From: Patescibacteria group bacterium
GTDB lineage: Bacteria > Patescibacteriota > WWE3 > UBA101185 > UBA10185
Assembly (NCBI GenBank): GCA_026004595.1
Contig: BPJL01000002.1
Location: 1,431 to 65,430, forward strand
Length of the DNA stretch: 64,000 nt
Reading direction: 5' to 3'
Part shown: piece by piece, positions 1 through 64,000 of the stretch
Layout: each line of letters starts with the position of its first letter
Position numbering within the stretch: position 1 is the first letter of the stretch
Translations under genes and position numbers: made by a program
Notes under the pieces: generated by a model
What the model saw: the letters and a program-made list of their open reading frames with translations, nothing else
Database searches by the model: none
What the model was told of the DNA's origin: nothing

Positions 1-91
1 GGTTGTATTTAAGAAATGCCAAGTAGCTTCCGGCAAAAGCGAATAAGAGTACTATGAGGATCGGTATTAGCTTTTTAAGATCTGTGGGCAT
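1..91 (-). CDS. Partial hypothetical small membrane protein. N-terminal 30 aa MPTDLKKLIPILIVLLFAFAGSYLAFLKYN; continues beyond the window start
   Basis: ATG at 89-91 on the minus strand followed by a hydrophobic helix. Read by eye; not in the ORF track because it is truncated. Confidence 0.25.
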   Translation of the reverse strand, partial: MPTDLKKLIPILIVLLFAFAGSYLAFLKYN

Positions 92-206
92 TTTGTAGAA
101 TTATTATACACGAAGTTAGGGGTCGGTTTTTGGCTGGGGTTAGTAAAAGAACCGATTTATTGGTAAAATTTGTGGCGTAATTGTGAAGGAAGGTGAAGGA
201 AGCCGC

Positions 207-281
207 GGCCCCATCGTCTAGCGGTTAGGACAGTGGATTCTCATTCCACTAACCGGGGTTCGAGTCCCCGTGGGGTCACCA
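207..281 (+). tRNA. tRNA-Glu, anticodon CTC
   Basis: Cloverleaf by hand. Acceptor GGCCCCA/TGGGGTC (7 bp, one G-T). D-arm GTCT..GGAC. Anticodon stem GTGGA/TCCAC with loop TTCTCAT (anticodon CTC). T-arm GGGG-TTCGAGT-CCCC. Discriminator A, then encoded CCA. Confidence 0.85.
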
Positions 282-310
282 GCGAAAGTTCGCAAAAACC
301 GCCGCCAAAA

Positions 311-875
311 TCAATCCGCCCCCTCATCCTTATCCTCCCTATCCTGCCGCATTTTTTCCTCCAAATCTATTTCATATAATTCGCGTTCTAACATCCAGTT
401 AGTTGCCTCTTTTTTAGGTTTTAGTGTTGTGATGGTAGAAGATGTATCTTTGAGCCACTCTTTATAAGTGTTTTCTCTGTGTTTCTGTATTTTTTCAAGA
501 TCCTTTTCAAATTGTTCCCTGATTCTATCTTCTTCAAATTTTCTAAGAGTTTCCGGAGGATTGCGCCTCATATCCTCATTAACTGCCCAATTTATAATCT
601 CTTCGTTTGATGGCGGGGGTATCCCTATTTCGGGATAAAGTTTCAACGGCTTCTCTAAGCAGCCGCGCTCTTATGGGATTTACTCTCAAGTGATGTTCGG
701 CAAAATACTTGTCAAAATAAGGGTTTTCTCCTTCGGGGGGAACTCTGAAGTCATCGGTATTTTTTCCCTTTTTTTCCTCCCCGCTATCTTTGGTTTCTTC
801 GGGCGGCGTATTTTTCTTTTCTCCCTCGTTTTCAAAGTCAAACAAGTTGTCTTGCAGCCATTTTTCTTCTGTCAT
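311..875 (-). CDS. Hypothetical protein split into two overlapping frames (579-875 and 311-646), probably by a 1-nt homopolymer indel
   Basis: Two overlapping minus-strand ORFs with continuous charged/acidic composition. Overlap zone 579-646 contains a C5/G5 tract. No recognisable domain. Confidence 0.35.
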
Positions 876-876
876 G

Positions 877-1782
877 TTACTGCTCTGTTTTCTTCCCGCG
901 AGCTCTTTTGATAATTTTTATGACCAGCCACGCTACTGCAACAATTGGTAAGTACACCGCAATCCAAATTCCCGCGGTCCCAATTTTTTGAAGCGTGGTA
1001 AGCATTGACCTAACTGCTTGCTTGAATATGACTTCAGGTCTCCAGGATTTCTGGGGCGTGTAAGGAAGAGCAAGCTCATCAGTTGAAATGTAGATCGTTA
1101 ATTTGCTGGTCTTGGTTGTCCCGTCCATGTATAGAAGCTGGCCTTTGTAGGAGTCTATTTGGTTTTGAACTTGGTCAATGGCATTTTGGACATCTAGCAT
1201 TTCTCTCACTGTTGTCGCTTTATCAAGTATTGCCATCATTCTTGCTCTTTGAGCTTCTAAATCGCCCAACCTTCTTTCTATGTCAATGTACTCATCTGTC
1301 ACGTCCCGGCCGTCAACGTTTTCAGAAACAACTTTCACGGAAATGGCGCGAAGGTATTGAGACATCTCATCCACTTTTTCTGAAGGAACTCTAATTGTGA
1401 GGACTGCGTTTTCTCCATATTCTGATCTGCTTATGTTTGTATTTACCACGTACCCTGCCACTTGCAGAGTTTTCTGTTTTATGGTTTCAACAGTTTCTGT
1501 TACGTTTTTGACGAGAAGTGAAAAGTTAGACTCCACAACAACTTTTCTATCGGTAACATCGGGTTGAGGAGCCGCCTTTCGTGCCGCGGGGTAGGAGTTG
1601 GAGAGTCCCGCAAGAGGAGTTACTCCTCGGTAGGAATCCATTTCCGAGTATTGCACTGCCGAACCCCCCAAAAATGTTCTGGGAAGATAAGCGAAAATTT
1701 TGCTTAAAAGAAAAACCGCGATCAAAATATTAAAAGTGAGAAGCTTGTGGGTTTTTACCCACGTAAATATTTTATTTACCAT
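877..1782 (-). CDS. Membrane protein with N-terminal TM, coiled-coil middle and C-terminal TM (DUF4349-like architecture)
   Basis: 301-aa ORF. N-terminal helix ILIAVFLLSKIFAYL and C-terminal helix IWIAVYLPIVAVAWLVIKII followed by RARGKK. Coiled-coil segment RRLGDLEAQRARMMAILDKATTVREMLDVQNAIDQVQNQIDSYKG. Confidence 0.5.
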   Translation of the reverse strand: MVNKIFTWVKTHKLLTFNILIAVFLLSKIFAYLPRTFLGGSAVQYSEMDSYRGVTPLAGLSNSYPAARKAAPQPDVTDRKVVVESNFSLLVKNVTETVETIKQKTLQVAGYVVNTNISRSEYGENAVLTIRVPSEKVDEMSQYLRAISVKVVSENVDGRDVTDEYIDIERRLGDLEAQRARMMAILDKATTVREMLDVQNAIDQVQNQIDSYKGQLLYMDGTTKTSKLTIYISTDELALPYTPQKSWRPEVIFKQAVRSMLTTLQKIGTAGIWIAVYLPIVAVAWLVIKIIKRARGKKTEQ

Positions 1783-1861
1783 GCGCTAATCTTCTTATGG
1801 GGGTGCTTTAATGTCAAGTTACAGGGATATTTTTGATGTTTTCAGTTTGCGCAAAAATATT

Positions 1862-2335
1862 TTACTCGCCGAAGGCTATAGATTTTACTATGTTTTCAAT
1901 CTCGGTTTTGTATTCGGGCGAACCTGTTTTAGTTCCTATCATAAGAATGAACGGTTCATTTTTGTATGTTGAGTAGACAAATGTGTATGTAACATCTTGC
2001 CAGCTGAATCCCGAAAGTTTTATCGCAGGCTTTCCTCTGAATTCGATTGTTTCCGGTTCAGCTCCCGATGGGTATCCCTTAGCTGCAAAGTAGTCATCAT
2101 CCATTTTGTTTCTTTCGTTTTCAACGAAGCTTTCAAAAGTTGTATTTCTGTCCAACCTGCCCACCACCCCAATGGTTACCCCGGTGCTAGGTTCTTCTTC
2201 AGGGCACATAGAAAGAAGTATTCTATATTCGCTGTCTGTGGGTGTGGGTATTGAGCATTTATTAATGTAGCTGGTCGGGTACTCAAATCTGACTCCCGTT
2301 TCTTTGTCTACGGCTGATTTTAGAAACTCTGTCAC
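1862..2335 (-). CDS. Hypothetical protein (GTG start), shares an F-[EK]-YPT module with the upstream neighbour
   Basis: 157-aa ORF starting 1 nt after the TGA stop of the preceding gene. Confidence 0.4.
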   Translation of the reverse strand: MTEFLKSAVDKETGVRFEYPTSYINKCSIPTPTDSEYRILLSMCPEEEPSTGVTIGVVGRLDRNTTFESFVENERNKMDDDYFAAKGYPSGAEPETIEFRGKPAIKLSGFSWQDVTYTFVYSTYKNEPFILMIGTKTGSPEYKTEIENIVKSIAFGE

Positions 2336-2336
2336 C

Positions 2337-2960
2337 TCAAACCTTTGCGGTAAAAGATTTATTGTTTTTTATGATTTCGTTTGTGGTTATCTCGTATTGC
2401 TGTCTGTACCCTATGTCGCCTTTGTAGTATCTTGATATTTCAAAATACTTTCCTCCAAAATCAATGTAATAGTTTCGGTAGAACCCATCGCAGTAATCGA
2501 TGGTGTAGTTCAGCGAGTCGTATTCACCCATTTTTCCCGTACCTACATTTGAGTAAGTGGCGTTTTCAGGGCAGTTTAGTTTCATTGCTTCGAGCCGAGT
2601 TGAAGCAAATTGAGAAAGATCTCTCGTCTTGGTGGAGAAGACCGTTATTGTTACTTTGTATCCTTGTATAAATTCTGCGGTGCTGTTTTTAGAGTACAAT
2701 ACTTCAACTTTTCCTTCGCCTTTTTCAGAGTTGAATGATTCTGTCAGTGTGGTGTTGGTGGGGTACTTAAATGAGATTTGAAGGGTGGTGTTTGAGTACT
2801 CCTTGTCTTCTTCGGGGGCGGCAACGGGTGTTGTTACAATCGGTTCGGCGGGGGTATTGACCACAAACCTTCTGCGATCTTCTATCATATGTTTTCTTAT
2901 CTTAAGGCCAAAAATGCTTCCAGCTATCAAGATTGCCAGTATAACAATGCCTATAGACAC
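2337..2960 (-). CDS. Hypothetical membrane-anchored protein with N-terminal TM and N-x-T/S-rich ectodomain
   Basis: 207-aa ORF. N-terminal helix IGIVILAILIAGSIFGL. TGA stop. Confidence 0.45.
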   Translation of the reverse strand: MSIGIVILAILIAGSIFGLKIRKHMIEDRRRFVVNTPAEPIVTTPVAAPEEDKEYSNTTLQISFKYPTNTTLTESFNSEKGEGKVEVLYSKNSTAEFIQGYKVTITVFSTKTRDLSQFASTRLEAMKLNCPENATYSNVGTGKMGEYDSLNYTIDYCDGFYRNYYIDFGGKYFEISRYYKGDIGYRQQYEITTNEIIKNNKSFTAKV

Positions 2961-3097
2961 CTTCTTTATGAAATTCAGTTTGTGCTGAAAAAATTACTTT
3001 CTGTTTTTTCCTCTGGCGAGGAGCGCATCAAATTCTTGTGTTCCCACTTTTGTCATGATGAGTTAATGATACATTTCATTCATTGTCCTTGTAAATG

Positions 3098-3126
3098 TTG
3101 ACAAATGACTGAAATAAATATGTAAT
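3098..3126 (+). promoter_or_regulatory. Sigma-70-like promoter TTGACA-N17-TGTAAT upstream of the small basic ORF
   Basis: TTGACA at 3098-3103, TGTAAT at 3121-3126. Confidence 0.3.
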
Positions 3127-3224
3127 TAAAATACAAATGAATAGAAATAAATTTATTTCTGCCCAATAAAAAATTTTTCAGAGCACACTGTGGTGTGTGT
3201 TGTTTTTTTAGGAGGTGATTTTTA

Positions 3225-3323
3225 ATGCCAGTAAAGAAAAGAGCACGAAAGGTTGCAAAGAAAGTCGTTAAGAAAGCAAAGAAGACCGTTAAGAGACGAG
3301 CCAAGAGAAGAGCGAAGAAGTAA
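3225..3323 (+). CDS. Small, highly basic 32-aa protein MPVKKRARKVAKKVVKKAKKTVKRRAKRRAKK
   Basis: ATG 11 nt downstream of a GGAGGTG Shine-Dalgarno. 21 of 32 residues are K/R. Ends TAA. A hairpin plus T-run (3187-3210) sits in the leader. Below the ORF-track size cut-off. Confidence 0.4.
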   Translation: MPVKKRARKVAKKVVKKAKKTVKRRAKRRAKK

Positions 3324-3390
3324 TAAAAGTATCTTTTGGCAGAGAGCTTTTTAAAGCTAACTGCCCTCACTTAACGATAATTCTTTTGAA

Positions 3391-3423
3391 GGTGGCTTCA
3401 TCATTAGAGGCCACTTTCTTTTA
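3391..3423 (+). terminator. Putative rho-independent terminator after the small basic ORF
   Basis: Stem GTGGC/GCCAC with ~12-nt loop, followed by TTTCTTTT. Confidence 0.35.
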
Positions 3424-3433
3424 CGTAAAAAAA

Positions 3434-4034
3434 TCAGAGACCTAAAAGTTCGGAGTTTTTCTGCATCGCCGTGAGCGTTATTTTTACAAAGTCTTCTATG
3501 CCGATCCCAAGTTTTTCTTCGCATTGGTAAATTTGTTCTCTTTCGACTTGTCTGGCGAATTCTTTTTGCTTGAATTTTTTCAGCACGGAGTCAACCGAAA
3601 CATACGCCAGTTTTTTCTCAGGCATCACGAGAGCGACCGCCACTATAAAGCCTGTGAGTTCGTCACAGCATTCAAGTGTCCACTCAAGTTGAGTTTGGGG
3701 CTCCCGAAGTTTTGTAATTTTTGAGTTGTGGGATTTGAAAACGTTTAAAAGTTCGGGGATGAACATCGTAATTTTCCATCCACTCTAAAAGTTCAACCGT
3801 ATGTCTTGTTGGTTCATCTTTTGTTATTTCCCAGTCGGCGTCGTGAAGTATCCCTGCTGTTTCCCATTGTTCTTGCGTAAGTTCGGTTTTTAGAGTCCCG
3901 GATTCTTTGTAGTGTTCGTAGAATTCGGCGAGAACTTTTCCTACTGCGTAGCAGTGCCGCCTTAAGTTTTGATTTTTCATTTTTTCGTGAAGAAGGTTAA
4001 ACGCTTCACCCGTGTTTAATAATTTCTTGTCCAT
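3434..4034 (-). CDS. HD-domain phosphohydrolase, interrupted by one frameshift (ORFs 3684-4034 and 3434-3766)
   Basis: H..HD motif (HCYAVG...ILHDAD). The two ORFs overlap by 83 nt. Removing one G from the G4 run at 3755-3758 joins them into a ~200-aa protein. Confidence 0.55.
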
Positions 4035-4037
4035 AGG

Positions 4038-5552
4038 TTATTTGATCCCGTATATTTTTTTCGTTACCGAATCTAATTCGTGTTTAAGCTGGGGAAAAGG
4101 AACCCCCTCTCTTGCGGGGACATTTTCTAAAAACCAAAAAACTCTTTCAGAGTGTCCGTATCCTAAAGTCGGGGGCATTCCGTACTCAAGCATTTCTACA
4201 AAGTCAATATCCAAGAATTGAGCTTCGGTATCTCCGCTGTCTCTCAATGCTTGCTGTTCCTTAAACCTTTCGTATTGGTCAATGGGGTCGTTAAGCTCCG
4301 AAAATCCGTTCCCAAGCTCTCCTCCCGCGGCGATGGGATGAAACCTCATGGCTACTTCGGGATTGTTTGGATCAGATTTTGCCAGGGGCGACAAGAATTT
4401 TGGTTCATTTATCACAAAGGCAGGACCAGCGATGTCTTTTCTTGCAAGTTTCCAAAGGGCGTCAACGCCTCTTGAAAAATTCATGTGTTTATTTACTTCA
4501 ATGTGATTTTTTTCTAAAACTTTTTTGAGCTTTCCGAAATCATTATCAAAGATGTCAATGTCAAATCTTTTTTTCAGTATTTCTGAGTAGTCAATGATTT
4601 CCCACTCGTTTCCAAAGTCAACCTCAAATCCTTTCATGCTGAATTTTGTGGTTCCGTAAACTTTTGTTGTTACGTATCTGAAAAGGTCTTTGATAAATTT
4701 CATTCCGGCATTCCAGTCGGCGTACGCCCAATAAAATTCCATAGCAATATGTTCGGGAAGATGTTCGTCTGAAATCCCTTCGTTTCTGAAGCGGGGGCCT
4801 ATCTCGTAAACTTTTTCATATCCTCCGCCGATCAGGCGTTTAAGATAAAGCTCTTGGGATATCCTCAAGTAGAAATCTTGGTCTAGGACGTCCATGTGTG
4901 TGACAAAGGGGTTGGCGTCTGCTCCTCCGGGAGTTGTTTCCAAAACCGGAATGTTCATTTCAAGAAAACCGTGTTCTTTGAAGAAGTCTCGGTGGGCTTC
5001 CCAAAATTTGGACCTCCTGATAAATCTTTGGAAAACTTCGGGGTTAAGATTTGTGTCAATGTATCTGCGTCGCAGTCGCGTTTCTTTGTCTTTCAATCCG
5101 TCCCACGCGTCCGGAAGAGGCCTAAGGGATTTTGTGAGTATTCTGATTGAGGTAACTTCAACCGATATCTCTCCACTTTGAGTCTTGGTTAAAATGCCTT
5201 TTCCCTCGGCAAAATCTCCGTTGTCAAGAAGACCCAGATCGGCAAACCCTATTTCGCTGTTTTGGTAGTTGGGATTAAGAAGGGCGGCTTCCTTTATATA
5301 TAATTGTATTTTTCCGGTGGCGTCTTTGATATCTATAAAAGCTAATTTTCCATGTTTTCTGATTGAAATTATTCTTCCGGCGGCTGTTACCTCTTTTCCT
5401 TCAAGCTCTTCGTAATTTTCGTGAAAGGTAATGTTGGGATGCGACTTGTTTGATACGGCGGGGTATGGATCGATTCCAAGTTCTCTAAGTTTGTTGAGCT
5501 TGTCTATTCTTATTTGTCTTAATTCGGAGAGAGTCGCCATTAACCTATTCAA
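4038..5552 (-). CDS. lysS: Lysyl-tRNA synthetase, class II
   Basis: 504 aa. N-terminal OB-fold anticodon domain. Class II motifs (FRNEG, GGGYEKVYEIGP, ELGNGFSELNDP). Confidence 0.9.
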   Translation of the reverse strand: MNRLMATLSELRQIRIDKLNKLRELGIDPYPAVSNKSHPNITFHENYEELEGKEVTAAGRIISIRKHGKLAFIDIKDATGKIQLYIKEAALLNPNYQNSEIGFADLGLLDNGDFAEGKGILTKTQSGEISVEVTSIRILTKSLRPLPDAWDGLKDKETRLRRRYIDTNLNPEVFQRFIRRSKFWEAHRDFFKEHGFLEMNIPVLETTPGGADANPFVTHMDVLDQDFYLRISQELYLKRLIGGGYEKVYEIGPRFRNEGISDEHLPEHIAMEFYWAYADWNAGMKFIKDLFRYVTTKVYGTTKFSMKGFEVDFGNEWEIIDYSEILKKRFDIDIFDNDFGKLKKVLEKNHIEVNKHMNFSRGVDALWKLARKDIAGPAFVINEPKFLSPLAKSDPNNPEVAMRFHPIAAGGELGNGFSELNDPIDQYERFKEQQALRDSGDTEAQFLDIDFVEMLEYGMPPTLGYGHSERVFWFLENVPAREGVPFPQLKHELDSVTKKIYGIK

Positions 5553-5564
5553 TCAGAAATGGCT

Positions 5565-6035
5565 TTAATAATCAATCTTGAGAATGGTGTAAATGAGTTT
5601 TCCCATCGGGGCTTCAACCTCTATTTTATCTCCGACTCTTTTGCCGCAAAGCGCGGAGCCGAGAGGTGATTCGTGAGATATTTTATTTTCCAAGGGATTG
5701 GCTTCGGGGGCTCCAACGATGTGGTATTCAACTTCTTCGCTGTCCATTCTTACTCTTACTTTAGCGCCCACCCCAATGACTTCTTTTGAGCCGTTGTCCT
5801 CGGATATCACAGCGTTTTTGAGAAATTCCTCAAGCTCCGTGATTCTTCCTTCAATGTATGACTGCTCCTGCCTGGCCGCGTCATATTCGGAGTTTTCGGA
5901 TATGTCGCCCATCTCACGGGCTTCTTTTATTCGTCTGGCAACTTCAGGCCTTTTGACATTTACAAGTTCTGACAGCTCGGCCTTTAGTTTTTCCAAACCC
6001 TCTTTTGTTACATATATAGTGTCTTTTTTATTCAT
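5565..6035 (-). CDS. greA: Transcription elongation factor GreA
   Basis: N-terminal coiled coil plus C-terminal FKBP-like domain; aligns to E. coli GreA from MNKKDTIYVTKEGLEKLKAEL. The longest ORF extends to a GTG at 6071; the ATG at 6035 is preferred. Confidence 0.85.
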   Translation of the reverse strand: MNKKDTIYVTKEGLEKLKAELSELVNVKRPEVARRIKEAREMGDISENSEYDAARQEQSYIEGRITELEEFLKNAVISEDNGSKEVIGVGAKVRVRMDSEEVEYHIVGAPEANPLENKISHESPLGSALCGKRVGDKIEVEAPMGKLIYTILKIDY

Positions 6036-6109
6036 ATGTTTCGTGAAGCCTTCTAAAAAAAAGTTCCCCACCTAGTTTTTTGGGGGAGATAGCGCTTCGA
6101 ACGGAATAC

Positions 6110-6137
6110 ATTATACATAATTAGGTTGGGGTGTCAA
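6110..6137 (-). promoter_or_regulatory. Consensus sigma-70 promoter TTGACA-N16-TATAAT for the greA-lysS operon
   Basis: On the minus strand, TTGACA at 6137-6132 and TATAAT at 6115-6110; ~70 nt upstream of greA. Confidence 0.5.
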
Positions 6138-6209
6138 ATGGACAAGACTCTAGGTTATTGTTGTAGTTATGGGAAATAATGGCGGTTGAGGGGTGATATA
6201 ATGCAGGGA

Positions 6210-8018
6210 ATGTCATTTGATTTTATACCAAAAAAAGAGTGGAATTTTGGGCTTTTATATGATAGGTACGATAAAAAAGCCCTAGAAGAGGAGCTGGAGG
6301 ACATAAAGAAGCGAAATCTGGAGTTTGCGGCGAAATGGCGGGATAGAAAAGATTATTTAGAAAATCCGGAAATATTGAAGCAGGCGCTGGATGAACTTGA
6401 GCAGATAGAGGCTACTATAGGAACCTCTGGAAAGCCCGGTTATTATTATTGGCTTAAGTACCAGCTTGATCAGCAGAATACCGAAATCAAGGCGGAGCTT
6501 GGAAAAATTGAGGATTTGGGAACTTACTTGGAGAATGAGCTTGAGTTTTTTAGACAGAATATTTCAAGAATCCCTGTAGAGAAACAGCAGATGTTTTTAG
6601 ATTATCCGGGCTTGGCAGAGTATAGGCACATGTTGGAAAGAATGTTTATCGCGGCAAAGTACTTGCTAAGCGAGCCCGAGGAAAAGATATTGAATTTGGT
6701 ATCAAAGACTGCTCACGGAAACTGGGTGGAGATGATTTCTGATTTTCTATCCAGAGAAGAAAGAAAAGTATTAAATGAGGATGGCTCGGAATCGGTAAAG
6801 AATTTTTCTGAAATTTTAGACACTATAAATAGTATAAATAAAAAGGTTCGGGATTCGGCGGCAGAAGCTTTGAATGACATTTTTGCCAAGGTAGCGCCTG
6901 TGGCGGAGTATGAGCTAAATTCGGTTTTGCATAATAAAAAGGTATCGGATGAGTTGAGGGGATTTAAGAGGCCTGATGAGTCAAGGCATGTTTCGGATGA
7001 TATTGACAGCGAGGTTGTTGACAGTTTGATTGAGGCAGTCAGTTCAAGGTTTGACATTTCCCAAAGATATTACAAGCTAAAGGCCAAACTGCTGGGCGTG
7101 GAAAAACTCCAATATCATGAGAGAAACGTGGATTTTCAAAAACCGGATGTGAAGTATGATTTTGAGAAATCGGCGGGGTTGATTTCCAAAGTGTTCGCGG
7201 GGCTGGACGAGGAGTTTAGGGGGATTTTTGAGAATTTCTTGAAAGAGGGTAGGATTGATGTCCACCCTAAAAAAGGAAAAGACTCGGGGGCTTTTTGCGT
7301 GCACATGGAGAAAGACCTGCCGGTTTTTGTGATGTTGAATCATACAGGAAGACTTAACGATGTGACGACATTGGCTCATGAGATGGGGCATGCGATTAAT
7401 TTTGAGCTGATGAAGAAGAAGCAGAACGCTTTGAATTGCGGAACTTTTACCTGCACGGCTGAAGTTGCAAGCACTTTCATGGAGGATTTTGTTTTGGATG
7501 AATTGGAAAAGGATGTTGATGACGAGGGAAGATTGGCGATTTTGATGGAAAGATTAAATGGTGATATATCGTCAATTCAGAGGCAGGTTGCATGCTACAA
7601 CTTTGAGAAGGATCTTCATACTATATATAGGAGTGAGGGGTATTTGTCTTTGGAGAAGATCGGCGGGTTATTTTTAAAGCATATGGGGGCTTATTTGGGT
7701 GAAGCGGTTGAGCTTTCAAAGGGTGCCGAAAACTGGTGGGTTTATTGGAGCCACATCCGAAGCTATTTTTATGTTTATTCTTACGCGTCGGGTGTAATGA
7801 TCTCAAAAAGTCTGAAAAAAATGGTTGAGGACGATTCGGCTTTTGTGAAAAAGGTAAAGAGGTTTTTGGAATTGGGGACTTCTGTATCTCCCAGGGATGC
7901 TTTTGGTGAGCTGGGGGTGGACATTGGGGAAAAGAGTTTTTGGATGAAGGGGCTTGAAGAGTTGGATAGGATGTTGAGTGAAGCCGAGGGGTTGGCGGGG
8001 AGGTTGGGGAGGGGTTGA
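6210..8018 (+). CDS. pepF: Oligoendopeptidase F (M3B metallopeptidase)
   Basis: HEMGHAINFE zinc motif; ~600 aa with M3 family layout. Start taken at ATG 6210, 7 nt after the extended -10 TGATATAAT (6194-6202). The ORF track begins at 6186. Confidence 0.85.
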   Translation: MSFDFIPKKEWNFGLLYDRYDKKALEEELEDIKKRNLEFAAKWRDRKDYLENPEILKQALDELEQIEATIGTSGKPGYYYWLKYQLDQQNTEIKAELGKIEDLGTYLENELEFFRQNISRIPVEKQQMFLDYPGLAEYRHMLERMFIAAKYLLSEPEEKILNLVSKTAHGNWVEMISDFLSREERKVLNEDGSESVKNFSEILDTINSINKKVRDSAAEALNDIFAKVAPVAEYELNSVLHNKKVSDELRGFKRPDESRHVSDDIDSEVVDSLIEAVSSRFDISQRYYKLKAKLLGVEKLQYHERNVDFQKPDVKYDFEKSAGLISKVFAGLDEEFRGIFENFLKEGRIDVHPKKGKDSGAFCVHMEKDLPVFVMLNHTGRLNDVTTLAHEMGHAINFELMKKKQNALNCGTFTCTAEVASTFMEDFVLDELEKDVDDEGRLAILMERLNGDISSIQRQVACYNFEKDLHTIYRSEGYLSLEKIGGLFLKHMGAYLGEAVELSKGAENWWVYWSHIRSYFYVYSYASGVMISKSLKKMVEDDSAFVKKVKRFLELGTSVSPRDAFGELGVDIGEKSFWMKGLEELDRMLSEAEGLAGRLGRG

Positions 8019-8221
8019 GAATAGCTCACGCCGCACATTTTGTGAAGTATCCTATAGGAAAAAAAGCCACGACCTATAATTTATTTGACAATTAGATGAA
8101 TTATTAGTAAAAGGATATTAGGAATTTTGCCTATGCAGGCAAACTTCCCTGCCCCGATTGGCAGGCAAAATGCCACGAGAAAAATATACAGAAAATTGCA
8201 GAAAAATAGTTATGTGTTAAA

Positions 8222-8250
8222 AGCACGCTAGAGGCGTGTTTTTTTGTTGT
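8222..8250 (+). terminator. Rho-independent terminator hairpin CACGC-TAGAG-GCGTG followed by T7, in the pepF-giant gene spacer
   Basis: Perfect 5-bp stem followed by TTTTTTT. Confidence 0.35.
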
Positions 8251-8336
8251 AATTTTTTAGAGATTTTGGGATGGGGGGTAGCAAGAAGAGGGACAAGAAG
8301 TATTTGAAAATTTAATTAGTTAATTTTGAGAATGCA

Positions 8337-8468
8337 ATGAAATCTGCTGCGCAACATGGTCGCTTGCGGCAGACGGAGCAAGTAGCGAAACCGGTCTCTC
8401 TGTTGAGGTCGGTTTTTTTATCAGAAGAGTTCTGGCCAACTTTTCTGATGCACCGTAAAAAATTATGA
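8337..8468 (+). CDS. Candidate 43-aa upstream ORF. Its TGA stop overlaps the ATG of the giant surface-protein gene (ATGA)
   Basis: ATG 8337, in-frame stop at 8466-8468. Encodes MKSAAQHGRLRQTEQVAKPVSLLRSVFLSEEFWPTFLMHRKKL and contains a hairpin plus T-run. Speculative. Confidence 0.2.
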   Translation: MKSAAQHGRLRQTEQVAKPVSLLRSVFLSEEFWPTFLMHRKKL

Positions 8469-11400
8469 AGCTTAAAAAAACGATAACAAGAATAGCAAAG
8501 CTCAAAATAAAAAAAGATACGCGTAAGAGAATTTATCTGAACATCGCAATACTGTCGATGTTACTAAACAGTTTTTATCCGTTCCTTGCTTCCTATCAGT
8601 ATGTGTATGCCGAAGACGAGAAAGCGGTTGTTGAGGAAACTTCTTCAAGTGAAGAAGACTCTGACAGCGCAGAGGAATCCAGCGCGCCGGAGGAGACGGC
8701 TTCAGAAGAAGCTGACACGACTGAAGAGCCAGCTCCAGCAACAGAAGAGACCGATCCCGTAGACACGACCGAGTCTACCGGTGAAGTGTTAGGAATCTCA
8801 ACAGAAGACCAGAATGCTACCGAAGGTACCGATAGTGCCGTGGGAACCGAAGGTATTGCCGAGACACAGCCCGTTGCTGATGAAGCTCAATTGCCGGATA
8901 TTTTGCCGGATGGGGTGAGTGATTCTAGACCGGTTGGGAGTGAGCCCGCGTCTGAAATTATTCCTGTTACTGATACTACCAATCAGGATTTAGATCAACT
9001 TTCAGTTTATAGGCTGTCACATGTCGCTGATGGATTAGGGTCATGTCCGATGACAGGAGCTATTTGGACGACGGATAGCAATTGTACGGTAACTAATCAA
9101 AATATTTACTTTAGCAAATCAGAAGTTTACTTAAATGGCGGACCAGCTGGGAACGGAGGAGGCCCCGGCCTTCCTGACGGGAATTACTATGTAAGGGTTA
9201 CAGATCCAAGTGGTAAAGCTATTCTTGGTGAAAGCAATGAGCCCTCGGTTACTGTATCCGGGGGGGTTTTCGGAGAGTGCTATAAGCTTCAGAATGTAGT
9301 AGGCTATGATAGTACTAGTGGGTTTAAAGATACAACTAATCCAGGTGGTGAGTATAAAGTGTGGGTTAGCCCGGACAAAAATTTTAAGGATTGTTCTAAA
9401 ACCGATAATTTCAAAGTTTTGGAAAAAGGGTTCTGTGGCGACGGCAACGTGAACGCCCAAAACGAACAGTGCGACGACGGAAATAGAGATAATAATGACT
9501 ACTGCAGCAATACATGTCAATTTAACTCCGTTTGTATTCCAGATGTAAATATGCTCGTTAATGGAGATTTTGAAACTCCGGAAGTAACTAGTCATTATAA
9601 ATGGGATATATTCAATATGTATTCGCCAATGTTAGGTTGGAATGTGGTATGGAACGGAGGAAGTGCTAGTTATAGCGGACAAACAAGGCCTGAACCTGCA
9701 TACCTTGAATTACACAGAGATGTAAACGGGTGGAGTTCAGCATCTGGTAGTCAGTACGCTGAACTAGACACCGATTGGGACGGTCCTGGGAATCCGTTGA
9801 ATAACGAGCCTGCAACGGTAGGAATCTCTCAGGAAATTCCTTTAATAGACGGATATAAGTACAAAGTCAAATTTTCATATTCTCCAAGACCGGGGACAGA
9901 TGCTTCGAACAATGTCATGGATTTCGCCTGGGATGGGACAACAGTCGATACCTATTCCGGCGCTGGTGGAGGCAACACCTCTTGGACACCGAAATCTTAT
10001 GAGTTCGTTGCGGGCAAGACCGCTATTACAAATGTAGCTTTTGTCGAAAAAGGCACAGCGGATTCACTTGGGATGTTCTTGGATAATGTTAGCGTTACCT
10101 GTTTGGGGCCTGAAATAATACCTAAATGTGGCGACGGGTTGTTGAACCAGACGACGGAGGAATGTGATGGAACTTCTGGTGTCACATTAGGCAAGAACTT
10201 CTGTACATACAATTGTAAACTGGTACCAATTTACGATGGCGCCCACACGTGTTCTGAGGGGAAATATCCGGTTGCTTATAGCGGGCCTTTCACAATATCT
10301 AGTACCGATGGTGATGGGATAACCATTCCTGTGGTAGGCGGGAAAGAATATCTGTTTAAAGTATCCGGCACTTTTGTTCCAACCGGAGCTTCTGGTTACA
10401 TCTCTGACGCGGGGTATACATTGATAAACGGAGTACTTGCAAATCAGTATGGGATAAAGGGAACACCCCCTGATTTAGGTACCCACGCTTTACTTGGAAA
10501 TTTTGGGGAGGGTGTGGGTATAGTTGATTGGGGTAACTACAACAGCGAGCATATTTATACCAAAGCCTATACATTTGATAATAATGATAATAATTACGAT
10601 ATTAACTTCTTGATAGGTGATAGATACGATAATTGGTTTAATACAGCTTGGAACAACCAGGATGGAATGAAGGATAATTCCGGGAATCTTTCCTTAACGG
10701 TTTACGAATGTGCCACCCCTGTTTGTGGAAACGGACAGCGCGAGTTTGGGGAAGAGTGCGACGGAACCGATGGAATCAAATCAGGAGAAAACTTCTGTAC
10801 ACCCACCTGCAAACTGATACCCCTTTATGATGGGGAACACATGTGTGCGCCAGGAACTACACCGGTAAAAGTTGGCGATACCTATGTCATAGATTCTAAA
10901 GATAGTGATGGGGTTACAGTACCTCTAATTGGTGGCCAGGAATATCTTTTCAAGGTTTCGGGAACATATAAATTCGGTGCCCCCAATGATAATCGAGTTG
11001 CTGATGCAGCTTATGGCTCAGAGAACTCTTGGACTTCGGTAAGAACCGATCTTGGCATTTGGGGGAGCTCGCTTCGTGGGGTACTTTCACTGCTAGGGAA
11101 TTTGGGAATGGGTATTGGTGTAATAGAGTGGGATAACGACTCAATATTTGATCAAGACCACGCGTATGAAAAGGTATTTACTCCAGCGAGTGATATGTCA
11201 GCCCAATTTTTAATTAGTGATTGGTATAGTAACTGGTACGAAAATACATGCAAGAACCAAAGCTGTATGAGCGACAACAAGGGCTCTCTGAGTTTAGAGG
11301 TGTATGAGTGTCAGCCCTCTTCGAATGTTACCGTCTGTAAGTACGATAGTAAAAATAAACCGCTTACGGGATGGAACGTTTCTCTTAAAGGTGATTTGGT

Positions 11401-13552
11401 GGGTACGTTGAATGTATTGCCTAATGGTTCTGACTATAACTCAGCCGGGTTGCCAGTTGGTGATTATGTCTTGGAGGCGAGCGGTTACTATACGTACAGA
11501 CCCGGAACTGCTGGTGCGGAGTATACAGATGCCAACTACTCAAAGAGACACCCTAGTGATCCTGTCTACGGGGGACCTTACATACCTTGGGTCAATGTAA
11601 ATTCTTTCCCGTCCCCACACACAGGTTGGTTAGGTGTGATGGTTAACGGGGCTCCTACAAACTGGAGTGATTATTATGCATCAGATCACAAATATTTGCT
11701 TGGATTTGAGAATTATAGTGGCCCCTTCTCCTTTAAGATATTGGACGATGTCTATACTGACAATAGCGGAAGTATAACAGTTAATATATATAAAGGTTAC
11801 GCTGGGGTTACCGGAGAAGATGGTTGTGTAACATTTAAGGATGTCCCATTAGGTGACTATAGACTAGATGAAACACTCAAAGATGGTTGGGTGAATTTGA
11901 ATGAAACGAGAGGGAAACGGGTCAGTGTTGATGGACAAGAAGATCGTTTTACCCTCGTAAATGAAGATTTAAGTGATGTGGGTTTAGATATTTCAAAGAC
12001 GAATCTTAACTGGCCTGATCAACTGCAGAGTGGAGATATAGTAACGTACCAGATAACTATAAGAGCAGTAGGAGGCCCGCTATTCGATGTATTTGTTGTT
12101 GACCTCCCGCCTACAGGATTTGTGCCCGGTAACTTTCAGACATCTGCAAGTATAGAAGGACTTCCAACTTATGCCTCGCCCGGTAAATGGCACATTGGTG
12201 ATATGGAAGAAGGAGATGAAATAGTTCTTACATACGATGCTGTGGTGGGTTCAGATGTTGATCCGGGTGTCTATCCTGATCTAGCGTGGGCTTATGGGAG
12301 TAACATAATTGGAGGTAAAATAATCGCAAATTCAAAAGAGAGTGGTTTTGCTGTTAATAATGGGATTGTAAACGAAACTTTTGTTGGTACGCAAGTCGAG
12401 GTGGTCAGGGAAAATGAGTCGCCAAAAGTTAAAACCGAAGTAGACGAAAAGACCGTTGAAGAAGGAGTACTTGGTGCTTCTACCGCAAGACTCCCTGCCA
12501 CCGGTCAAAATGTAGTAATACTAATTTCTGTCTTAGCGCTTATGCTTACAGGTACTCTAATAATGGCTCTGTCAAGGAAAAAGAAAATTCTGAAGATACT
12601 TCCGATACTTTTTCTTGCAGCAGCTCTATATGGTGGAATGGATAGCGTATTAGCAGCCAATCTTTCTGTACGAATTGAGGATCCAAAGTCTCCTGTTAAC
12701 AGCCCGTTCCAGGTAACATTTGTTGTACTCAATGCCGATCCTAACGAGGGCGATTTGCACTATCAGTGTTGGATAGATGGTCCCACAAGCGGCTGGGAAA
12801 AGTTGGGTAGTGAAGGTACCTTGCCTAACGAAGGAGGTACAGATGTCTGTGATGTTACAGAATCTGTGTTGACAAGCGACGGTTTATACAGCATTAAAGT
12901 TGTTGTTGAAGGGGTTGAGTCTGCTACGGTATCAACAACATACGACAACACCCCACCCAGCAAACCCAAATACATCGAAGTTGACAGAAAATCCGCCTGC
13001 AAATACGAAATAGAATTCAAAACAGCCAACGACGGCCAAACATCATACGTTGAAGTGTACATGTCAGATGATAAAGAATTCACAGCAGGCTCCGGAAGCA
13101 GGATAAGAACCATAACGATAGGCCCCGACCAAAAATACAAGTTTACCGAAGAAGTTGCTGGAGATAAATGCGCCCACAGACAATACTTTGCCGTTCGCGC
13201 CTTTGATTCCGCAGGCAACGGGTCAAAGGTTGAAGCCGAAGAAGTGACAGACATTGAATACAAGACAATATATAAAGAAGGGACCGAAGAAGTAACCCAA
13301 GAAGCCTACGCCGGAGGAGCGGCTTCATCTATTGGCGCAGGAGCGGGTGAAGAAGGCGCCGAAGTAGTTACGTCAGAAGAAGAAATGCCTAGCGAAGAAG
13401 GAAGCATTTTGGGTGAGCAGGCCCAAGCGGAAACCGGAGCCGAAAAAGGATTCTTTGGCAAACTCATCTCAAGCCCCTGGACATGGATAATACTAATCTT
13501 GGCGCTCGGAATAATAACGATAAATGGAATCAGAAAGAGCAAGAAAGAATAA
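8465..13552 (+). CDS. Giant secreted cell-surface protein (1695 aa as read). Signal peptide, acidic S/T/E/D-rich linker, three CGDG/CGNG...ECDDGN cysteine-rich repeats (Myxococcus-type), two ~245-aa tandem modules, DUF11/CARDB-like region, and an LPATG sorting signal at residues ~1343-1376. An extra ~320-aa C-terminal module with its own hydrophobic leader and C-terminal TM may be a separate gene
   Basis: Single long ORF. Signal peptide MKLKK...YVYA. Repeated CxDGxxNxxxEQCDDGN motifs at ~9430, ~10130 and ~10730. LPATG at 12491-12505, then hydrophobic stretch and SRKKK. A 1-nt change in the A5/A4 tract at 12578-12587 would end the protein as ...SRKRKF*. Confidence 0.7.
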   Translation: MKLKKTITRIAKLKIKKDTRKRIYLNIAILSMLLNSFYPFLASYQYVYAEDEKAVVEETSSSEEDSDSAEESSAPEETASEEADTTEEPAPATEETDPVDTTESTGEVLGISTEDQNATEGTDSAVGTEGIAETQPVADEAQLPDILPDGVSDSRPVGSEPASEIIPVTDTTNQDLDQLSVYRLSHVADGLGSCPMTGAIWTTDSNCTVTNQNIYFSKSEVYLNGGPAGNGGGPGLPDGNYYVRVTDPSGKAILGESNEPSVTVSGGVFGECYKLQNVVGYDSTSGFKDTTNPGGEYKVWVSPDKNFKDCSKTDNFKVLEKGFCGDGNVNAQNEQCDDGNRDNNDYCSNTCQFNSVCIPDVNMLVNGDFETPEVTSHYKWDIFNMYSPMLGWNVVWNGGSASYSGQTRPEPAYLELHRDVNGWSSASGSQYAELDTDWDGPGNPLNNEPATVGISQEIPLIDGYKYKVKFSYSPRPGTDASNNVMDFAWDGTTVDTYSGAGGGNTSWTPKSYEFVAGKTAITNVAFVEKGTADSLGMFLDNVSVTCLGPEIIPKCGDGLLNQTTEECDGTSGVTLGKNFCTYNCKLVPIYDGAHTCSEGKYPVAYSGPFTISSTDGDGITIPVVGGKEYLFKVSGTFVPTGASGYISDAGYTLINGVLANQYGIKGTPPDLGTHALLGNFGEGVGIVDWGNYNSEHIYTKAYTFDNNDNNYDINFLIGDRYDNWFNTAWNNQDGMKDNSGNLSLTVYECATPVCGNGQREFGEECDGTDGIKSGENFCTPTCKLIPLYDGEHMCAPGTTPVKVGDTYVIDSKDSDGVTVPLIGGQEYLFKVSGTYKFGAPNDNRVADAAYGSENSWTSVRTDLGIWGSSLRGVLSLLGNLGMGIGVIEWDNDSIFDQDHAYEKVFTPASDMSAQFLISDWYSNWYENTCKNQSCMSDNKGSLSLEVYECQPSSNVTVCKYDSKNKPLTGWNVSLKGDLVGTLNVLPNGSDYNSAGLPVGDYVLEASGYYTYRPGTAGAEYTDANYSKRHPSDPVYGGPYIPWVNVNSFPSPHTGWLGVMVNGAPTNWSDYYASDHKYLLGFENYSGPFSFKILDDVYTDNSGSITVNIYKGYAGVTGEDGCVTFKDVPLGDYRLDETLKDGWVNLNETRGKRVSVDGQEDRFTLVNEDLSDVGLDISKTNLNWPDQLQSGDIVTYQITIRAVGGPLFDVFVVDLPPTGFVPGNFQTSASIEGLPTYASPGKWHIGDMEEGDEIVLTYDAVVGSDVDPGVYPDLAWAYGSNIIGGKIIANSKESGFAVNNGIVNETFVGTQVEVVRENESPKVKTEVDEKTVEEGVLGASTARLPATGQNVVILISVLALMLTGTLIMALSRKKKILKILPILFLAAALYGGMDSVLAANLSVRIEDPKSPVNSPFQVTFVVLNADPNEGDLHYQCWIDGPTSGWEKLGSEGTLPNEGGTDVCDVTESVLTSDGLYSIKVVVEGVESATVSTTYDNTPPSKPKYIEVDRKSACKYEIEFKTANDGQTSYVEVYMSDDKEFTAGSGSRIRTITIGPDQKYKFTEEVAGDKCAHRQYFAVRAFDSAGNGSKVEAEEVTDIEYKTIYKEGTEEVTQEAYAGGAASSIGAGAGEEGAEVVTSEEEMPSEEGSILGEQAQAETGAEKGFFGKLISSPWTWIILILALGIITINGIRKSKKE

Positions 13553-14207
13553 CAAAAAGAAGAAAACCCAAGCCCAACGAGGCCCAGTCCTTTACAGACT
13601 GGGTCTTGCTTTTGTTGCCCTATCTTTCGCGGCCCTGGTGATAATTCTTTATCCCGCAATCTCAAACGAACTTAAATACCGCTTTAACCCGCCCAAAGCC
13701 GACGCCGAAGTTTTCATTACTCCTAATTCGCACACTGAAAAGCATTACATAGTTGCCGCCGACCCCTATTTAAGCATTGTGATACCCAAAATCGGAGCCA
13801 ACGCTAAGATAATAAAAGATGTTAATCCTCAAGACAGCAAATCTTACCAAAAAGCCCTTACTCAAGGGGTAGCCCACGCCCTAGGCACGGCTCTTCCCGG
13901 CCAAACAGGAAACGTTTTTCTTTTTGCCCACTCTTCCGACAACATAATAAACGCAAACAGATATAATTCGGTGTTTTACCTTTTGAATAAAATGGAAAAA
14001 GGCGATAAAGTTTATCTCATTTTCAACCGCAGAAAATTCACCTATACGGTTACCGATACGAGAATTGTATCTGCCGAAGACGTTTCATATATGCAACCCC
14101 AATCAGAAACGCCAAAAGTTACCTTGATGACATGCTGGCCCGCGGGTACGACTCTAAAACGCTTAATCGTAGTGGCAGAAATATTACCAGAACAACCTAA
14201 ACTCTAA
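13524..14207 (+). CDS. srt: Sortase (transpeptidase), membrane-anchored
   Basis: N-terminal TM. Catalytic signatures LFAHSS (His), LMTCWP (TLxTC Cys) and KRLIV (Arg). Overlaps the end of the LPATG protein gene by 29 nt. Confidence 0.8.
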   Translation: MESERARKNNKKKKTQAQRGPVLYRLGLAFVALSFAALVIILYPAISNELKYRFNPPKADAEVFITPNSHTEKHYIVAADPYLSIVIPKIGANAKIIKDVNPQDSKSYQKALTQGVAHALGTALPGQTGNVFLFAHSSDNIINANRYNSVFYLLNKMEKGDKVYLIFNRRKFTYTVTDTRIVSAEDVSYMQPQSETPKVTLMTCWPAGTTLKRLIVVAEILPEQPKL

Positions 14208-14221
14208 AATCTAGACAAATA

Positions 14222-15535
14222 ATGTACTCAATATATAATCTGTCTATGCAATTAACAGATTTTGAATCTCCTCAAGCGCAATCAGGACAAGACCATGGTG
14301 AACCGACGGCTATAAGAGGGCGTCCTATAAGAATGCCTAAGACGGCGCAGACCCCGCAGATAAATGATTCGATCGGCAGTACATCTTCTGACGGTTTAAA
14401 TAATATGACTACATCTAAGAAAAAGAAAAAATTCGGCTTTTTCCTCTCCATATTTCTAGGTTTTATTATTGCAGCAGCCATAGGCGGAGTTTATTGGTAC
14501 ATAAAAAGTAATGAAGGCCCTCTAACCCCTGTCACCCCTGTTGGTAAAGGAGAAACAAAACCACAAGTGACACAAATAATGAACCCCCTGACTGGAAAAA
14601 TGTTTGCAGAAAATGCCGCAAACTGGGTTGATGATAGACCTTTTGGTGTAATGATGAATAACCATGTTGATGCCAGGCCGCAGTCAGGCCTGATCTACGC
14701 CGATATTGTGTATGAAGTGGTTGCAGAGGGCGGAATAACAAGATTTTTAACTTTCTACTACTCCAACACACCGGAAATAATAGGACCGGTGCGCAGCACT
14801 CGAGAATACTACCTTGTTTTGGTCAAAGAGCTAGGAGACGCGATGATAATGCATGACGGCTACTCGCCGCAGGCCTTATATGCCATAGACAACTGGCCTG
14901 TAAGAAGCCTTTTTAGGGGTGGAGCTACACTGCCTTCCGTTTGCGATGGGTGTGTTTGGAGAGATCAATCAAGAAATGTAGCTTACGAGCATACCGAATA
15001 CACAAACGGAGTAAAACTTAGAGAACTCGGAGATAGATTGGGTTGGCAAGGCAAAACCACAGTCAGGCCTTGGCTTTTCAAGGACGACCCAAACAAATAT
15101 GTCTCCGCACCCGAAGCTAAAGAAATCACCATAGATTACTGGTACCACGGAGATTACACAGGTCACTTTAAGTATGATCCGGTGTCAAACAAATATTTAA
15201 GATACACCGGAGTTGACGCCCAAGACCAACCAATTCCACACCTAGATCGGGAAACCCAAGAACAAGTTGCAGTTACCAACCTGATAGTTCAGTTTGCAGT
15301 AGAGTCAACCATTCCCGATGATGATAAAAGCCGCCTTAAGTACGAACTTCTAGGGAGCGGGAAGGCTATAGTGTTTGTGGATGGAAAAGTAATTGACGCT
15401 ACCTGGTCAAAAGCCGACAGAGATGATCGCACGATTTTCTACGATACTTCCGGTAAAGAGATAGAATTCAACAGAGGAAACTTTTGGATCGGCATTGTGC
15501 CTGACCGCAATGTTGATCAGGTAGTGTATAAGTAA
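14222..15535 (+). CDS. DUF3048-family membrane-anchored protein (YerB-like)
   Basis: N-terminal TM (FGFFLSIFLGFIIAAAIGGVYWYI). DUF3048-like core ADIVYEVVAEGGITRFLTFY. Confidence 0.65.
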   Translation: MYSIYNLSMQLTDFESPQAQSGQDHGEPTAIRGRPIRMPKTAQTPQINDSIGSTSSDGLNNMTTSKKKKKFGFFLSIFLGFIIAAAIGGVYWYIKSNEGPLTPVTPVGKGETKPQVTQIMNPLTGKMFAENAANWVDDRPFGVMMNNHVDARPQSGLIYADIVYEVVAEGGITRFLTFYYSNTPEIIGPVRSTREYYLVLVKELGDAMIMHDGYSPQALYAIDNWPVRSLFRGGATLPSVCDGCVWRDQSRNVAYEHTEYTNGVKLRELGDRLGWQGKTTVRPWLFKDDPNKYVSAPEAKEITIDYWYHGDYTGHFKYDPVSNKYLRYTGVDAQDQPIPHLDRETQEQVAVTNLIVQFAVESTIPDDDKSRLKYELLGSGKAIVFVDGKVIDATWSKADRDDRTIFYDTSGKEIEFNRGNFWIGIVPDRNVDQVVYK

Positions 15536-15637
15536 TGCTGCCCGGTTGGCCGGCCAAAGGCCTCTTTCTTTGCAGGAAGAGAGTAGTTTGTTAACGGGGC
15601 TGGAGACCCGGTTTTCTGCTCAGAAAAGGTCAAAAAT

Positions 15638-16234
15638 ATGTTAAAAAATATATTTGTGTCCGAAGTCAGGGTTAAAATCCTTAAGCTTCTTTTGCTTAAT
15701 CCCACTAAGTCGTTCCACGTTCGCGCCATTGTGCGGGCGGTAAAAGCTGAAATCAACGCTGTAAGAAGAGAGCTGGATAATCTTGTTTCCATAAATCTTC
15801 TTTCAAAAAGGCAGAGTTCAAACAAAATTTTCTATACCGTCAATGTCCTTCACCCGTATTTTCCTGATCTGGTTTCGCTTTTTGCCAAAGACGAAGGTGT
15901 GGGAGCCGAAATCATAAAGAGACAAAAAAAGCTCGGAAACATAAAATACGCTGTTTTATCACGCGCTTATCTTAGAGGCCGTCAATCCACGGCTTTAGAT
16001 GTTGATCTTTTTATAGTGGGGACGGTTGATGAATCGGAGCTTGATAAGTTGATTAAAGAAGCCGAGGCAACCACAGGACGCGAGATAAACTACACTGTAA
16101 TGGACGAAGAAGAATTTAATTACAGAAAAAGGACCTACGACCAATTTGTGATGAAAGTGCTTTCCCAAAGCCGCGCCATGCTGATAGGTGATGAAGAAGA
16201 ATTTTCATCAGTGATTGCCACCCTGCCGTCGTAA
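15638..16234 (+). CDS. Putative winged-helix DNA-binding protein with a C-terminal nucleotidyltransferase-like domain
   Basis: N-terminal wHTH-like segment (VRVKILKLLLLNPTKSFHVRAIVRAV); C-terminal region with LDVDLFIVG. No precise family assignment possible. Confidence 0.45.
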   Translation: MLKNIFVSEVRVKILKLLLLNPTKSFHVRAIVRAVKAEINAVRRELDNLVSINLLSKRQSSNKIFYTVNVLHPYFPDLVSLFAKDEGVGAEIIKRQKKLGNIKYAVLSRAYLRGRQSTALDVDLFIVGTVDESELDKLIKEAEATTGREINYTVMDEEEFNYRKRTYDQFVMKVLSQSRAMLIGDEEEFSSVIATLPS

Positions 16235-16252
16235 CAGATATAATCTCAAGGT

Positions 16253-17635
16253 ATGTTTAAGGATATTCGCATCCGTTTGGCATTAATTGGAACGCTTACT
16301 CTACTTTCATTGTTGATTGTGTTGCCCAAAATCCCTGTAAAAATGGATAACGCCTTCGCTCGGTTTGAGACAACCGTTGGGGGATACAATATCAGTTTAT
16401 TTAATGGCAAGTTCAAAAAGGATCTTAGCTCATTTAGAAAAGGTTTGGATTTAAGCGGTGGAATAAGAATAGTTCTTGAAGCAGATGTTTCAAAAATTGA
16501 ATCGGGCGACAAAGACGCCGCCCTTGAATCAGCAAAAGAAGTTATTTCACGTAGGGTTAATCTTTTGGGAGTTACCGAACCTTATGTAGCCACAACCAAA
16601 AGCGGAGACCAATACCGAATACTAGTTGAAATTCCCGGTCTGGATAATGTTACCGAAGCCGTCAAACTGATCGGCCAGACAGCCCAGTTAATCTTTATGG
16701 AAGTAAAGCCTGGTGTTGAATGGAGCCAAGACAAGATGTATGACTTTTATACCAACCTTGGTATGTGGCAGGATACAGAGGTAACCGGAGCTGACCTGAA
16801 AGGAGCAGATGTAGTAGTCAATCAGCAAACAAACATACAAAATCAAGGACCTCAAATCCGCCTAAAATTTACAAACGAAGGACGGGAAAAATTTTCGGAG
16901 CTGGCTAAAAGAAATGTGGGAAAACCTATCGGCCTGTTCTTAGATGACAGCCCGTATCCTTTATCTATGCCGATCGTGAGCGAAGACTTGGCCGGAGGCC
17001 TTACTGACGACCCCGTGATCAGCGGAAATTTTGATTTTGAAAGCGCTAAAAATTTGAGCATCCAAATCAGGGCGGGAGCTCTGCCCGTGCCTGTTAGAGT
17101 TTTGGAGCAGGAAACAATCGGCGCGACCTTGGGAACTGAATCGGTCCAAAAAAGTTTCTTTGCGGCGGGAGTCGGTCTTTTACTTGTCGTTGCATTCTTA
17201 ATTTTCAAATACGGAAAACTTGGTTTGTTTGCTGGAGGGGCTTTGTTTATTTATTCACTTCTTACGCTCGCCATATTTAAGATAGTTCCCGTCGTTTTAA
17301 CCCTCCCCGGTATTGCAGGTTTTATACTATCAATAGGAATGGCCACAGACGCCAACATACTTGTATTTGAAAGAGTAAAAGAAGAATTATTTTGGGGAAA
17401 GCCGAGCGATCTTGCTATTCATTTAGGTTTTGATAGAGCTTGGAATTCTATCAAAGACTCAAACATTTCTTCTCTCATCACTTCCTTTATTTTGTTCCAA
17501 TTTGGATCGGGCCCTGTAAAGGGGTTTGCCCTTACTCTGGCGATAGGAATTGCAGTGTCTCTGTTTACCTCAATATTTGTGGTGCGCACATTTATAGAAT
17601 GGTCACATGTGGGGAGGATAAAGAAAAATGGATAA
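16253..17635 (+). CDS. secD: Protein translocase subunit SecD
   Basis: 460 aa. Periplasmic domain plus C-terminal 6-TM block. Followed by secF with a 8-nt overlap. TATAAT at 16239-16244, 8 nt upstream of the ATG. Confidence 0.9.
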   Translation: MFKDIRIRLALIGTLTLLSLLIVLPKIPVKMDNAFARFETTVGGYNISLFNGKFKKDLSSFRKGLDLSGGIRIVLEADVSKIESGDKDAALESAKEVISRRVNLLGVTEPYVATTKSGDQYRILVEIPGLDNVTEAVKLIGQTAQLIFMEVKPGVEWSQDKMYDFYTNLGMWQDTEVTGADLKGADVVVNQQTNIQNQGPQIRLKFTNEGREKFSELAKRNVGKPIGLFLDDSPYPLSMPIVSEDLAGGLTDDPVISGNFDFESAKNLSIQIRAGALPVPVRVLEQETIGATLGTESVQKSFFAAGVGLLLVVAFLIFKYGKLGLFAGGALFIYSLLTLAIFKIVPVVLTLPGIAGFILSIGMATDANILVFERVKEELFWGKPSDLAIHLGFDRAWNSIKDSNISSLITSFILFQFGSGPVKGFALTLAIGIAVSLFTSIFVVRTFIEWSHVGRIKKNG

Positions 17636-18530
17636 ATTGATGAAATACAAAATTTGGTACCTTGTTTTCTCCGCTGCGGTTTTGCTCCCCGGCATCATTG
17701 CCCTTTTCATGTTTGGTCTTAACATGTCAATTGATTTTACGGGAGGGTCAGTTTTTAGATACCAATTTGAGTCTGATGTAAATACTGAAGAACTCGCAAA
17801 GATTTATTCTGAAAAAGGCATTGAGGTGGAGGCAGTCGTGCCCGAAAGCGGAACAAAATACAGCATCCGCACAAAGCCGGTGGAAGCCCAGAGAAATGAT
17901 GAAATAAAAGAGGCAGTAAGCGCAGTGTTTCCAAACGCGTCCCAGCTCTCTTTTGAAACGGTAGGGCCTTCAATTGGAGCTGAAACAACCCGAAGCGCTT
18001 TTATAGCTTTGGGGTGGGCGATGATAGGAATTACTTTATATATAGCTTTTGCATTTAGAAATGTTCCCAAGCCGTATTCAAGTTTTAGATTTGGAGTGAG
18101 CGCGGTGGTTTCCATGATTCATGACGCATTTGTATTGATAGGTCTTTTTGCAATTCTTGGGCACTTTTTCAAAGTAGAAGTTGACGGGTTATTTATTACA
18201 GCTGTTCTTACCGTTTTGGGATTTTCTGTGCATGACACCATAGTAGTTTTTGACAGGATAAGAGAAAATTTGGGAAAGCTTCCTAGGTCAATGAGTTTTG
18301 AAGATGTTGCCAACTACTCTTTGGCAGAAACTTTGAGCCGATCGGTGGCGACTTCTCTCACAGTCATTTTTACTTTAACGGCATTATATGTTTTAGGCGG
18401 GGAGACCATAAAAATGTTTGTGCTGGCAATGCTGGTGGGTATAATTTCCGGAACTTATTCCTCAATATTTACTGCCACTCCGGTGCTGGTACTCTGGGAA
18501 AACGCCGCCTCAAAGAAAAAATATAAATGA
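17628..18530 (+). CDS. secF: Protein translocase subunit SecF
   Basis: 300 aa; SecF-type TM topology immediately after secD. Confidence 0.9.
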   Translation: MDKLMKYKIWYLVFSAAVLLPGIIALFMFGLNMSIDFTGGSVFRYQFESDVNTEELAKIYSEKGIEVEAVVPESGTKYSIRTKPVEAQRNDEIKEAVSAVFPNASQLSFETVGPSIGAETTRSAFIALGWAMIGITLYIAFAFRNVPKPYSSFRFGVSAVVSMIHDAFVLIGLFAILGHFFKVEVDGLFITAVLTVLGFSVHDTIVVFDRIRENLGKLPRSMSFEDVANYSLAETLSRSVATSLTVIFTLTALYVLGGETIKMFVLAMLVGIISGTYSSIFTATPVLVLWENAASKKKYK

Positions 18531-20167
18531 AATGGAATATCCGCCGCGAATATAAAGAAGGTGACGACATAATATCCGCTATACTTGATATTCGGGGGAT
18601 AGCGGCCGATGGAACATTTCTAAACCCTCCCAACATTTCAGAAGCATTTAATCTTTTGCCGCAAGAATTAAGGGATTCTTTGCAAAAGGCGGTTGAGTTA
18701 GTTAACAGCGCTGTAAAAGAGGGAAAACGCATTCTTATACATGGAGACTACGACGCCGACGGGATATCAGCTACAGCCATTTTGTACAACGCCCTATCAA
18801 AAGAAATGGGATATAAAAATGTCTTCCATTTCATTCCTAATCGTTTTGACCATGGATACGGCTTGTCCGAAAAATCAATCTTGGCTTTTTTTAACAAGAT
18901 TGGAGCCGTGCTATCAGGCGACGAAAAGATTTTGATAATTACGGTTGACTGCGGAATAACGGCCGTTGATGAAATCAGAAAATTGAAGGATCATGGGCAC
19001 TCTGTTGTGCTCACCGACCACCACCAAAAAAGCCATAAACTGCCGCCTGCAGACGTGATTGTTTGGTACGATAAGGTTGTCGGTGCCTCTTTAGCGCTCT
19101 TGTTGGCAAAAGTCCTCGGTTCAAAAGATCCGCACATGATAGCTCTGGCTTCTTTGGCCACTGTTACCGATTTACAGCCCTTGCTTGGATTTAACCGTTC
19201 GCTTGTTAAACGTGGGCTTGAAATATTAAACTCAAATCCTCCCGTAGGAATTAAAAAATTACTGCAGGCGGCCGGAAAAGGAGCAGGTGAAATTACAACT
19301 TACGATCTTGGGTGGATAGTAGGTCCCCGCCTCAATTCGTCTGGGAGGATTCTTGACGCTACCGAGTCTCTCAATTTATTGCTTGAAGAGGATGAAGCGG
19401 CGGCTGAAAATCTTGCTGTTAAGCTTAATGACATAAACTTGCAAAGACAGGACAAGACAATTGAAATGTATGATCTTGCCGCGGGAGTTGACGAAAACGC
19501 CCTTCCGAAAATAATTTTCTCCGCCCGCCCCGATTACCACGAAGGAATAATAGGACTCGTTGCCGCCCGCCTTTCCCAGAAATATTTCAGGCCCTCTGTG
19601 GTTGTGGCTTTGTTTGACGATCATGGAAAAGGATCAGTCAGGTCAGTTCCGGGAGTTGACATAATTTCCTTCTTAAGAAACTTTGAGGATATGTTTGACA
19701 GCTTGGGAGGCCACCCGATGGCAGCAGGATTTACCATTAAAAAAGAACTTCTGCCGGAGCTGGAAAAGAAAGCTTTGGAACTCGCCTCATCTTACATTCC
19801 CGATGAAGCTTTGGTGCCTTATTTGGATGTTGACATTAAAATACCCATTGATTTGGTGTCGCTTGAGCTCTTAAACCGCCTTGATGCATTAAAACCATTT
19901 GGGCTTGGAAACGAAGAGCCCGTTTTTATGTCGGAAAAGGTCGGGATAACAGATGTGAGTAGAGTTGGGCGCGACTCCCAGCACCTTCTTTTCAAATTTT
20001 ATGATTCGGGTAAATACCATAAAGGTATTTTTTTCAACGCGGCTGACAAAGAAGCCTCCGGCCTAAGATTTGGAGACAAAGCCGACATTGTTTATACTCT
20101 GAAGAAAAATGAGTACAATGGAAATACGTTTGTAGATTTATTTATTAAGGATATAAGGAAAAGTTAG
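18527..20167 (+). CDS. recJ: Single-stranded-DNA-specific exonuclease RecJ (DHH/DHHA1)
   Basis: ILIHGDYDADGISATAIL DHH motif; ~546 aa. Confidence 0.85.
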   Translation: MKWNIRREYKEGDDIISAILDIRGIAADGTFLNPPNISEAFNLLPQELRDSLQKAVELVNSAVKEGKRILIHGDYDADGISATAILYNALSKEMGYKNVFHFIPNRFDHGYGLSEKSILAFFNKIGAVLSGDEKILIITVDCGITAVDEIRKLKDHGHSVVLTDHHQKSHKLPPADVIVWYDKVVGASLALLLAKVLGSKDPHMIALASLATVTDLQPLLGFNRSLVKRGLEILNSNPPVGIKKLLQAAGKGAGEITTYDLGWIVGPRLNSSGRILDATESLNLLLEEDEAAAENLAVKLNDINLQRQDKTIEMYDLAAGVDENALPKIIFSARPDYHEGIIGLVAARLSQKYFRPSVVVALFDDHGKGSVRSVPGVDIISFLRNFEDMFDSLGGHPMAAGFTIKKELLPELEKKALELASSYIPDEALVPYLDVDIKIPIDLVSLELLNRLDALKPFGLGNEEPVFMSEKVGITDVSRVGRDSQHLLFKFYDSGKYHKGIFFNAADKEASGLRFGDKADIVYTLKKNEYNGNTFVDLFIKDIRKS

Positions 20168-20168
20168 T

Positions 20169-21461
20169 ATGGAAAGAACATTGCTAAAAGATTTAGGAAA
20201 AAAGATCGGGGAGGATGTAAAAATTTTCGGTTTTATACACGCGATCCGCGACCAAGGGGGAATAAAGTTTCTTCAGTTAAGAGATTTTTCGGGGATCGTG
20301 CAGATTGTTGTCCTTAAATCCGAAAAAGAAGTTTTTGACGCTGTGAAAGATTTATCTTTAGAGTCGGTTTTGGAGATTCACGGCAGAGTTAAGGAGGAGA
20401 AACAGGCGCCCGGAGGGTTTGAGGTTCAAGCTATGGAGATGAAAATACTATCGCTTGCCGAACCCGAACTTCCCATTCCGATTGTTGAAGAAAAAGGAGC
20501 GGAAGAAACTGAATTAACAAAAAGACTTGATTGGAGATGGCTTGACTTGAGAAAAGTTTCAAAAAAGCACATATTTCCGGTTTGGACTGCTTTGGAAGAA
20601 GGTTTTAGAAAATATTTTTTGTCAAACGGTTTTGTTCAGATATACACGCCCTCTTTGATGAACACTGCGAGCGAAACGGGAGCTGATGTTTTTGAGGTAA
20701 AGTATTTTGAGCGCAAAGCATATCTTGCCCAATCGCCCCAATTCTATAAGCAAATGGCTATGTCGGCAGGAATGGAAAGAGTGTTTATGGTCGGACCTGT
20801 TTTCAGAGCGGAACCCTCTTTCACTACAAGACACCTGACCGAATTCACTGGCTGGGACTTTGAAGTTTCATATATCAACGATCATTTTGACGTAATGAGC
20901 ATGGAAGAAGATATGATAATTTCGGGTTTTAGAGAAGTTAGGGAGAGGACAGGAATTGAATTGGAAATCCCCTCAAAGCCATTTCCGAAAATAGGTTTAA
21001 GAGATGCGAAAAAAATATTGGCTGAAAAAGGAGTAAAAAGCGAAAAGCCTTTTGATTTGTCGCCGGAAGAAGAAAGAACTCTGTCCGAGATATTCAAAGA
21101 AAAAGAGGGATCGGATTTTGTTTTTCTTACGGATTACCCTGTTGAGGTCAGGCCCTTTTATCACATGAGGTATGAGGATGATCCCGACACTACAAAAAGT
21201 TTTGACCTTCTTTACAAAGGTGTTGAAATAACTACTGGGGCCCAAAGAGAGCATCGTCCCGAGATTTTGAAAAAGCAGGCTATTGAAAAGAGAATGGATC
21301 TTAAGACATTAGAGGGATACATCAACTTTTTTAGATACGGATGTCCTCCCCACGGAGGCGCGGGGATAGGCCCGGGAAGAATAATAATGAGAATGCTTGA
21401 CCTTCCTACCGTAAAAGAAGCAACTTTCCTGCCCAGAGACGTAAAAAGATTAACGCCATAA
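20169..21461 (+). CDS. aspS: Class II Asp/Asn-tRNA synthetase, archaeal-type compact form; probably non-discriminating AspRS
   Basis: 430 aa. N-terminal OB fold. Motif 2 FRAEPSFTTRHLTEFTGWDFE. Motif 3 GGAGIGPGR. AspRS versus AsnRS cannot be resolved by eye. Confidence 0.7.
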   Translation: MERTLLKDLGKKIGEDVKIFGFIHAIRDQGGIKFLQLRDFSGIVQIVVLKSEKEVFDAVKDLSLESVLEIHGRVKEEKQAPGGFEVQAMEMKILSLAEPELPIPIVEEKGAEETELTKRLDWRWLDLRKVSKKHIFPVWTALEEGFRKYFLSNGFVQIYTPSLMNTASETGADVFEVKYFERKAYLAQSPQFYKQMAMSAGMERVFMVGPVFRAEPSFTTRHLTEFTGWDFEVSYINDHFDVMSMEEDMIISGFREVRERTGIELEIPSKPFPKIGLRDAKKILAEKGVKSEKPFDLSPEEERTLSEIFKEKEGSDFVFLTDYPVEVRPFYHMRYEDDPDTTKSFDLLYKGVEITTGAQREHRPEILKKQAIEKRMDLKTLEGYINFFRYGCPPHGGAGIGPGRIIMRMLDLPTVKEATFLPRDVKRLTP

Positions 21462-21467
21462 AACAAA

Positions 21468-22466
21468 ATGACGATTTCAATCACCCGCAGAGCAATTGCG
21501 CATATCGTGAGATCTTTTGCCTATTTTCTGTGGACTATAGATTTTTGCGCCAGCTTCAAAACAATTTTCTATGTTTTATTTATGGTTTACGCAGGAATTC
21601 TTTTTGCGATCAGCCGGGCGGATCTGGGAGATGTAATGAATGGAGCTTTGATGTCCGTAAATTATATTCAGCCGGTTCAGACTTCTTACCAAAATATATA
21701 TCCCCTGAAGATTGGGGGGCAGGATCGGCCCAATATTTCTTCTATCGCTGCGGCCGTGTACGATAGGGGATCGGGAAAGATTTTATACAGCAAATCGCCT
21801 GACATAAGACTTGCTCCTGCATCAACAACCAAGTTGATGACAGCTCTTGTAGCTCTTGAACTTTATACTTCAGATGAGATTGTTACGGTTCCATACTTTT
21901 GCACTAATGTAGATTCCACCAAGGCCTGGCTTCCTGCAGAGGAAAAGTTCAAAGCCCAAGATCTTATAACCACTATGTTGATAGGTTCTGCCGGAGACGC
22001 CGCATGCGCTTTGGCTACATCCAAGGTTTCATATTCGGAGTTTGTGGGAAAGATGAATGAGAAGGCAAAAGAGCTTGGGATGAAAAATACTAATTTCGTA
22101 AATCCAATTGGGCTGGACGGATTCAAAGGTGTCCATTATTCTACCGTTTCGGACTTATACGCTTTGGCCTTGGTGTCTCTTTCTAATGATGTGGTGAAAA
22201 ATACGGTTTCAACAATAGAGTTCACTATAAAATCATTGTCCTCCGATTTCAGTTATAAAGTGACGAATACTAACAGGTTGTTATGGGAGATTCCCGGAAG
22301 CGTCGGTATAAAGACGGGAACCACTGTGGGCGCAGGTGAAGTATTAATGTACGAATGGAAAGACGACAAAAGGGACTTGGTGATAATAGTTATGGGAAGC
22401 GAGGACAGATTTAGAGACACAAAGATTTTGCTGGATTGGTCGTTGGAAAACTACGTTTGGGATTAA
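21468..22466 (+). CDS. dacA: D-alanyl-D-alanine carboxypeptidase (S11, PBP5/6-like)
   Basis: SxxK motif ASTTKLMTALVALE, SGD and KTG triads, N-terminal TM. Confidence 0.8.
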   Translation: MTISITRRAIAHIVRSFAYFLWTIDFCASFKTIFYVLFMVYAGILFAISRADLGDVMNGALMSVNYIQPVQTSYQNIYPLKIGGQDRPNISSIAAAVYDRGSGKILYSKSPDIRLAPASTTKLMTALVALELYTSDEIVTVPYFCTNVDSTKAWLPAEEKFKAQDLITTMLIGSAGDAACALATSKVSYSEFVGKMNEKAKELGMKNTNFVNPIGLDGFKGVHYSTVSDLYALALVSLSNDVVKNTVSTIEFTIKSLSSDFSYKVTNTNRLLWEIPGSVGIKTGTTVGAGEVLMYEWKDDKRDLVIIVMGSEDRFRDTKILLDWSLENYVWD

Positions 22467-22468
22467 CT

Positions 22469-23671
22469 TTATTGGGTTACGGGAGTCGCTGGAGCATTTT
22501 GAGGAGCGATCGGTTTTACATATTGGCCGCTTATCGCAGGAAGATATATTGTTATTTCTCCGCCCTGCGAACCGAGAGATTTGTATTTACCATCAAAAAC
22601 ATATATTGGTTGAAGATACAACTGCTTTTCATCCGGGTTTTCGTAGTATGCCAAGTATATATTGTCAACCAAAATCTCTGAAACTACAGGTGTATCTTGT
22701 TTGTCAAAAACGCTCGAACCTGCCGGAACTACGCTTGTAATGACTCCTTTTCCGTTTTTGACAGCATTCCATGCGGTTGAGACATCAATGATTGGGTACG
22801 AGGCGTTGGTTTTTGTTTCTATCTCCCTGTAGTAGGCGCTTATTTTGGGGTATGTAAGAACCAGAGTCTTTTCATTTTTGGGTGAAGTTACAAAAGTGTT
22901 AAGAAGACCGATTTTTGGGTCTGGTCCCAGCACAATGTAATCATTTAACTTTCTGTATAAATCAACACGGGCAAAAACAGTATCCCTTTGTGCATTTGTT
23001 TGGTAGAGCTTGGTGCCGCCTACGTATCCGTAGGTGACTTTTTGAACGCCCTCTTTGTATAATTCATCAATTCTGTCCAATTTTGAAAATAACGATACAG
23101 CGCTATTAATAACACCCTTGTCGTCAAGTTTACCTGTGTATAATCGGGCCGAGTTTCTTACTATGTCCGAGTCGGCGAATATTCTTCTGGTGTTTATATC
23201 AATTTCTAGATAACTGTTTGTGTCGGTTCTTCTCCATTTGTAAACTGTTCCTTTTAGATCCGAAATAAGATGTTGATTTTCATAGCCTATTAACTCCGCA
23301 TCTTTCATAGCATTGTCGCCGGCAAGATAGGAGAAAGCTCGGGGCTTAAACTTGTAAACGTTCATTTTATAGGGGATGCTGCCGGGAAGTCTGCCGTTTT
23401 TAGTGTTTAGTTTGTAAACTTGGTCACCTGTGACCTCCTTGGCCACAAACTCAAGTGGGTCTAAGTTTCCATAAATTGGGTTAGGGGGTTCTTTAGTTTG
23501 GTATATTATTTTTACTAAAGTTTTAAGCCCAGGTCCCCCGAAAAACATCCACCCGTAGTAAACACCAAGAACCAACATGCTGATTTTTATGAAACGTCTG
23601 AAGAGAATGGCAGTTTTGGTTAAATTCATCTCTAATATATTATAACAATATTTTGTGTGATAGAATCCCAA
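22469..23671 (-). CDS. Hypothetical membrane-anchored extracytoplasmic protein (start possibly at internal Met 23629)
   Basis: 400-aa ORF with a single N-terminal TM (LVLGVYYGWMFFGG); no recognisable family. Confidence 0.4.
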   Translation of the reverse strand: MGFYHTKYCYNILEMNLTKTAILFRRFIKISMLVLGVYYGWMFFGGPGLKTLVKIIYQTKEPPNPIYGNLDPLEFVAKEVTGDQVYKLNTKNGRLPGSIPYKMNVYKFKPRAFSYLAGDNAMKDAELIGYENQHLISDLKGTVYKWRRTDTNSYLEIDINTRRIFADSDIVRNSARLYTGKLDDKGVINSAVSLFSKLDRIDELYKEGVQKVTYGYVGGTKLYQTNAQRDTVFARVDLYRKLNDYIVLGPDPKIGLLNTFVTSPKNEKTLVLTYPKISAYYREIETKTNASYPIIDVSTAWNAVKNGKGVITSVVPAGSSVFDKQDTPVVSEILVDNIYLAYYENPDEKQLYLQPIYVFDGKYKSLGSQGGEITIYLPAISGQYVKPIAPQNAPATPVTQ

Positions 23672-23673
23672 GT

Positions 23674-25125
23674 ATGGAAGTAAGAACTAGAATGGCTCCC
23701 AGCCCGACCGGAGAATACCATGTTGGGCATATCCGCACCCTGATGTACAACTACGCTTTTGCCCGAAAAAACAACGGTAAATTCATATTGAGAATAGAAG
23801 ATACCGATCGTGAGAGATACGTTCCCGGCGCGGTAGAAAGAATTCAAGATGTTATAAAAATGATGGGTTTTGAATGGGACGAAGGTCCGGGAGTAGGAGG
23901 CGAGTACGGACCCTATGTGCAGTCTGAACGATTGGATATATATAAAAAGTATGCAGAGGAACTAATTGCGAAGGGCTATGCTTACTACTGTTTTTGCACA
24001 GAAGAAAGATTGGAGAAACTTAGGGAAAAACAGAAAGAGCATGGGGTCAGCAAGTACGATAGGCATTGTCTTAAATTAAAAAAAGATGAAATTGAAAAAA
24101 ATTTGAAAGCTAATGTTCCCCGTGTGATAAGAATGAAAGTACCCGACCATGAAGATGTATCTTTTGATGATTTGATACTTAGGAGAATCACTATAAATTC
24201 CGATGCTGTTGACGATCAGGTTCTGATCAAAGCAGACGGGTATCCTACATATCACATGGCTGTTGTTGTTGATGACCACCTTATGAAAATCACTCATGTT
24301 ATGCGTGGCAATGATTGGGTCCCCTCAACTCCCAAGCACATACTTCTATATAAATTCTTCGGATGGGAGCCCCCTAAATATGCCCATCTGCCGAACCTTA
24401 AAGAAGTGGGTGGAACGAAGAAGTTATCAAAAAGGTTTGGCTCGGTGTCTGTTTATGAGTTTTTGAGCGAGGGATACTTGCCTGAGGCGTTGAACAACTT
24501 TTTAATGTTTCTCGGGTGGAACCCCGGAACAGATAAAGAAATCTATACATTAGAAGAATTCATTAGAGACTTTTCAATTGAAAGAATCCAGCCGACCGAT
24601 CTTGTTGCATTTGACAGGCAGAAATTATTGTGGATGAACGGGCTGTATATCAGGAACACGGCAAACGCAGATTTGTGGAAGAAACTTAACGCATGGTCAG
24701 AGAAGTTTGATTTTTACTTGCATGGAAAAAACGCCGAAAAAGAGAAAGTGTTTGCAGTATTGGACTTAATAAAAGATAGAATGAAATTGCTTAGCGAGTA
24801 TAACAGCCTGGCGCATTACTTTTTTGAAGATCCGGAGATAGAAAAGGACGGGTTATATTCTTATGTTTCAGATGAAGAAAGAGGCAGGGAAATCCTTGAA
24901 GGTTTTAAGAATATTTATTCGGGTGTAAAAGATTGGAGCACGCCGGTTATAGATAAAATTTCCCATGATTTTATTTCTAAGAGAAACTACAAACCTAAAG
25001 AAGCATTTATGACTTTGAGAATAGCAATGACAGGAGAAACCGCCACTCCCCAGATTTTTGATATCTTGGGTATTTTAGGGAGAGAGACAGTGCTGAAAAG
25101 GCTAGGTTCAGCCCTTAATGTCTAG
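23674..25125 (+). CDS. gltX: Glutamyl-tRNA synthetase
   Basis: HIGH motif (PSPTGEYHVGH) and KMSKS (KLSKRFGS). Start set at MEVRTRMAPSPTG, 7 nt after the extended -10 TGATAGAAT (23658-23666). Confidence 0.9.
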   Translation: MEVRTRMAPSPTGEYHVGHIRTLMYNYAFARKNNGKFILRIEDTDRERYVPGAVERIQDVIKMMGFEWDEGPGVGGEYGPYVQSERLDIYKKYAEELIAKGYAYYCFCTEERLEKLREKQKEHGVSKYDRHCLKLKKDEIEKNLKANVPRVIRMKVPDHEDVSFDDLILRRITINSDAVDDQVLIKADGYPTYHMAVVVDDHLMKITHVMRGNDWVPSTPKHILLYKFFGWEPPKYAHLPNLKEVGGTKKLSKRFGSVSVYEFLSEGYLPEALNNFLMFLGWNPGTDKEIYTLEEFIRDFSIERIQPTDLVAFDRQKLLWMNGLYIRNTANADLWKKLNAWSEKFDFYLHGKNAEKEKVFAVLDLIKDRMKLLSEYNSLAHYFFEDPEIEKDGLYSYVSDEERGREILEGFKNIYSGVKDWSTPVIDKISHDFISKRNYKPKEAFMTLRIAMTGETATPQIFDILGILGRETVLKRLGSALNV

Positions 25126-25144
25126 TCAGCATAGAAAAGCTGTC

Positions 25145-25172
25145 TTGAATTAGACCTGTCCGCTGATAGAAT
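25145..25172 (+). promoter_or_regulatory. Sigma-70 promoter TTGAAT-N16-TGaTAGAAT upstream of recA
   Basis: TTGAAT at 25145-25150, extended -10 TGATAGAAT at 25164-25172. GGAGG RBS before the GTG start. Confidence 0.45.
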
Positions 25173-25229
25173 GAGTTTAGTAAATTATCATTGCCGAACT
25201 GCCCCGAGCAAATTTTTTGGAGGTAACCT

Positions 25230-26333
25230 GTGGTGAAAGAACATAAAGACAGCAAGCAAATAGATTCTGCCAAAAAGGGTAAGGATATTGCCTTGCAGAC
25301 AGCAATAGATCAGATTGAAAAAAATTACGGAAAAGGGTCAATTATGAGGTTGGGAGGAAGCGGCGGAGAGAGAGTTGTCCCGGTAATTCCCACCGGATCC
25401 ATTGCTTTAGATATAGCATTGGGTGTCGGCGGTGTTCCTAGAGGAAGAATAGTTGAAATTTATGGGCCAGAAGCTTCGGGAAAAACAACTTTGGTACAGC
25501 ACATAATCGCCGAAGCTCAAAAAATGGGCGGGACGGCTGCGCTTATAGACGCAGAACATGCTTTTGACCCCACATACGCTGAAAAAACCGGAGTAGATGT
25601 TGAGAATTTGTTAGTTTCACAGCCCGATACCGGTGAGCAGGCTTTGGAAATAGCCGAAACGCTAATAAGATCAAACGCGGTTGATGTAGTGGCAATCGAC
25701 TCCGTCGCCGCCTTGGTTCCGAGAGCCGAAATAGAAGGTGACATAGGTGATAGTTTTGTAGCTGTCCAGGCGAGGTTAATGAGCCAAGCATTAAGAAGAC
25801 TGACGGGAGCGATCAGTAGGTCAAATTGCACGATAATATTTACCAACCAGCTAAGGATGAAAATAGGCGTGATGTTTGGAAACCCCGAAACTACTCCCGG
25901 AGGAAAAGCCCTAAAATATTATGCCTCTGTAAGAATTGAGGTAAGAAAGGCAGAAGCTCTGAAAAGTGGGCAGGACATCAGCGGAATAAGAGTTCTCGCT
26001 AAAGTTGTTAAGAATAAAGTTGCCCCTCCATTCAGAAAAGCCGAGTTTGATATTTTATTTAATGAGGGAATAAGCAAAGAGGCTAACATTTTAGATGTTG
26101 GTGTGGATCTTGGAGTCATTAAAAAATTCGGAACTTGGTACGAGGCTGATGGCGAGAAGCTTGGGCAGGGAAAAGAAGCAGCAAGAATTTATCTTAAATC
26201 CAATCATAAGCTTAGGGACGAATTGGCTAAGAAAATAATGGATAAGGTGAAGCAGAGCAAGGAAATACCGCTTGAGCTGGGTACTGCTGGAGACGAGGTT
26301 GCTTTTTCAATGCCCGGAGAAGAAGCTGATTAA
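25230..26333 (+). CDS. recA: Recombinase RecA
   Basis: Walker [11 protein letters not shown]; RecA loops and overall length match. Confidence 0.92.
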
Positions 26334-26839
26334 TGCCGGAACTTGAAAAACTTGAAGAAAAAATATTGGCAAAGCTTTTGGATTTTCTGTCTTATTCTTC
26401 CCGAACCGAGAAGGAGGTAAGGGATAAAGCCAACTATTTTTTGAGAAAGTCGGATATACCTAAAAGCGCGGATCGCGAGGATTTGGTAGAAAGAATAATT
26501 TCACTTCTCAAAGAAGAGAATCTGGTTGATGACAAAATTTATGCCAAGAGGTATGTGGAAGGCTTGATTTTGTCCCCAAAAAATAAAAGCGTAAGGGAAG
26601 CAATGAGTTTTCTGCTCAAAAGGGGAGTATCTGAAGATATTGCAGAAAGCGTTCTTGAGGAATTTGGCGAACAACTGGAGTTAAAATCTCTCAAATCTCT
26701 GATTGAGAAGAAGTCAAGGACGTATGGAAGCTTAAGAAATCCAATCGCAAGGCAAAAACTTATCAGATACCTCATTTCTAAAGGTTTTAGCTACGAGGCC
26801 GCGCGGGCGGAGGTTGACAAAACAGCGTCATTAAAATAA
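26333..26839 (+). CDS. recX: RecA regulator RecX (putative)
   Basis: 168-aa helical-repeat protein immediately downstream of recA, overlapping its stop. Confidence 0.6.
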   Translation: MPELEKLEEKILAKLLDFLSYSSRTEKEVRDKANYFLRKSDIPKSADREDLVERIISLLKEENLVDDKIYAKRYVEGLILSPKNKSVREAMSFLLKRGVSEDIAESVLEEFGEQLELKSLKSLIEKKSRTYGSLRNPIARQKLIRYLISKGFSYEAARAEVDKTASLK

Positions 26840-26999
26840 AATCAAGCCATGGAATTTGCCGATTTTTTGCTTAAAAACACGATGAGAACGGGATTTTTGA
26901 CAACCCTTTTCCCACGATCTTAAGTATAGAAACGCACATAGTTGCGGCAATTCCTGAATGTAAAACATATGTTTGAACTATTTATGGAGGTATCTAAAT

Positions 27000-28580
27000 A
27001 TGGATCTAATTACGGTCATTTTAGCAGTGGTGGCTGGAGCAGCCGGTGTGCTCATTTCACGAGTTTTATTTAACTCCCAAAAACCAAAACAGGAAGAGAA
27101 GCCCTTAGCAGAAGTTGTTCCTGAAAAGGATCTTGAGGGAGAAGCTATTGTCATAGAGGCCAGATCTAAGGCCAAAGAAATAATTGTTGAAGCGAAGGAC
27201 GAGGCCTTAAGAATCAGATCTCAGGCTGAAGAAGAAGCCAGAAAAATAAAAGAAGCTTCGTTGGAGGAAGCCAGGAGGACAAAAGAAGGCACCCTTGAAC
27301 TGGAAAAGGCGCTCGCTATAAGAAAAACCGAGGTAGAGACAAAAGAAAAGGACATTGAACAAAAGGTGAAAACCCTTAGGGCTCTCAAGGAAACCCTTGA
27401 AAGAAAACAAGAAGAAATCGAGGGGTTGCATAAGAAAGCTCAAGATGAGCTTGAGCGTGTCTCCTCTTTAAGCAAAGAGGAAGCTCGAAACCTTTTGATG
27501 CAATCCATTGACAAAGAACTTGCTCAGGAAAAAGGAAAGAAAATCAGGGAAATTGAAGAAGAAATAAAACACACTTCGGAAAAAACAGCACAAGAAATTT
27601 TGGTTTCGGCGATGAGGTTTGGGGCGACAGACATTGTTGTTGAACATACCACTTCAAAGGTAAAACTTCCTGACGAGGAGGTAAAAGGAAGAATTATAGG
27701 GAAAGAAGGACGCAACATTAGAACTTTTGAAGAGTTAACTGGCGTGGATTTGGATCTTGATTCCTCTCAAGGAGAAATAATAATTTCGTCATTTGATCCC
27801 GTGAGAAGAGAAGTTGCCAGAATAGCTCTTGAGAAGCTTTTGGCCGACGGCAGAATTCAACCAGCAAAAATTGAGGAAATAGTGCAGAAAACTCAAGGTG
27901 ATGTTGAACACTTGATGTTCAAAGCGGGAGACGATCTGTGCCACAAGGTTGGGGCATACAATGTGCCTAGAGAACTTGTGCAAATACTTGGGCGCTTTAA
28001 GTACAGGTTTTCCTACGGTCAAAACATGATAGAGCATACTCTTGAGGAAACAAAGATTGGAATCGCTTTGGCTCATGAGCTGGGTATAAATGTAGATGTA
28101 GTGCGTTTGGGGTGTTTGTTCCATGATATCGGCAAGGTTGTAACCGAAGATGAAGGAACACATATTCAGCTAGGTGTTGATCTACTAAGAAAATTTAAGA
28201 TACCAGAAGAAGTAATTGCCTGCGTGGCAGAACATCATGAAGATAAGCCATTTAGTTCTATTGAATCCGCGGTTGTTAATTTGGCCGATCATATAAGCGG
28301 CGCAAGGCCGGGGGCAAGAAGCGAGGACTACCAATCTTACGCGACAAGATTAAAAGAGTTGGAGGAAGCGGCTATGTCATTTGATGGAGTTGAGAAAGCT
28401 TATGCGATTTCGGCAGGCCGCGAAGTGCGGGTTTTTGTTTCTCCGGAAAAAGTTGACGATTATTCCACAGCATTTTTAGCAAGAGAAATTGCTAAGAAAA
28501 TTGAACTCGAGCAATCCTACCCCGGTGTTGTGAAAGTAACAGTTATTAGGGAAACAAGGGTTTCGGAGACTGCAAAATAA
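27000..28580 (+). CDS. rny: Ribonuclease Y
   Basis: N-terminal TM, long coiled coil, KH domain (GRIIGKEGRNIRTFEELTGV) and HD domain (LFHDIGK). Start at ATG 27000, 8 nt after GGAGG. Confidence 0.88.
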   Translation: MDLITVILAVVAGAAGVLISRVLFNSQKPKQEEKPLAEVVPEKDLEGEAIVIEARSKAKEIIVEAKDEALRIRSQAEEEARKIKEASLEEARRTKEGTLELEKALAIRKTEVETKEKDIEQKVKTLRALKETLERKQEEIEGLHKKAQDELERVSSLSKEEARNLLMQSIDKELAQEKGKKIREIEEEIKHTSEKTAQEILVSAMRFGATDIVVEHTTSKVKLPDEEVKGRIIGKEGRNIRTFEELTGVDLDLDSSQGEIIISSFDPVRREVARIALEKLLADGRIQPAKIEEIVQKTQGDVEHLMFKAGDDLCHKVGAYNVPRELVQILGRFKYRFSYGQNMIEHTLEETKIGIALAHELGINVDVVRLGCLFHDIGKVVTEDEGTHIQLGVDLLRKFKIPEEVIACVAEHHEDKPFSSIESAVVNLADHISGARPGARSEDYQSYATRLKELEEAAMSFDGVEKAYAISAGREVRVFVSPEKVDDYSTAFLAREIAKKIELEQSYPGVVKVTVIRETRVSETAK

Positions 28581-28625
28581 TTAAAAATATTGTTAATTTT
28601 GCTCGCAATGGCGGGATAACACTAA

Positions 28626-28832
28626 ATGTTTTATTTAATAGCAGCGTTTCTAATATTGGTAGTTTTTGTTGTTACTGCAAGGATATTGAGTTCCTTAATA
28701 AAAGGATGTCTCATAGCTCTAGGTGTATTTATTATTGTCATTACGGCATTTTTGGTGTATAAATCATCAAGAGAGCCTGTTGAACTGTTTGGTATTTATA
28801 GACTGCATAATTTTGAAATTACCAAACTCTGA
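28626..28832 (+). CDS. Small 2-TM membrane protein
   Basis: 68-aa ORF between rny and ymdB, two hydrophobic helices. Confidence 0.3.
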   Translation: MFYLIAAFLILVVFVVTARILSSLIKGCLIALGVFIIVITAFLVYKSSREPVELFGIYRLHNFEITKL

Positions 28833-28854
28833 AAGATCTTATTAAGAAACATTT

Positions 28855-29634
28855 ATGAAAATTCTTTGTGTAGGCGAAATAGTAGCCGGTCCAGGGCGCA
28901 AGGCGGTAGAAGCCGCTCTCCCTGAAATAATAAAAGAGCACAAAGTTGATTTTGTCTTTTCCAATTGTGAAAACTTAGTGTCGGGAAGAGGTTTCACCGA
29001 AGAAAAAATACAAGATATGCAAAAAGTCGGAATTGATTTTTTTACCGGAGGCGACCACATCTTTTGGCAAAAGGAATCAGAGGATGCAATCGACCGTCTT
29101 CCTATTATTAGGCCCGCAAATTATCCAGAAGGGACGCCAGGGGTTGGCCACAAAATTGTCGACCTAGGCAAAAAGGGTGAAATACTGATGATTAACTTGA
29201 TGGGAAGAACCTCCTTTTCTACCTTGCATGCTTATCTTGAAGATCCATTTAGAACCGCTGATGCGATACTCAAATCTTATGAAGACAGGAAATTTTCCGC
29301 GATTATTGTTGATTTCCATGCTGAAGCCACAAGTGAAAAATACGCTCTTGCCCATTATTTAGATGGAAGGGTTGATATTTTTGTTGGTTCTCACACACAT
29401 GTTCCTACTTGCGATGAAATAATAATGCCCAAGGGCACTTTGTACATTACAGATGTGGGTATGACCGGATCAATAGACTCAGTTTTAGGAGTTGAAAGCA
29501 AAATAATAATAAACATGTTCATGACTGCAAGAAATCAGAGGTTCGATTGGGAAGAGCATGGAAGAAAAGCTTTTAGGAGTGTTTTGTTTGATACAGATAA
29601 TAAAGAAATAAAGAGAATAGATAGGTTAATTTAG
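28855..29634 (+). CDS. ymdB: YmdB-like metallophosphoesterase (2',3'-cyclic-nucleotide 2'-phosphodiesterase family)
   Basis: MKILCVGEIVAGPGRKAV... GDH/GNHE-type calcineurin-like motifs. Conserved position directly after rny, as in Bacillus. Confidence 0.8.
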   Translation: MKILCVGEIVAGPGRKAVEAALPEIIKEHKVDFVFSNCENLVSGRGFTEEKIQDMQKVGIDFFTGGDHIFWQKESEDAIDRLPIIRPANYPEGTPGVGHKIVDLGKKGEILMINLMGRTSFSTLHAYLEDPFRTADAILKSYEDRKFSAIIVDFHAEATSEKYALAHYLDGRVDIFVGSHTHVPTCDEIIMPKGTLYITDVGMTGSIDSVLGVESKIIINMFMTARNQRFDWEEHGRKAFRSVLFDTDNKEIKRIDRLI

Positions 29635-29677
29635 TTCGCCAACCAGGCAGACGACCTGAAAGGGGGTGTCTTATTAA

Positions 29678-29950
29678 ATGACAAAACAAGAATTACAAGC
29701 GAAAGTTGCTGATAAAGCGGGGATGACAAAAGTTGATGCAGCCAAGGCAGTAGATGCAGTGGCTGATATAATCACTCAAGTATTGAAGAGGGGCGAGAAA
29801 GTTACCTGGACCGGATTCGGAACATTCGAAGTCCGACCCAGAAGATCAAGAATGGGAAGAAATCCTCAAACGGGAGCTCCCCTTCACATTCCTGCAAGCA
29901 AGACTCCAGCTTTCAAGGCCGGTAAGGGCTTGAAGGATGCGGTAAAGTAA
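29678..29950 (+). CDS. hup: DNA-binding protein HU
   Basis: 90 aa; [24 protein letters not shown] arm motif. Confidence 0.88.
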
Positions 29951-29983
29951 CTTAAGTGGAAAGACTTTAGTTACGTCTAGAGA

Positions 29984-30016
29984 GCAGCCTCCTTTTCGGA
30001 GGCTGTTTTCTTTTGC
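29984..30016 (+). terminator. Rho-independent terminator after hup (AGCCTCC-TTTTC-GGAGGCT followed by TTTTCTTTTG)
   Basis: 7-bp perfect stem followed by a T-rich tract. Confidence 0.6.
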
Positions 30017-30179
30017 GTTTACAATGTTTTGTTTACAGAAGATAAAAGACAAGCATTGTTTTTAGTGGACGGTTTGAAGAAGTGGTGCTTTTTATTAATA
30101 CAGCATTTTAAGAAGAAATTTTTGACGAATCTATATTGTATTTAACGATCTCTGTATTTAGGTGCTAAAATATCCAAGT

Positions 30180-31106
30180 ATGACAAATGGAAAAGACTAC
30201 TACAAAATCCTAGGTATAGATAAAAATGCTTCGGAGGAAGATATAAAAAAGGCATACAGAAAACTTGCTAGGGAGCACCACCCTGATGTTGTATCTGAAA
30301 AAGATAAAGAAGCCGCAGAGAAGCGCTTTAAAGAGATAAACGAGGCTTATAGGGTGCTAAGCGATCCCGAGAAACGCAAGATGTATGATAAGTTCGGTAC
30401 AGCCGAACCAGGAAAAGGATTCGGAGGTTTTGGGGAAGGTTTCGGGAGGAGCGGCCAGTGGGGACCCTTTACTTATACCTATACTACAAACGGAGGAGCC
30501 GATTTCGGAGATTTTGACCCATTTGACATTTTTGAAAGTATGTTTGGTTTTCGCGGATTTGGGCAACGCACCCCCAAAAGAGGTAAGAACCTGTATTACC
30601 AAATGGATATAACCTTTAGAGAAGCTGTTTTCGGTGTTGAAAAGGACATAAATATTGAAAGCGGGAGAGTAAGAATAAAGATACCGGCGGGTGCGCGAGA
30701 TGGCTTGGAGCTTAAATTCGCTGGGAAAGGTATGCCGGGACCTGGCGGCGCCCCTGCTGGAGATTTGTTTTTAACACTTAGAGTTTCCTACCCTCAAGAA
30801 TTCAGGGTTTCGGGAGATGACGTGCTTGTTTTGGCTGATGTGGACATTGTTACCGCCGCTTTAGGCGGGGTAATTGAAGTACCTGTTGTTGATTTGAGCA
30901 GACCTGATGCTATAGGTAAGGCAAAGTTGAGAATCCCGGCGGGAACACAACATGGTACGAGGTTTGCCGTAAGGGGAAAAGGTATGCCAAGGTTGCATGG
31001 AAGGGGCCAGGGCGATGTTTTAGTGCAGGTAAATGTGGTTGTACCTAGGAGACTGAATAAGAAACAGAAGGATCTGCTGGAAGCCTTCGGGGCGGCTCGA
31101 GAATAA
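30180..31106 (+). CDS. DnaJ-domain co-chaperone lacking the Zn-finger (CbpA-like)
   Basis: J-domain with HPD (DYYKILGI...HHPDV), G/F-rich linker, C-terminal substrate-binding domains, no CxxCxGxG repeats. Start at ATG 30180, 8 nt after TGCTAAAAT (30163-30171). The track ORF begins at a GTG inside the -10. Confidence 0.75.
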   Translation: MTNGKDYYKILGIDKNASEEDIKKAYRKLAREHHPDVVSEKDKEAAEKRFKEINEAYRVLSDPEKRKMYDKFGTAEPGKGFGGFGEGFGRSGQWGPFTYTYTTNGGADFGDFDPFDIFESMFGFRGFGQRTPKRGKNLYYQMDITFREAVFGVEKDINIESGRVRIKIPAGARDGLELKFAGKGMPGPGGAPAGDLFLTLRVSYPQEFRVSGDDVLVLADVDIVTAALGGVIEVPVVDLSRPDAIGKAKLRIPAGTQHGTRFAVRGKGMPRLHGRGQGDVLVQVNVVVPRRLNKKQKDLLEAFGAARE

Positions 31107-31113
31107 GTTCATG

Positions 31114-31142
31114 TTGACCCCATTCTTGCATTGATGTATTAT
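31114..31142 (+). promoter_or_regulatory. Sigma-70 promoter TTGACC-N17-TATTAT in the nusA leader
   Basis: TTGACC at 31114-31119, TATTAT at 31137-31142. Confidence 0.4.
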
Positions 31143-31175
31143 CAAGCCGTATAAGAAGTAGCGGTAGGTTGATAA

Positions 31176-31196
31176 GTGGGTGTGTCCCACTTTTTT
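31176..31196 (+). terminator. Hairpin GTGGG-TGTGT-CCCAC plus T6, 20 nt before the nusA start; possible attenuator
   Basis: Perfect 5-bp stem plus TTTTTT, located between the promoter and the nusA ATG. Confidence 0.4.
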
Positions 31197-31216
31197 AATT
31201 AATTTAATTAAAAAAT

Positions 31217-32425
31217 ATGGCAATATCGGAATTTAATGCAGCAATAAATCAAGTAGCGGCCGAAAGAGGTATAGCGGTTGAGAGTGTGCTTGCTTCGGTC
31301 AGAACAGCTTTAGCTACGGCCTATAAAAAGGATAGAAAAGAGGCTGGTGAAGAAGTAGATTTGGACGAAATTGAAGTTGATTTGAATTCCGAAACCGGAG
31401 AAGTGAGAATTCTAAAGGACAAAAAAGATGTCACGCCGTCAGGTTTTGGCCGAATTGCAGCCCAAACCGCGAAGCAAGTCATACTTCAGAAAATCAGGGA
31501 AACCGAAAAAGAGGTTGTTACAAACGAGTTTAAATCTAAAATTGGCCAGGTCATGCTCGGGACCGTCTTTAGAATAGACAATGGTGTTGTAACTTTAGAT
31601 TTGGGTAAGACTCGAGCCCAGGGGGTAATGCCTCCGAACGAGCAGGTTCCTTTTGAAAATTACAGAATAAACCAAAGGTTAAAAGTTTTAGTAAAGGATA
31701 TAAAAGAAACGCCGAGAGGCACAGAAGTAATTGTAAGCAGGGCGGACCCTCAATTTGTGGTGAAGCTTTTTGAGCAAGAAGTTCCCGAAATTGCCTCGGG
31801 CGTAGTCACCGTTGAAGCGATTGCACGAGAAGCCGGATCGAGAACTAAAATGGCTGTTTCGTCCAGGGACGATAAAGTTGATCCCGTAGGAAGCTGTGTG
31901 GGGCAAAAGGGAGTTAGGGTACAGGCTATAATATCCGAACTATTCGGAGAAAAAATTGACATAATCCCTTATTACGATGTGACAGAAAAGTTTATTGCGG
32001 CAAGTCTGTCCCCCGCCAAAGTAGCTGAAGTAGAGTTGGATAAAGAGAACAAGAGAGCAATTGTAACGGTTCCCGAAGAACAGCAAAGTCTTGCTATCGG
32101 GAAAGAGGGACAGAATGCTCGTCTGGCCAACAAACTTACCAAATGGAAGATAGATATAAAAGGCGCTGCTGGTATTTTCTCTGCTGATTCCGGGGAGGCC
32201 TTGAAGATCGGAACCCAGGAGGAAAAGAAAGTTGTTGGTGTTTGGGATGAAGCTATAAAAAAGACCGAAGAAGAGAGAATTGAAAAAGATAGAAAACGTG
32301 AAGAAGAGGAAGCCGCCGCAAAAGCAGAGACCGATGAGGCCGAATCGGTAGAAGATTCCAACGCTTCTAGCATACAGGATACCCAAGATGTACAATCAGA
32401 AGAGTCAGCACTCCAGGAGCAATGA
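31217..32425 (+). CDS. nusA: Transcription termination/antitermination factor NusA
   Basis: N-terminal domain, S1 and two KH domains, acidic C-terminal tail. Confidence 0.92.
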   Translation: MAISEFNAAINQVAAERGIAVESVLASVRTALATAYKKDRKEAGEEVDLDEIEVDLNSETGEVRILKDKKDVTPSGFGRIAAQTAKQVILQKIRETEKEVVTNEFKSKIGQVMLGTVFRIDNGVVTLDLGKTRAQGVMPPNEQVPFENYRINQRLKVLVKDIKETPRGTEVIVSRADPQFVVKLFEQEVPEIASGVVTVEAIAREAGSRTKMAVSSRDDKVDPVGSCVGQKGVRVQAIISELFGEKIDIIPYYDVTEKFIAASLSPAKVAEVELDKENKRAIVTVPEEQQSLAIGKEGQNARLANKLTKWKIDIKGAAGIFSADSGEALKIGTQEEKKVVGVWDEAIKKTEEERIEKDRKREEEEAAAKAETDEAESVEDSNASSIQDTQDVQSEESALQEQ

Positions 32426-32468
32426 TGCTGTCTAATGTTAAAAGTAATTTTAATATGAGGTTTTTGTC

Positions 32469-33965
32469 ATGGTTGAAAATAAAGGTAAAAATACAACTGA
32501 AGAGAACTTGCGGGCACCCATTGTTACCGTTATGGGACACGTTGACCATGGTAAAACCAGCATTCTTGACGCTATCAGGCACAGCAATATAACAGCCAGT
32601 GAGTACGGCGGAATAACTCAACACATCGGAGCTTATCAAATCCAGTACAAAGACAAAAAGATAACCTTTATCGATACACCCGGACATGCCGCCTTCGCTC
32701 AAATGAGAGCCAGAGGAGGAAAAGTTGCCGACATTGTGGTGCTTGTGGTTGCGGCCGATGAGGGGGTGAAGCCTCAAACTAAGGAAGCAATCTCTCATGC
32801 TTTAGCTGCTAAAGTCCCGGTTGTGGTAGCGATAAACAAAATGGATACCGCGGGGGCCAACCCTCAGAAAGTAAAACAAGAATTATCCCAGGAAAATATT
32901 TTAGTTGAAGATTGGGGAGGGGAGTGCCTTAGTGTTGAGCTTTCGGCCAAAACAAAACAAAACATAGACAAACTTCTTGATGCCATTCTATGTGTGGCGG
33001 AAATGCAAGAGTTGAAAGCTGATCCAAAAGGCGAACTTGAGGCCATGATAATTGAATCAAAATTGGATAGGAGAAGGGGTGTGGTTGTTTCGTGCATTGT
33101 TAGAAATGGAACTTTGAGGGTTGGAGACAGGATTGTTTCAGGAGGGTACAAATGCAAAGTAAAGTCAATGGTTGATGATAAGGGAAAAAATATTCAGAGC
33201 GCTGGTCCCTCTACTCCGGTTGAAGTGTTGGGGTTTAAAGAAGTTCCCAGGGTGGGAGATTTGATAGTTTATGAGGGAAGTGAGTTGGCCGAACTGGCCG
33301 TACAAGACAATCAGCCGGAAATTATAGGAAAAGACGCCAAAAAGACTATCGCGGTTGTGCTCAAAGCCGATACCCAAGGTACTCTTGAGGCTGTGAAAAG
33401 TAGTTTGGCCGAGCTGATAACTTCATCGGTTGGGTCCACATACGCCATGAAGTTTTTGTATTGCGGCACAGGGGATATATCTGAATCCGATGTTATGCTA
33501 GCCCAAAGCGCAAAGGGGGGCGTGGTTTTAGGTTTTAACACACGTGTTCCCCCATCGGTAGCAGATTTGGCGGCTGATAACAAAGTTATGGTAAGAACAT
33601 ACAAGACGATTTACGAACTTGTTGATGACGCTAAAAATATCCTGGAAGGAACTGCAGTTGAGGAGGAGTCAAAGATAAAAGGTCGTGGGCAGATCATTAA
33701 ACTTTTCAAACTGCCTTCGGGGGATACGGTTGCTGGGACAAAGGTAATCGCGGGTGCTCTAAAAGCCGGTGGCAAGGTCTCGGTTTATAATAAGGACCCC
33801 GCCGATGTAACAGATGATGATATTCCTTTATATACCGGAACAATAAAATCATTACATAAGGGGCAGGATGAGGTGAAAGTGATAGGAAAGGATGTGGAAT
33901 GCGGTGTATTGCTGAAGCCCCAATTTGAAGGCCTGGAAGTTGGAATGTGGTTGGAAGCTCGATAA
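32469..33965 (+). CDS. infB: Translation initiation factor IF-2, short form that starts at the G domain
   Basis: GHVDHGKTS G1 motif at residue ~23; 498 aa; conserved nusA-infB order. Confidence 0.92.
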   Translation: MVENKGKNTTEENLRAPIVTVMGHVDHGKTSILDAIRHSNITASEYGGITQHIGAYQIQYKDKKITFIDTPGHAAFAQMRARGGKVADIVVLVVAADEGVKPQTKEAISHALAAKVPVVVAINKMDTAGANPQKVKQELSQENILVEDWGGECLSVELSAKTKQNIDKLLDAILCVAEMQELKADPKGELEAMIIESKLDRRRGVVVSCIVRNGTLRVGDRIVSGGYKCKVKSMVDDKGKNIQSAGPSTPVEVLGFKEVPRVGDLIVYEGSELAELAVQDNQPEIIGKDAKKTIAVVLKADTQGTLEAVKSSLAELITSSVGSTYAMKFLYCGTGDISESDVMLAQSAKGGVVLGFNTRVPPSVADLAADNKVMVRTYKTIYELVDDAKNILEGTAVEEESKIKGRGQIIKLFKLPSGDTVAGTKVIAGALKAGGKVSVYNKDPADVTDDDIPLYTGTIKSLHKGQDEVKVIGKDVECGVLLKPQFEGLEVGMWLEAR

Positions 33966-34038
33966 ATAAGCATCTACCCTCTTTGACTGAACTTAATGTT
34001 TGATGTAAAATCTCCTGTCACCTCGGAAAGAGGTATTT

Positions 34039-34677
34039 ATGGCAGATTTTGACCTTGAAACTAAAATCAAAGATGTTATAGCAGGCGCCCGAAAAGTGGC
34101 GATTGTGCCATCAATAATCGATGGCGCTGACTCTTTTGCCGCCGCAGTTGGTCTTTATAGGATGCTTTCAGCAAGAGGCAAAAACACAACCATTTTGTAC
34201 TCCGGAGCTGTCCCTGTTGGGTTTGAGAAGATAACCGAAGGTGTTACGATCAGCTCGTCAATGGGCAATAGAAGCTTGGTTGTTTCAATTGATTACTCCG
34301 GTACTTCAGCTTCAAAAGTGAACTACACAACCGAAAACGACACTTTGTTCTTTTATCTAAGCCCGATTGAACGTGATTTCGATCTGAACAAGGTAAAAGC
34401 CGAAATAACCGGACCTGATTATGACCTTTACATCACAATCGGTGTGCAGAGCCCCGAGGACACAGGCGTTCTGAGGGAACAGCTAGAAACAGAGATGTTG
34501 AAGTCAAAGGTGCTGAACTTGGACAATAGCTCCGAAAATACAAGATTTGGATCCTTGTATTTTGTTGATCCTTCAATGGAGAGTCTTTGCTTGCTGGTGT
34601 TGAATAAAGCTCCCAAGTGGGACTTGATTGTCAATACGCCCTCCCTTAAGGCTTTAGCAGCCGCAGTTTCTCACTAA
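34039..34677 (+). CDS. Hypothetical protein with a degenerate DHH-phosphoesterase-like N-terminal pattern (DGADSFAA in place of DGDALGS, no DHH triad)
   Basis: 212-aa ORF between infB and rpsO, where rbfA/truB/nrnA-type genes sit in Firmicutes. Weak pattern similarity only. Confidence 0.35.
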   Translation: MADFDLETKIKDVIAGARKVAIVPSIIDGADSFAAAVGLYRMLSARGKNTTILYSGAVPVGFEKITEGVTISSSMGNRSLVVSIDYSGTSASKVNYTTENDTLFFYLSPIERDFDLNKVKAEITGPDYDLYITIGVQSPEDTGVLREQLETEMLKSKVLNLDNSSENTRFGSLYFVDPSMESLCLLVLNKAPKWDLIVNTPSLKALAAAVSH

Positions 34678-34733
34678 AACACTAAGAAAAGCTTGATTTT
34701 TAAGGGTTTTTTTGATACCATTCATTGTTGGTT

Positions 34734-35003
34734 ATGGCCTTAAATAAAGAGAAAAAAGCTCAAATAATTAAGTCCAACAGGCTTCATGAAGCCGACACGG
34801 GATCTCCCGAAGTTCAGATAGCTCTTCTGAATGAGAGGATTGCCAAGCTGTCAGCTCACTTGAAGACCCATAAAAAGGACAACCATTCTAGAAGAGGGCT
34901 GCTTCAGATGGTTAACAAGAGGAGAAGGCTTCTCTCTTATCTTAAAAAGAAGGACGAAGAAAGATATACCCTCGCCTCTGAAAAATTAGAGCTTTCTAAG
35001 TAG
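34734..35003 (+). CDS. rpsO: 30S ribosomal protein S15
   Basis: [14 protein letters not shown]...[16 protein letters not shown]; 89 aa from ATG 34734. Confidence 0.9.
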
Positions 35004-35142
35004 TTTTTGGCCTTACTAAGTAATTAAGTTCTAAGCCCGGATTTAAATCGGATTAGGAGTTAATGTATTGCGCACATGTCTTTGTGCCTAATATTTTAAG
35101 TCTTAATCCCGCATTTATCTCCCGGCTTACAAACAGAAAAAA

Positions 35143-37263
35143 ATGAATAAAATTGTACGAAAAGAAACAAGTTTTGCCGGTAGAAAGCTTGTGCTTGAAA
35201 CCGGAGAGTTAGCGATGCAGTCAGATATGGCTGTAAAGGCTTCTTATGGAGACACCGTTGTTTTAGCTACGGTTGTTCACAGCGCGCCTCTTCCCGATGT
35301 TGATTTCTTTCCCCTAACGGTAAATTACGAGGAAAAGCTCTATGCAAGCGGAACAATAAAATCCTCACGCTTTGTCAAAAGGGATGGAAAAGCGACCGAT
35401 GAGGCAGTAATAAGTAAAAGGCTGATAGATCACGCTATAAGACCATTATTTCCTAAAGAATATATGGATGAAGTCCAGGTTGTCGTGACCATATTATCTC
35501 TTGACGTAGATGCCGATCCGGAGTTTACCTCCATGGTAGCGGTTTCGGCGGCCCTTTCTGCCAGTGAAATTCCTTGGGACGGTCCAATGGTTAGTGTAAG
35601 GGTGGGGAAAGTTAATGGAAATTACATTCTCAACCCGAGTAGTCTTGTTCTCCAGACTGAGTCAAAGTTGAATATGATGGTTTCTTTTGTCGGGGAACAA
35701 AAGAAGTTTCTTGCGGTAGAGGCGGAGGCCCACATTGTTCCCGAGGATGAAATATTCGGTGCTATTAACTATGCGCGCGATAATTCCGACGCTCTTTTTT
35801 CTTTCATAAAGGAATTTGCGAGGGAGGTTAATCCAGATTCCATAGTTTACCCCTACGAACCCAAAGTCTTGAGCCCCGAGCTTGTTTCCGACGTTTCGGC
35901 GATAGCCAAAGAAACCATAGAGAAGATAATAAGAATGGAATTTGACAAAACCGAGCTCAAGGAAAAAAGAGAGGAAATGCAAGGAAAAGTGTTCACGGAG
36001 CTTGAGGGAAAGTATAAAAAGGCCGATATGCTTTTGGCTCTTGAGGAATTAGAGAAGAAATCTATTCAGCATTTAATTCTGGAAGAGGGAAAGAGGCCTG
36101 ACGGGCGGGGCGTTAAGGATATTAGGGAAATAACTTGTCAGATCGGGCTTTTGCCCAGAACGCATGGTTCGGCTCTCTTTACAAGAGGTGTTACCCAAGC
36201 TCTAACTGTTTGTACTTTGGGGTCTCCTTCTATGGAGCTTCTTGTGCAGAACATGTATGGGGAGACCAACAAGAGATTTATGCATTACTACAACTTTCCT
36301 CCTTTTTCTACGGGTGAAACTGGGAAGATAGGAGCCCCGAAATCAAGAGAAATAGGTCACGGAATGTTGGCCGAAAAAGCTTTAAAGGCTGTTATTCCAA
36401 GTCAGACGGATTTTCCTTACACAATACTTTTAGTATCCGAAATACTTTCATCTAGCGGTTCTTCGTCAATGGCGGCGACATGCGGTTCAACCCTCGCCCT
36501 AATGGATGCCGGAGTCCCGATAAAAGATATGGTGGCGGGGATTGGTGTGGGAATAATCACTAACGATGATTTCAGTAATTATAAGATTATGACCGATCTA
36601 GCTTATCTCGAGGATGCATACGGATTTCTTGATTTCAAGATGACCGGTACTAGAAACGGTGTTACTGCTATACAGGCTGATATGAAAGTAAAAGGTATCC
36701 CCGTGGAAGTATTGAAGGACATTATTGATCAATCCAGAGAGGGAAGAATGAAAGTTCTAGACCAGATGGAAAAGACTATAAAAGAGCCGAAAGCTACTGT
36801 ATCACAATATGCTCCCAAAACAACCACGTTGAAGATAAATCCTGACAAGATAGGAATTGTAATTGGAAGCGGCGGAAAAACTATAAAGGAGATACAGGAC
36901 ACTACAGAAACTGAGATATTTATTGAGGAGGACGGTACGGTGATAATTTCGGCTGTTAATATGGATAATGTTCAGAAAGCCGCCAAGATTGTTGACGGCC
37001 TCACAAGAGATTTGCGAACAGGAGAAGTGTTTGAGGGTACAGTAAAAGACATCTTGGATTTTGGCGCTCTAGTGGAGATTCTTCCCGGAAGAGTTGGCCT
37101 GATGCATGTCAGCGAAATAACCAACGTTTATGTCAAAAGGGTTGAAGATTGGTACAAGCCCGGTGACAAGGTAAAAGTAAAGATAATAGGTTTGGGGCCC
37201 GAGGGAAAAATCAGTTTGTCTCACAAGGCTGTTGAAGAGAGACACGGTAGGTCAGAGGATTGA
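35143..37263 (+). CDS. pnp: Polyribonucleotide nucleotidyltransferase (PNPase)
   Basis: Two RNase PH domains, KH (GIVIGSGGKTIKEI) and S1 domains; 706 aa; rpsO-pnp synteny. Confidence 0.93.
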   Translation: MNKIVRKETSFAGRKLVLETGELAMQSDMAVKASYGDTVVLATVVHSAPLPDVDFFPLTVNYEEKLYASGTIKSSRFVKRDGKATDEAVISKRLIDHAIRPLFPKEYMDEVQVVVTILSLDVDADPEFTSMVAVSAALSASEIPWDGPMVSVRVGKVNGNYILNPSSLVLQTESKLNMMVSFVGEQKKFLAVEAEAHIVPEDEIFGAINYARDNSDALFSFIKEFAREVNPDSIVYPYEPKVLSPELVSDVSAIAKETIEKIIRMEFDKTELKEKREEMQGKVFTELEGKYKKADMLLALEELEKKSIQHLILEEGKRPDGRGVKDIREITCQIGLLPRTHGSALFTRGVTQALTVCTLGSPSMELLVQNMYGETNKRFMHYYNFPPFSTGETGKIGAPKSREIGHGMLAEKALKAVIPSQTDFPYTILLVSEILSSSGSSSMAATCGSTLALMDAGVPIKDMVAGIGVGIITNDDFSNYKIMTDLAYLEDAYGFLDFKMTGTRNGVTAIQADMKVKGIPVEVLKDIIDQSREGRMKVLDQMEKTIKEPKATVSQYAPKTTTLKINPDKIGIVIGSGGKTIKEIQDTTETEIFIEEDGTVIISAVNMDNVQKAAKIVDGLTRDLRTGEVFEGTVKDILDFGALVEILPGRVGLMHVSEITNVYVKRVEDWYKPGDKVKVKIIGLGPEGKISLSHKAVEERHGRSED

Positions 37264-37299
37264 CACCTTTTTGCCGCGAGAGCTGATATAATTTACTTG

Positions 37300-38217
37300 A
37301 TGCTGAAAACCTGCCCTCAGTGTGGAAGAAATCTAACAAAAGCTGATAACTACTTTTGCCATGTTTGTGGAGCAGTTACAGGTGGAGGTGCGGCAAGATC
37401 TAATAAACGTTACTATTTGGGTTCCAAAACTTCTTTAAAAGATGGTGTTTCTTTTAGTTTATCGCCTTGGGGGTTTTTGGCAGGTGTTTGTGTTTTTATT
37501 TTATTGGTGGGTTCAGCTATTCTCTCATCTCGCATAGCCAGCAAGGCCGCGGATAGGGGAAGTTTAGTTATTTCAAACATGTTTTCTTCAAATAATTCTC
37601 CTGCCCCCCAACAGGTAAGTAAAAATGAAAAATCTTCGGTTCCGGACAGCTTCTCGCTCGCTTCTGACATTGAGAACTTTGTTCCATTTCAGACGGATTT
37701 TGTAGTCGTATTTTATTCCCATTTAGATTTTTTGGACGCTCTTAAATTTTTTAAGGTAGAAAATACGTTTGATGTGGATTTTCTCAAAAATCTAAACCGC
37801 CCTCCCTATGTGATAATTCTAACCCCGCCGGCGGGGGAAAATGAGGAGTTGAGAACAGCATTGCTGCTGTTTCCTGTTGAGAAACCGGCCGAGGGTGATT
37901 ATTCCAGATATGTTGATAAGGAATTTTCAGAAACAATTTTAGATAAAGCTGTTGTTTTGGCGAATGATCCTGGTGTTGCTGAAGAAATTACCCAAGTATC
38001 CAAAGGACTCCACAAGGGAATAGGGCTTAATTCATACTATATGAATATAAGACGTAAAATTCCGGAAAATGTGAGGTCAAAGATTTTTGTCTTTTCTAAT
38101 ATTGGTGTAGGATATGTTAACCAGCTTGATACCGACAAGATGCCGGAATCAGTAAAAATGCTGGTTATAAATTATATGAAATCCGGCAGTTATTACGGAT
38201 TTGTAGAATATGAATGA
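37300..38217 (+). CDS. Hypothetical membrane protein with an N-terminal zinc ribbon (CPQCG...CHVCG) and one TM
   Basis: ATG 37300 lies 7 nt after TGATATAAT (37284-37292). Overlaps the downstream Lon-like ATPase gene by 8 nt. Confidence 0.5.
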   Translation: MLKTCPQCGRNLTKADNYFCHVCGAVTGGGAARSNKRYYLGSKTSLKDGVSFSLSPWGFLAGVCVFILLVGSAILSSRIASKAADRGSLVISNMFSSNNSPAPQQVSKNEKSSVPDSFSLASDIENFVPFQTDFVVVFYSHLDFLDALKFFKVENTFDVDFLKNLNRPPYVIILTPPAGENEELRTALLLFPVEKPAEGDYSRYVDKEFSETILDKAVVLANDPGVAEEITQVSKGLHKGIGLNSYYMNIRRKIPENVRSKIFVFSNIGVGYVNQLDTDKMPESVKMLVINYMKSGSYYGFVEYE

Positions 38218-39283
38218 CGCGGCAGATAAAAAAGATTTTTTGTTCGATGAGCTTCGAACTCTAACCCAGAAGGTTAACGAAACCGAGGGAATCCCCGAGA
38301 TTTTAGCCGACCGCTTGAAGCAGATGATTCAGAGGCTTGATAGGATGGCGAACCTTGGCCACTACGCCACGGAGTACGATACATTGGCGAGGTACATCGG
38401 GATAGTTACATCAATTCCTTGGGTAAAGAAAACAGAGGACAGGATGGATTTACAGATAACAAAGCAGATTCTGGATGAGCATCACTACGGTATGGAGTAT
38501 GTAAAAGAGAGAATATTGGAGTATATGTCCACATTGATTTTGTTAAAGAAGAGAGGCAAAGAGGTACTACAAAGGGCGCCCATTTTGCTTCTTGTAGGGT
38601 TGCAGGGAGTTGGAAAGACAACTCTTGCTATGTCAATTGCCGAGGCTCTCCAGAGGAAATTTGTACGAATAGCTATGGGAGGGATCGGTTCAACATTAGA
38701 GATAAGAGGCAGGAGCAAGGCATTCCCTGAGTCGGAACCTGGGCTAATTATAAAAGCACTCATAAACGCCGGGGTAAAGAATCCTGTGATACTTCTTGAT
38801 GAAATTGAAAAGGCCAGTGGAGAGGCCGGTCTGCAGTCAGACATTATGGCAGTTCTATTGGAGATACTTGACCCCGCTCAAAATGTTGCCTTCAGGGACC
38901 ACTATATTGATTTTCCTGTTGATTTATCCGAAGTGATGTTCATTTGTTCCGCGAATAATCTTGGTCCCATATCAACCGCCCTTTTAGATAGGATGGAGGT
39001 AATTAAAATGCCTTCTTACAGCGATGCGGAAAAAATGGTAATTGCGCGTGATTACATACTCCCAAAGGTTATAGAAAATTCGGGTCTCAAGCCTGAGGAG
39101 TTAATAATTGACCCCAACTTGTGGCCAGGAATAATTAGGCCGTTTGGTTATGATTCGGGCATAAGAAGCTTAACCAGAACTTTAGAGTCAATATGTAGAA
39201 AGGTGGCAAGGGAAATTGTGGAGGGCAAAGTTGATAAAGTTTACCTCACTGCCGATAACCTAAAACACTATCTCCCAAAATAG
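38210..39283 (+). CDS. Lon-like AAA+ ATPase module lacking both the Lon N-terminal substrate domain and the S16 protease domain
   Basis: Aligns to the Lon helical-linker plus AAA+ region: SIPWVKKTEDRMDLQITKQILDEHHYGMEYVKERILEY, Walker A GLQGVGKTTL, Walker B ILLDEIEK. Ends where the Lon protease domain would begin. Confidence 0.7.
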   Translation: MNDAADKKDFLFDELRTLTQKVNETEGIPEILADRLKQMIQRLDRMANLGHYATEYDTLARYIGIVTSIPWVKKTEDRMDLQITKQILDEHHYGMEYVKERILEYMSTLILLKKRGKEVLQRAPILLLVGLQGVGKTTLAMSIAEALQRKFVRIAMGGIGSTLEIRGRSKAFPESEPGLIIKALINAGVKNPVILLDEIEKASGEAGLQSDIMAVLLEILDPAQNVAFRDHYIDFPVDLSEVMFICSANNLGPISTALLDRMEVIKMPSYSDAEKMVIARDYILPKVIENSGLKPEELIIDPNLWPGIIRPFGYDSGIRSLTRTLESICRKVAREIVEGKVDKVYLTADNLKHYLPK

Positions 39284-39284
39284 T

Positions 39285-39914
39285 ATGAACAAAGAAGAAA
39301 TGATGAGCAAAGTAACAGCGGCTATAAAAGCCTGCACTAAGTGCCGCTTGAGAAGAGGCGCTCTGAACGCTGTTCCTGGTGAAGGAAATATAAATAGTGA
39401 AATAGCATTTGTGGGGGAGGCGCCTGGACGGGTTGAAGATGAGACAGGAAGACCTTTTGTGGGAAGGGCAGGGATGTTGCTCGAGCAGTCTCTAAAGGAA
39501 ATAGGTTATAGCAGAAAAGATGTGTGGATAGGAAATATAGTAAAACACCGACCGCCCGAAAATCGCGATCCTTTGCCGGACGAAATAGACTCTTGCGAAC
39601 AATTTCTTGCGTACCAGCTTAAAATTATTTCTCCTCTCTTGGTTGTAGCTTTAGGAAGGTTTGCTCTGAATTATTTTTATCCACAGGGTAGAATAACTCT
39701 CGATAGAGGTACCCTTATCCAGACAAAGAATTATAAAATTTTTCCCGTTTACCATCCCGCCGCGGCTTTGAGGAATCCTGAGATGATGAGAGGATTTAAG
39801 GAAGATTTTGCAAAAATCCCCGAGGTATTGCATTTGGTAAAAAGAGGAGCTGAAGGAAACACGACTCAATCCGAAGGTCAAACTGATGATGGACAACTTG
39901 GGCTGGGTTTGTAA
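39285..39914 (+). CDS. Uracil-DNA glycosylase, family 4
   Basis: CxxC...GEGN...AFVGEAPG...GRPFVGRAG motifs typical of family 4 UDG. Confidence 0.8.
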   Translation: MNKEEMMSKVTAAIKACTKCRLRRGALNAVPGEGNINSEIAFVGEAPGRVEDETGRPFVGRAGMLLEQSLKEIGYSRKDVWIGNIVKHRPPENRDPLPDEIDSCEQFLAYQLKIISPLLVVALGRFALNYFYPQGRITLDRGTLIQTKNYKIFPVYHPAAALRNPEMMRGFKEDFAKIPEVLHLVKRGAEGNTTQSEGQTDDGQLGLGL

Positions 39915-39923
39915 ACTTATTAT

Positions 39924-41648
39924 ATGGATCAACAATATGTAAATACAATTACACAGGAAGAAAAAGAAAGGGCGAAAAATACATTGAAAGTAATAACTTT
40001 AAGTGGAACTGAATCCGTAACCAAAAACTTAACGGTTTTTGAATATGGTGAAGATATTATATTGGTAGATTGCGGAGTGGGTTTTCCGGACAGCGATCTT
40101 TACGGTGTTGATGTTGTAATACCTGATTTTACTTACATTTTGGAAAATTCCCATAGGGTGAGAGGCCTTTTCATCACTCATGGTCATGAAGATCATTTCG
40201 GTGCCGTTCCTTACCTTTTAGAACATCTTGACGTTCAGATATTCACAAGCAAGCTGGTTCAGGGTTTTTTGAGGGAAAGACTAAGTGATAAGGGATTCAA
40301 ACATTTGTCGGAAAAAGCCCGCTACTCTTTGATTTCACCCGAAAGCGGTTCTGTTCAAGCGGGAGTTTTTAGAGTATCGGCGTTTGGCGTAAACCATTCT
40401 GTGCCTGATTCAATGGGGCTGGCAATTGAGACTCCGGAAGGGACGGTTTTGCATATGCCCGACTACAAAATTGATTGGACTCCTGTTTTGGATAAACCGA
40501 TTGATTTGAATGCTATTGCAGAGTTTGGCAAAAAAGGTGTGCTGTGTCTTCTTTCGGATTGTCTGAATGTTCTCACTGAAGGTTACTCCAAAAGTGAAAG
40601 TGTTCTCTCAAGCACCTTCACGGATCTTTTTGAGAGCAATCCGGGAAGGCAGATGTTTATAACAACAATCTCCTCAAATATTTCAAGGATGGATCAGATA
40701 ATGAATGCGGCTCTAAAGCATGGGAGGAAAGTTGTTTTGAGCGGGCGTTCAATAGAACAGAGTGTGAAGGTTGGAAGAAGCTTGGGTTTGTTAAAGTTTT
40801 CAGACGATCTCTTCGTACAGGAAAAGGAGGCAGCCAGATACCCACAGAACGAGCTTGTTTATATTATCGCGGGTTGCTACGGACAGCCCGAATCATCTTT
40901 AGGAAGATTGAGCAAGGGAGAACACAAAGACATCACACTGAATAAGAACGCTCTTGTAATATTTTCGGCCGACCCCAATCCGCCGGGTGTTGACATTGCT
41001 GTGGAAAGGGTAATGTCAGCATTTACTTTGGCGGGGGCAGAGGTCGTATATAGCAAAATTCAAGAAAACCTCCATGTTTCCGGGCACGGTACGAAAGGTG
41101 ATTTGATGACTATTGCATCAGTTGTTAAGCCCAAATACTTTATTCCGATAGGCGGGACAATCACCAGAATGAGGGCGTACACAAATATGTTGGGTGAGTT
41201 GGGTGTTCAAAACAACAGAGTGTTTGAGTGCTTAGAAGGTGATATCGTTGAATTTTCATCGGGTAAAGCTAAAAAGTCCGGAAGAATCCAGACAGTTCCT
41301 GTTTACATTGACACGGCTGATCCGGGTAGTACGATTAATCCGGTTGTAATAAAAGATAGAGATCAGCTTTCAACTGACGGTGTTTTTGTTGTGATAATTC
41401 CTTCAAGAGACGGTGTTTTGATGAAGGATAAGGTTGAAGTTATAACGCGGGGATTTATATATGTCAAAGCGTCCCAAGAGTTGATGGACAAATCAAGGAA
41501 GTTTGTAACCAAGACGCTTGAGAAAATGTCGGAAAAACCATCTGAATGGCCGGCTAAGAAGAAAAAAATTGAAAATGAAATTCAAGAATTTCTGTTCAAG
41601 GAAACAAGGAGTTCGCCTTTGGTAATAGTTCACGCCCTGAACGTCTAG
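39924..41648 (+). CDS. rnj: Ribonuclease J
   Basis: Metallo-beta-lactamase motif ITHGHEDHFGAVPYLL, beta-CASP and C-terminal domain; 574 aa. Confidence 0.88.
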   Translation: MDQQYVNTITQEEKERAKNTLKVITLSGTESVTKNLTVFEYGEDIILVDCGVGFPDSDLYGVDVVIPDFTYILENSHRVRGLFITHGHEDHFGAVPYLLEHLDVQIFTSKLVQGFLRERLSDKGFKHLSEKARYSLISPESGSVQAGVFRVSAFGVNHSVPDSMGLAIETPEGTVLHMPDYKIDWTPVLDKPIDLNAIAEFGKKGVLCLLSDCLNVLTEGYSKSESVLSSTFTDLFESNPGRQMFITTISSNISRMDQIMNAALKHGRKVVLSGRSIEQSVKVGRSLGLLKFSDDLFVQEKEAARYPQNELVYIIAGCYGQPESSLGRLSKGEHKDITLNKNALVIFSADPNPPGVDIAVERVMSAFTLAGAEVVYSKIQENLHVSGHGTKGDLMTIASVVKPKYFIPIGGTITRMRAYTNMLGELGVQNNRVFECLEGDIVEFSSGKAKKSGRIQTVPVYIDTADPGSTINPVVIKDRDQLSTDGVFVVIIPSRDGVLMKDKVEVITRGFIYVKASQELMDKSRKFVTKTLEKMSEKPSEWPAKKKKIENEIQEFLFKETRSSPLVIVHALNV

Positions 41649-41719
41649 TTTGCTTGATACAGGCCGTTGTTTTCTTTATCTCAAATTAAATTGGCTTTGC
41701 TAGTGATATAATTTAGCCA

Positions 41720-43957
41720 ATGCCGCGTGGGAGAAGAAGAAAATTTCGGATACATTTCAACGTAAGGCCTGAAACTATAAGGTCGGTATTAGCGCTTCTG
41801 TTGGTCAGCTTAGGCCTTTTAAGTTTAATAGCATTTTTTACCCCGTCTTATTCTTTCAATTCAAAGGTTGTGGGGTTTCTTACACGTTTGTTTGGCAAGC
41901 CCTCTATATTAGTGCCTTTTCTTCTTGTAATAGCGGGGTTACTGTTTATCCAAAGGCTCCAGCTTAAGATAAAAGAGCCTAGAATCGCCATCGGGCTTAT
42001 CTTAGCTTTGTTATCGTTGTCGGGGTTGTTTCACTTGTTTATAGAGAGTGATGAGGCTTTGGGGGCTGCAGAAAAAGGTTTGGGAGGAGGTTTCGTAGGC
42101 TACAAAATAAGCAATGTGCTGATTTCGAGCGTCAGTATTTATGGAGCGGTTGTAGTGCTTTTTCTTGCGGTTGTGGTGTCGGCTATTCTTCTATTTGATA
42201 TTTCCTTGGATCAAATCCTGGGCTTTGTTTCTGAAAAAGGAGCTCCTCTGAAGGATTTTATAAAGAGAACATGGCCGTTTAAAAAGGAGGCAGTTGAGGA
42301 ATTTGGTGAATTTGAAAGCGAGTACAAGGAGGGTGAAGAAGTTAGCGAGCCTGCCCCCGAGAAAGAAGTTGAGGAAGAAGAACCGGAATTTGAAGTCATA
42401 CCAACCCAGTATGAACCCCAAAAAGCTCCTGTTGTTCTCTCAGAGGATGTGACTTCTTCTATTGCTCCTGTGTCCCCGACAGGGTTTTTATCCGCTCCTC
42501 CGAACAAAATATGGGTTGAACCTCCTTTGGATTTGCTTAATGAGCCCGTTCCCGAAACCAGGGATTTAACAGAATCCAAAGCCAATGAAAAGAAAATTAT
42601 AGAAACTTTGAAATCTTTCGGAATTGAAGCTGAAATAGCAAGCACAAAAGTCGGTCCATCAGTTACACGATATGCTTTAAGACCCAAGTCCGTTACTAAA
42701 GTTTCGAAAATAGCTTCGTTACACGAAAACTTGGCATTAGCTCTAGCGTCTCCCACCGGTTCGGTGAGAGTTGAAGCTCCAATACCCGGTACTTCAGAGA
42801 TTGGAGTAGAAGTGCCGAATTCAAACAGAACCCTTGTTTACTTTAAGTCAATAATTACGTCAGAGGCTATGAAAGCCATGAAATCAAAACTGGCGATAGG
42901 TTTAGGGAAGGACGTTGCGGGTAAGACTTATGTCTACGATATTGCCAAAATGCCTCATTTGCTCATAGCCGGCTCAACAAACTCTGGAAAATCAATTTTC
43001 ATCCACAATATATTATTCTCCATTCTTTTCCGCGCATCTCCGCAGGAAGTTAAATTTGTGCTTGTTGATCCCAAGAGAAATGAACTGACTCACTATCAGG
43101 ATATTCCCCATCTCATAACTCCTGTTGTTGTGGATATGGACAGAGCTCATTCAGTATTTATGTGGGCGGTTAAGGAAATGGAAAGGCGGCTAAGATTGTT
43201 TGAGCAGGCCAAGGTAAGAAATATTGATTATTACAATGAAAACTCAGGTTTTCAGGCCCTTCCTTACATCGTGATAATTGTAGATGAGTTTGCGGAGGTT
43301 ATGCTTCAAAATACCAATGAGGTGGAAAAGGCGGTTGTACGTCTTGCGCAAATGGCAAGATCAACAGGTATTCATTTGGTTCTTGCGGTTCAGCGGCCCT
43401 CAATCAACATAATCACGGGTATCATCAAGGCCAATATACCGACTCGTGTGGCATTTAGCGTTTCTAGCCAGATCGATTCAAGGGTTATTATTGATCAGCC
43501 CGGCGCGGAGAAACTTCTGACAAAGGGAGATATGCTTTTTGTGCCGCCCGACGCCCAAAAGCCCATACGTTTACAGGGTGCTTACATAGATGAAAAAGAA
43601 ATAGCGCGTCTTGTTAATTATCTTAAGAGTCAGGGAATAGAGCCGGATTATTCAGAAGAAGTTTTGGCAAATGTCATGGAGAAGGATGGAAAGGTGGGTT
43701 CAAGCGCTTGGGGTGAGGGCGTGGACCCGTTGTTTGATGAGGCTGTGGAAATAGTAAGTTCAATGGGGAAGGCGTCGGCGTCACTGCTCCAAAGAAAGCT
43801 TTCTATAGGTTTTTCAAGGGCAGCAAGAATAATTGATGAAATGGAAGAGAAGGGGATAGTAGGACCGGCTGTTGGGGGAAGCAGGGCAAGAGAGCTTTTG
43901 ATAGGAGGAGGTGGGCACAGTGGATATGTAGATGAGATTGACGATCTAGTTTCTTAG
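41720..43957 (+). CDS. ftsK: DNA translocase FtsK/SpoIIIE
   Basis: N-terminal 4-TM block, P/E-rich linker, FtsK motor domain (GSTNSGKS Walker A, VIIVDEFAE Walker B), C-terminal gamma wHTH. ATG lies 7 nt after TGATATAAT (41704-41712). Confidence 0.9.
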   Translation: MPRGRRRKFRIHFNVRPETIRSVLALLLVSLGLLSLIAFFTPSYSFNSKVVGFLTRLFGKPSILVPFLLVIAGLLFIQRLQLKIKEPRIAIGLILALLSLSGLFHLFIESDEALGAAEKGLGGGFVGYKISNVLISSVSIYGAVVVLFLAVVVSAILLFDISLDQILGFVSEKGAPLKDFIKRTWPFKKEAVEEFGEFESEYKEGEEVSEPAPEKEVEEEEPEFEVIPTQYEPQKAPVVLSEDVTSSIAPVSPTGFLSAPPNKIWVEPPLDLLNEPVPETRDLTESKANEKKIIETLKSFGIEAEIASTKVGPSVTRYALRPKSVTKVSKIASLHENLALALASPTGSVRVEAPIPGTSEIGVEVPNSNRTLVYFKSIITSEAMKAMKSKLAIGLGKDVAGKTYVYDIAKMPHLLIAGSTNSGKSIFIHNILFSILFRASPQEVKFVLVDPKRNELTHYQDIPHLITPVVVDMDRAHSVFMWAVKEMERRLRLFEQAKVRNIDYYNENSGFQALPYIVIIVDEFAEVMLQNTNEVEKAVVRLAQMARSTGIHLVLAVQRPSINIITGIIKANIPTRVAFSVSSQIDSRVIIDQPGAEKLLTKGDMLFVPPDAQKPIRLQGAYIDEKEIARLVNYLKSQGIEPDYSEEVLANVMEKDGKVGSSAWGEGVDPLFDEAVEIVSSMGKASASLLQRKLSIGFSRAARIIDEMEEKGIVGPAVGGSRARELLIGGGGHSGYVDEIDDLVS

Positions 43958-43980
43958 CAATTTTGGTAGAATAGCAAGGT

Positions 43981-44256
43981 ATGGGAAGTAAAAAAAGATC
44001 CAAACAAAAAAGAATAGAAAGGCGCCTTGTGGAAATTGTACGCGCCCAGAATTCGGCTCAGGGTCATGCAGTAGGAATCACACAAAATTTGCAAAAAGAA
44101 AACGAAACTAAAATCTCTGATTCTAAGGGTATTTTTCATGAACTTCCGATGACAGAAATGAAGAAAGATATGATTAAGAACGCGGCCTATCTGGCTTTCG
44201 CCGTCGCTTTGATTTTAGTCATAGAAATATCGGGTTTGTATTATAAGTTGTTTTAG
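43981..44256 (+). CDS. Small hypothetical protein with a C-terminal TM
   Basis: 91-aa ORF; basic N-terminus; helix AAYLAFAVALILVIEISGLYY. Confidence 0.3.
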   Translation: MGSKKRSKQKRIERRLVEIVRAQNSAQGHAVGITQNLQKENETKISDSKGIFHELPMTEMKKDMIKNAAYLAFAVALILVIEISGLYYKLF

Positions 44257-45264
44257 TTAGGAGCGGATTTCAGCGTCTATAAATTCATCCAATCCTCCGT
44301 CGAGGATGTAGTCAGGGTCCGAAGATTCGACTCCGGTTCTCAGATCTTTTACTAGTTTATAGGGATGTAAAACGTAGTTTCTAATTTGATTCCCCCATCC
44401 GGGCATCTTATATTCTCCCTTTGCTTTCTTTTTTTCTTCCTCGATTTTTTCCTCTTCCATTTTGTACAGCTTTGATCTTAATATTTTCAGCGCTTTCTCT
44501 CTGTTTTTTCCTTGGAACCTTTCTTCTTGGCATTCAACAATAATTCCGGTGGGTTTGTGCTTAAGACGCACGGCAGTCGAAACCTTATTTACATTTTGTC
44601 CTCCGCTGCCGCCGGATCTGAAAAAATCCCATTCAAGATCTTCATCTTTTATCTCAATATCTCCCAAATCATCATTTATCAATGGAATGACCTCTACTAG
44701 GGCGAATGAAGTTTGGCGGAGGTTATCAGCATTGAAGGGGGATTGCCTTACCAATCGATGAACGCCTGATTCACGTTTTAAAAATCCATAGGCGTATGGA
44801 CCTGATATTTCCAGAGTTGCTGTCTTTATCCCCGCTTCCTCACCGGGGGTCATACTTACTTCATGCCATTCCCATCCGGTCTTTTCTGCGTATCTTTTAT
44901 ACATTCTCAAAAGCATGGCTGCCCAATCCATGGCTTCCGTTCCTCCCTGGCCGGCGTGTATTGTTACAATTGCGTCGTTTCGGTCGTGTTTATCCTTGAA
45001 AAAGGTTTTTAATTCAAGACGGTGTAGTTCTCGTTCAAAATTTTCTTTGTCCCCTTCCTCTGCCATAAGCTCAAGCATCTCATAATCTTCTATGTCTTTT
45101 TTTAACGCCGCCAGATCTTTTGCTACCCCGGTGCCTTCCTCCCAGTTTTTCCATGTAGATTCATCAACGACTCTTTCCTCAAGAGCTTTTATTTTGGCCC
45201 TTTTTTCTTCAATAAAAAGCCCTTCTTTAAGTTGTTTAAGCCGTTCTCTCAATGTTTCTTCCAT
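44257..45264 (-). CDS. prfB: Peptide chain release factor 2 (no programmed +1 frameshift)
   Basis: SPF tripeptide (QSPFNADN) and GGQ ([12 protein letters not shown]). Single uninterrupted 335-aa ORF. Confidence 0.88.
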
Positions 45265-45289
45265 AGCTATGAGATTATACCACCGGTTG

Positions 45290-47857
45290 TTACTCCAGAG
45301 CCTCTAGTCCTAAAAGAATTTGGTCGCCGGGGTTTATTTCTTTTCGAAGCATTTTAGTAGCAAGGTAGGTTTCAACCGTGTCTTCTATGAGACGAGCCAG
45401 CGGACGGGCGCCCCATTCAGGAGAAAAGCCCCTTTTGGCAAGTTCGTCAACAAGCTCCTGTTTGAATCTTATGTTGACTCCCTTTTCACTTGCCATTTCT
45501 TTGACTCTATCCAGCATAAGAGAAGTTATTTGCTTAACGTTTTCTTCAGATAGGGGGTTGAAAATTATGATTCCTGAAAATCTATTTAAAAACTCGGGAG
45601 CGAACCTCTCTCGTACTTCTGACATTGCCTTCTCTCTCATTTTCTCAAGAGTCCCATGTTCTGCAAAAACCTGCTGAATTGCCTTTGTTCCCACATTGCT
45701 TGTGGCAATTATTATTGTGTTCGTAAAATCTATTTTCATTCCTGTGTTGTCCGTTAGTTTTCCCTCATCTAAAACCTGCAGAAAGGTTAAGAGAATGTTA
45801 GGATGAGCTTTTTCTATTTCGTCCAGCAGAATTAGTGCGAATGGCTTACTCCTCACCATATTTGTCAGCAGTCCCTTTGTTTTGCCGTCGGGTGTTCCGA
45901 GCAGACGATTTATGCTGTCTACCTGTTGATACTCGCTCATATCTAGCCTGATCATATTATTTGTGTCTCCGAAGTAGTGCTTGGCCAAAGCTTTTGCAGT
46001 TTGAGTTTTTCCTATTCCGGTTGTTCCTACAAATAGAAAACTTGCGATGGGCTTGTTTTCGTCACGTATCCCCGCCCGCGCCCTTCTTAAGGCGGTAGAT
46101 ATTTGTCTGACAGCTTCGTCCTGGCCCACGATCATTTTTTTCATCGTTTCCTCAATAGAAAGGAGCTTTTGAGCCTCGTCTTGAGAAATAGTTTCAACGG
46201 GTATACGAGTCATTTCAGCAATCTCTGCGGCTATGTGGGTTGAAGCAAGAATGGGGGAATTTTCCACAACCCTCGCAGCTGTTCGGTTAAGTATGTCTAT
46301 TGCTTTGTCGGGCAGTACTCTTTCGTGCATTAGTTTTTCTGATAGTTCAACCGTTTTGACCAGGGCGGGGTAAGTTATGGTTATATTGTGTTTGGCTTCA
46401 AGTTTGTCGGCTTTTGTTTCAAGAATTTTTACTGTTACATCTTTCGGCAATTCATCAATTTCAACAATATGGAAAAGACGGGAGAAGGCTCCATTAGGTT
46501 CTATGTATTTTCTGAAATTTGAAATTGTTGTTGCCCCGATGAATTTTATTTTTCCTTCTGAAAGATGGGGTTCCAGTATGGTGTAAATTGTTGATGTTTC
46601 TGCATTAGAATCTCCTGCGCTGGCAACGACGTTATGAATTTCGTCAATGAATAGAATAATATCTCCTGATCCTTCAACCTCTTCCATCACCTTTCTTAGG
46701 TTCTGTGCTATCATCCCTGGAGTTGTAGCGCCGGAAATGAATCCCCCAATGTCCAGACCAACCAGCCTGTGGTTGCTTATGGATTTGTATTCGTTGCTCT
46801 CGATTATGGCTTGGGCGATACCTTCTATCAAAGTTGTTTTTCCGCTTCCGGGCTCTCCGACGATAAGCACATTTTCTTTCTGTCCGGATAGTATTTGGGC
46901 GATTGTTTTAATATCCTCATCTCTGCCTAGTATTTTTTTGTACTTGCCACGCAAAATTTCTTTTGTAAAGTCACGGGACATTGAGTCAAGAGTAGGCGTG
47001 ACCCTTCCAAGCATCCCTCTTCCTATGCCGCCGGTGAAAATCAATTGGTAATCGTCCTGCCAGAGAAAAAGTCTATTTCTCTCATTTCTTTTATCGTTTT
47101 CCCATTCAACGGCCCTCGCTACATATTTCATAGAACTGTTTAGCGATGCTAATATAATGTCAATTTTTGGGATGTTGTTAAGCACGGCAAGAAGAAGATG
47201 ATCCAGCTCAATATACTTTGACTTGAGTCTTAAAGCGTCAGAAAACATTGCCTGTCCCAAAGTTGATTGTTGTATTACAGGGGCTGATTTCAATTTTTCA
47301 AAAAGCAGATCCTTGTTTATTTCCGATCGGATAAGAATAAGTTTTGAAATGTCCTGTTCAAAAAGCCATTTAATTCCCTTGGTTTGATCTATAGTCAGCT
47401 TTTCCAAACCTTTTAGTACATTGTTTCTGCAACTTGCCTTGAAGTTTTCTTTTGTATTTTTTTGGACTCTAACTCTTGGTGTATCTCGGTTCCTAATAAG
47501 GTAAAGAAGATAAAATGCAATGAAATAAGCTACAGTATAATCCAAACCCTTGTATTTTAAAACAGCTACGGGAGCCGCAAACCACCCAATTATCGCTAGG
47601 GAAGATATTATGACAAGCAGAAGCATATATACCAGTCCGAAAGCTATCCAAAATATTCTTATGACAAATCCCGCAAGCCTTCCAACTATGGTGTAGTCGC
47701 CGAAAAGGGGAACAAAGAGAAGTTGAAGGTTCGTTGAAAACGAGATCTGGTAGTTCACAAGTATAATAAGATGTGAAAATACTTTTATTATTCTCCTTGG
47801 AGCTGATAAAAGCCACCAGAATATAAACTCGTGGGGCATCCTGGGCAGGGATTTCAT
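45290..47857 (-). CDS. Membrane-anchored Hsp100/Clp-family double-AAA+ ATPase. ClpB-like: no IGF/IGL ClpP-docking loop and no long M-domain
   Basis: N-terminal ~130 aa with 3-4 hydrophobic helices, then Clp-N-like repeats ([10 protein letters not shown]). D1 has [14 protein letters not shown] and ILFIDEIH. D2 has [19 protein letters not shown] and [11 protein letters not shown]. Starts 13 nt after the sipW stop. Confidence 0.8.
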
Positions 47858-47869
47858 AACATAAGGATA

Positions 47870-48301
47870 TCAGACTCGGACAACCTTTTGTATTGTGAGT
47901 TGATGAAAAACGATACCTATTCCAAAACCCGCGCACCAGTATAGGAGAGGCAGCCCCGAAGCTTTTATTATGTAATGTGTCGGAAGGGAAAAAACGGCCT
48001 TCCCGACAATCTCTTTTTGTACAATTGGGTATGGATCTTCGTTTTGATTGTTGTCGCCTTTGGTTATGAAAAGGTCGTTCCTAATCTCAACTATTCTATG
48101 CGTTATGTATGTATTGTTTTTTTTGAATGCCGCTATGTCGCCAATCTTTAACCTGCGGGCGGGTATCACGATTACTATGTCGCCTTTCCGTATATAGGGT
48201 TCCATAGAATCACTTTTAACGTACAGTGTTTTTATCCCACCTACATACGCCGCTAGAATAACCAGTGCTATTAAAATTAGTGTGTAATACCTGCCCGTCA
48301 T
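47870..48301 (-). CDS. sipW: Signal peptidase I of the archaeal/ER type (S26B, SipW-like)
   Basis: 143 aa. N-terminal TM. SDSMEP serine box and THR histidine box; short, without the bacterial LepB box architecture. Confidence 0.75.
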   Translation of the reverse strand: MTGRYYTLILIALVILAAYVGGIKTLYVKSDSMEPYIRKGDIVIVIPARRLKIGDIAAFKKNNTYITHRIVEIRNDLFITKGDNNQNEDPYPIVQKEIVGKAVFSLPTHYIIKASGLPLLYWCAGFGIGIVFHQLTIQKVVRV

Positions 48302-48328
48302 GTCTGATCAAATATTTTAATGTGCCAA

Positions 48329-48907
48329 TTACTGTTGTACTGATTCGAATTCAAAATCAAACATAGCCGATTTTCCCTGTTTTGTAGCGCTTAGGTTATC
48401 TACTGAGAACCTGAGCACCAAAGGTCTCGTCTGACCCGGGTTGATTTGCCCGACGCCTATTCCCTCGGTCTTCCATTTTATTATCGTTTTCTTGGCTAAG
48501 CTAAGTCCGATTTCTCCTGAGTCAAGAACGCCGTTGTTGTTTGCATCATTCCATTCAAATATCTCTACATAAATATCTGATCTTAAATCAGCTGGGTCGT
48601 TTGCTGTTTCGTAATAGGCTTTTGAGGTTACGGATATTTTTAATGATCCGTTGTTTATAAGTTTCAAGGGGTAATCAGCTGACCACGTTTGTCCGATATT
48701 AGAGAAAGAAGGGCCTGGTAACTCATCAACCAGATTTGTGGGCTCGGTGCCGAGAGGCAAATCTTTAAGAAATTTTAAGTCAGCACTGCCCACCGAAAAA
48801 GTAGAGCCGAGAACCTTTGCTTTGTCTGTAAATGCGGCTAAAGTTACACCCGTTATCAAAGATACCAGGGTTAAAATAACTAATGCGTAAATAATCTTTT
48901 GTTTCAA
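48329..48907 (-). CDS. TasA/CalY/camelysin-family secreted protein with a SipW-cognate signal peptide
   Basis: Signal peptide then LAAFTDKAKVLGSTFSVGSADL, matching the TasA N-terminal signature (AAFNDxxxxxxTFxxGTLDL). 192 aa. Immediately upstream of sipW. Confidence 0.65.
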   Translation of the reverse strand: MKQKIIYALVILTLVSLITGVTLAAFTDKAKVLGSTFSVGSADLKFLKDLPLGTEPTNLVDELPGPSFSNIGQTWSADYPLKLINNGSLKISVTSKAYYETANDPADLRSDIYVEIFEWNDANNNGVLDSGEIGLSLAKKTIIKWKTEGIGVGQINPGQTRPLVLRFSVDNLSATKQGKSAMFDFEFESVQQ

Positions 48908-48909
48908 TT

Positions 48910-49593
48910 TTATTCACCCCCTTTCAACAAATTTTGGGCACGCATGCTTGAGAAAGATTTGTCGCATACTATTAGGTGATCGATAAGGTTTATGCCGACA
49001 ATTTGGCAGGCTTCTTGAACTCTTTTAGTAATTTTCACATCTTCTGTGCTGGGGTTAGGCTCTCCAGACGGATGGTTATGGGCAAGAATGATAGATACGG
49101 CATTATCCATTATTGCCGTTCTTATAATTTCACGCGGGTGTATGAGGGTCTCGTTTATTGTGCCCGCGGACACCAAGCTTTTTTTGATAGTGATGTTTCT
49201 TGAATTTAGGGATATTAAATACAAGTGTTCAGTTTCTTTTCCAAAGAAATTGGGTTTGACGTATTCATAGGCGTCATTTGGTCCTGACACTTTTACACTT
49301 TGTCTTGGAGGGTTGTTATACCTATTGATAAGCTCTTTTATAGCCGAGAGTCTTGCGGCCTTAACCTTTCCAAGATATTTGTTTCTTATCAATTTTTGGA
49401 CAGGGGTATTTAAAAGGGTATAAAGAGATCCACTTTCCCTAATTATTTTTTGTGAGAGTTCCAGTACCGAGCTGCCTTTGCCGCCGCTTGATAGGATTAT
49501 GGCTGTAAGTTCGGCGTCAGACAGTATATCGGCACCTTTGTTAAGCAGTTTTTCTATTGGTCTGTCTTCTTCTGGAAGTAAAGACATTTTCAT
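48910..49593 (-). CDS. radC: RadC-like JAB/MPN domain protein
   Basis: HhH-like N-terminal part and JAMM motif ILAHNHPSGEPNPSTED; its stop overlaps the start of the TasA-like gene. Confidence 0.8.
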   Translation of the reverse strand: MKMSLLPEEDRPIEKLLNKGADILSDAELTAIILSSGGKGSSVLELSQKIIRESGSLYTLLNTPVQKLIRNKYLGKVKAARLSAIKELINRYNNPPRQSVKVSGPNDAYEYVKPNFFGKETEHLYLISLNSRNITIKKSLVSAGTINETLIHPREIIRTAIMDNAVSIILAHNHPSGEPNPSTEDVKITKRVQEACQIVGINLIDHLIVCDKSFSSMRAQNLLKGGE

Positions 49594-49655
49594 AAAGCAT
49601 AATCTAGGTTATTGCAATTTACATTACAATATGTTAAATTCTAATCCTACCAGCT

Positions 49656-49931
49656 ATGTCCGAAATTGGTGTTAAGATAAGGGAGATAAGAAATTCACAC
49701 CGCCTTTCGCAATACAGATTTGGAAAAAAATTGGGAATTTCAGGTAAAACTGTTTCCGCTTATGAAACGGGAAGAGCTATTCCGCCCGAGAAAATAATAA
49801 ACCTGATCTCCGAAGTTTTTTCGTGCCCGATCATCTATATGAACAAGCAGGAGAAATGCCGTTTGAAAGACCAAATAGTCACTATTAAAAGCTTTATAGA
49901 TAATTTGGAAAAAGTGTTGTTCGGTAGTTAA
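49656..49931 (+). CDS. XRE-family HTH transcriptional regulator
   Basis: IREIRNSHRLSQYRFGKKLGISGKTVSAYETG helix-turn-helix; 91 aa; divergent from radC. Confidence 0.7.
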   Translation: MSEIGVKIREIRNSHRLSQYRFGKKLGISGKTVSAYETGRAIPPEKIINLISEVFSCPIIYMNKQEKCRLKDQIVTIKSFIDNLEKVLFGS

Positions 49932-50353
49932 CGTTTTGAGTATTGAGGAGCTTTTCTTGCCTTGTGAAGATAAGGCTTCTTTCTTTCAACCATTCTCGAG
50001 TCTCTTGTGAGTAGCCCCTGTTTTCTAAGCATGGAAGAATATTCTTCATTCATTGATGCCAAGGCTACTGATATTCCATGAGCTACGGCTCCTAGCTGAG
50101 ATGATTTTCCCGAACCTGATACTTTTATTGTTGCCCTGAATTTCGCTTTTGGGTGGGACACCCCGATAATATGAAAGGGTTTTGTCCACACCACTTGTTC
50201 TTTTTCGGTAGGGAAGTAATCATTTATGTCCCTTCCATTGACGGTCATGTCGCCCTTCTCATCCCAAAGGAAAACTCTGGCAACGGCGGTCTTTCTCCTT
50301 CCGGTGCCTGTGTAAAATTTTTCTTTTATTTTGTCTTTTTTTTCTTCGTTCAT
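49928..50353 (-). CDS. rpsI: 30S ribosomal protein S9
   Basis: C-terminal RKKPYLHKARKAPQYSKR. Start set at MNEEKK (AGGAGG 9 nt upstream); the track ORF extends to 50461. Confidence 0.9.
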   Translation of the reverse strand: MNEEKKDKIKEKFYTGTGRRKTAVARVFLWDEKGDMTVNGRDINDYFPTEKEQVVWTKPFHIIGVSHPKAKFRATIKVSGSGKSSQLGAVAHGISVALASMNEEYSSMLRKQGLLTRDSRMVERKKPYLHKARKAPQYSKR

Positions 50354-50354
50354 T

Positions 50355-50780
50355 CTACTTTGCCGCCTCCTGGGCTTTGTGCGGATGCTCCGGACCAACA
50401 TATACATGGAGGTTTGACATCCTTTCTTTTCTAAGTTTATTTTTGGGAAGCATTCCTTCAACCGCCCTTATTAAAATTTGTCTCGGGTCTTTTTCAAAAA
50501 CCTTCTCCATTTTTTGGACCCTTAATCCTTTGGGGTACCCGGTATGATGTATGTAGGTTTTCTTTTTCATTTTGTTGCCAGTGAGCGCTATTTTTTCAAC
50601 GTTGGTTACCACAACAACTCCTCCTGTATTTTGGTTGGGGGAAAACATAGGGGTGTTTTTCCCGATGAGCACTTTTGCGATTTCGGACGCAAGCATACCC
50701 AAAACTTTGTTTGAGGCATCGAAAAAATACCACTTTCTATCATTTATTTTTTTAGCGCTTGTAGTCTTATTGTTTGTCAT
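50355..50780 (-). CDS. rplM: 50S ribosomal protein L13
   Basis: KWYFFDASNKVLGMLAS... L13 signature; rplM-rpsI pair. Confidence 0.9.
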   Translation of the reverse strand: MTNNKTTSAKKINDRKWYFFDASNKVLGMLASEIAKVLIGKNTPMFSPNQNTGGVVVVTNVEKIALTGNKMKKKTYIHHTGYPKGLRVQKMEKVFEKDPRQILIRAVEGMLPKNKLRKERMSNLHVYVGPEHPHKAQEAAK

Positions 50781-51255
50781 TTTGTGCTTTGTTCACCTTT
50801 CCCTTTTTGTCCTTTTTTTCGGCCGGTTTCTTTTCGCCCTTTTTATTTGCTTCTTTTATAGGAGCGTCTTTCGTTTCAGAAGGCAGAAGTTCTATTCTTG
50901 CCGTTTTTGCATTATCTCCGACTCTATTGCCCGTCTTTATTATTCTAGTGTATCCTCCCGGTCTTTTATGGAACCTTTCGGCGATTTCGCCGATAAGCTT
51001 TTTTACGGCGCTATCGTTCCCAAGTTCGCGTTTTAATGTTTTGACAGTATTAAACAAAACTACCTTGTCTTCGGATCTAAAGCTTTTCTTCGCCTTAGTT
51101 ATGATTTTCTCAACAAATGGCTTTACAAATTTCGCTTTCTCAAGAGTAGTGTTTACTCTTTCGTGCAGTATAAGCTCGGATGCCAGATTCTTTGCCAAGG
51201 ATTGTCTATGCTCGGCAGTTCTTCCCATTTTCTTTTTCTCTATGCGGTGTCTCAT
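50767..51255 (-). CDS. rplQ: 50S ribosomal protein L17 with a lysine-rich C-terminal extension
   Basis: MRHRIEKKKMGRTAEHRQSLAKNLASELILHERVNTTLEKAK. Confidence 0.9.
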   Translation of the reverse strand: MRHRIEKKKMGRTAEHRQSLAKNLASELILHERVNTTLEKAKFVKPFVEKIITKAKKSFRSEDKVVLFNTVKTLKRELGNDSAVKKLIGEIAERFHKRPGGYTRIIKTGNRVGDNAKTARIELLPSETKDAPIKEANKKGEKKPAEKKDKKGKVNKAQNDKQ

Positions 51256-51272
51256 ACGCTGGTTGGTTTAAA

Positions 51273-52196
51273 TTATCTAAGTCCCTCTTTCTTAAGAAGC
51301 TTTTTTATTTCTTCAAGAGATTTTTCGCCGAGATTTTTAATGTCGGCTATTTCTTCATCAGACTTCTTTGCCAATTGCTTTAGTGTATCCACCCCATGTT
51401 TTTTGAGTGCATTTATTGTCCTTGTTTGAAGAGGTAGTTCGTCTACGGCCACATCTTCCACATCTACAATGACGGGTTCTTCAGTTTCTAGCTGCTTTCC
51501 TTTAGCGCCTTCAATTTCCCATTTCTCAAACATTTCATAGTATCCTTTGAGAATCCCCGATGCTTTGATGATCGCCTCTTTTGGTGAAATACTTCCATCG
51601 GTTTCCACAGTAATCAAGAGCTTATCCAGATCTGTTTTGTCGCCAAACCTTGTGGGCTCAACAGAATATGTAACATTTATGACAGGAGAAAACAAGGCGT
51701 CGAGGACTATAACTCCAATTTTTGAGGTTTGTCTTTCTTCCATTGGCGAATATCCGGTTCCCGGTTCAACTACAAGCTCAATATTAATCTCGCTCTTTGA
51801 GTCGGCAAGGGTCGCTATGTGGAGATCCTTATTCATTACCTCAAGATCAGAGGGCATATCTATGTCCTTTGCCGTTACTTCTCCTGCGCCTTTCTTTTTT
51901 ATTGTTGCTACTACAGGATTATTTGTGTGAATCTTAAACCTAAGTTTTTTGATGTTAAGTGTAAGCTGAACAATGTCCTCTTTTATGCCAGGGAGGGTAG
52001 TAAATTGATGAGACGCTCCCGCTATTTTAATCTGGGTCACAGCGGCTCCTTCTATCTCTGTAAGCAGGACTCTTCTTAAAGCGTTTCCTAAAGTATGCCC
52101 GAAGCCTGTTGGAAGCGGTTCTACTGAATAAGTACTAAGCTTACCCCCCTCATTTATGGGGTTTATTTTTAAATTTTCTTTGATAGCTAATATCAT
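51273..52196 (-). CDS. rpoA: DNA-directed RNA polymerase subunit alpha
   Basis: Alpha-NTD and alpha-CTD; 307 aa; canonical position between rpsD and rplQ. Confidence 0.93.
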   Translation of the reverse strand: MILAIKENLKINPINEGGKLSTYSVEPLPTGFGHTLGNALRRVLLTEIEGAAVTQIKIAGASHQFTTLPGIKEDIVQLTLNIKKLRFKIHTNNPVVATIKKKGAGEVTAKDIDMPSDLEVMNKDLHIATLADSKSEINIELVVEPGTGYSPMEERQTSKIGVIVLDALFSPVINVTYSVEPTRFGDKTDLDKLLITVETDGSISPKEAIIKASGILKGYYEMFEKWEIEGAKGKQLETEEPVIVDVEDVAVDELPLQTRTINALKKHGVDTLKQLAKKSDEEIADIKNLGEKSLEEIKKLLKKEGLR

Positions 52197-52213
52197 TTTT
52201 CCTCCTATAAAAA

Positions 52214-52816
52214 TTACCTTGAATAGAACTCAATAATTGATTGCATATCTACTTTCTCTTGCGTATCTTCAGCATTTGGAAGCCTCAAATATTTTACATA
52301 TCTTTCTTTTGTGTTGGCTTCGAGCCATTCGGGAAGGACGAAACCTTCTCTAAGGTGTATCTTTTCAAAACTCACCGGTTTTATGATGTCGCCTATTTTC
52401 AAAATTCTGGAAGGGATGTTTTCTTTCTTACCATTTACCGTAAATAAACCTCTCCTTATAAACTGTCTGGCTTGAGCTCTTGACACAGCAAAACCACTTC
52501 TATAAACCATATTGTCAAGCCTGGATTCGAGAAGTCTTGTCAATATTTCTCCCGAAACACCTTTGGCTGACAGAGCTTTGTTCACGTAGTTTTTGAACTG
52601 CTTTTCCAGAAGCCCGTAAATTCTTTTGGCTTTTTGCTTCTCTCTAAGCTGTTTTCCGTACTCCGACATTGACTTTCTTCTTGTGCCGTGCATTCCCGGC
52701 GCTTGGGCCTTTTTGGTAATAGGGCATTTTTCCGACTCACATTTCGAGCCCTTGAGGTAAAGCTTGACCCCTTCTCTCCTACAGAGTCTACATTTTGCGT
52801 CAGTATATCTAGCCAT
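52214..52816 (-). CDS. rpsD: 30S ribosomal protein S4
   Basis: MARYTDAKCRLCRREG zinc-ribbon N-terminus plus S4 domain. Confidence 0.92.
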   Translation of the reverse strand: MARYTDAKCRLCRREGVKLYLKGSKCESEKCPITKKAQAPGMHGTRRKSMSEYGKQLREKQKAKRIYGLLEKQFKNYVNKALSAKGVSGEILTRLLESRLDNMVYRSGFAVSRAQARQFIRRGLFTVNGKKENIPSRILKIGDIIKPVSFEKIHLREGFVLPEWLEANTKERYVKYLRLPNAEDTQEKVDMQSIIEFYSR

Positions 52817-52818
52817 AA

Positions 52819-53211
52819 TTAAACTCTCCTTTTCTTTTTAGGCCTGCACCCATTGTGGGGGATAGGAGTAAGATCGGAAATGGATACTACGTTAAGACCC
52901 GAGGTTTTTAAGGCTTTTATTGATGAAATTCTGCCTAATCCCGGACCCTTTACAAAAACTGATACATCTCTTAAGCCTGCTTTTGAAGCTTGTGACCCGG
53001 CCATTTCAGCGGCCTTGGTTGCTGCATAGGGAGTGGATCTTCTTGATCCCTTAAAACCCGCGCTGCCCGAACTTGCTGAAAACAAAGTATTTCCATCGGA
53101 GTCGGTTACTGTGACTATGGTGTTGTTCATACCTGCAGTTATGTACACCTTTCCTGCAGTTGGTATTTTTCTTTCTTTATTTTTCTTTGCTTTTGAGCTT
53201 TTTTGAGCCAT
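52819..53211 (-). CDS. rpsK: 30S ribosomal protein S11
   Basis: IYITAGMNNTIVTVTDSDGNTL...TPIPHNGCRP. Confidence 0.92.
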   Translation of the reverse strand: MAQKSSKAKKNKERKIPTAGKVYITAGMNNTIVTVTDSDGNTLFSASSGSAGFKGSRRSTPYAATKAAEMAGSQASKAGLRDVSVFVKGPGLGRISSIKALKTSGLNVVSISDLTPIPHNGCRPKKKRRV

Positions 53212-53225
53212 ATTTTATTTACTGA

Positions 53226-53612
53226 TTATTTCTTGGCCAGTTTCTTTTTCTGACCGCCTACAGTCTTTCTTTTACCTTTTCTTGTTCTGGCATTGGTTCT
53301 TGTTCTTTGTCCCCTTACGGGAAGTCCTGACAGGTGCCTTAAGCCCCTGTAGGCCTTTATTTCCTGCAGTCGTCTTATGTTTTGATTTACCAATCTTTTA
53401 AGCTCCCCTTCAACTGGAATTTCCATAGCTGCAATTGCTGCGTTTATCTTTGCAATATCCTCATCTGTTAGGTTCTTGGCCCTAATATCGGGAGAGATTC
53501 CGGCCTTGTCCAAAATTTTTCTGGACATGGTTGAGCCTATTCCGTATATATACCTCAAAGAGGCCTCAATTCTTTTTTCTCCAGGTATGTCCACACCTTT
53601 TACTCTAGGCAT
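53226..53612 (-). CDS. rpsM: 30S ribosomal protein S13
   Basis: [26 protein letters not shown]. Confidence 0.92.
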
Positions 53613-53615
53613 AAT

Positions 53616-53732
53616 TTATCCCTGTCTTTGTTTATGTTTAGGGTTTCTTTTGCATATTACCCTAACCTTTTTATTTCTAATAATTACTTTGCAATCTTTA
53701 CAGATTGCCTTTACAGATGATCTTACCTTCAT
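53616..53732 (-). CDS. rpmJ: 50S ribosomal protein L36
   Basis: Hand-translated 38 aa [38 protein letters not shown]; C..C..C..H zinc ribbon; lies between infA and rpsM. Not in the ORF track. Confidence 0.85.
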
Positions 53733-53780
53733 AAATACCTTTCAAGCTTCTAATTTTCTGTTGCTTACAGCAACATCAGT

Positions 53781-53999
53781 TTATTTAAGCCTATAAATGA
53801 TCCTTCCTCTTGTAAGGTCGTGGGGAGAGAATTCTATTCTGACTCTGTCCCCAGGCAAAACCCTAATGTGGGCTTTCCTCATTTTACCCGAAACTACGGC
53901 TAAAGCTGTAGTTTCGTCGTCAAACTCAACCGTGAACATCCCTCCCATATGAGTTTCAGTTATTTTTCCGTCTTTTGTTACTACCTCTTTTGTACTCAT
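53781..53999 (-). CDS. infA: Translation initiation factor IF-1
   Basis: 72 aa, S1-like OB fold, [16 protein letters not shown]. Confidence 0.9.
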
Positions 54000-54063
54000 T
54001 TAGCTTTTAGTCTTAACGAACGCGCTTGATTGTAGCAGAAGCTTCAATATCGGTCAATAATAC

Positions 54064-54103
54064 AAAAAAGGCACATAAGAACGATGCAGAGTGCCGTTTT
54101 TTT
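54064..54103. terminator. Bidirectional terminator hairpin (A6-GGCAC...GTGCC-T7) between the divergent infA and serS genes
   Basis: Stem GGCAC (54070-74) / GTGCC (54091-95), flanked by AAAAAA upstream and TTTTTTT downstream. Confidence 0.45.
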
Positions 54104-54183
54104 GGCATTACATTGACTTTTGCGGTTGCGAAACTTATATTACCATTGTATATGTAAAAATCAATAAAAAGGGGTTTTTTGTA

Positions 54184-55455
54184 ATGCTAGACATTAATTT
54201 TATTAAAGCAAATGTGGATCTGGTCAAAAAAGCGGTGAGAGAGAAGGGCTTGGAAGGTACTGTATCGATTGATAAATTAATTGAAACCCACACTCGCTAC
54301 ATCGATGCTTTAAAGAGAGTAGAAACGCATAGAGCATTAAAAAACAAACTTTCTGAAGATATTTCAAAAGCTAACGCTTCGGAGAGGGAAAAGCTTATAA
54401 CCGAGGCGACTTCGGTTAAAGAGGAGTTGTCGAAATACGAAAAGGAACTGGACGAAATCAAGTTTGCGTTTGACAAGATGATGCTTTGGGTTCCCAATGT
54501 GCCCTCTGACGATGTTCCTATAGGTAAGGATGAAAACGATGACAAGGTCGTTAGAACTGTTGGATCTATCAGGGATTTTGGTTTCAGGCCCAAAGATCAT
54601 ATTGATCTAGGAGCAGCATTGGATGTTATAGATCTGGAAAGAGGTGCCAAAATAGCCGGATTTAGGGGATATTTCTTAAAGGGAGAGGCGGCGGAGCTTG
54701 AGCAAGCCCTCTTAAAATATGCCTGCGGCGTGATGAAGGAAGCGGGGTTCACTTTTATGTCGGTTCCTTGGATAGTAAAGCCCGAATTTTTTATCGGAAC
54801 AGGTTACTTCCCATGGGGAGAAGATGATCACTACAGGTTAGAAGAGGATAAGGCTTTAATAGGGACGGCGGAGGTATCCCTTACCTCATACTATGCTGGG
54901 GAGATTCTCGAGGAAGCTGATCTTCCTGTCAAGCTTTATGGATTGAGCCCATGCTTTAGAAAGGAAATAGGAGCCTATGGGAAGGATACCAAGGGTATTT
55001 TTCGACTACACCAATTCTATAAAGTTGAGCAGATGGTTCTTACGACTGCTAACGAAGAGATAACAAGAGAGTGGCACGAAAAAATGCTCGGTTATTCTGA
55101 AAAAGTCCTTGAGGGTCTTAATCTTCCCTATAGGGTTGTCTTGAAGTGTACTGGAGAGATTGGGGCTGGGCAGGTTAAAAAATATGATTTGGAAACATGG
55201 TTTCCTTCTCAGGAGAGATACCGAGAAACACACTCCGATTCTTATTTTAGAGATTTCCAATCTCGGAGGTTGAATATAAGGTATAGAGATTCCAACGGAG
55301 ATCTAAAGTATGTCTATACCCTGAACAATACTGTAGCAGCCTCGCCCCGTCTTCTGGCTGCTATTTTGGAGAATTACCAAAATGCAGATGGAAGTGTAAT
55401 TGTTCCTGAGGTTCTTAGACCCTACGTCGGTTTTGATAAAATCCTGCCCAAGTAG
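54184..55455 (+). CDS. serS: Seryl-tRNA synthetase
   Basis: N-terminal coiled-coil arm plus class II core (motif 2 FRKEIGAYGKDTKGIFRLHQF). Start at MLDINF; TTGACT-N17-TATATT promoter at ~54110-54138. Confidence 0.9.
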   Translation: MLDINFIKANVDLVKKAVREKGLEGTVSIDKLIETHTRYIDALKRVETHRALKNKLSEDISKANASEREKLITEATSVKEELSKYEKELDEIKFAFDKMMLWVPNVPSDDVPIGKDENDDKVVRTVGSIRDFGFRPKDHIDLGAALDVIDLERGAKIAGFRGYFLKGEAAELEQALLKYACGVMKEAGFTFMSVPWIVKPEFFIGTGYFPWGEDDHYRLEEDKALIGTAEVSLTSYYAGEILEEADLPVKLYGLSPCFRKEIGAYGKDTKGIFRLHQFYKVEQMVLTTANEEITREWHEKMLGYSEKVLEGLNLPYRVVLKCTGEIGAGQVKKYDLETWFPSQERYRETHSDSYFRDFQSRRLNIRYRDSNGDLKYVYTLNNTVAASPRLLAAILENYQNADGSVIVPEVLRPYVGFDKILPK

Positions 55456-55481
55456 AAAATAATTTGATAGTATGGCTTAAT

Positions 55482-56171
55482 ATGAATATCTTTGACGGGA
55501 TCCAGCTTCCTAAGATTATCTACGAGGCAGAATCAAAATATAACGGCAAAATTGAGGTATGGGAGGTCGGTAAAACCCGAAAAATAAAGGTTGAAAAGAT
55601 TGATCAGTCAATCTCTCACAAATCTTCCTCGGCAAACAGGTTGGTGTGGGGCAAGGTTGTAGAAATTTTGGAGGAAAATGCTCCCGATTTGCAGAAAGTT
55701 TTAATATTGGGTTTGGGTGGGGGTACGATGGCTCACATAATCTCAGAAAGATTTAATCATCCCGAAATTGTGAGTGTGGAAATTGATCCTGTTATGATAG
55801 ATATAGCGAGAAAATTTTTTGATTTAGATTCGATACCAAACCATAGGGTTATAGAGGCAGATGCTTTAAGAGTAACTATCGAACCCGAAGATTATGACCT
55901 CGAAGAAGAATATTTCAATGTTGTGATTGTTGATATATTTAATGGTGAGAAATATCCCGATTTGGGAAAGTCGGGAAACTTTATCGCTTCAGTTAAAAGG
56001 TTGGTGAGGCCGGGAGGCCTTTTAATTTTTAACCGAATTTATTTAGACCATCATCAAGATGATGTGAATATATTTATAGAATACCTTGGGGATTTTTTAC
56101 ATAATGTTACATGTCTGGTTGTTGCGGGGTATACAAATTCTGACAACGTTCTCATCTACGGGAAAGTTTGA
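55482..56171 (+). CDS. Spermidine-synthase-like / class I SAM-dependent methyltransferase-fold protein
   Basis: VLILGLGGGTMAHII...EIDPVMIDIARKFF...IVDIF pattern. ATG 55482 lies 8 nt after TGATAGTAT; the track ORF begins at TTG 55464. Confidence 0.55.
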   Translation: MNIFDGIQLPKIIYEAESKYNGKIEVWEVGKTRKIKVEKIDQSISHKSSSANRLVWGKVVEILEENAPDLQKVLILGLGGGTMAHIISERFNHPEIVSVEIDPVMIDIARKFFDLDSIPNHRVIEADALRVTIEPEDYDLEEEYFNVVIVDIFNGEKYPDLGKSGNFIASVKRLVRPGGLLIFNRIYLDHHQDDVNIFIEYLGDFLHNVTCLVVAGYTNSDNVLIYGKV

Positions 56172-56180
56172 TTTTTTGAC

Positions 56181-56983
56181 ATGACTATTTTTCAAGCTCT
56201 AATGATGGGTATTGTGCAGGGGCTGACAGAGTTTATCCCCGTTTCGTCTTCGGGGCATCTTGTAATTTTTCCAAAGCTTTTAGGATGGGAAGATAGCGGC
56301 TTGGCTTTTGATACTGTGCTTCATATGGGAACTCTACTTGCTCTTCTCGTCTATTTTTCCAGTGATTTGAAAGGGTTTTTCTGTGTCTTTTGTGAAAGAT
56401 TTGAAAAAAAGGATTTAAAAGTATTGAGAGTGAAACCCGTTTTCTTTTTTGGCTTATTCTTGCAACACTTCCTGCGGGTCTTGCAGGTTTACTTCTTGAA
56501 AATTTTATTGAAAGCAAATTTAGGAGCATTTTGAGTGTTGCTGTTTTTCTTTTGCTGGGGTCGGTTCTTATGTATTTTGCGGATAGAAAGGTGGGGGGCA
56601 AAAATCTAAGACCTAGTTTGAAGAATATTTTTACCGTCGGTCTATTTCAATGTCTAGCGCTCTTTCCCGGGGTTTCAAGATCGGGGGCGACGATTTCGGG
56701 GGGGCTTTTTGTTGGTTTTGATCGGGAGCTCGCCGCGAGAATTTCCTTTCTTTTGTCTATACCTGTGATAGCCGTTGCGGGTCTTTTCCAACTGCCGGTT
56801 GCGCTTTTACAATTTTCCGGAGAAGATTTGGGGGTGTTGGCGGCTGGGTTTTTTTCTAGTGCAGCCGCGGGCTACTTTTCTGTATACGTGCTTTTGAAAT
56901 TCTTAAAAAAGAATAGCCTTAGATCTTTCATTATTTATCGAGTTGTGCTCGGTGTCTTTCTAATTTTATTGCATTATTCTTAA
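56181..56983 (+). CDS. uppP: Undecaprenyl-diphosphatase UppP/BacA, split by a frameshift in the A7 tract at 56404-56410
   Basis: First part [14 protein letters not shown]; second part ...[13 protein letters not shown]. Adding one A to the A7 run restores a single continuous reading frame. Confidence 0.75.
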
Positions 56984-57023
56984 GAAAAACTGTACAGCTT
57001 TCGGTGCTATAATCAACTTCGAT

Positions 57024-59574
57024 ATGTTTAAGTTTTTCGGCGATCCTAACGAGAAACAACTGAATAGGATTAGACCCATTGTTGCGGAGATCAATTCCTT
57101 GGAGGATTCTGTCCAAAAACTTTCTCAAGAAAAGATGAGAGAGAGAGTATTGGAGTGGAAGGCACAGCTTAGAGGTCTTGATTATGAAGAGCAAGAAAAG
57201 CTGATGAGAAAAAATCCTTCCCGAGGCCTTTGCCTTTGTCCGTGAGGCATCGGTTAGAACATTGGAAAAGAGGCACTTTGATGTGCAGTTAATGGCAGGT
57301 GTCGTTTTTACACGAGGGAAAAATTTCGGAACAGAAAACTGGAGAAGGAAAAACTTTGACCGCGACCCTACCTCTTTTTCTAAACTCCTTGACTGGGCGC
57401 GGGGTTCATTTGGTAACTCCCAATGATTATCTTGCACGCCACGGTGCTGGTTGGATGGGACCTATTTATGACTACCTTGATATAAGTGTTGGAGTAATTA
57501 TGCAAGAGAGGGCGTTTGTGTATGATAGTACATTCAAAGGAACTGAGTTTGAAGATATTTATGCTATTCATTTGAAAGAGGTTTCAAGGCAGGAAGCTTA
57601 TAAATGCGATGTTGTTTACGGAACTAATCATGAATTTTGGGTTTGACTACCTTCGGGATAACATGGTGTACAACCTTGAAGCTATGGTGCAGACAAATCC
57701 AAATGGAGAGTTTGGGGTTCATAATTTTGCGATAGTTGATGAAGTTGACTCTATATTAATAGATGTTGCTAGAACCCCCCCTTATTATTTCTTCTGCTGA
57801 TGCTAAACCATCTTCACGGTATTATGATGCTGATCGCATTGTTAAAACTCTCGCCAAGGGTATTGACTACGAAGTTGAAGAAAAATTCAGAAACGTCACT
57901 TTAACAGATTTAGGAATAAGACGAGTTGAGAGGCTTTTGGGGGTTGAGAATCTATACGAACAGGATTTTGAAATGGTCCATTTGATAGAAGAGGCTCTCA
58001 CAGCTCATGCTTTATATGAAAAAGATAGAGATTATGTGGTGAAAGACGGAAAGGTAATTATAGTTGATCAATTCACAGGAAGACTTCTGCCAAACAACAG
58101 GTTTTCCCACGGATTACACCAGGCTATTGAGGCAAAAGAAGGTGTAGAGATTCAACAAGAATCCAAAACTTTAGCTGAAATTTCCTATCAAAATTATTTT
58201 AGAATGTACAAGAAACTGGCGGGCATGACAGGTACGGCAGCTACCGAAGCTGAAGAGTTTTACAAAATCTATAAGCTGGAGGTTGTAGTTATCCCAACCA
58301 ACAAGCCGAATATAAGAAAAGATCATAACGATGTGATTTACAAAACGGAAAGCGCGAAGTTTAAGGCTGTAGCTGATGATATTGCTGAGAGGCATGCTAG
58401 GGGCCAGCCAGTTCTTGTTGGAACAACTTCTGTGGAGAAAAGTGAACAATTGCACGCACTGTTGGTAAGAAGGAAGATACCCCACGAAGTATTAAATGCA
58501 AAAAACCACGAAAAGGAAGCTTTGATAATAGCTCAAGCAGGGAGAAAAGGTGCTGTGACAATTTCAACAAACATGGCTGGACGAGGGGTCGATATTGTTT
58601 TGGGTGGAGATCCTCCAGACGAAGAGCAGCAGAAAGAAGTGTTGGAAAAAGGCGGATTGTATGTTATAGGCACCGAACGCCACGAGTCGAGGAGAATAGA
58701 TAATCAGTTGAGAGGTCGGGCAGGAAGGCAGGGGGATCCTGGCGAAACCAGATTTTATGTCTCATTGCAGGACGATCTAATGAGAGTTTTCGGTGGCGAA
58801 CAGGTGAGCAGGCTGATGGATCGCTTTGGTATCGATGAGACTATTCCACTTGAGGCCGGACTTGTTACCAGATCAATTGAAAGTGCCCAGAAAAAAGTTG
58901 AAGGCTTTAACTTTGACAGAAGGAAAAATGTTGTGGAAATGGACGACGTTATTAACGTTCATCGCGAGGTTATTTACAAACTGAGAAGAAGAATTTTGGA
59001 ATTAGGAGCGGGGATCACGACCAATAAAGAATGGATAATTGGCAAATTATCTTCAATGTCAGTATTGAGCTCGGAGTTGTGGGAGCAAAAAGAAAGAGAA
59101 TTTGGGGAGGAAACTTGGTATAAGATCGTTTCGGATTGGAGCCTTAGGGTGATAGATAATTTCTGGATGGATCACCTGGTTGATATGGATCAAGTTCGGG
59201 AAGGAATAGGTTTAAGGGGCTATGCTCAGAGAGATCCAATGGTTGAATACAAAAAGGAAGGGCACGAGAGATTTGAAATTTTGTTGGCAAGAATTTATTC
59301 AACAATAGGTGAGCGCCTTGAAAAGGCAACGACAGATTCTGTAGTAAGAGTATCTCCTTCAGAGAGCCAGCTTTTGGCCAGAGCAAACTACCTTCACGGT
59401 GATTTTGAAAGCGGTGTCAGAGACGAGATGGGTCAGGCTTCTCCTCGTTTTGTTGATCCTTTGGGAAGAGTTGTTAAAGTTCAAGCTGTAACTTCCGGCA
59501 AAGAAAAAGTGGGAAGAAACGACCCGTGCCCATGTGGTAGCGGGAAGAAGTATAAGAATTGCCATGGAAGATAA
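57024..59574 (+). CDS. secA: Preprotein translocase ATPase SecA, interrupted by four +1 homopolymer frameshifts in its first ~760 nt
   Basis: Pieces at 57024, 57299, 57609 and 57763 align consecutively to SecA ([58 protein letters not shown]-terminal [14 protein letters not shown] zinc finger). Shifts lie in A6 (57209-14), T5 (57305-09), T4 (57635-38) and C7 (57775-81). TGCTATAAT sits 10 nt upstream of the ATG. Confidence 0.85.
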
Positions 59575-59586
59575 ATTATAGTGCTT

Positions 59587-61053
59587 TTACTGCTCACCTG
59601 CGGCCAAAGTATTATTGAGTGTAACTAATGCATTTAGTGCGTTCGGGTCGCCTGGATTTAGCTCAAGAGTTTTTTCCCACATTTCTTTTGCTGTGGCATA
59701 ATCCTTTTTATAGAAAGCTATTACCCCCAATTTGTAAGTTGCTCCATAGAGACGTGGGTTCATTTTGTATGATTCGTAAAGGTAGTACCACGCGTTGTCA
59801 TAGTCTCCTTTCTGAAGGTAAACGAATCCAAGGTTGTGTACCGCGTCGGCGAAGGATGGGTCAAGTGCTATTGATTTTTTGAAGTTTTCAATTGCCAGAT
59901 CGTACTTTCCTTCCTTTGCGTAAACGTCGCCGAGGTTGTTATACACTCCTAAAGCTGTAAGGAGAAACCTTTTGAGTGGCATGCCAAAGATTGCTGGTGT
60001 TTAGAAGGTCTTGGGTTCTTATAAGCTGTTCTGACTGTGTAGAACGTTAGAAGCAGGGGCAACTGCATAACGGGAGAAATATTTGATGCCGGTATATTTT
60101 TCCAAATATGGAATTAAAAAAGCCAAGATTAAGCAGGAATGCGGCCGTTGACATATACAGATATCTTTCAGCGATGAACCAAGCTATTGCAACCGGGCTG
60201 AATGAAGGCAAGGTCGCTATAAAAATTAGTAACAGCAATCCTGCTACATAACTCGCCTTTTTGTAAAGTTTTACGGCTGATATAATGATAGCCAAAGATA
60301 TCGCAATCATTGCTATGTAGGATACAATACTAATGTAACACACCTTCGTGGTACACAGTAAGGGGTATGGGCCACAGCAGAAGTTTCGCTATAGTGTAGA
60401 TTATGTAGGGGGAGCGGTTTAGGATCGGTTGTCGCAGTGTATATGGATCGTAGTAATAGTCTTGTCTGAGTGCTGTAACTCTTTCTTTAAAACCTCCAAA
60501 AATTTCTCTATAACCAAATATTGCAGCTATAATAAAGAATGGGATAAGCCAAAGTCCGCTTTTGAAATTAAACTTTTTTCCCAGGATAAGCTGGTCGAAT
60601 ACTAAAATTGAAAAAGGTACCGTCAAAACCCAAGCGTTCCTTAATAAGATTTACCATTAGCAAAAAAATCCCAATTTCTGCTGCGTAGTAAGATTTTTTA
60701 TTTGTTCTCTTAAACAAGGTGTGGAATATAAATATGTTGAGTGTGAAGAAAAGCAGATGGATTGTAATGAACTGCCGAAATCCAGCCCACTGCCTCGCTC
60801 GCCAAAGGATGTGAAGCAAACAACAGGCTTGCTATAAGTGCTTTTTCCTTTCCGAACACGGTGTATGTGAAGATGAATAGAGTGGACTACAGTAAGGAAA
60901 TGGAGAAAGACCGATACCAAATGAAAAGCACCGGGTTTTCATACCAAATAAAAGATGGGTAGTTGCTATTTGCATGTCGTACAATTTTAGGCTGCTAAAC
61001 ATTTTTTCCCACGTTTCCAATGTCAGGGTTGTATAAGATTCCTTTTTCATCAT
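59587..61053 (-). pseudogene. Polytopic membrane protein with a C-terminal TPR domain (O-antigen-ligase/GT-C-like architecture), fragmented across six or more frames
   Basis: TPR repeats in 59587-59982. Upstream hydrophobic ORF fragments at 60047-61053 in alternating frames. Confidence 0.35.
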
Positions 61054-61263
61054 CCATGTTCAAAAATTGGCCCCGCGCTAGATTTCCATATGCTAAAGCA
61101 ACGATCGCAAACAAGATGAAAAATGTCAGATAATTATTTTTGGTGATTTTGAAAAATGTCTCTTAGTGATGTAACTTCTTTATGAGAAGCGTTTTCCAAT
61201 ACCCAGATATTATATACAGATATTAAAAATTAATGGGAATAAAAAGGAATATTTACGAAATAG

Positions 61264-61810
61264 TTGAATCTTTTGTTACAATCTCTTTTGGTTGTCCTTA
61301 TTTTGTACATGACGATAGGATCTGTGGAGGTTGTTTGGGGAGCAAGCATGGAGCCAAATTTTAAGTCCGGTGAAAGAATTCTTGTGGATAAAATTACAAA
61401 GAGTTTTAAGGACTATCAAAGGGGCGAGGTGGTGGGTGTTAGTTCCGCCTACGGAAACATCAAGACACTATATAAAGAGAATTATCGGTTTGCCCGGTGA
61501 CATAATGAAGGTGTTTGAATGCAAAATTTATATCTATCGTGATGGAAAGCAATTCGTTCTTGATGAGGATTATCTAGAACCTCGAGATTGTACAGAAGGT
61601 GGCTCTCAATTTTTGGAGGAGGGGCGTTCCCTAAAGATTCCTGAAGGGCATTATGTGGTTATGGGTGACAACAGAAGTAACTCTTTGGACTCCAGATTTT
61701 TTGGATTGGTTGATAGGTCAGAGATAGTTGGGGAGGGTTGTATTCCGTTTCTGGCCTCCGAACAAAGCGGGATTTATAAATTAGATGTTGACAACAATTT
61801 GACTATATGA
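61264..61810 (+). CDS. lepB: Signal peptidase I (bacterial S26A, LepB), split by one frameshift at a GGG run (61434-61436)
   Basis: N-terminal TM. SMEPNF serine box, KRIIGLPGD lysine box, VMGDNRSNSLDSR box E. Removing one G gives ...RGEVVVLVPPTETSRHYIKRIIGLPGD. Confidence 0.7.
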
Positions 61811-62001
61811 TAGTTTTCGCCTTGTTTAAAAGCATTTCCAATATTTTTTGAAAATAGACTAAAATGGTCAGTTTTCTGTTGGAAAAGGCAATTTCCCTGT
61901 CAGGAAGAATATGGCCGCTTCTGCGGGAATAGCGGGTAAAATTCATAAAATGTCGTTTTTTGTAGTAAATTATCTTTGCGGCCATTTTAGGGGAAAACCT
62001 A

Positions 62002-64000
62002 ATGAGAGAAACTTTTTCTAAACGTAAAATAGCTCTAAATTTACCAAACTTAGCTGATATTCAATTAAATTCGTACAACTGGCTCAAAACTGAGGGACTA
62101 AAAGAGATACTTGAGGAATTGGGCACAGTAAGAGGATAGTTCGGGAAGGAGGGTGGGTGGTCACACTTTCTGATCCGCAGATTGACAAAGAGAATATATC
62201 CATTCAGGAAGCTAAAAGAACGGGAAGAACTTATGATGCTCCTTGGTATGGTGAAGGCAACGATAGAAGATCCCATAACAAAAAATAAGAAAACAGCCAA
62301 TATTTATATGGGCGATTTGCCTCTTATGACAGAGAGGGAACCTTTATTATAAGCGGTGTTGAGAGGACTATTGTTAATCAGCTCATAAGGGCGGAAGGTG
62401 TTCTCTTACGGGAGAGACCTCTCCAATTACAGGCCAGTTTCTTGCAGGAGCTAAGATACTGCCCAAAAGCGGAGTTTGGCTTGAGTTTGAAACCTCCAGA
62501 AACGGAGTTCTCAGCGTAAGGATAGATAGAAAAAGAAAAATCTCTGCGACGACCTTATTGAGAGTGTTCGGACTCGAAGAAGACGAAGATATAAGGAAGG
62601 CATTTGAGAGTGTTGAGACGAACCCCGAAATAAATTACACAAATGAAACCCTGGCAAAAGATCCTGCCGCAAGTTTCGAGGAGGCTTGTTTGGAAATATA
62701 TAGAAAAATGAGGCCCGGGGAGCCGCTCGTGCTGGAAAACGCCAAGGCGCTTGTGAATGCAATGTTTTTCAACAAGAGAAGGTTCAGTATGGGGCCATGT
62801 CGGAAGATTTAAGCTGAATAAATCTCTCGGATTGAATATCCCCAATGATCCTGACCACAGGCTTTTAACCTTGGAGGATTTAATAAAGATAGTTTCAAAA
62901 ATAATAGAGCTCAATAATGAGTCGGGGTGCCGGATGATGTGGACTTTTTGGGTAATAGAAGAGTCAAAAGTGTAGGTGAGTTGCTCCAGTGGCAAATGAG
63001 GATAGGTTTTTTGAGAATGGAGAAGAACATTAAAGAAAGGATGTCTCTTTCTCCGAGAGACATATTGCCCGATCCTTCTGTTTTGATTTCTCCCCGAGCT
63101 ATAGCAGCCGCTGTCCACAGCTTTTTTGCCACCGGGCAATTATCACAGCTTCACGATCAACAAAAATCCGCTAACCGCCCTTGACCATTTGCGAAGACTC
63201 TCGGTTTTGGGTCCGGGTGGTTTAACTAAGGAAAGGGCCAGCTTTTCAGTTAGAGATGTTCATTACAGTTCATTTGGTCGAGTTTGTCCAGTCAGAACGC
63301 CGGAAGGTCCAAATATCGGTCTTATAAATTATCTTGCCTCCTATGCAAAAGTTAATGAATATGGGTTTTTGGAAACCCCATATATAAAACTAGAGAAAAC
63401 TCCTAATGGTGAGGTCAGACTTACGGACCAAATTGTTTACCTTGCCGCTTACGACGAGGAAGATGTACATATTACCGACCAGTCTGTTAGCATAAATGGA
63501 AGAGGGAATAATAATCGACAAACAGGTTCCGTTAAGAAAGGCCGGTAACTTCTTTTTAGGGGATGTATCCTTGGCGCAATACATTGAGGTTGTTCCGAGA
63601 CAGGTTGTGGGTATTGCCGCCGGTCTTATACCTTTTTTGCAAAATAATGATATAGCGCGCGCTTTGATGGGAACTCAGCAAATGTCTCAAGCAGTTCCCC
63701 TGGTTAAGCCCGAGAAGCCTATTGTCGGAACAGGAATAGAGAAAGATATAGCTTACAATACCAACGCTCTCATCGTAGCAGAGGACGATGGATTTGTTGA
63801 ATTTGCTGATGCTACAAAAGTGGTGGTTAATTATGGCAAGGGCGGAAGAAATCAAAAGTTGAGTATAAGGCAGCGAAATTTGAACAAACAAACAGCGACA
63901 CTTGTTTTAATCAATATGTAGTTGTTGAAACAGGGCAAAAAGTCAAGAAGGGGCGATGTTCTTGTGGAAGGCCCCGCCGTCAATGAAGGTGAGCTCGCCA
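62002..64000 (+). CDS. rpoB: DNA-directed RNA polymerase subunit beta, N-terminal ~660 codons, runs off the window end; heavily frameshifted
   Basis: [28 protein letters not shown] at the N-terminus. Later pieces in shifting frames match rpoB ([69 protein letters not shown]). Confidence 0.8.

Follow-up and report, generated by a model that had tools for sequence, protein, structure and literature searches.

The 1695-residue open reading frame (ORF) at positions 8465–13552 of the window, as we call the whole 64-kb stretch of DNA analyzed, probably encodes a polyprotein that is induced by c-di-GMP together with the rest of its operon and is cut to yield two products, a multi-lectin adhesin anchored to the wall and an FN3 partner anchored in the membrane. 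The host is a candidate division WWE3-like (CPR/Patescibacteria) bacterium, uncultivated and ultra-small, and the gene is part of a three-part cassette kept across CPR lineages. The first part of the proposed polyprotein (residues 50–1346) would be a modular adhesin comprising an acidic spacer, three Cys-rich repeats, a DUF642-like domain, and three lectin-fold modules, with SpaA- and DUF11-type stalks and the end EEGVLGAST-LPATG. The second part (residues 1398–1695) would be a membrane-anchored tandem-FN3 protein, which is encoded by a separate gene in many CPR species. All features described below lie on the forward (+) strand.

The ORF is genuine and not an assembly chimera, because a 97%-identical full-length counterpart (P0001) with the same neighbors is present in four independent assemblies (one from JGI and three from Logan). 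This disposes of the chimera envisaged in the initial annotation, which had also described the gene as typical accessory cargo. The latter description was not supported either: the gene is surrounded by housekeeping genes (lysS, pepF, secDF, and recJ), the base composition is flat, the synteny around the gene is conserved in related strains, the cassette is CPR-wide, and exchange between species affects only the binding modules in the middle, the two ends of the protein being conserved.

The ORF begins with the features of a signal peptide (residues 1–49, positions 8465–8611), that is, a basic n-region, a hydrophobic core, and a predicted cleavage site after VYA (VYA|ED); signal peptides and transmembrane (TM) segments were called from hydropathy and the −3/−1 rule. 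An E/S/T/D-rich, low-complexity acidic linker follows (residues 50–190, 8612–9034; D+E 29%, S+T 24%, and K+R 2%), and both of these N-terminal features had been recognized initially. The linker is hypervariable between strains and contains one GEVLGIST motif; two strains differ 206 times over 23.5 kb, and 107 of these differences fall within 8500–9000. Domain D1 (residues 191–322, 9035–9430) has no assigned family: a Pfam search gave no match, and homologous segments were found by BLAST in 25 collected proteins. The three Cys-rich acidic repeats (9431–9535, of the TIGR02232/DUF4215 type, 10121–10219, and 10715–10813), which had likewise been noticed before, match TIGR02232 (myxo_disulf_rpt) with 40.6 bits against a cut-off of 20.8, whereas DUF4215 (PF13948) alone stays below its cut-off (19.1 against 27). 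Residues 358–552 (9536–10120) appear to form a divergent DUF642/choice-of-anchor-C-like β-sandwich. The matches to this region are below the cut-offs (PF04862, E = 6.9e-5 and 23.1 bits against 27; TIGR04362, 33.1 against 120 bits), and PF04862 is precomputed for the homologous region in many relatives. DUF642-like and Cys-rich modules are common in CPR giant proteins of unassigned role.

Two duplicated modules of about 245 residues had been reported initially. The duplication is evident, the repeat-plus-module units at residues 553–750 and 752–949 being 42% identical (E = 1e-49), but the module itself is about 165 residues long with a repeat period of 198–200 residues, and a third, diverged copy accompanies the two. 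Module A (residues 586–750, 10220–10714) is bordered by Cys596 and Cys749, module B (residues 784–950, 10814–11314) belongs to the second unit, and module C (residues 975–1110, 11387–11794), nested in a SpaA domain, was detected by an iterated profile search (E = 1.8e-27). The module was modeled with AlphaFold (pLDDT 90.8, pTM 0.87) and the model was compared with the PDB using Foldseek; the best nine matches were all EclA-N, PllA, or LecA (E = 5e-5 to 6e-2, target TM-scores 0.59–0.70). The predicted structure thus supports a LecA/PA-IL lectin-like fold for the repeated modules. At the sequence level, no match to PA-IL (PF07828) was found at E ≤ 1 for the giant protein or 24 module sequences, and a profile search of the PDB sequences with the module gave none. 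Alignment of the module with LecA plus PllA by hhalign gave E = 1e-4 and a probability of 58% over 108 columns, covering the whole lectin. This profile-profile alignment would place the conserved D...DNSG of the module on D100...N107 N108 SG of LecA, in which D100, N107, and N108 are the Ca2+ ligands; conservation at D and DN(S)G extends to all three module types. LecA (PA-IL), PllA, and the N-terminal domain of EclA are Ca2+-dependent galactose-binding lectins, and they share with the module, besides being its best structural matches, the terminal motif D...(D/N)NSGS-hydrophobic-x-V. The module differs from LecA in its length (about 165 residues with extra loops, against 121), in its setting within a giant protein instead of a free tetramer, and in the Cys pair flanking two of the copies and the nesting of the other in SpaA, in addition to the absence of a Pfam PA-IL match. 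The modules may bind sugars.

The SpaA (prealbumin-like) stalk domain (11315–11959) is split by module C. Its PF17802 match of 26.4 bits exceeds the gathering cut-off of 23.1, and in silico deletion of module C raised the match to 30.1 bits, spanning profile positions 2–87 of 91. The next stalk domain (residues 1166–1310, 11960–12394) had been described as DUF11/CARDB-like. The DUF11 scores are just under the cut-offs (PF01345, E = 1.8e-4 and 22.3 bits against 24.6; TIGR01451, 18.9 against 24 bits), and PF01345 is carried by the homologous region of relatives; CARDB (PF07705) gave no match in the giant protein or its segments. The lectin-like fold modules, the SpaA/DUF11-type stalks, the DUF642-like domain, and the sortase signal and gene described below support and sharpen the initial view of a giant modular adhesin-like surface protein, and attachment to a host or episymbiont by the predicted adhesin is plausible.

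The protein was previously thought to be completed by its sortase motif. In fact, the conserved EEGVLGAST motif followed by LPATG (12455–12505) places LPATG at residues 1343–1347 of 1695 (12491–12505), and the 348 residues downstream, with three hydrophobic segments, contain a conserved second protein fused behind it. The sorting signal has the order LPATG, TM1 (residues 1348–1369), and SRKKK, and is scored below the cut-offs of both cell-wall sorting signal models (PF00746, 16 against 20; TIGR01167, 13.4 against 15.9). An extreme C-terminal placement of the LPXTG signal is found neither here nor in 109 fused homologs. An [IVL]LG motif lies 5–12 residues (mostly 7–8) before LPXTG in 98 of 100 family members, and a few members have VLGAATG alone before the TM segment, without LPXTG. 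TM1, as a stop-transfer segment, SRKKK, and a signal-peptide-like TM2 with a VLA|AN site form a hairpin (12506–12655), as judged from hydropathy and homolog alignment. Stand-alone homologs of about 320 residues begin with ordinary signal peptides, to which TM2 can be aligned, as exemplified by SVLA|ANLSVRIE against QVLA|ANLSVRLE. TM1 plus SRKKK is best read as the normal stop-transfer end of the sorting signal, and TM2 as the former signal peptide of the second part.

The hairpin is followed by tandem FN3/Ig-like domains (residues 1398–1610, 12656–13294), which AlphaFold modeled with a pLDDT of about 90 and for which the Foldseek matches were tandem FN3 pairs. This FN3 tail matches 603 cluster representatives at E ≤ 1e-30, and there is no dedicated Pfam or NCBIfam model for the family. 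Hydropathy and alignment assign the remainder (13295–13552) to an acidic linker with EEGSILGE, TM3 (residues 1666–1690), and the basic tail RKSKKE before the stop codon. An EEGSILGE-type motif occurs in 152 of 163 tails, compared to 19 expected from shuffles, and tails of the WWE3 type have SPWTW before TM3. The whole layout, LPATG-TM1-SRKKK-TM2, about 210 structured residues, TM3, and a basic tail, fits the positive-inside rule.

The local protein set contains 109 fused homologs with differing passengers. LPXTG is located within 110 residues upstream of the FN3 module in 101 of them, and exactly two hydrophobic segments are present at the junction in 102. Gene order was examined in 84 CPR loci, 83 of which were from related CPR genomes. 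The FN3 tail always lies between the giant LPXTG protein and a sortase gene; it is fused to the former in 45 loci, including all seven WWE3 loci, and is a separate gene in 39. Where the genes are split, VLGAST-LPATG, a TM segment, and a basic tail close the giant ORF upstream, and an 8-nt overlap of this ORF with the FN3 gene is common. The sortase gene of the window (13524–14207; Pfam Sortase, E = 7e-27) retains the His, the Cys of TLMTC, and the Arg, does not reach the cut-off of any NCBIfam sortase class model, and overlaps the 3′ end of the giant ORF by 29 nt. A sortase gene is immediately downstream in 78 of the 84 loci, its start ranging from 73 nt before to 160 nt after the stop codon of the module. 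The giant LPXTG and FN3 genes have been fused repeatedly, and the fusion is genuine and selected.

A predicted c-di-GMP-II riboswitch aptamer (Rfam RF01786) occupies 8321–8405 and ends 59 nt before the start codon of the giant gene; it was absent from the initial annotation. The full model (1–84 of 84) matched with 56.5 bits (E = 7.4e-10 for the whole window), which is 3 bits above the gathering score of 53.5. Relatives scored 59.9 (L008), 55.0 (L006), and 67.0 bits (L023), and a riboswitch directly 5′ of the giant gene was found in 5 of the 51 related loci that could be assessed, among them both of the WWE3 loci in this set. In an alignment of six riboswitch sequences fitted to the RF01786 model, the inner helix was 95.7% paired over the six loci with compensatory changes in all eight pairs, and the outer part of P1 was poorly paired. 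The covariation score of these six sequences was 0.461, compared to 0.194 in shuffles (0 of 500 reached the score) and at most 0.16 when the pairing partners were slid. A terminator-like hairpin followed by a U-run (8387–8423) is a putative expression platform. Its 12-bp stem (−15.5 kcal/mol, z = −3.6) folded better than all 200 shuffles and is followed by U7. The 5′ arm of the terminator overlaps the 3′ part of the aptamer, and the two folds are mutually exclusive. With its terminator competing with the aptamer, the riboswitch is arranged like an ON switch. The alternative hairpin plus U7 also occurs in the WWE3 loci L006 and L008, and a related hairpin without the U-run in L023, L025, and L079. 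Variant families of the clan of RF01786 are thought to bind other ligands. The riboswitch here would be expected to respond to c-di-GMP; neither the window nor 1.17 Mb of related loci contained a GGDEF motif.

We propose the following sequence of events. Binding of the ligand to the riboswitch would allow transcription past the overlapping terminator, and the adhesin, the partner, and the sortase would be switched on together. The N-terminus would be exported by Sec, TM1 would halt the transfer, and TM2 would restart it, leaving both ectodomains outside. The adjacent sortase would then cut LPAT|G and join the adhesin to the wall. Signal peptidase would probably cut after VLA, and TM3 would keep the FN3 protein in the membrane in the same mature form as that of the stand-alone homologs. 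Motif conservation and homology suggest both the sortase and the signal peptidase cleavages, and we presume that the FN3 protein acts as a partner in the cassette.

The long ORF could in principle be an artefact concealing two genes, merged by a frameshift or with the FN3 portion translated from an internal ATG at 12563. A single-base indel could merge two such genes because the genes of split loci commonly overlap by 8 nt, and an in-frame Met (MALSRKKK) does occur at residue 1367. We nevertheless regard this explanation as highly improbable: the fused frame recurs in the four independent assemblies of the sister strain, in 7 of 7 WWE3 loci, and in 45 loci overall, no Met is conserved at the junction among the other fused members, and no Shine-Dalgarno-like sequence precedes 12563. 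It is also rather unlikely that the product remains an uncut three-pass membrane protein, with LPATG as an unused relic, the ectodomains tethered through the hairpin and TM3, and the sortase serving other substrates. Five relatives (P0005, P0006, P0013, P0036, and P0237) keep the hairpin and the module without LPXTG; the hairpin-module architecture can thus exist without the motif, since these few relatives lost it yet keep both. However, most fused homologs retain LPXTG with a constant spacing from the conserved VLG motif, the giant ORF of split loci ends in a textbook sorting signal, most of the loci show translational linkage of the sortase gene, and the ORF studied here is the only one with an LPXTG in the 64-kb window.

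Peptidoglycan is also not the only conceivable acceptor. The sortase might instead join the adhesin to the FN3 partner, through either a side chain or the new N-terminus left by the signal peptidase cut. If so, excision of the TM hairpin would leave the adhesin anchored in the membrane through an FN3 stalk. Two proteins would be ligated naturally in this way, and the reaction would also work between the separate gene products of split loci. The strict linkage of the three genes and the repeated fusion of the first two would suit such a ligation, as would the small predicted mature N-termini (A, G, or S, then NLSVR) and the EEGxVLG motif common to the substrate and the stalk of the partner. Nevertheless, small +1 residues are expected at any signal peptidase site, the FN3 module has no conserved Lys, none being among its nearly invariant positions and that of PKSP being missing from the closest relatives, and we know of no protein α-amine acceptor reported for a natural sortase. 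Moreover, at least one peptidoglycan-related gene, Peptidase_S11, is present at the locus of the 97%-identical strain (the window ORF at 21468–22466 corresponds to it by position and length). Taken together, we consider the ligation quite unlikely. As to the function of the passenger, a self-directed envelope or S-layer-like component, or a scavenger capturing polysaccharides as nutrients, is unlikely but conceivable in place of an adhesin for host attachment. In that case, the ligands of the lectin-fold and DUF642-like modules would be either glycans of the cell's own wall or polymers from the environment. A lectin fold is silent on its target, the DUF642-like and Cys-rich modules recur widely among giant CPR proteins of unassigned role, and the cassette is conserved in a housekeeping context, all of which are compatible with such a function. 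On the other hand, the swapping of binding modules between species with both ends conserved is the usual pattern for variable partners, and control by a c-di-GMP riboswitch parallels that of known adhesins (PMC4591827).

The cleaved, wall-anchored adhesin that we favor resembles several known systems in part. In C. difficile, the sortase substrates CD2831 and CD3246 are switched on through c-di-GMP-II riboswitches at high c-di-GMP (PMC4591827). In both systems, a class II c-di-GMP riboswitch lies directly 5′ of a sortase-substrate adhesin gene, here also laid out as an ON switch. The C. difficile proteins differ in that they carry collagen-binding-type domains, have their (S/P)PXTG signal at the usual C-terminal place, and lack a fused partner. 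The sortase gene is outside their operon, whereas that of the window is in the same operon. They are released by the protease ZmpI, which has no demonstrated counterpart here, and the present host is a CPR bacterium in which no diguanylate cyclase was identified within the sequences searched for GGDEF. The streptococcal Zmp proteases possess LPXTG, two hydrophobic segments, and a second signal peptidase site (PMC3518915), and have the same non-C-terminal LPXTG-TM-TM device, the second segment of which was proposed to serve as an additional signal peptide that signal peptidase cleaves. The device of Zmp is N-terminal with a large functional domain downstream, whereas here a 1300-residue passenger is upstream and a conserved 300-residue FN3 protein, which also occurs as a separate gene, is downstream; the sequences are unrelated.

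The FN3 partner is, like SafA, a conserved membrane protein encoded beside a sortase gene. SafA has a short aromatic FPW motif at the outer face of its TM segment, and the loosely similar SPWTW of the WWE3-type tails is placed equivalently before TM3. SafA, which lacks ectodomains, is a small protein with one TM segment and an experimentally shown role as a signal peptidase antagonist, whereas the partner here has about 300 residues and two FN3 domains. No sequence similarity between the two was found, and a Trp is often present at the membrane interface and is not specific. The partner therefore does not qualify as a SafA-type sortase-associated factor, defined as a small single-TM protein whose exoplasmic FPW binds the sortase TM domain, and a SafA-like function is only a lead. 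With the MSCRAMM- and pilin-type LPXTG proteins of Gram-positive bacteria, the giant protein shares the signal peptide, LPXTG, TM segment, basic tail, and adjacent sortase, as well as stalks of the SpaA/CnaB type (above the cut-off) and the DUF11 type (near the cut-off). It differs from them in its internal sorting signal, in a sortase that fits no NCBIfam class model, and in the conserved EEGxVLGAST just before LPXTG.

The open reading frame proposed in the initial annotation is present at 8465–13552 on the forward strand and encodes a protein of 1695 residues. The protein is real and interesting, with its modules mis-sized. As described there, the N-terminus is signal-peptide-like, residues 50–190 form a low-complexity region rich in E, S, T, and D (29% D+E, 24% S+T, and 2% K+R), and three stretches are recognized by the NCBIfam model TIGR02232 for the "Myxococcus-type" Cys-rich acidic repeat (40.6 bits; cut-off, 20.8). 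The Pfam SpaA domain also scores over its cut-off, and sub-threshold matches were obtained with DUF4215, DUF642, DUF11, and LPXTG anchor models. The predicted CARDB region gave no match in the protein or its segments. An assembly chimera was ruled out by the homolog P0001, which is 97% identical over the full length and has the same neighbors in the 768-kb JGI contig Ga0246236_1000002 (3300029893) and three Logan assemblies; the DNA flanking the giant ORF is ~99% identical overall to that of the sister strain. The idea of a merged gene pair was also dropped, because the fused frame recurs in 45 of the compared loci and in the sister-strain assemblies. The flat composition, the housekeeping neighbors, and the retained synteny do not agree with the earlier view of the gene as accessory cargo, and the idea of a mobile island was dropped on the same grounds.

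The LPATG motif had been regarded as completing the protein, but it is located at residues 1343–1347 (12491–12505) and is followed by a long tail; both the internal position of the signal and the fused partner had been missed. After LPATG there are a 22-residue hydrophobic segment (TM1), SRKKK, and a shorter hydrophobic segment (TM2), which is built like a signal peptide with n, h, and c regions and ends in VLA/AN. Then come ~210 structured residues, an acidic linker, and a third hydrophobic segment (TM3) with the C-terminal tail RKSKKE. The order of the segments obeys the positive-inside rule, which places both large parts, the passenger before LPATG and the membrane protein of ~300 residues behind the TM1–TM2 hairpin, outside the cell. 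Many CPR homologs of 1500–2900 residues share the internal LPXTG, the two hydrophobic segments, ~300 residues, and a terminal TM segment. A search with the tail only yielded stand-alone proteins of ~320 residues that start with ordinary signal peptides. These signal peptides align over TM2 of the giant protein, and the mature starts coincide (for example, SVLA/ANLSVRIE versus QVLA/ANLSVRLE).

When a profile of the structured region of the tail was searched against 1.84 billion cluster representatives, 603 proteins were found at E ≤ 1e-30. Among the top matches, proteins of ~320 residues were mixed with long ones in which the match lies ~100 residues from the C-terminus. The 167 full-length matches in the local set comprise 109 fused and 58 stand-alone proteins. 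An LPXTG (mostly LPATG) is present at most 110 residues upstream in 101 of the 109 fused homologs, and exactly two hydrophobic segments are found in that stretch in 102 of the 109. An alignment of family members contained no conserved Met at the fusion junction, making separate initiation unlikely. AlphaFold modeled the structured region as two β-sandwich domains (pLDDT ~90), and Foldseek matched it to tandem FN3 pairs, FN3 being a generic fold; we refer to the tail as the FN3 partner. Pfam and NCBIfam have no dedicated model for it, the matches seen being only weak ones to Big_3_2 and below-cut-off ones to an MXAN_2561-family model. A pilin-like Lys acceptor in the FN3 partner was considered and dropped: the nearly invariant positions include no Lys, and the Lys of a PKSP sequence is missing in the nearest relatives. 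A literature phrase search for "internal LPXTG" found no paper, and neither the FN3 partner nor the internal signal was found described in PMC6744442 or PMC3812714.

The gene is part of a conserved cassette, which the initial annotation had also missed. A sortase gene (Pfam, E = 7e-27) overlaps the end of the giant ORF by 29 nt; its product has the His, the Cys of TLMTC, and the Arg, and scores under the cut-offs of all NCBIfam sortase classes. Downstream of the sortase gene are DUF3048, an ArsR-like gene, secD, secF, and recJ, and the genes preceding the giant ORF include pepF and lysS. We compared 84 loci: besides the window, 80 were drawn from a scan limited to a single genome for each species, and three came from earlier contig look-ups, with one of the three repeating a scanned locus. 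In 45 of the loci, the tail module forms part of the upstream giant ORF; in the other 39, it has a gene of its own. Where the two are split, the giant ORF usually has 1000–2700 residues and closes with a textbook sorting signal, namely …EVLGASTELPATG followed by a TM segment and a basic tail. The sortase gene starts from 73 nt before to 160 nt after the stop codon of the module in 78 of the 84 loci. The nearest relatives of the tail (55–58% identity) come from genomes of candidate division WWE3, among them the complete RAAC2_WWE3_1; more remote relatives occur in Daviesbacteria, Shapirobacteria, Collierbacteria, Gottesmanbacteria, Roizmanbacteria, and other Patescibacteria. An enrichment of sortases in CPR is known, with almost all Microgenomates having them (PMC6744442), and sorted proteins have been predicted in WWE3 (PMC3812714).

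The split giant and FN3 genes share the same 8-nt overlap in many lineages, with the junction at ~8000 in loci such as L015–L018, L021, L028, L031, and L032. A single-base indel would therefore turn the split arrangement into the fused one, and this route may account for the 45-to-39 mixture. The DUF3048 (YerB-like) gene follows the sortase gene here (14222–15535, forward strand) and in the WWE3-type loci L004–L009, L011, and L027, but does not do so in other CPR loci. The cassette may thus have a fourth component restricted to this lineage.

The duplication noted in the passenger was confirmed, residues 553–750 and 752–949 being 42% identical (E = 1e-49). The diagonal offset between the copies is 198–200 residues, indicating that the unit is a Cys-rich repeat of ~33 residues plus a module of ~165 residues, not the ~245 residues assigned previously. 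Self-BLAST of the whole protein gave the identity match only, and the repeat was seen by segment-versus-segment comparison. An iterated profile search of the collected homologs detected a third, diverged copy at residues 975–1110 (E = 1.8e-27), which had been overlooked. This copy interrupts the SpaA domain; when the insert was deleted in silico, the SpaA match extended from profile positions 31–79 to 2–87 of 91, and the score rose from 26.4 to 30.1 bits.

A Pfam scan of 24 module sequences found no family, and when PDB sequences were searched with a profile of the module, only chance matches to EgtD came up. The AlphaFold model of residues 553–752, built with 24 sequences, showed a pLDDT of 90.8 and a pTM of 0.87. 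In a Foldseek search against the PDB, the nine top matches were all PA-IL-type lectins, after which the scores fell to noise. The best match was the N-terminal domain of EclA (E = 5e-5, target TM-score 0.70), followed by PllA and LecA. Comparison of the Cys-flanked module profile with the single LecA sequence (identical to PDB 1l7l) by hhalign aligned 12 C-terminal columns only (E = 0.07). A profile–profile comparison of the nested-type module with LecA plus PllA aligned the whole lectin (E = 1e-4, probability 58%), this comparison having been picked after the fold result and the full-length alignment needing both the two-sequence lectin profile and the nested-type profile; we regard the match as suggestive, not decisive. 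The alignment sets the invariant D and DN(S)G of the module over D100 and N107-N108-S-G of LecA, in which D100, N107, and N108 are Ca2+ ligands of the galactose site. Judging from the predicted structure and this alignment, the module is best described as a LecA-like lectin-fold domain, in which the metal/sugar site is possibly retained.

The module is carried by 49 of 113 local-set proteins (88 copies in total) in two settings: it either follows a Cys-rich repeat and has a Cys on each side, or is nested in SpaA. The close relative P0002 has three Cys-flanked copies and one nested copy, versus two and one in the window protein. A homolog search with the lectin profile returned two fragments only. 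Among WWE3 species, the first ~200 and last ~580 residues of the giant protein are conserved (38–48% identity); the middle part (residues 205–1115) is unrelated sequence in loci L005 and L008 and is partly kept in L006. In these comparisons, the giant protein resembles a constant framework for export and anchoring into which different binding modules can be fitted.

Within the 446-nt spacer that precedes the giant ORF is a c-di-GMP-II riboswitch aptamer (RF01786) at 8321–8405 on the forward strand, which lies outside the ORF and was missed in the initial annotation. It matches the full-length model with 56.5 bits (gathering score, 53.5; E = 7.4e-10 over the whole window), and Rfam found this riboswitch, a tRNA, and nothing else in the window. 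The 3′ part of the aptamer can alternatively pair with downstream sequence in a 12-bp hairpin that is followed by a U-run (−15.5 kcal/mol, z = −3.6); aptamer and hairpin together span 8321–8423. This terminator-like hairpin and the aptamer are mutually exclusive, so that the ligand should favor read-through, and from the structure we infer an ON switch. Rfam also detected this riboswitch immediately before the giant gene in L006, L008, and L023, and a model made from these three and the window sequence additionally picked up L025 and L079. Among the 51 loci with the gene start on the DNA examined, five have the riboswitch; both of the WWE3 loci that could be assessed are among them. In the inner helix, each of the eight base pairs varies on both sides, and the covariation score, from an alignment fitted to the model, is higher than in every shuffle and every slid control; pairing in the outer P1 is weak. 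The competing hairpin is present in all six loci, with the U-run in the WWE3 type only. A second hairpin of 12–13 bp (AUCAGAAGAGUU...AACUUUUCUGAU) is at 8421–8450 (forward strand), between the terminator and the start codon, and the ATG at 8465 lacks a visible Shine-Dalgarno-like sequence in front of it.

A close precedent for this riboswitch-led adhesin operon is found in C. difficile, where CD2831 and CD3246 are sortase-anchored adhesins switched on via c-di-GMP-II riboswitches (PMC4591827). A regular-expression search for GG[DE]EF found no ORF with the motif in the window and 1.17 Mb of related loci. Hence no diguanylate cyclase candidate is visible near the riboswitch-bearing cassettes, and a nearby cyclase was dropped from consideration. 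Among the papers found that name c-di-GMP alongside these lineages, none treats such signaling or regulation in them. Directly upstream of the riboswitch, on the same strand, is an M3 oligoendopeptidase F gene (6186–8018), with a terminator-like hairpin behind it at 8219–8243. Its position recalls that of zmpI beside CD2831. The M3 peptidase has no signal peptide, however, and thus a ZmpI-like role in adhesin release seems unlikely.

The analysis shows the domain order, the topology signals, the conserved and repeatedly fused cassette, the matches to known folds, and the predicted riboswitch together with the hairpin that competes with it, and the following route may be proposed. The ligand-bound riboswitch would permit transcription of the adhesin–partner fusion and the sortase gene. 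Sec would export the N-terminus, with TM1 halting the transfer and TM2 restarting it. The sortase would then cut LPAT/G and anchor the lectin-bearing passenger, and signal peptidase would cut after VLA to give a mature FN3 protein as in the split loci, held by TM3. A precedent is found in streptococcal Zmp proteases, in which an LPXTG is followed by two hydrophobic segments with a second site for signal peptidase (PMC3518915), but which carry this device at the N-terminus, unlike the internal position here. That the FN3 partner is so strictly linked and so often fused speaks for a function tied to anchoring. Sortase-linked membrane partners exist, as exemplified by SafA of Actinobacteria (PMC9282373), but the FN3 partner here falls outside the SafA definition. 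Carried further, the cassette would be a dedicated, CPR-specific anchoring machine, in which the sortase forms a covalent link between the adhesin and the FN3 partner instead of peptidoglycan, switched on by c-di-GMP in a cell that may not produce this signal itself; we consider this reading improbable. If it were true, ligation would excise the TM hairpin in fused genes and join two separate products in split loci.

The locus is a variation on known kinds of system: sortase-anchored adhesins, c-di-GMP-II-controlled adhesin genes, and non-terminal LPXTG devices. To our knowledge, such systems have not been characterized so far in the CPR lineage. How the ultra-small CPR/Patescibacteria recognize, hold, and release hosts is largely a gap, and work on CPR–host contact has so far centered on type IV pili. 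The locus gives three handles on this problem. One is a sortase-dependent surface protein with lectin-fold binding modules, the middle part of which is swapped among species. Another is a conserved, unnamed partner tied to a CPR sortase, with at least 603 cluster representatives and no Pfam or NCBIfam model, and its recurrent fusion, in frame and downstream of an internal LPXTG, suggests that it is functionally connected to anchoring. The third is the predicted second-messenger riboswitch heading the operon. All three are open to in vitro work without growing the organism.

A linear motif with the consensus E-E-G-[ESQ]-V-L-G-[AE]-x-T occurs 5–12 residues (mostly 7–8) before LPXTG in 98 of 100 members. 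It is also found in the partner stalk ~24 residues before TM3 in 152 of 163 tails, versus 19 expected, and once in the acidic N-terminal linker of the giant protein. The sites in the window, all on the forward strand, are 12455–12490, 13400–13425, and residues 106–113 (8780–8803). The motif might extend the sequence recognized by the sortase, serve as a cleavage site for a release protease, or be an element of the stalk. It was rejected as a general N-terminal feature (12 of 164 proteins versus 6.6 expected). A few relatives have VLGAATG and a TM segment without any LPXTG.

The acidic linker is a hotspot of divergence: in a comparison with the sister strain (L084) over 23.5 kb, 107 of the 206 differences, including four indels of 3–6 codons, fall in 8500–9000, versus three in the remaining 4.5 kb of the gene. 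Slippage, recombination, or selection may be the cause.

Many of the loci with a CPR-type cassette come from MAG records titled "uncultured Gammaproteobacteria" (L016, L018, L029, L032–L034, L037, and others), and a few records are titled "Pseudomonadales" (L040, L050, L053, and L057). Since the content of these loci is typical of Patescibacteria, the taxonomic labels of the records are probably placeholders or mistakes.

What the first reader, a model, noticed from the sequence alone, without database searches (positions are those of the whole stretch)
12491..12640. Complete LPATG sorting signal sits in the middle of the ORF; an A-tract indel would terminate it exactly as a sortase substrate
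LPATG (12491-12505) is followed by a 20-residue hydrophobic stretch and SRKKK, a textbook C-terminal cell-wall sorting signal. The ORF then continues for another ~320 residues that begin with a second signal-peptide-like segment (ILKILPILFLAAALYGG) and end in a TM plus KSKKE tail. Deleting one A from the A5/A4 tracts at 12578-12587 gives ...SRKRKF-TGA. Since the +1 homopolymer insertions found elsewhere in this window are +1 homopolymer insertions, the giant ORF is probably two genes: a ~1376-aa LPXTG protein and a ~305-330-aa downstream tail-anchored protein. If the fusion is real, it is an unusual internally processed protein.
Basis: partly seen in the sequence, partly recalled or inferred. 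Interest (0 to 1): 0.6.

Follow-up and report, generated by a model that had tools for sequence, protein, structure and literature searches.

The report
Internal sortase signal in fused surface-protein precursor
The mid-gene LPATG sorting signal is real and not a sequencing error: in many ultra-small (CPR/Patescibacteria) bacteria, a giant sortase-anchored surface protein and a small membrane-anchored partner are encoded either as one fused precursor, as here, or as two overlapping genes, always beside a sortase.

Summary
Observation confirmed. ORF 8465-13552 (1695 aa) carries LPATG (12491-12505), a TM helix, SRKKK (A5-G-A4 at 12578-12587), a second signal-peptide-like segment ending VLA|AN, a roughly 300-aa module, and a final TM plus KSKKE.

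The proposed indel is refuted. Four independent assemblies (one of the same strain, three of a 98.3%-identical strain from other samples) carry the identical junction DNA. All 21 homologues at 30-51% identity span the junction uninterrupted. 118 of 120 long family members have LPxTG 53-111 aa upstream of the module. 41 of 72 species-representative CPR genomes are fused, including the closed WWE3 genome.

The two-gene idea does match a real alternative form. In 29 of the 72 genomes the genes are split: the upstream gene ends LPxTG-TM-basic-stop, and in most it overlaps the downstream gene's SD/ATG. The downstream gene starts with a classical signal peptide homologous to the window's internal one. 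A sortase follows immediately in 65 of the 70 classifiable loci.

Best reading (inferred): a precursor cut by sortase at LPAT|G and by signal peptidase I at VLA|A. This gives a wall-linked adhesin and a tail-anchored tandem-FN3 protein.

Also found: a c-di-GMP-II riboswitch upstream (8321-8405), and real homopolymer frameshifts elsewhere in the window (uppP, secA).

The parts
8321..8405 (+). c-di-GMP-II riboswitch aptamer in the leader of the fused gene (context; probable regulator of the cassette)
   Evidence: Rfam RF01786, 56.5 bits vs gathering score 53.5, E 7e-10. The same family is found upstream of the orthologous fused genes in WWE3 loci L009 and L010, and the sequence is conserved in the related strain L080.
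8387..8420 (+). Terminator-like hairpin plus U-run whose 5' arm overlaps the aptamer's 3' segment (expression platform; an ON switch is inferred)
   Evidence: RNA fold -15.5 kcal/mol, z = -3.7, 12-bp stem followed by U7.
8465..8611 (+). N-terminal signal peptide of the precursor (basic n-region, hydrophobic core with an LLNSFYPF motif, VYA|ED site)
   Evidence: Translation. Hydrophobic 12-mer KD 2.23; 25/29 complete fused orthologues have an equivalent segment. The motif is enriched: 21/72 giant proteins vs 0/1500 random windows. Heuristic only; no dedicated signal-peptide predictor was available.
8612..12490 (+). N-module: giant extracellular adhesin-like region (acidic linker, three Cys-rich DUF4215/TIGR02232 repeats, SpaA/CnaB-like and DUF11-type domains, conserved EEGVLGAST box)
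   Evidence: Pfam SpaA at 1106-1158 and DUF4215; NCBIfam TIGR02232, a weak choice-of-anchor C hit, DUF11 repeat; the last ~250 residues are conserved in homologues; VLG box in 112/119.
12491..12505 (+). LPATG sortase recognition motif (predicted cleavage between T and G)
   Evidence: L, P, T and G are invariant in 22/22 aligned sequences; an LPxTG-type motif is present in 118/120 long homologues.
12509..12574 (+). TM1: stop-transfer helix of the sorting signal
   Evidence: KD 2.72 over residues 1349-1370; AF2 helix; conserved in all homologues.
12575..12586 (+). RKKK basic patch. It serves as the cytoplasmic tail of the sorting signal and also as the n-region of the internal signal peptide. 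It contains the A5-G-A4 tract and is the evolutionary hinge between fused and split forms.
   Evidence: It is identical in five assemblies. In split orthologues the same codons hold the SD and ATG of the downstream gene.
12587..12655 (+). Internal signal peptide: h-region ILKILPILFLAAALYGG plus c-region MDSVLA, with a predicted signal peptidase I site VLA|A between 12655 and 12656
   Evidence: It is homologous to the true N-terminal signal peptides of 35 stand-alone family members and 29 split loci. A strict -3/-1 site with an h-region is present in 39/41 fused loci vs 2.5% of random positions.
12656..13549 (+). C-module: two FN3-like beta-sandwich domains (each with a conserved Cys pair), an acidic disordered stalk with a second VLG box, TM3 (13478-13534) and an RKSKKE cytoplasmic tail. 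This makes it a tail-anchored surface protein.
   Evidence: AF2 pLDDT >90 for residues 1-195. Foldseek hits to tandem FN3 structures: contactin, RbmA, integrin beta4. 554 representatives in the 50%-identity library. No Pfam or NCBIfam family.
13524..14207 (+). Sortase gene overlapping the precursor's 3' end by 29 nt (N-terminal TM, TLMTC catalytic motif)
   Evidence: Pfam Sortase 7e-27; TIGR01076 above its cutoff but no class C/D/E/F cutoff reached; TLMTC at 200-204; adjacent in 36/41 fused and 29/29 split loci.

Best explanation
ORF 8465-13552 is a genuine, evolutionarily conserved fusion of two units of a three-part CPR surface cassette. The three parts are (1) a giant LPXTG adhesin-like protein, (2) a ~300-aa tail-anchored tandem-FN3 protein, and (3) a dedicated sortase.

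Shown: the fusion is not an assembly error. The same architecture occurs in more than 100 protein clusters and 41 species-level genomes. In other lineages the two units are separate genes, usually overlapping, whose boundary falls exactly at the basic patch.

Inferred mechanism:
1. The N-terminal signal peptide starts Sec export of the ~1300-aa N-module.
2. TM1 stops transfer.
3. RKKK stays cytoplasmic (positive-inside rule).
4. The next hydrophobic segment re-initiates export as an internal signal peptide.
5. TM3 and the KSKKE tail anchor the C-terminus.
6. The adjacent sortase cleaves LPAT|G and transfers the N-module to an envelope acceptor, most simply peptidoglycan/lipid II.
7. Signal peptidase I cleaves after VLA, freeing the tandem-FN3 module as an independent tail-anchored protein.
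8. The ~50-residue TM1-loop-signal hairpin is discarded.

The mature products would be the same as in split-gene relatives. Fusion enforces 1:1 stoichiometry and co-insertion at one translocon next to the translationally coupled sortase. In the WWE3 clade the cassette is probably switched on by c-di-GMP through a leader riboswitch.

Confidence, by part: about 0.97 that the fusion is real and conserved, and about 0.6 that both cleavages occur as described. The overall figure given is for the whole statement.
For: Not an error:
- The junction DNA is identical in the Logan DRR290133 contig, which matches the window at 100% over 8527-30167 and differs by one intergenic G-run over 6230-19552.
- It is also identical in three contigs from other samples of a 98.3%-identical strain.

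Conservation:
- 21/21 homologues span the junction, with LPxTG invariant.
- 118/120 long representatives have LPxTG 53-111 aa upstream of the module.
- 41/72 species genomes are fused, 27 of them with complete ORFs of 738-3170 aa.
- WWE3 junctions have different A-run lengths, yet the frame is always open.

Two functional units:
- 35 stand-alone modules begin with a classical signal peptide that ends right at the conserved LSVRIE start.
- In 27/29 split loci the upstream gene ends LPxTG-TM-basic-stop. In most of them it overlaps the module gene's SD/ATG; in L055 it lies in the same frame, separated by a single TAA.

Signals kept under selection in fused forms: a strict SPase site in 39/41 vs 2.5% at random positions.

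Sortase:
- It is adjacent or overlapping in 65/70 loci.
- It has a TLMTC motif and a TM anchor.
- The window holds only this one sortase-type substrate.

Extracytoplasmic C-module: two invariant Cys pairs and a confident tandem-FN3 model.

Wall and processing enzymes in the window: Peptidase_S11, UppP and a Peptidase_S26 fragment.
Against: - No protein-level data exist. Sortase cleavage, SPase cleavage, the topology and the acceptor are all inferred from sequence.
- A dedicated signal-peptide or topology predictor was not available; I used hydropathy and -3/-1 rules. The loose AxA rule is uninformative (74% of random positions pass); only the strict rule discriminates.
- The AF2 hairpin region has low confidence.
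- The sortase meets no established class cutoff, so its substrate and acceptor specificity are unknown.
- The role of the C-module is unknown. It has no conserved Lys or conserved new N-terminal residue that would point to a specific chemistry.
- The SPase I ORF in the window is N-terminally truncated, probably by an assembly error.
Confidence: 0.62

Rival explanations
1. Assembly artefact: a spurious extra A in the A5/A4 tract fuses a ~1376-aa LPXTG gene with a separate downstream gene.
For: The window does carry homopolymer-linked frame breaks and one likely +1 insertion elsewhere: G6 vs G5 at 8273-8278, and uppP A7 plus secA A6/T5/C7. Removing one A gives an immediate TGA. Split two-gene versions exist in other lineages.
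Against: The A5-G-A4 tract is identical in four other assemblies from four sequencing data sets. All WWE3 relatives and 118/120 long homologues are fused, with different junction DNA. After the deletion the downstream frame would have no ATG/GTG/TTG start upstream of ATG 12638, which lies beyond the signal-peptide core, so the module would lose its export signal. That is unlike every split orthologue.
Confidence: 0.01
2. The fusion is real and sortase cleaves, but the internal signal peptide is not cleaved. The C-module then stays attached to the TM1-loop-TM2 hairpin as a three-TM membrane protein.
For: Internal signal-like segments in polytopic bacterial proteins often act as uncleaved TM helices (general knowledge). 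No experimental cleavage data exist. The AF2 model shows a helical hairpin.
Against: The h-region is short (~17 residues, with Pro/Gly) and is followed by a strict -3/-1 Ala site in 39/41 fused loci vs 2.5% at random. It is homologous to N-terminal signal peptides of stand-alone modules. If no cleavage occurred, there would be no reason to keep the AxA site.
Confidence: 0.17
3. Sortase-mediated ligation: after both cleavages the sortase transfers the N-module's Thr1346 onto the C-module (its new N-terminus or a side chain). The hairpin is effectively spliced out, and the giant adhesin ends up tethered covalently to a membrane-anchored FN3 stalk instead of to peptidoglycan.
For: Adhesin, FN3 module and sortase are strictly co-inherited (65/70 loci). 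The window has a single substrate per cassette. The sortase scores closest, below cutoff, to pilin-polymerising class C. A tandem-FnIII plus TM protein (PamR) is proposed to tether a CPR pilus to the membrane (bioRxiv 10.64898/2026.03.03.709456).
Against: The predicted new N-terminal residue is not conserved (E, A, S, K, Q, L...). No Lys is invariant in the module across fused forms. Peptidoglycan-related genes are present, so the ordinary acceptor is available. There is no direct evidence.
Confidence: 0.1
4. Operon-within-a-gene: the C-module is mainly made by internal translation initiation near the basic patch (ATG 12563, or a non-ATG start after the AGGA at 12575-12578). The read-through fusion would be a minor or tolerated by-product.
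For: In split relatives the SD (AGGA/GGAG) and ATG lie in the codons of the basic tail. The window keeps AGGAAAAAG, and some WWE3 genes have an in-frame ATG 9-15 nt after it (L008, L009). ATG 12563 gives MALSRKKK-h-region, a plausible signal peptide.
Against: There is no consistently conserved internal start across fused genes (L010 has none; L007 and L012 have only TTG). Ribosomes translating the N-module meet no stop codon, so every N-module made is made as the fusion. Internal initiation could add to, but not replace, the polyprotein route.
Confidence: 0.08
5. Regulated frame switching: slippage or phase variation in the A-tract toggles between an LPXTG-only product (SRKRKF-stop) and the fusion.
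For: A +1 frame TGA lies immediately after the tract in this window. The tract is A-rich.
Against: A5/A4 is far shorter than runs known to give appreciable slippage (general knowledge). The window has 68 A-runs of six or more bases, so the tract is unremarkable. Five assemblies show no length variation. An alternative-frame stop just after the patch is not conserved in WWE3 relatives: none within about 15-30 codons in L007, L010 and L012.
Confidence: 0.02

Closest known systems
Canonical LPXTG cell-wall sorting signal of Gram-positive sortase substrates (Schneewind-type tripartite signal; TIGR01167-type)
   Same: LPxTG, then a ~20-residue hydrophobic helix, then a basic tail; an N-terminal signal peptide on the same protein; a cognate sortase encoded next door. 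In 29/72 related loci the signal is canonical and C-terminal.
   Different: Here and in 41/72 loci the signal is internal, with 348 residues following it. Its basic tail doubles as the n-region of a second signal peptide. The sortase belongs to no established class by NCBIfam cutoffs. The hosts are CPR/Patescibacteria, not Firmicutes or Actinobacteria.
Membrane polyproteins processed by signal peptidase at internal signal sequences: Flaviviridae structural polyproteins (PMC7601889), and, from memory, the Bradyrhizobium japonicum FbcH cytochrome b-c1 precursor
   Same: The layout is a stop-transfer TM, a short cytosolic basic loop, a signal sequence with a -3/-1 site, then the next ectodomain. 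One translation product gives two membrane or surface proteins.
   Different: Those systems use signal peptidase, plus viral proteases, for every cut. Here the first cut would be a sortase transpeptidation, which also attaches the product covalently. Bacterial examples are rare, and none I know of involves a sortase signal. The FbcH comparison rests on memory; my library search did not find it.
Sortase-cleaved C-terminal remnant ('C-pep') of streptococcal adhesins, which stays in the membrane and is sensed or degraded (from memory; mentioned in PMC11326707)
   Same: After sortase cleavage, the part C-terminal to LPXT|G remains in the membrane and can have a function of its own.
   Different: C-pep is a ~30-residue peptide. 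Here the remnant carries a full 300-aa folded surface protein with its own export signal and anchor.
PamR of the Pam pilus of the saccharibacterium Mycosynbacter amalyticus (bioRxiv 10.64898/2026.03.03.709456)
   Same: A CPR protein with a signal peptide, two tandem FnIII (RbmA-like) domains and a C-terminal TM helix, proposed to tether a surface filament to the membrane. The C-module's best fold matches include RbmA.
   Different: The Pam system uses donor-strand exchange and chaperones, not a sortase. No sequence was available to test homology. The resemblance is in architecture only.
c-di-GMP riboswitch-controlled sortase-anchored adhesins of Firmicutes (B. thuringiensis Cap, PMC4933901; C. 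difficile CD2831, from memory)
   Same: A c-di-GMP riboswitch sits in the leader of a large LPXTG-type adhesin gene.
   Different: This one is in WWE3 (CPR), it controls a fused adhesin/FN3-module gene plus a sortase, and its function is untested.

Membership tests
LPXTG-type cell-wall sorting signal (sortase substrate) | LPXTG pentapeptide | tested here: met
   LPATG at 12491-12505; invariant L, P, T, G in 22/22 aligned sequences.
LPXTG-type cell-wall sorting signal (sortase substrate) | Hydrophobic membrane-spanning segment directly after the motif, followed by basic residues | tested here: met
   Residues 1349-1370, KD 2.72, then RKKK.
LPXTG-type cell-wall sorting signal (sortase substrate) | Signal located at the extreme C-terminus of the protein | tested here: not met
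   348 residues follow the motif. The same holds in 118/120 long homologues. The feature is met only in the split orthologues (27/29 loci).
LPXTG-type cell-wall sorting signal (sortase substrate) | N-terminal Sec signal peptide on the same polypeptide | tested here: inconclusive
   A basic n-region, a hydrophobic core (KD 2.23) and VYA|ED are present. Only heuristic rules were available, not a trained predictor.
LPXTG-type cell-wall sorting signal (sortase substrate) | Cognate sortase present | tested here: met
   Sortase gene 13524-14207 with TLMTC; adjacent in 65/70 related loci.
LPXTG-type cell-wall sorting signal (sortase substrate) | Cleavage between T and G and covalent attachment to peptidoglycan | not testable with these tools
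   Needs biochemistry or proteomics.
Sec/SPase I signal peptide (for segment 12575-12655) | Basic n-region, 10-17-residue h-region, c-region with small residues at -3/-1 | tested here: met
   RKKK / ILKILPILFLAAALYGG / MDSVLA|A. The strict rule is met in 39/41 fused loci vs 2.5% of random positions.
Sec/SPase I signal peptide (for segment 12575-12655) | Located at the N-terminus of the translated protein | tested here: not met
   It begins at residue 1371 of 1695. It is N-terminal only in the 35 stand-alone homologues and the 29 split loci.
Sec/SPase I signal peptide (for segment 12575-12655) | Homology or positional equivalence to proven or N-terminal signal peptides of orthologues | tested here: met
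   It sits in the same position relative to the conserved LSVRIE start as the N-terminal signal peptides of stand-alone modules, e.g. P0154 ...GQVLA|ANLSVRLEQ.
Sec/SPase I signal peptide (for segment 12575-12655) | Actual cleavage by signal peptidase I | not testable with these tools
   A Peptidase_S26 ORF is present in the window (61331-61810, N-terminally truncated). Cleavage itself needs an experiment.
Sortase-assembled pilus locus (class C sortase plus pilins) | Class C sortase | tested here: not met
   NF033745 scores 72.8 bits vs cutoff 160. Only the generic TIGR01076 model passes.
Sortase-assembled pilus locus (class C sortase plus pilins) | Two or more LPXTG pilin genes, and a conserved pilin-motif lysine in the acceptor subunit | tested here: not met
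   There is one LPxTG signal in the window. No invariant Lys occurs in the C-module across fused forms.
Frameshift or assembly-artefact gene fusion | Independent assemblies or close strains disagree at the homopolymer | tested here: not met
   Five assemblies are identical at 12491-12660. By contrast the G-run at 8273-8278 does disagree.
Frameshift or assembly-artefact gene fusion | Close orthologues have two separate genes | tested here: not met
   All WWE3 loci (L007-L013) and the nearest representatives (P0026-P0030) are fused. Split forms occur only in more distant lineages.
PamR-like pilus tether (Pam system) | Signal peptide + tandem FnIII + C-terminal TM helix | tested here: met
   AF2 model and Foldseek hits, RbmA among the top; description of PamR.
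PamR-like pilus tether (Pam system) | Sequence homology to PamR and location in a pam operon with PapD-like chaperones | not tested
No chaperone-like genes were noticed next to the cassette.

The most novel reading that the evidence does not exclude
A widespread CPR-specific way of building the cell surface. A single precursor is split into two surface proteins by two different envelope enzymes: a sortase acting on an internal LPXTG signal, and signal peptidase acting on an internal signal peptide. In the boldest version the sortase then ligates the giant adhesin onto the co-translated FN3 stalk, excising the TM hairpin in a natural 'sortase splicing' reaction. The adhesin would then be covalently tethered to a membrane protein instead of to the wall. 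In WWE3 the whole cassette is under c-di-GMP riboswitch control.
Probability: 0.1. Interest if true: 0.9.

Novelty: new variant of a known kind. Interest (0 to 1): 0.62.

Why it matters
Sortase sorting signals are defined as C-terminal, and genome annotation and substrate-prediction tools rely on that. Here more than 100 protein clusters in the Candidate Phyla Radiation carry a perfectly conserved sorting signal in the middle of the protein, followed by a second export signal and a second surface protein.

If processing occurs as inferred, three things follow:
- It would be a natural bacterial polyprotein matured by sortase plus signal peptidase.
- Current predictors would miss or mis-annotate a major class of CPR surface proteins. 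Public names include 'hypothetical', 'Cna B domain protein' and 'RHS repeat family'.
- It identifies an unannotated, sortase-linked tandem-FN3 membrane protein family (at least 554 representatives at 50% identity, no Pfam or NCBIfam model) as an obligatory partner of the giant adhesins that these episymbiotic bacteria probably use to contact hosts.

The coexistence of fused, overlapping-split and in-frame-split forms also gives a clean natural experiment on gene fusion and fission at an A-rich hinge. On the practical side, it shows that a suspicious-looking homopolymer in an error-containing assembly can still be correct.

Tried and rejected
1. Assembly indel: rejected (and the comparative data).

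2. Phase variation or programmed frameshift on the A-tract: rejected. The tract is short, shows no length variation across five assemblies, and the alternative-frame stop is not conserved.

3. Loose AxA test: I first reported 42/42 and 29/29, then found that 74% of random positions pass it. I replaced it with a strict test.

5. Pfam and NCBIfam give no family for the C-module.

6. Literature searches for 'internal LPXTG', sortase + Patescibacteria/CPR, and LPXTG + polyprotein found no description of this architecture. The fbcH precedent was not found in the library.

7. Two contig look-ups failed, probably because of start-codon choice.

8. Pilus-locus membership: not met (class C cutoff, single substrate, no conserved Lys).

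9. The decayed-motif idea (LPATG as a relic in a plain three-TM protein) is rejected, because LPxTG is invariant and the sortase is always adjacent.

10. The NJ tree of C-modules suggests at least six fused/split switches and a fused root, but it is a rough distance tree without support values. I do not rely on the direction of change.

Full report
**1. The observation**

ORF 8465-13552 (+) encodes 1695 residues. Its features are:

| Feature | Window coordinates / residues | Source |
|---|---|---|
| LPATG, in frame | 12491-12505 (residues 1343-1347) | |
| Hydrophobic helix NVVILISVLALMLTGTLIMALS | residues 1349-1370, KD 2.72 | |
| R-K-K-K (AGG AAA AAG AAA; A5 12578-12582, G, A4 12584-12587) | 12575-12586 | |
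| Second hydrophobic stretch ILKILPILFLAAALYGG | 12587-12637 | |
| MDSVLA\|AN | 12638-12655, then 12656 onward | |
| Roughly 298 further residues ending in a TM helix | TM at residues 1672-1690 | |
| RKSKKE tail | 13532-13549 | |

Removing one A does give SRKRKF-TGA (+1 frame). The description is accurate. This is the only LPxTG+TM+basic signal in any ORF of the window.

**2. Is the fusion an assembly error? No.**

(a) The exact 1695-aa protein is also on a contig assembled independently by Logan from run DRR290133. That contig is 100% identical to the window over 8527-30167. Over 6230-19552 it differs at a single intergenic G-run, 8273-8278, which is G6 in the window and G5 in Logan. The A5-G-A4 tract is identical.

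(b) A 98.3%-identical strain was assembled from three other samples: JGI 3300029893 on a 768-kb contig, SRR5011273 and SRR6488477. It has the identical 170-nt junction. It also has G5 at the G-run, so the G-run, not the A-tract, is where this window has a likely +1 insertion.

(c) All 21 homologues found with a junction-spanning query (30-51% identity; WWE3, Microgenomates, other Patescibacteria) cover both sides in one ORF. L, P, T and G of the motif are invariant, as are many residues of the downstream module.

(d) An exhaustive search with the downstream module alone found 554 representatives at E ≤ 1e-3. Of the 163 sequences I could score, 120 carry the module more than 110 residues from the N-terminus, and 118 of these have an LPxTG-type motif 53-111 residues upstream (LPATG in 83).

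(e) In 72 loci from species-representative genomes, 41 are fused. The informatively labelled ones are all CPR; some MAGs carry doubtful Gammaproteobacteria or Pseudomonadales labels. 27 of the fused loci are complete ORFs of 738-3170 aa. The fused set includes every WWE3 genome and the closed WWE3 chromosome CP006914. WWE3 junctions use different DNA (A5, A6, A7 runs) and the frame is always open.

**3.

29 of the 72 loci are split. In 27 of them the upstream gene is a giant protein ending LPxTG-TM-basic tail-stop. In most of these the downstream gene's Shine-Dalgarno and ATG lie inside the codons of that basic tail. An example is L018...CTAAGGAAAAAATATGAGTAA..., where the upstream frame reads RKKYE* and the downstream frame reads MSK. 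In L055 the two genes are in the same frame, separated only by a TAA (RRKK*FMKRIF).

The basic, A-rich patch is therefore an evolutionary hinge. One substitution or a 1-nt indel converts one form into the other. On a rough NJ tree of the modules the two states are interspersed, with at least 6 changes by parsimony; I do not rely on the direction.

The 35 stand-alone module proteins begin with a textbook signal peptide that ends right before the conserved LSVRIExP start. P0154, for example, reads MRKIILSAIVSLAAVVTLTGQVLA|ANLSVRLEQ, against VLA|ANLSVRIED in the window. The window's second hydrophobic segment is therefore a signal-peptide homologue. A strict SPase I rule (Ala at -1, small residue at -3, hydrophobic core upstream) is met in 39/41 fused loci against 2.5% of random positions. 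A looser rule that I tried first is uninformative, since 74% of random positions pass it.

**4. The cassette**

A sortase gene (13524-14207) overlaps the ORF end by 29 nt. It has the Pfam Sortase domain (7e-27), an N-terminal TM helix and a TLMTC motif. It passes the generic sortase model but none of the class C/D/E/F cutoffs. A sortase starts within -117 to +47 nt of the module's stop in 36/41 fused and 29/29 split loci. Three of the five exceptions are contig ends.

The C-module folds confidently (pLDDT >90 over residues 1-195) as two FN3-like beta-sandwiches, each with an invariant Cys pair. These are followed by a disordered acidic stalk and a TM helix. Structure matches are generic tandem FN3 (contactin, RbmA, integrin beta4). 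It has no Pfam or NCBIfam family.

The N-module has Cys-rich DUF4215/TIGR02232 repeats, a SpaA/CnaB-like domain and DUF11-type repeats. It begins with a signal-peptide-like segment.

**5. Mechanism (inferred)**

- Sec export of the N-module.
- TM1 acts as a stop-transfer helix.
- RKKK stays cytoplasmic.
- The internal signal peptide re-initiates export.
- TM3 and the basic tail anchor the C-terminus.
- The sortase cuts LPAT|G and attaches the N-module to an envelope acceptor. Peptidoglycan is the default; Peptidase_S11 and UppP are encoded in the window.
- SPase I cuts after VLA. A Peptidase_S26 ORF is present.
- The ~50-residue hairpin is discarded.

The products equal those of split relatives. 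Fusion gives fixed stoichiometry and co-insertion next to the translationally coupled sortase. None of these steps has been observed, so they rest on sequence logic and on the split/fused comparison.

Rivals that remain open are: no SPase cleavage (a three-TM C-module), additional internal initiation, and sortase-mediated ligation of the adhesin onto the FN3 stalk. The ligation idea is weakened because neither the new N-terminal residue nor any Lys is conserved.

**6. Comparison with known systems**

Every element of a canonical sorting signal is present except its defining C-terminal position. Every element of a Sec signal peptide is present except its N-terminal position. The TM, basic loop, signal sequence and SPase-site layout is that of viral membrane polyproteins (PMC7601889) and, from memory, of the B. 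japonicum FbcH precursor. The idea that the post-cleavage remnant has a function recalls the streptococcal C-pep (from memory; mentioned in PMC11326707).

PamR of the Saccharibacteria Pam pilus (tandem FnIII plus a C-terminal TM, proposed membrane tether; bioRxiv 10.64898/2026.03.03.709456) has the same build, but in a sortase-independent system, and homology was not testable. Sortases are known to be common in CPR and near-ubiquitous in Microgenomates (PMC6744442). I found no paper describing this internal-signal architecture.

**7. Context found on the way**

A c-di-GMP-II riboswitch aptamer lies at 8321-8405 (56.5 bits vs a gathering score of 53.5). A terminator hairpin at 8387-8420 overlaps its 3' arm. 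The same family precedes the orthologous fused genes in WWE3 loci L009 and L010, but not seven more distant loci. This echoes c-di-GMP riboswitch control of sortase-anchored adhesins in Firmicutes (PMC4933901).

The 3' end of the window does contain homopolymer-linked frame breaks in essential genes: uppP at an A7 run, and secA at A6, T5 and C7 runs. It simply does not apply to this tract.

**8. Verdict**

This is a new variant of a known kind (sortase substrate / sorting signal) that is widespread in CPR and apparently undescribed. Interest is moderately high, limited by the absence of any protein-level evidence for the proposed processing.

Noticed in passing
window 8321-8405 (+), terminator 8387-8420; L009 4779-4863; L010 2759-2843: A c-di-GMP-II riboswitch aptamer (RF01786, 56.5 bits vs gathering score 53.5) sits 60 nt upstream of the fused gene's ATG. 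A strong terminator hairpin (-15.5 kcal/mol, z -3.7) reuses the aptamer's 3' AACCGG segment. The same family is found upstream of the orthologous genes in two WWE3 genomes, and the sequence is conserved in the 98%-identical strain; it was not found in seven more distant fused loci. This suggests that c-di-GMP switches on the adhesin/FN3/sortase cassette in WWE3.
   Followed up: partly
window 8273-8278: The G-run is G6 in the window but G5 in the independent Logan assembly of the same strain and in the related JGI strain. This is a probable +1 homopolymer insertion in the window, in intergenic DNA 43 nt upstream of the riboswitch.
   Followed up: yes
window 56171-56983 (uppP/bacA; break at A7 ~56404-56410) and 56990-59574 (secA; breaks near 57208-57213 A6, 57306-57310 T5, ~57635-57641, 57770-57776 C7): Essential genes uppP and secA are broken into several frames at homopolymer runs. 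These are almost certainly assembly errors concentrated at the 3' end of the window. By my arithmetic the Logan contig (50,149 nt from window 6230) ends at about 56,378, just before the first break.
   Followed up: partly
window 61331-61810 (+): A signal peptidase I (Peptidase_S26) ORF matches only profile positions 62-166 of 168, so its N-terminal part with the TM helix is missing from this frame. This is probably another frame break upstream; I did not resolve it.
   Followed up: no
window ~12458-12478 (EEGVLGA, before LPATG) and ~13388-13410 (EEGSILGE, before the last TM): A [VIL][LM]G box (typically EEGxVLG[AE]xT) lies 3-14 aa before LPxTG in 112/119 proteins (chance 5%). It also lies about 20 aa before the C-module's own TM anchor in 115/141 (chance 14%). 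The C-module tail thus looks like a sorting signal without LPxTG. The meaning is unknown: extended sortase recognition, a second processing site, or a common origin of both anchors.
   Followed up: partly
window 8561-8584 (residues 33-40, LLNSFYPF): The N-terminal signal peptides of many giant family members share an LLNSFxPF-like motif inside the hydrophobic core (21/72 giant proteins vs 0/1500 random windows). This may be a specialised signal-peptide class, comparable in idea to the YSIRK motif of Gram-positive LPXTG proteins.
   Followed up: partly
window 13524-14207: The cassette's sortase passes the generic sortase model (TIGR01076) but falls far below the NCBIfam cutoffs for classes C, D, E, F and GN (best: class C, 72.8 bits vs 160). 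It may represent an unclassified CPR sortase clade.
   Followed up: no
window 14222-18530; L003-L005, L080-L082: Downstream of the sortase, the gene order DUF3048 protein, small ArsR-like HTH protein, SecD, SecF, RecJ is conserved in the WWE3 relatives examined. The surface cassette therefore sits directly upstream of the Sec accessory genes.
   Followed up: no
L042 ~9400-9538: In one split locus the upstream gene's tail reads ...VLGASTDGYAATG...TM...KGKKNK. It has a VLG box and TM/basic tail but a degenerate motif (YAATG) instead of LPxTG, and it ends about 360 nt before the module gene.
   Followed up: no

Follow-up and report, generated by a model that had tools for sequence, protein, structure and literature searches.

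In Escherichia coli and Gram-positive bacteria, extended −10 (TGn) promoters carry a TG dinucleotide one base 5' of the hexamer, which compensates for a missing −35 element. Phage lambda cI mRNA made from PRM and other leaderless mRNAs of E. coli begin with a 5'-terminal AUG, lack a Shine-Dalgarno (SD) site and have a strict need for AUG. In operational terms, an mRNA counts as leaderless when its leader does not exceed 5 nt. In Deinococcus deserti, −10 regions adjacent to open reading frames (ORFs) were reportedly described by de Groot et al. in 2014. The −10 motif has promoter activity in Deinococcus-Thermus, where it must lie at a particular distance from the start codon (PMC12340547). Leaderless genes also characterize "group C" genomes, for example those of the Actinobacteria Mycobacterium and Streptomyces, which are treated in the GeneMarkS-2 model (PMC6028130) and in the survey of Zheng et al. 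2011 (PMC3160421); a Pribnow box 6 to 8 nt from the start is the mark of this group (PMC6028130).

We found a closely similar arrangement in a 64-kb window (the whole stretch of DNA analyzed, to which all coordinates refer) from WWE3, a lineage of CPR bacteria. Sequence comparisons make it probable that extended −10, −35-independent promoters in this lineage give rise to mRNAs that are leaderless or have leaders of 1 to 4 nt and are translated without SD pairing. The architecture belongs to the group C type already known from bacteria; what appears to be new is the lineage. As in group C genomes, a Pribnow box stands 6 to 8 (up to 10) nt before the start of first-in-operon genes, and SD sites are absent from leaderless genes and used at others, with 25 to 50% of operons concerned. 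Unlike the group C examples, WWE3 is a low-GC (42%) CPR bacterium with a reduced genome, its box is a full E. coli-like TGnTAnAAT whereas high-GC actinobacteria have a degenerate TANNNT, and its leaderless starts are predicted here from sequence. The likeness to Deinococcus-Thermus lies in a −10 box directly before ORFs that serves as a promoter without a −35 element, as at about 30% of ORFs in that group (PMC12340547); the phylum is a different one, and the evidence on function is experimental there but comparative in WWE3. The leaderless mRNAs of E. coli would share with those of WWE3 the 5'-terminal AUG and the lack of an SD site, but they are rare exceptions in their host, whereas in WWE3 this would be a major mode of expression. 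Our full-text literature search found no description of a leaderless architecture for WWE3, Katanobacteria or CPR bacteria, and a survey of CPR ribosomes discusses loss of the anti-SD sequence for some Parcubacteria only (PMC9297842).

The first-pass annotation of the window had listed eight genes with a −10 box immediately upstream of the ATG, and a check of the sequence found every quoted motif, spacer and ATG in place. Four of these genes have a spacer of exactly 7 nt, as had been claimed. TGATATAAT-N7-ATG precedes pepF (6194..6212, + strand, ATG at 6210), the gene for a 305-aa zinc-ribbon membrane protein (37284..37302, +, ATG at 37300) and ftsK (41704..41722, +, ATG at 41720), and TGATAGAAT-N7-ATG precedes gltX (23658..23676, +, ATG at 23674). 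The zinc-ribbon gene starts 36 nt past the pnp stop codon, and its promoter probably drives an operon consisting of the zinc-ribbon, AAA ATPase, UDG and RNase J genes (37300-41648). The variants with spacers of 8 to 10 nt were equally as described: TATAAT-N8-ATG at secD (16239..16255, +, ATG at 16253), which starts 18 nt past the upstream gene; TGCTAAAAT-N8-ATG at a dnaJ-like gene (30163..30182, +, ATG at 30180), 3' of the hup terminator (29979-30011); TGATAGTAT-N8-ATG at a spermidine-synthase-like methyltransferase gene (55465..55484, +, ATG at 55482); and TGCTATAAT-N10-ATG at secA (57005..57026, +, ATG at 57024).

Five cases beyond these eight were also seen. They are TGGTAGAAT-N8-ATG at a 91-aa basic ORF (43964..43983, +, ATG at 43981), 23 nt past the ftsK stop codon; TGGTATAAT-N9-ATG at a peptide chain release factor (RF) gene (45262..45282, −, ATG at 45264); TGTTATAAT-N9-ATG at hyp386 (23627..23647, −, ATG at 23629); TATAAT-N6-ATG at a gene for a DUF3048 protein (14234..14248, +, ATG at 14246); and TAGATT-N7-ATG at radC (49591..49606, −, ATG at 49593), a weaker −10 box without TG, read from the window sequence.

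Counted against shuffled controls, the motif was enriched in the window. TGNTANAAT-N7-ATG matched four times (pepF at 6194, gltX at 23658, the zinc-ribbon gene at 37284 and ftsK at 41704) versus 0.24 expected, and four or more matches occurred in 0 of 100 dinucleotide-preserving shuffles. When the spacer was allowed to vary from 6 to 10 nt, there were nine matches versus 1.04 expected, a number that none of 200 shuffles reached. A control spacer of 16 to 20 nt gave no match in the window (0.97 expected). All nine matches to TGNTANAAT-N6..10-ATG were genuine gene starts: pepF, hyp386 (−), gltX, the dnaJ-like gene, the zinc-ribbon gene, ftsK, the 91-aa basic ORF, the RF gene (−) and secA. When the start of every ORF in the window was examined, secD, the methyltransferase gene, the DUF3048 gene and radC were added. 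Leaderless-type starts thus comprised 13 of about 56 window genes (23%) and about 36% of the approximately 36 genes that head transcription units, taken here as those with a divergent neighbor or with 18 nt or more between them and the preceding gene.

Could AT-rich hexamers and start codons simply co-occur by chance in AT-rich intergenic DNA? TGNTANAAT by itself, with no ATG condition, was mildly enriched in the window (20 versus 12.5 expected), and the loose form TANAAT-N6..10-ATG, without TG, showed no significant enrichment there (22 versus 16.4). Both results suit such an explanation, but it fails to account for the roughly ninefold excess of the extended form, every instance of which lies at a real gene start, and it is further contradicted by the comparison of genomes below.

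The TG dinucleotide stands one base 5' of the −10 hexamer (−15/−14) at 10 of the 13 sites. All 13 genes start with ATG, a usage that did not differ significantly from that in the other window genes (38 of 43). A search of the 13 spacers (6 to 10 nt) for SD sequences found GGAG or GAGG in none. AAGG is present in some, 1 to 2 nt from the ATG, and is thus too close for SD function.

A search with the PNPase gene (35143-37263) returned candidate division WWE3 metagenome-assembled genomes (MAGs) at 85 to 86% identity and two others at about 60%. Gene starts were compared in up to ten other WWE3 contigs, and the analysis as a whole covered about 250 kb of related loci in addition to the 64-kb window. 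Since synteny is conserved across WWE3, orthologous gene starts could be compared directly. Both the box and the ATG were kept down to 50 to 60% protein identity at the zinc-ribbon gene, ftsK, dnaJ, gltX, hyp386 and the DUF3048 gene, and in closer relatives only at secD, the 91-aa ORF and the RF gene. The sequence of the spacer drifts across genomes, the −10 box is kept, and the length of the spacer is constant within clades. At the zinc-ribbon gene, the relatives carry TGATATAAT-N7 (L001), TGTTATAAT-N7 (L002, L003 and L004), TGTATAAT-N8 (L005) or TGATAGAAT-N6 (L006). The −10 box and N7 precede ftsK in six of six genomes (the window, L001, L002, L004, L005 and L006). For dnaJ, N8 is found within the clade of the window, and TGTTAAAAT with N6 or N7 in L005, L006 and L033. 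In six genomes, including L026, L027, L028, L032 and L033, gltX is preceded by TGATAGAAT, TGTTAAAAT or TGTTAGAAT at N6 to N7. The spacer of hyp386 is N9 (N6 in L028), and that of the DUF3048 gene is N6 in all genomes, with TATAAT-N6-ATG in L028, L032 and L033. Relatives match the window at secD (N8), the 91-aa ORF (N8) and the RF gene (N9). Nearly all orthologous starts are ATG. Leadered genes, for their part, keep their SD sequences across relatives: AAAGGGGGTG at hup, GGAGGT at rny and GGAGG at recA.

A further test made no use of gene calls: distances were measured from TANAAT to each ATG at the head of an ORF of 80 codons or more. Over 126 kb from four independent WWE3 genomes, these distances peaked at spacers of 6 to 9 nt (11, 8, 4 and 3 cases, respectively), as opposed to about 1.3 per bin at other spacers. 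The distribution was flat in the same genomes for ATGs without a long ORF, and no peak was found in 232 kb of non-CPR loci. Nor was a peak seen in a small sample (about 38 kb) of other CPR loci, namely L022, labeled as Saccharibacteria, L007 and the Paceibacterota loci L023 and L024. In three further WWE3 loci with third-party gene calls, a −10 box stood 6 to 9 nt before the start in 6 to 7 of the 19 to 20 genes in each. The sharp spacing peak, together with the retention of the motif across genomes whose flanking intergenic sequences have diverged, makes chance co-occurrence extremely improbable, and we regard it as already effectively refuted.

We next consider whether the box acts in DNA or in RNA. 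When 36 WWE3 sites were aligned on the −10 box, TG was the only enrichment upstream (24 of the 36 sites have the T and 18 the G), as in extended −10 promoters; nothing was enriched in the −35 region, with no information content at −40..−10. The known extended −10 class follows no rule on the distance to the start codon, whereas the WWE3 promoter is fused to the ORF. Among the leaderless-type starts, a promoter scan that required a −35 element recovered the dnaJ promoter only, and its total for the window did not exceed that in shuffles (40 versus 32.6); a scan with this demand thus misses nearly all of these promoters. A conserved TTGACA/TTGATA lies 5' of the zinc-ribbon −10 box and was rejected as a −35 element, with a spacer of 20 to 21 nt and a hexamer that overlaps the pnp stop codon.

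The same motif is found at genes in which the distance to the coding sequence is that of an ordinary promoter. At tRNA-Glu (161..281, +), a −10 box TGGTAAAAT (161-169) lies 37 nt upstream of the tRNA gene (207-281). At recA (25164..25232, +), the box TGATAGAAT (25164-72) is followed by a leader of about 50 nt, GGAGG (25219-23) and a GTG start at 25230. At infA (53997..54057, −), TTGACC-17-TGCTACAAT (54057..54029) lies 29 nt upstream of the ATG at 53999. A motif that occupies the normal promoter position before tRNA-Glu, recA and infA is a housekeeping −10 element, not a ribosome-binding site. SD sequences are present at secF, recA, rny, rpoA, rpsI and rpsD. The first-pass annotation had assigned classic GGAGG sites to a group of leadered genes; this is correct for recA, but hup has AAAGGGGGTG instead.

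An unlikely alternative is that the TATAAT-like box functions in the transcript, as an AU-rich, unstructured non-SD translation enhancer or standby site (for example, an S1-dependent one) on polycistronic RNAs coming from upstream, as in non-SD "group B" genomes. Many of the genes do follow a co-directional gene at 18 to 40 nt, and no terminator was detected in these gaps; the leadered infA, nusA and pnp are likewise without an SD, and gene starts in the few CPR loci sampled outside WWE3 are AT-rich and SD-less. However, the motif has a specific sequence that extends to the TG of the extended −10 element, which is more than AU-richness, and it also stands before a tRNA gene and 5' of an SD-led leader. 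In addition, the motif is missing before operon-internal genes that overlap or closely adjoin their neighbors (secF, recJ, aspS, recX, the AAA and UDG genes, rnj and the ribosomal-protein genes), and absence from such positions is the criterion by which GeneMarkS-2 separates promoters from non-SD ribosome-binding sites (PMC6028130). Where leaderless-type genes closely follow a co-directional gene, read-through transcripts in which the same AUG is internal probably coexist with those from the gene's own promoter.

The divergent hyp386/gltX pair provides a further argument against a role of the box in RNA. The two genes share a 44-bp intergenic region in which two −10 boxes point in opposite directions, 10 bp from each other, so that one upstream transcript cannot serve both. 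Five of the six genomes under comparison (the window, L026, L027, L028 and L033) keep the pair, with a gap of 41 to 45 bp. The exception is L032, where the gene divergent from gltX is called at GTG, the one departure from ATG among the orthologous starts, and has a weaker TAATAT box. L027 has this sequence as well, but its caller placed the starts of both genes at ATGs further downstream; the annotated gap is thus 155 bp.

The preferred reading, that of promoters fused to start codons, can be set out as follows. The sites would be sigma-70-type housekeeping promoters of the extended −10 class (TGnTAnAAT), to which a −35 element is unnecessary, with the start codon placed 6 to 10 nt past the hexamer. 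RNA polymerase would initiate at the A of the ATG or 1 to 4 nt 5' of it: at the A where the spacer is N6 or N7, and 1 to 4 nt upstream where it is N8 to N10. A transcription start site (TSS) at or near the ATG leaves the mRNA no room for an SD site, and the ribosome and initiator tRNA would recognize the 5'-terminal AUG by the leaderless pathway. The downstream genes of an operon would be translated by coupling or from an SD of their own. That leaderless and SD-led genes exist side by side, as the first-pass annotation had proposed, is supported by the enrichment and conservation of the motif at gene starts without an SD, by the registration of protein N-termini and Pfam domains, and by the absence of the motif inside operons; it is from these observations that we infer the position of the TSS and the mode of translation.

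The exact position of the TSS deserves comment. Across 49 bacteria, start sites are centered 7 bp past the −10 box, and the seventh base is reached after 6 intervening bases (PMC12641261). The first-pass annotation had equated this distance with an N7 spacer, which is off by one, because N7 puts the A of the ATG at position 8; its broader statement that transcripts begin within about 3 nt of the A holds for most of the genes. With canonical numbering, transcription from an N7 promoter would start at the A only if the polymerase used position 8, which is within the known flexibility of TSS selection.

One might suppose, as we consider quite unlikely, that real promoters here produce mRNAs with short leaders (1 to 4 nt or more), not strictly leaderless ones, and that translation begins by a 30S-dependent, SD-independent route. 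The canonical TSS 7 bp past the box (PMC12641261) is compatible with this, as are the 8- to 10-nt spacers of 7 of the 13 genes, in most of which position 7 past the box is a purine. The N8 to N10 genes could plausibly have very short leaders (GU-AUG, GCU-AUG), and secA, whose spacer is the longest of the set, would likely have a leader of 3 to 4 nt. At rpsO, a 12-nt spacer between the box and the start is conserved and implies a predicted leader of about 5 nt. In distant WWE3 orthologs, by contrast, spacers are mostly N6 to N7 (N6 at dnaJ in L005 and L006, gltX in L028 and L032, and hyp386 in L028), which would place the TSS on the A itself. Furthermore, since leaders of up to 5 nt count as leaderless, short leaders would be a refinement of the promoter-fusion reading and not an alternative to it.

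Several lines of evidence indicate that the ATGs next to the −10 boxes are the true translation starts. The Pfam catalytic domain of GltX and the PCRF domain of RF both begin at residue 2, and the J-domain of the DnaJ-like protein begins at residue 6. As compared with their orthologs, the proteins align from residue 1. The zinc-ribbon protein has the N-terminus M-x-(x)-x-C-P-x-C in all genomes compared, and FtsK has a basic N-terminus that reads MPRGR(R/K)(R/K)KF in the window, L001, L002 and L005, MPKRGRKRKF in L004 and MAKRGRKRKI in L006. The NCBI annotation (deposited proteins GIW69455-GIW69479, MAG KatS3mg101) uses the leaderless ATGs for pepF (602 aa from 6210), the DUF3048 gene, secD, hyp386, dnaJ, the zinc-ribbon gene (305 aa) and gltX, and the JGI calls on a near-identical contig match for ftsK, the 91-aa ORF, RF, clpB, radC, the methyltransferase gene (229 aa) and secA.

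The expectation in the first-pass annotation that automated start calls would be wrong was thus borne out in part. It does not apply to NCBI, but JGI differs at two genes and the caller used for L027 at two others. The JGI product of pepF has 605 aa, which fits an ATG at 6201 inside the −10 box, and that of the DUF3048 gene has 437 aa (429 aa at NCBI) from an in-frame ATG at 14222, 5' of the box and within the promoter region. In L027, gltX and its divergent neighbor were both shortened by the choice of internal ATGs. Where starts are mis-called, the errors go both ways, toward extension or truncation. Mis-calling of WWE3 starts by some pipelines affects N-terminal signal-peptide and domain predictions, and the value of these results, given that the mechanism is not new, lies in the annotation of CPR MAGs and in what they say about initiation on reduced ribosomes.

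CPR bacteria have reduced ribosomes without uL30 and bL9. If the leaderless starts are confirmed, a CPR phylum with such ribosomes would join the short list of bacterial lineages that rely heavily on leaderless mRNAs (Actinobacteria and Deinococcus-Thermus), with a bearing on translation initiation by minimal ribosomes and on the idea that leaderless initiation is ancestral. The arrangement would also accommodate independent promoters in gaps of 18 to 44 bp in a 0.8-Mb genome. From the 64-kb window and some 250 kb of related loci, we propose that it is a feature of WWE3/Katanobacteria at large. A serious though tentative possibility is that WWE3 as a whole is an undescribed leaderless CPR lineage, in which about one-third of transcription units have an extended −10 element fused to the ATG, with conserved bidirectional pairs of 41 to 45 bp and clade-conserved, gene-specific spacings of 6 to 10 nt. 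Such gene-specific spacings would imply that TSS selection is unusual or else that the reduced CPR ribosome efficiently translates mRNAs with 1- to 4-nt leaders.

Both secA and uppP are frameshifted in the window, and the promoter and start of secA are unaffected. The near-identical JGI contig L029 contains an intact secA (848 aa), and the window differs from it by 31 single-base insertions between 56.3 and 62.2 kb. Pseudogenes and programmed frameshifts were ruled out by this comparison, which identified the frameshifts as assembly errors in the window.

Two weaker candidates for leaderless-type starts, in addition to the 13, were noted on the negative strand: a clpB-like gene (47857) with TGATATCCT-N6 and a DUF4349 gene (1782) with TTGACA-17-GAAGAT-N6.

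Between gltX and hyp386, a minus-strand gene divergent from it, lies a 44-bp intergenic region (window 23630-23673) that carries one extended -10 box per strand, facing opposite ways: TGTTATAAT (minus) and TGATAGAAT (plus), only 10 bp from each other. Each box is fused to an ATG, one that of hyp386 and the other that of gltX. Polymerases at the hyp386 and gltX promoters would probably exclude one another. The promoter pair, with a gap of 41 to 45 bp, is kept in four contigs of WWE3 relatives (L026, L028, L032, and L033), although the start called for the divergent gene of L032 is a GTG that lies behind a weaker TAATAT box. In L027 (positions 9845-10040), a Logan assembly of another WWE3 relative, the paired-promoter sequence is also present, but both gltX and its divergent neighbor are called at downstream ATGs. 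The gene caller picked internal ATGs, giving products of 479 aa for gltX and 363 aa for the neighbor, and overlooked the leaderless ATGs located 7 nt past TGTTAAAAT and 9 nt past TGTTATAAT.

Two further starts in the window, both on the minus strand, are candidates for the leaderless architecture, weaker than the rest. The DUF4349 gene (1783-1820) has a perfect TTGACA, 17 nt, GAAGAT, and then 6 nt before the ATG, and the clpB-like gene (47858-47875) has TGATATCCT followed by a 6-nt spacer and the ATG.

The promoter of rpsO (34690-34736, plus strand) consists of TTGATT and TGATACCAT 17 nt apart, followed by a 12-nt spacer to the ATG, an arrangement kept in all WWE3 relatives examined. Such a spacer implies that the leader is roughly 5 nt long and lacks a Shine-Dalgarno sequence (SD), which would place the rpsO start between the leaderless and leadered classes. 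The infA promoter (53997-54057, minus strand) is of textbook form, with TTGACC, 17 nt, and TGCTACAAT. No recognizable SD was found in the approximately 22-nt infA leader in the window, and nusA and pnp likewise lack one. There is therefore a third class of starts, leadered but SD-less.

Compared with L029, a near-identical 768-kb JGI contig, the window carries 31 single-base insertions, clustered at 56.3 to 62.2 kb, most of which duplicate the adjacent base. They split uppP (56181-56983) into two frames and secA (57024-59574) into three, and also break a 532-aa TPR protein and a 182-aa signal peptidase; TGTTACAAT at 61274 is the product of one such insertion. All four genes are intact in L029, and the pattern points away from pseudogenes and toward an error of assembly or sequencing in that stretch of the NCBI MAG.

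Positions 8321-8405 on the plus strand match the c-di-GMP-II riboswitch family (Rfam RF01786), scoring 56.5 bits versus a gathering score of 53.5. A 1,695-aa open reading frame (8465-13552) starts 60 nt downstream, and its end is overlapped by a sortase gene (13524-14207). This arrangement suggests that a giant surface protein is under c-di-GMP control in a CPR bacterium.

One contig, L005 (CAYOCN010000001.1), is labeled "uncultured Candidatus Saccharibacteria." This label is probably wrong, because L005 has its full gene order in common with the WWE3 window across 22 kb and most of its mapped proteins are 55 to 83% identical to their window counterparts.

The window IF-2 (infB, 32469-33965, plus strand) is only 498 aa long and, unlike that of E. 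coli, is without a long N-terminal region. This length is conserved, at 496 to 498 aa, across the relatives with infB called.
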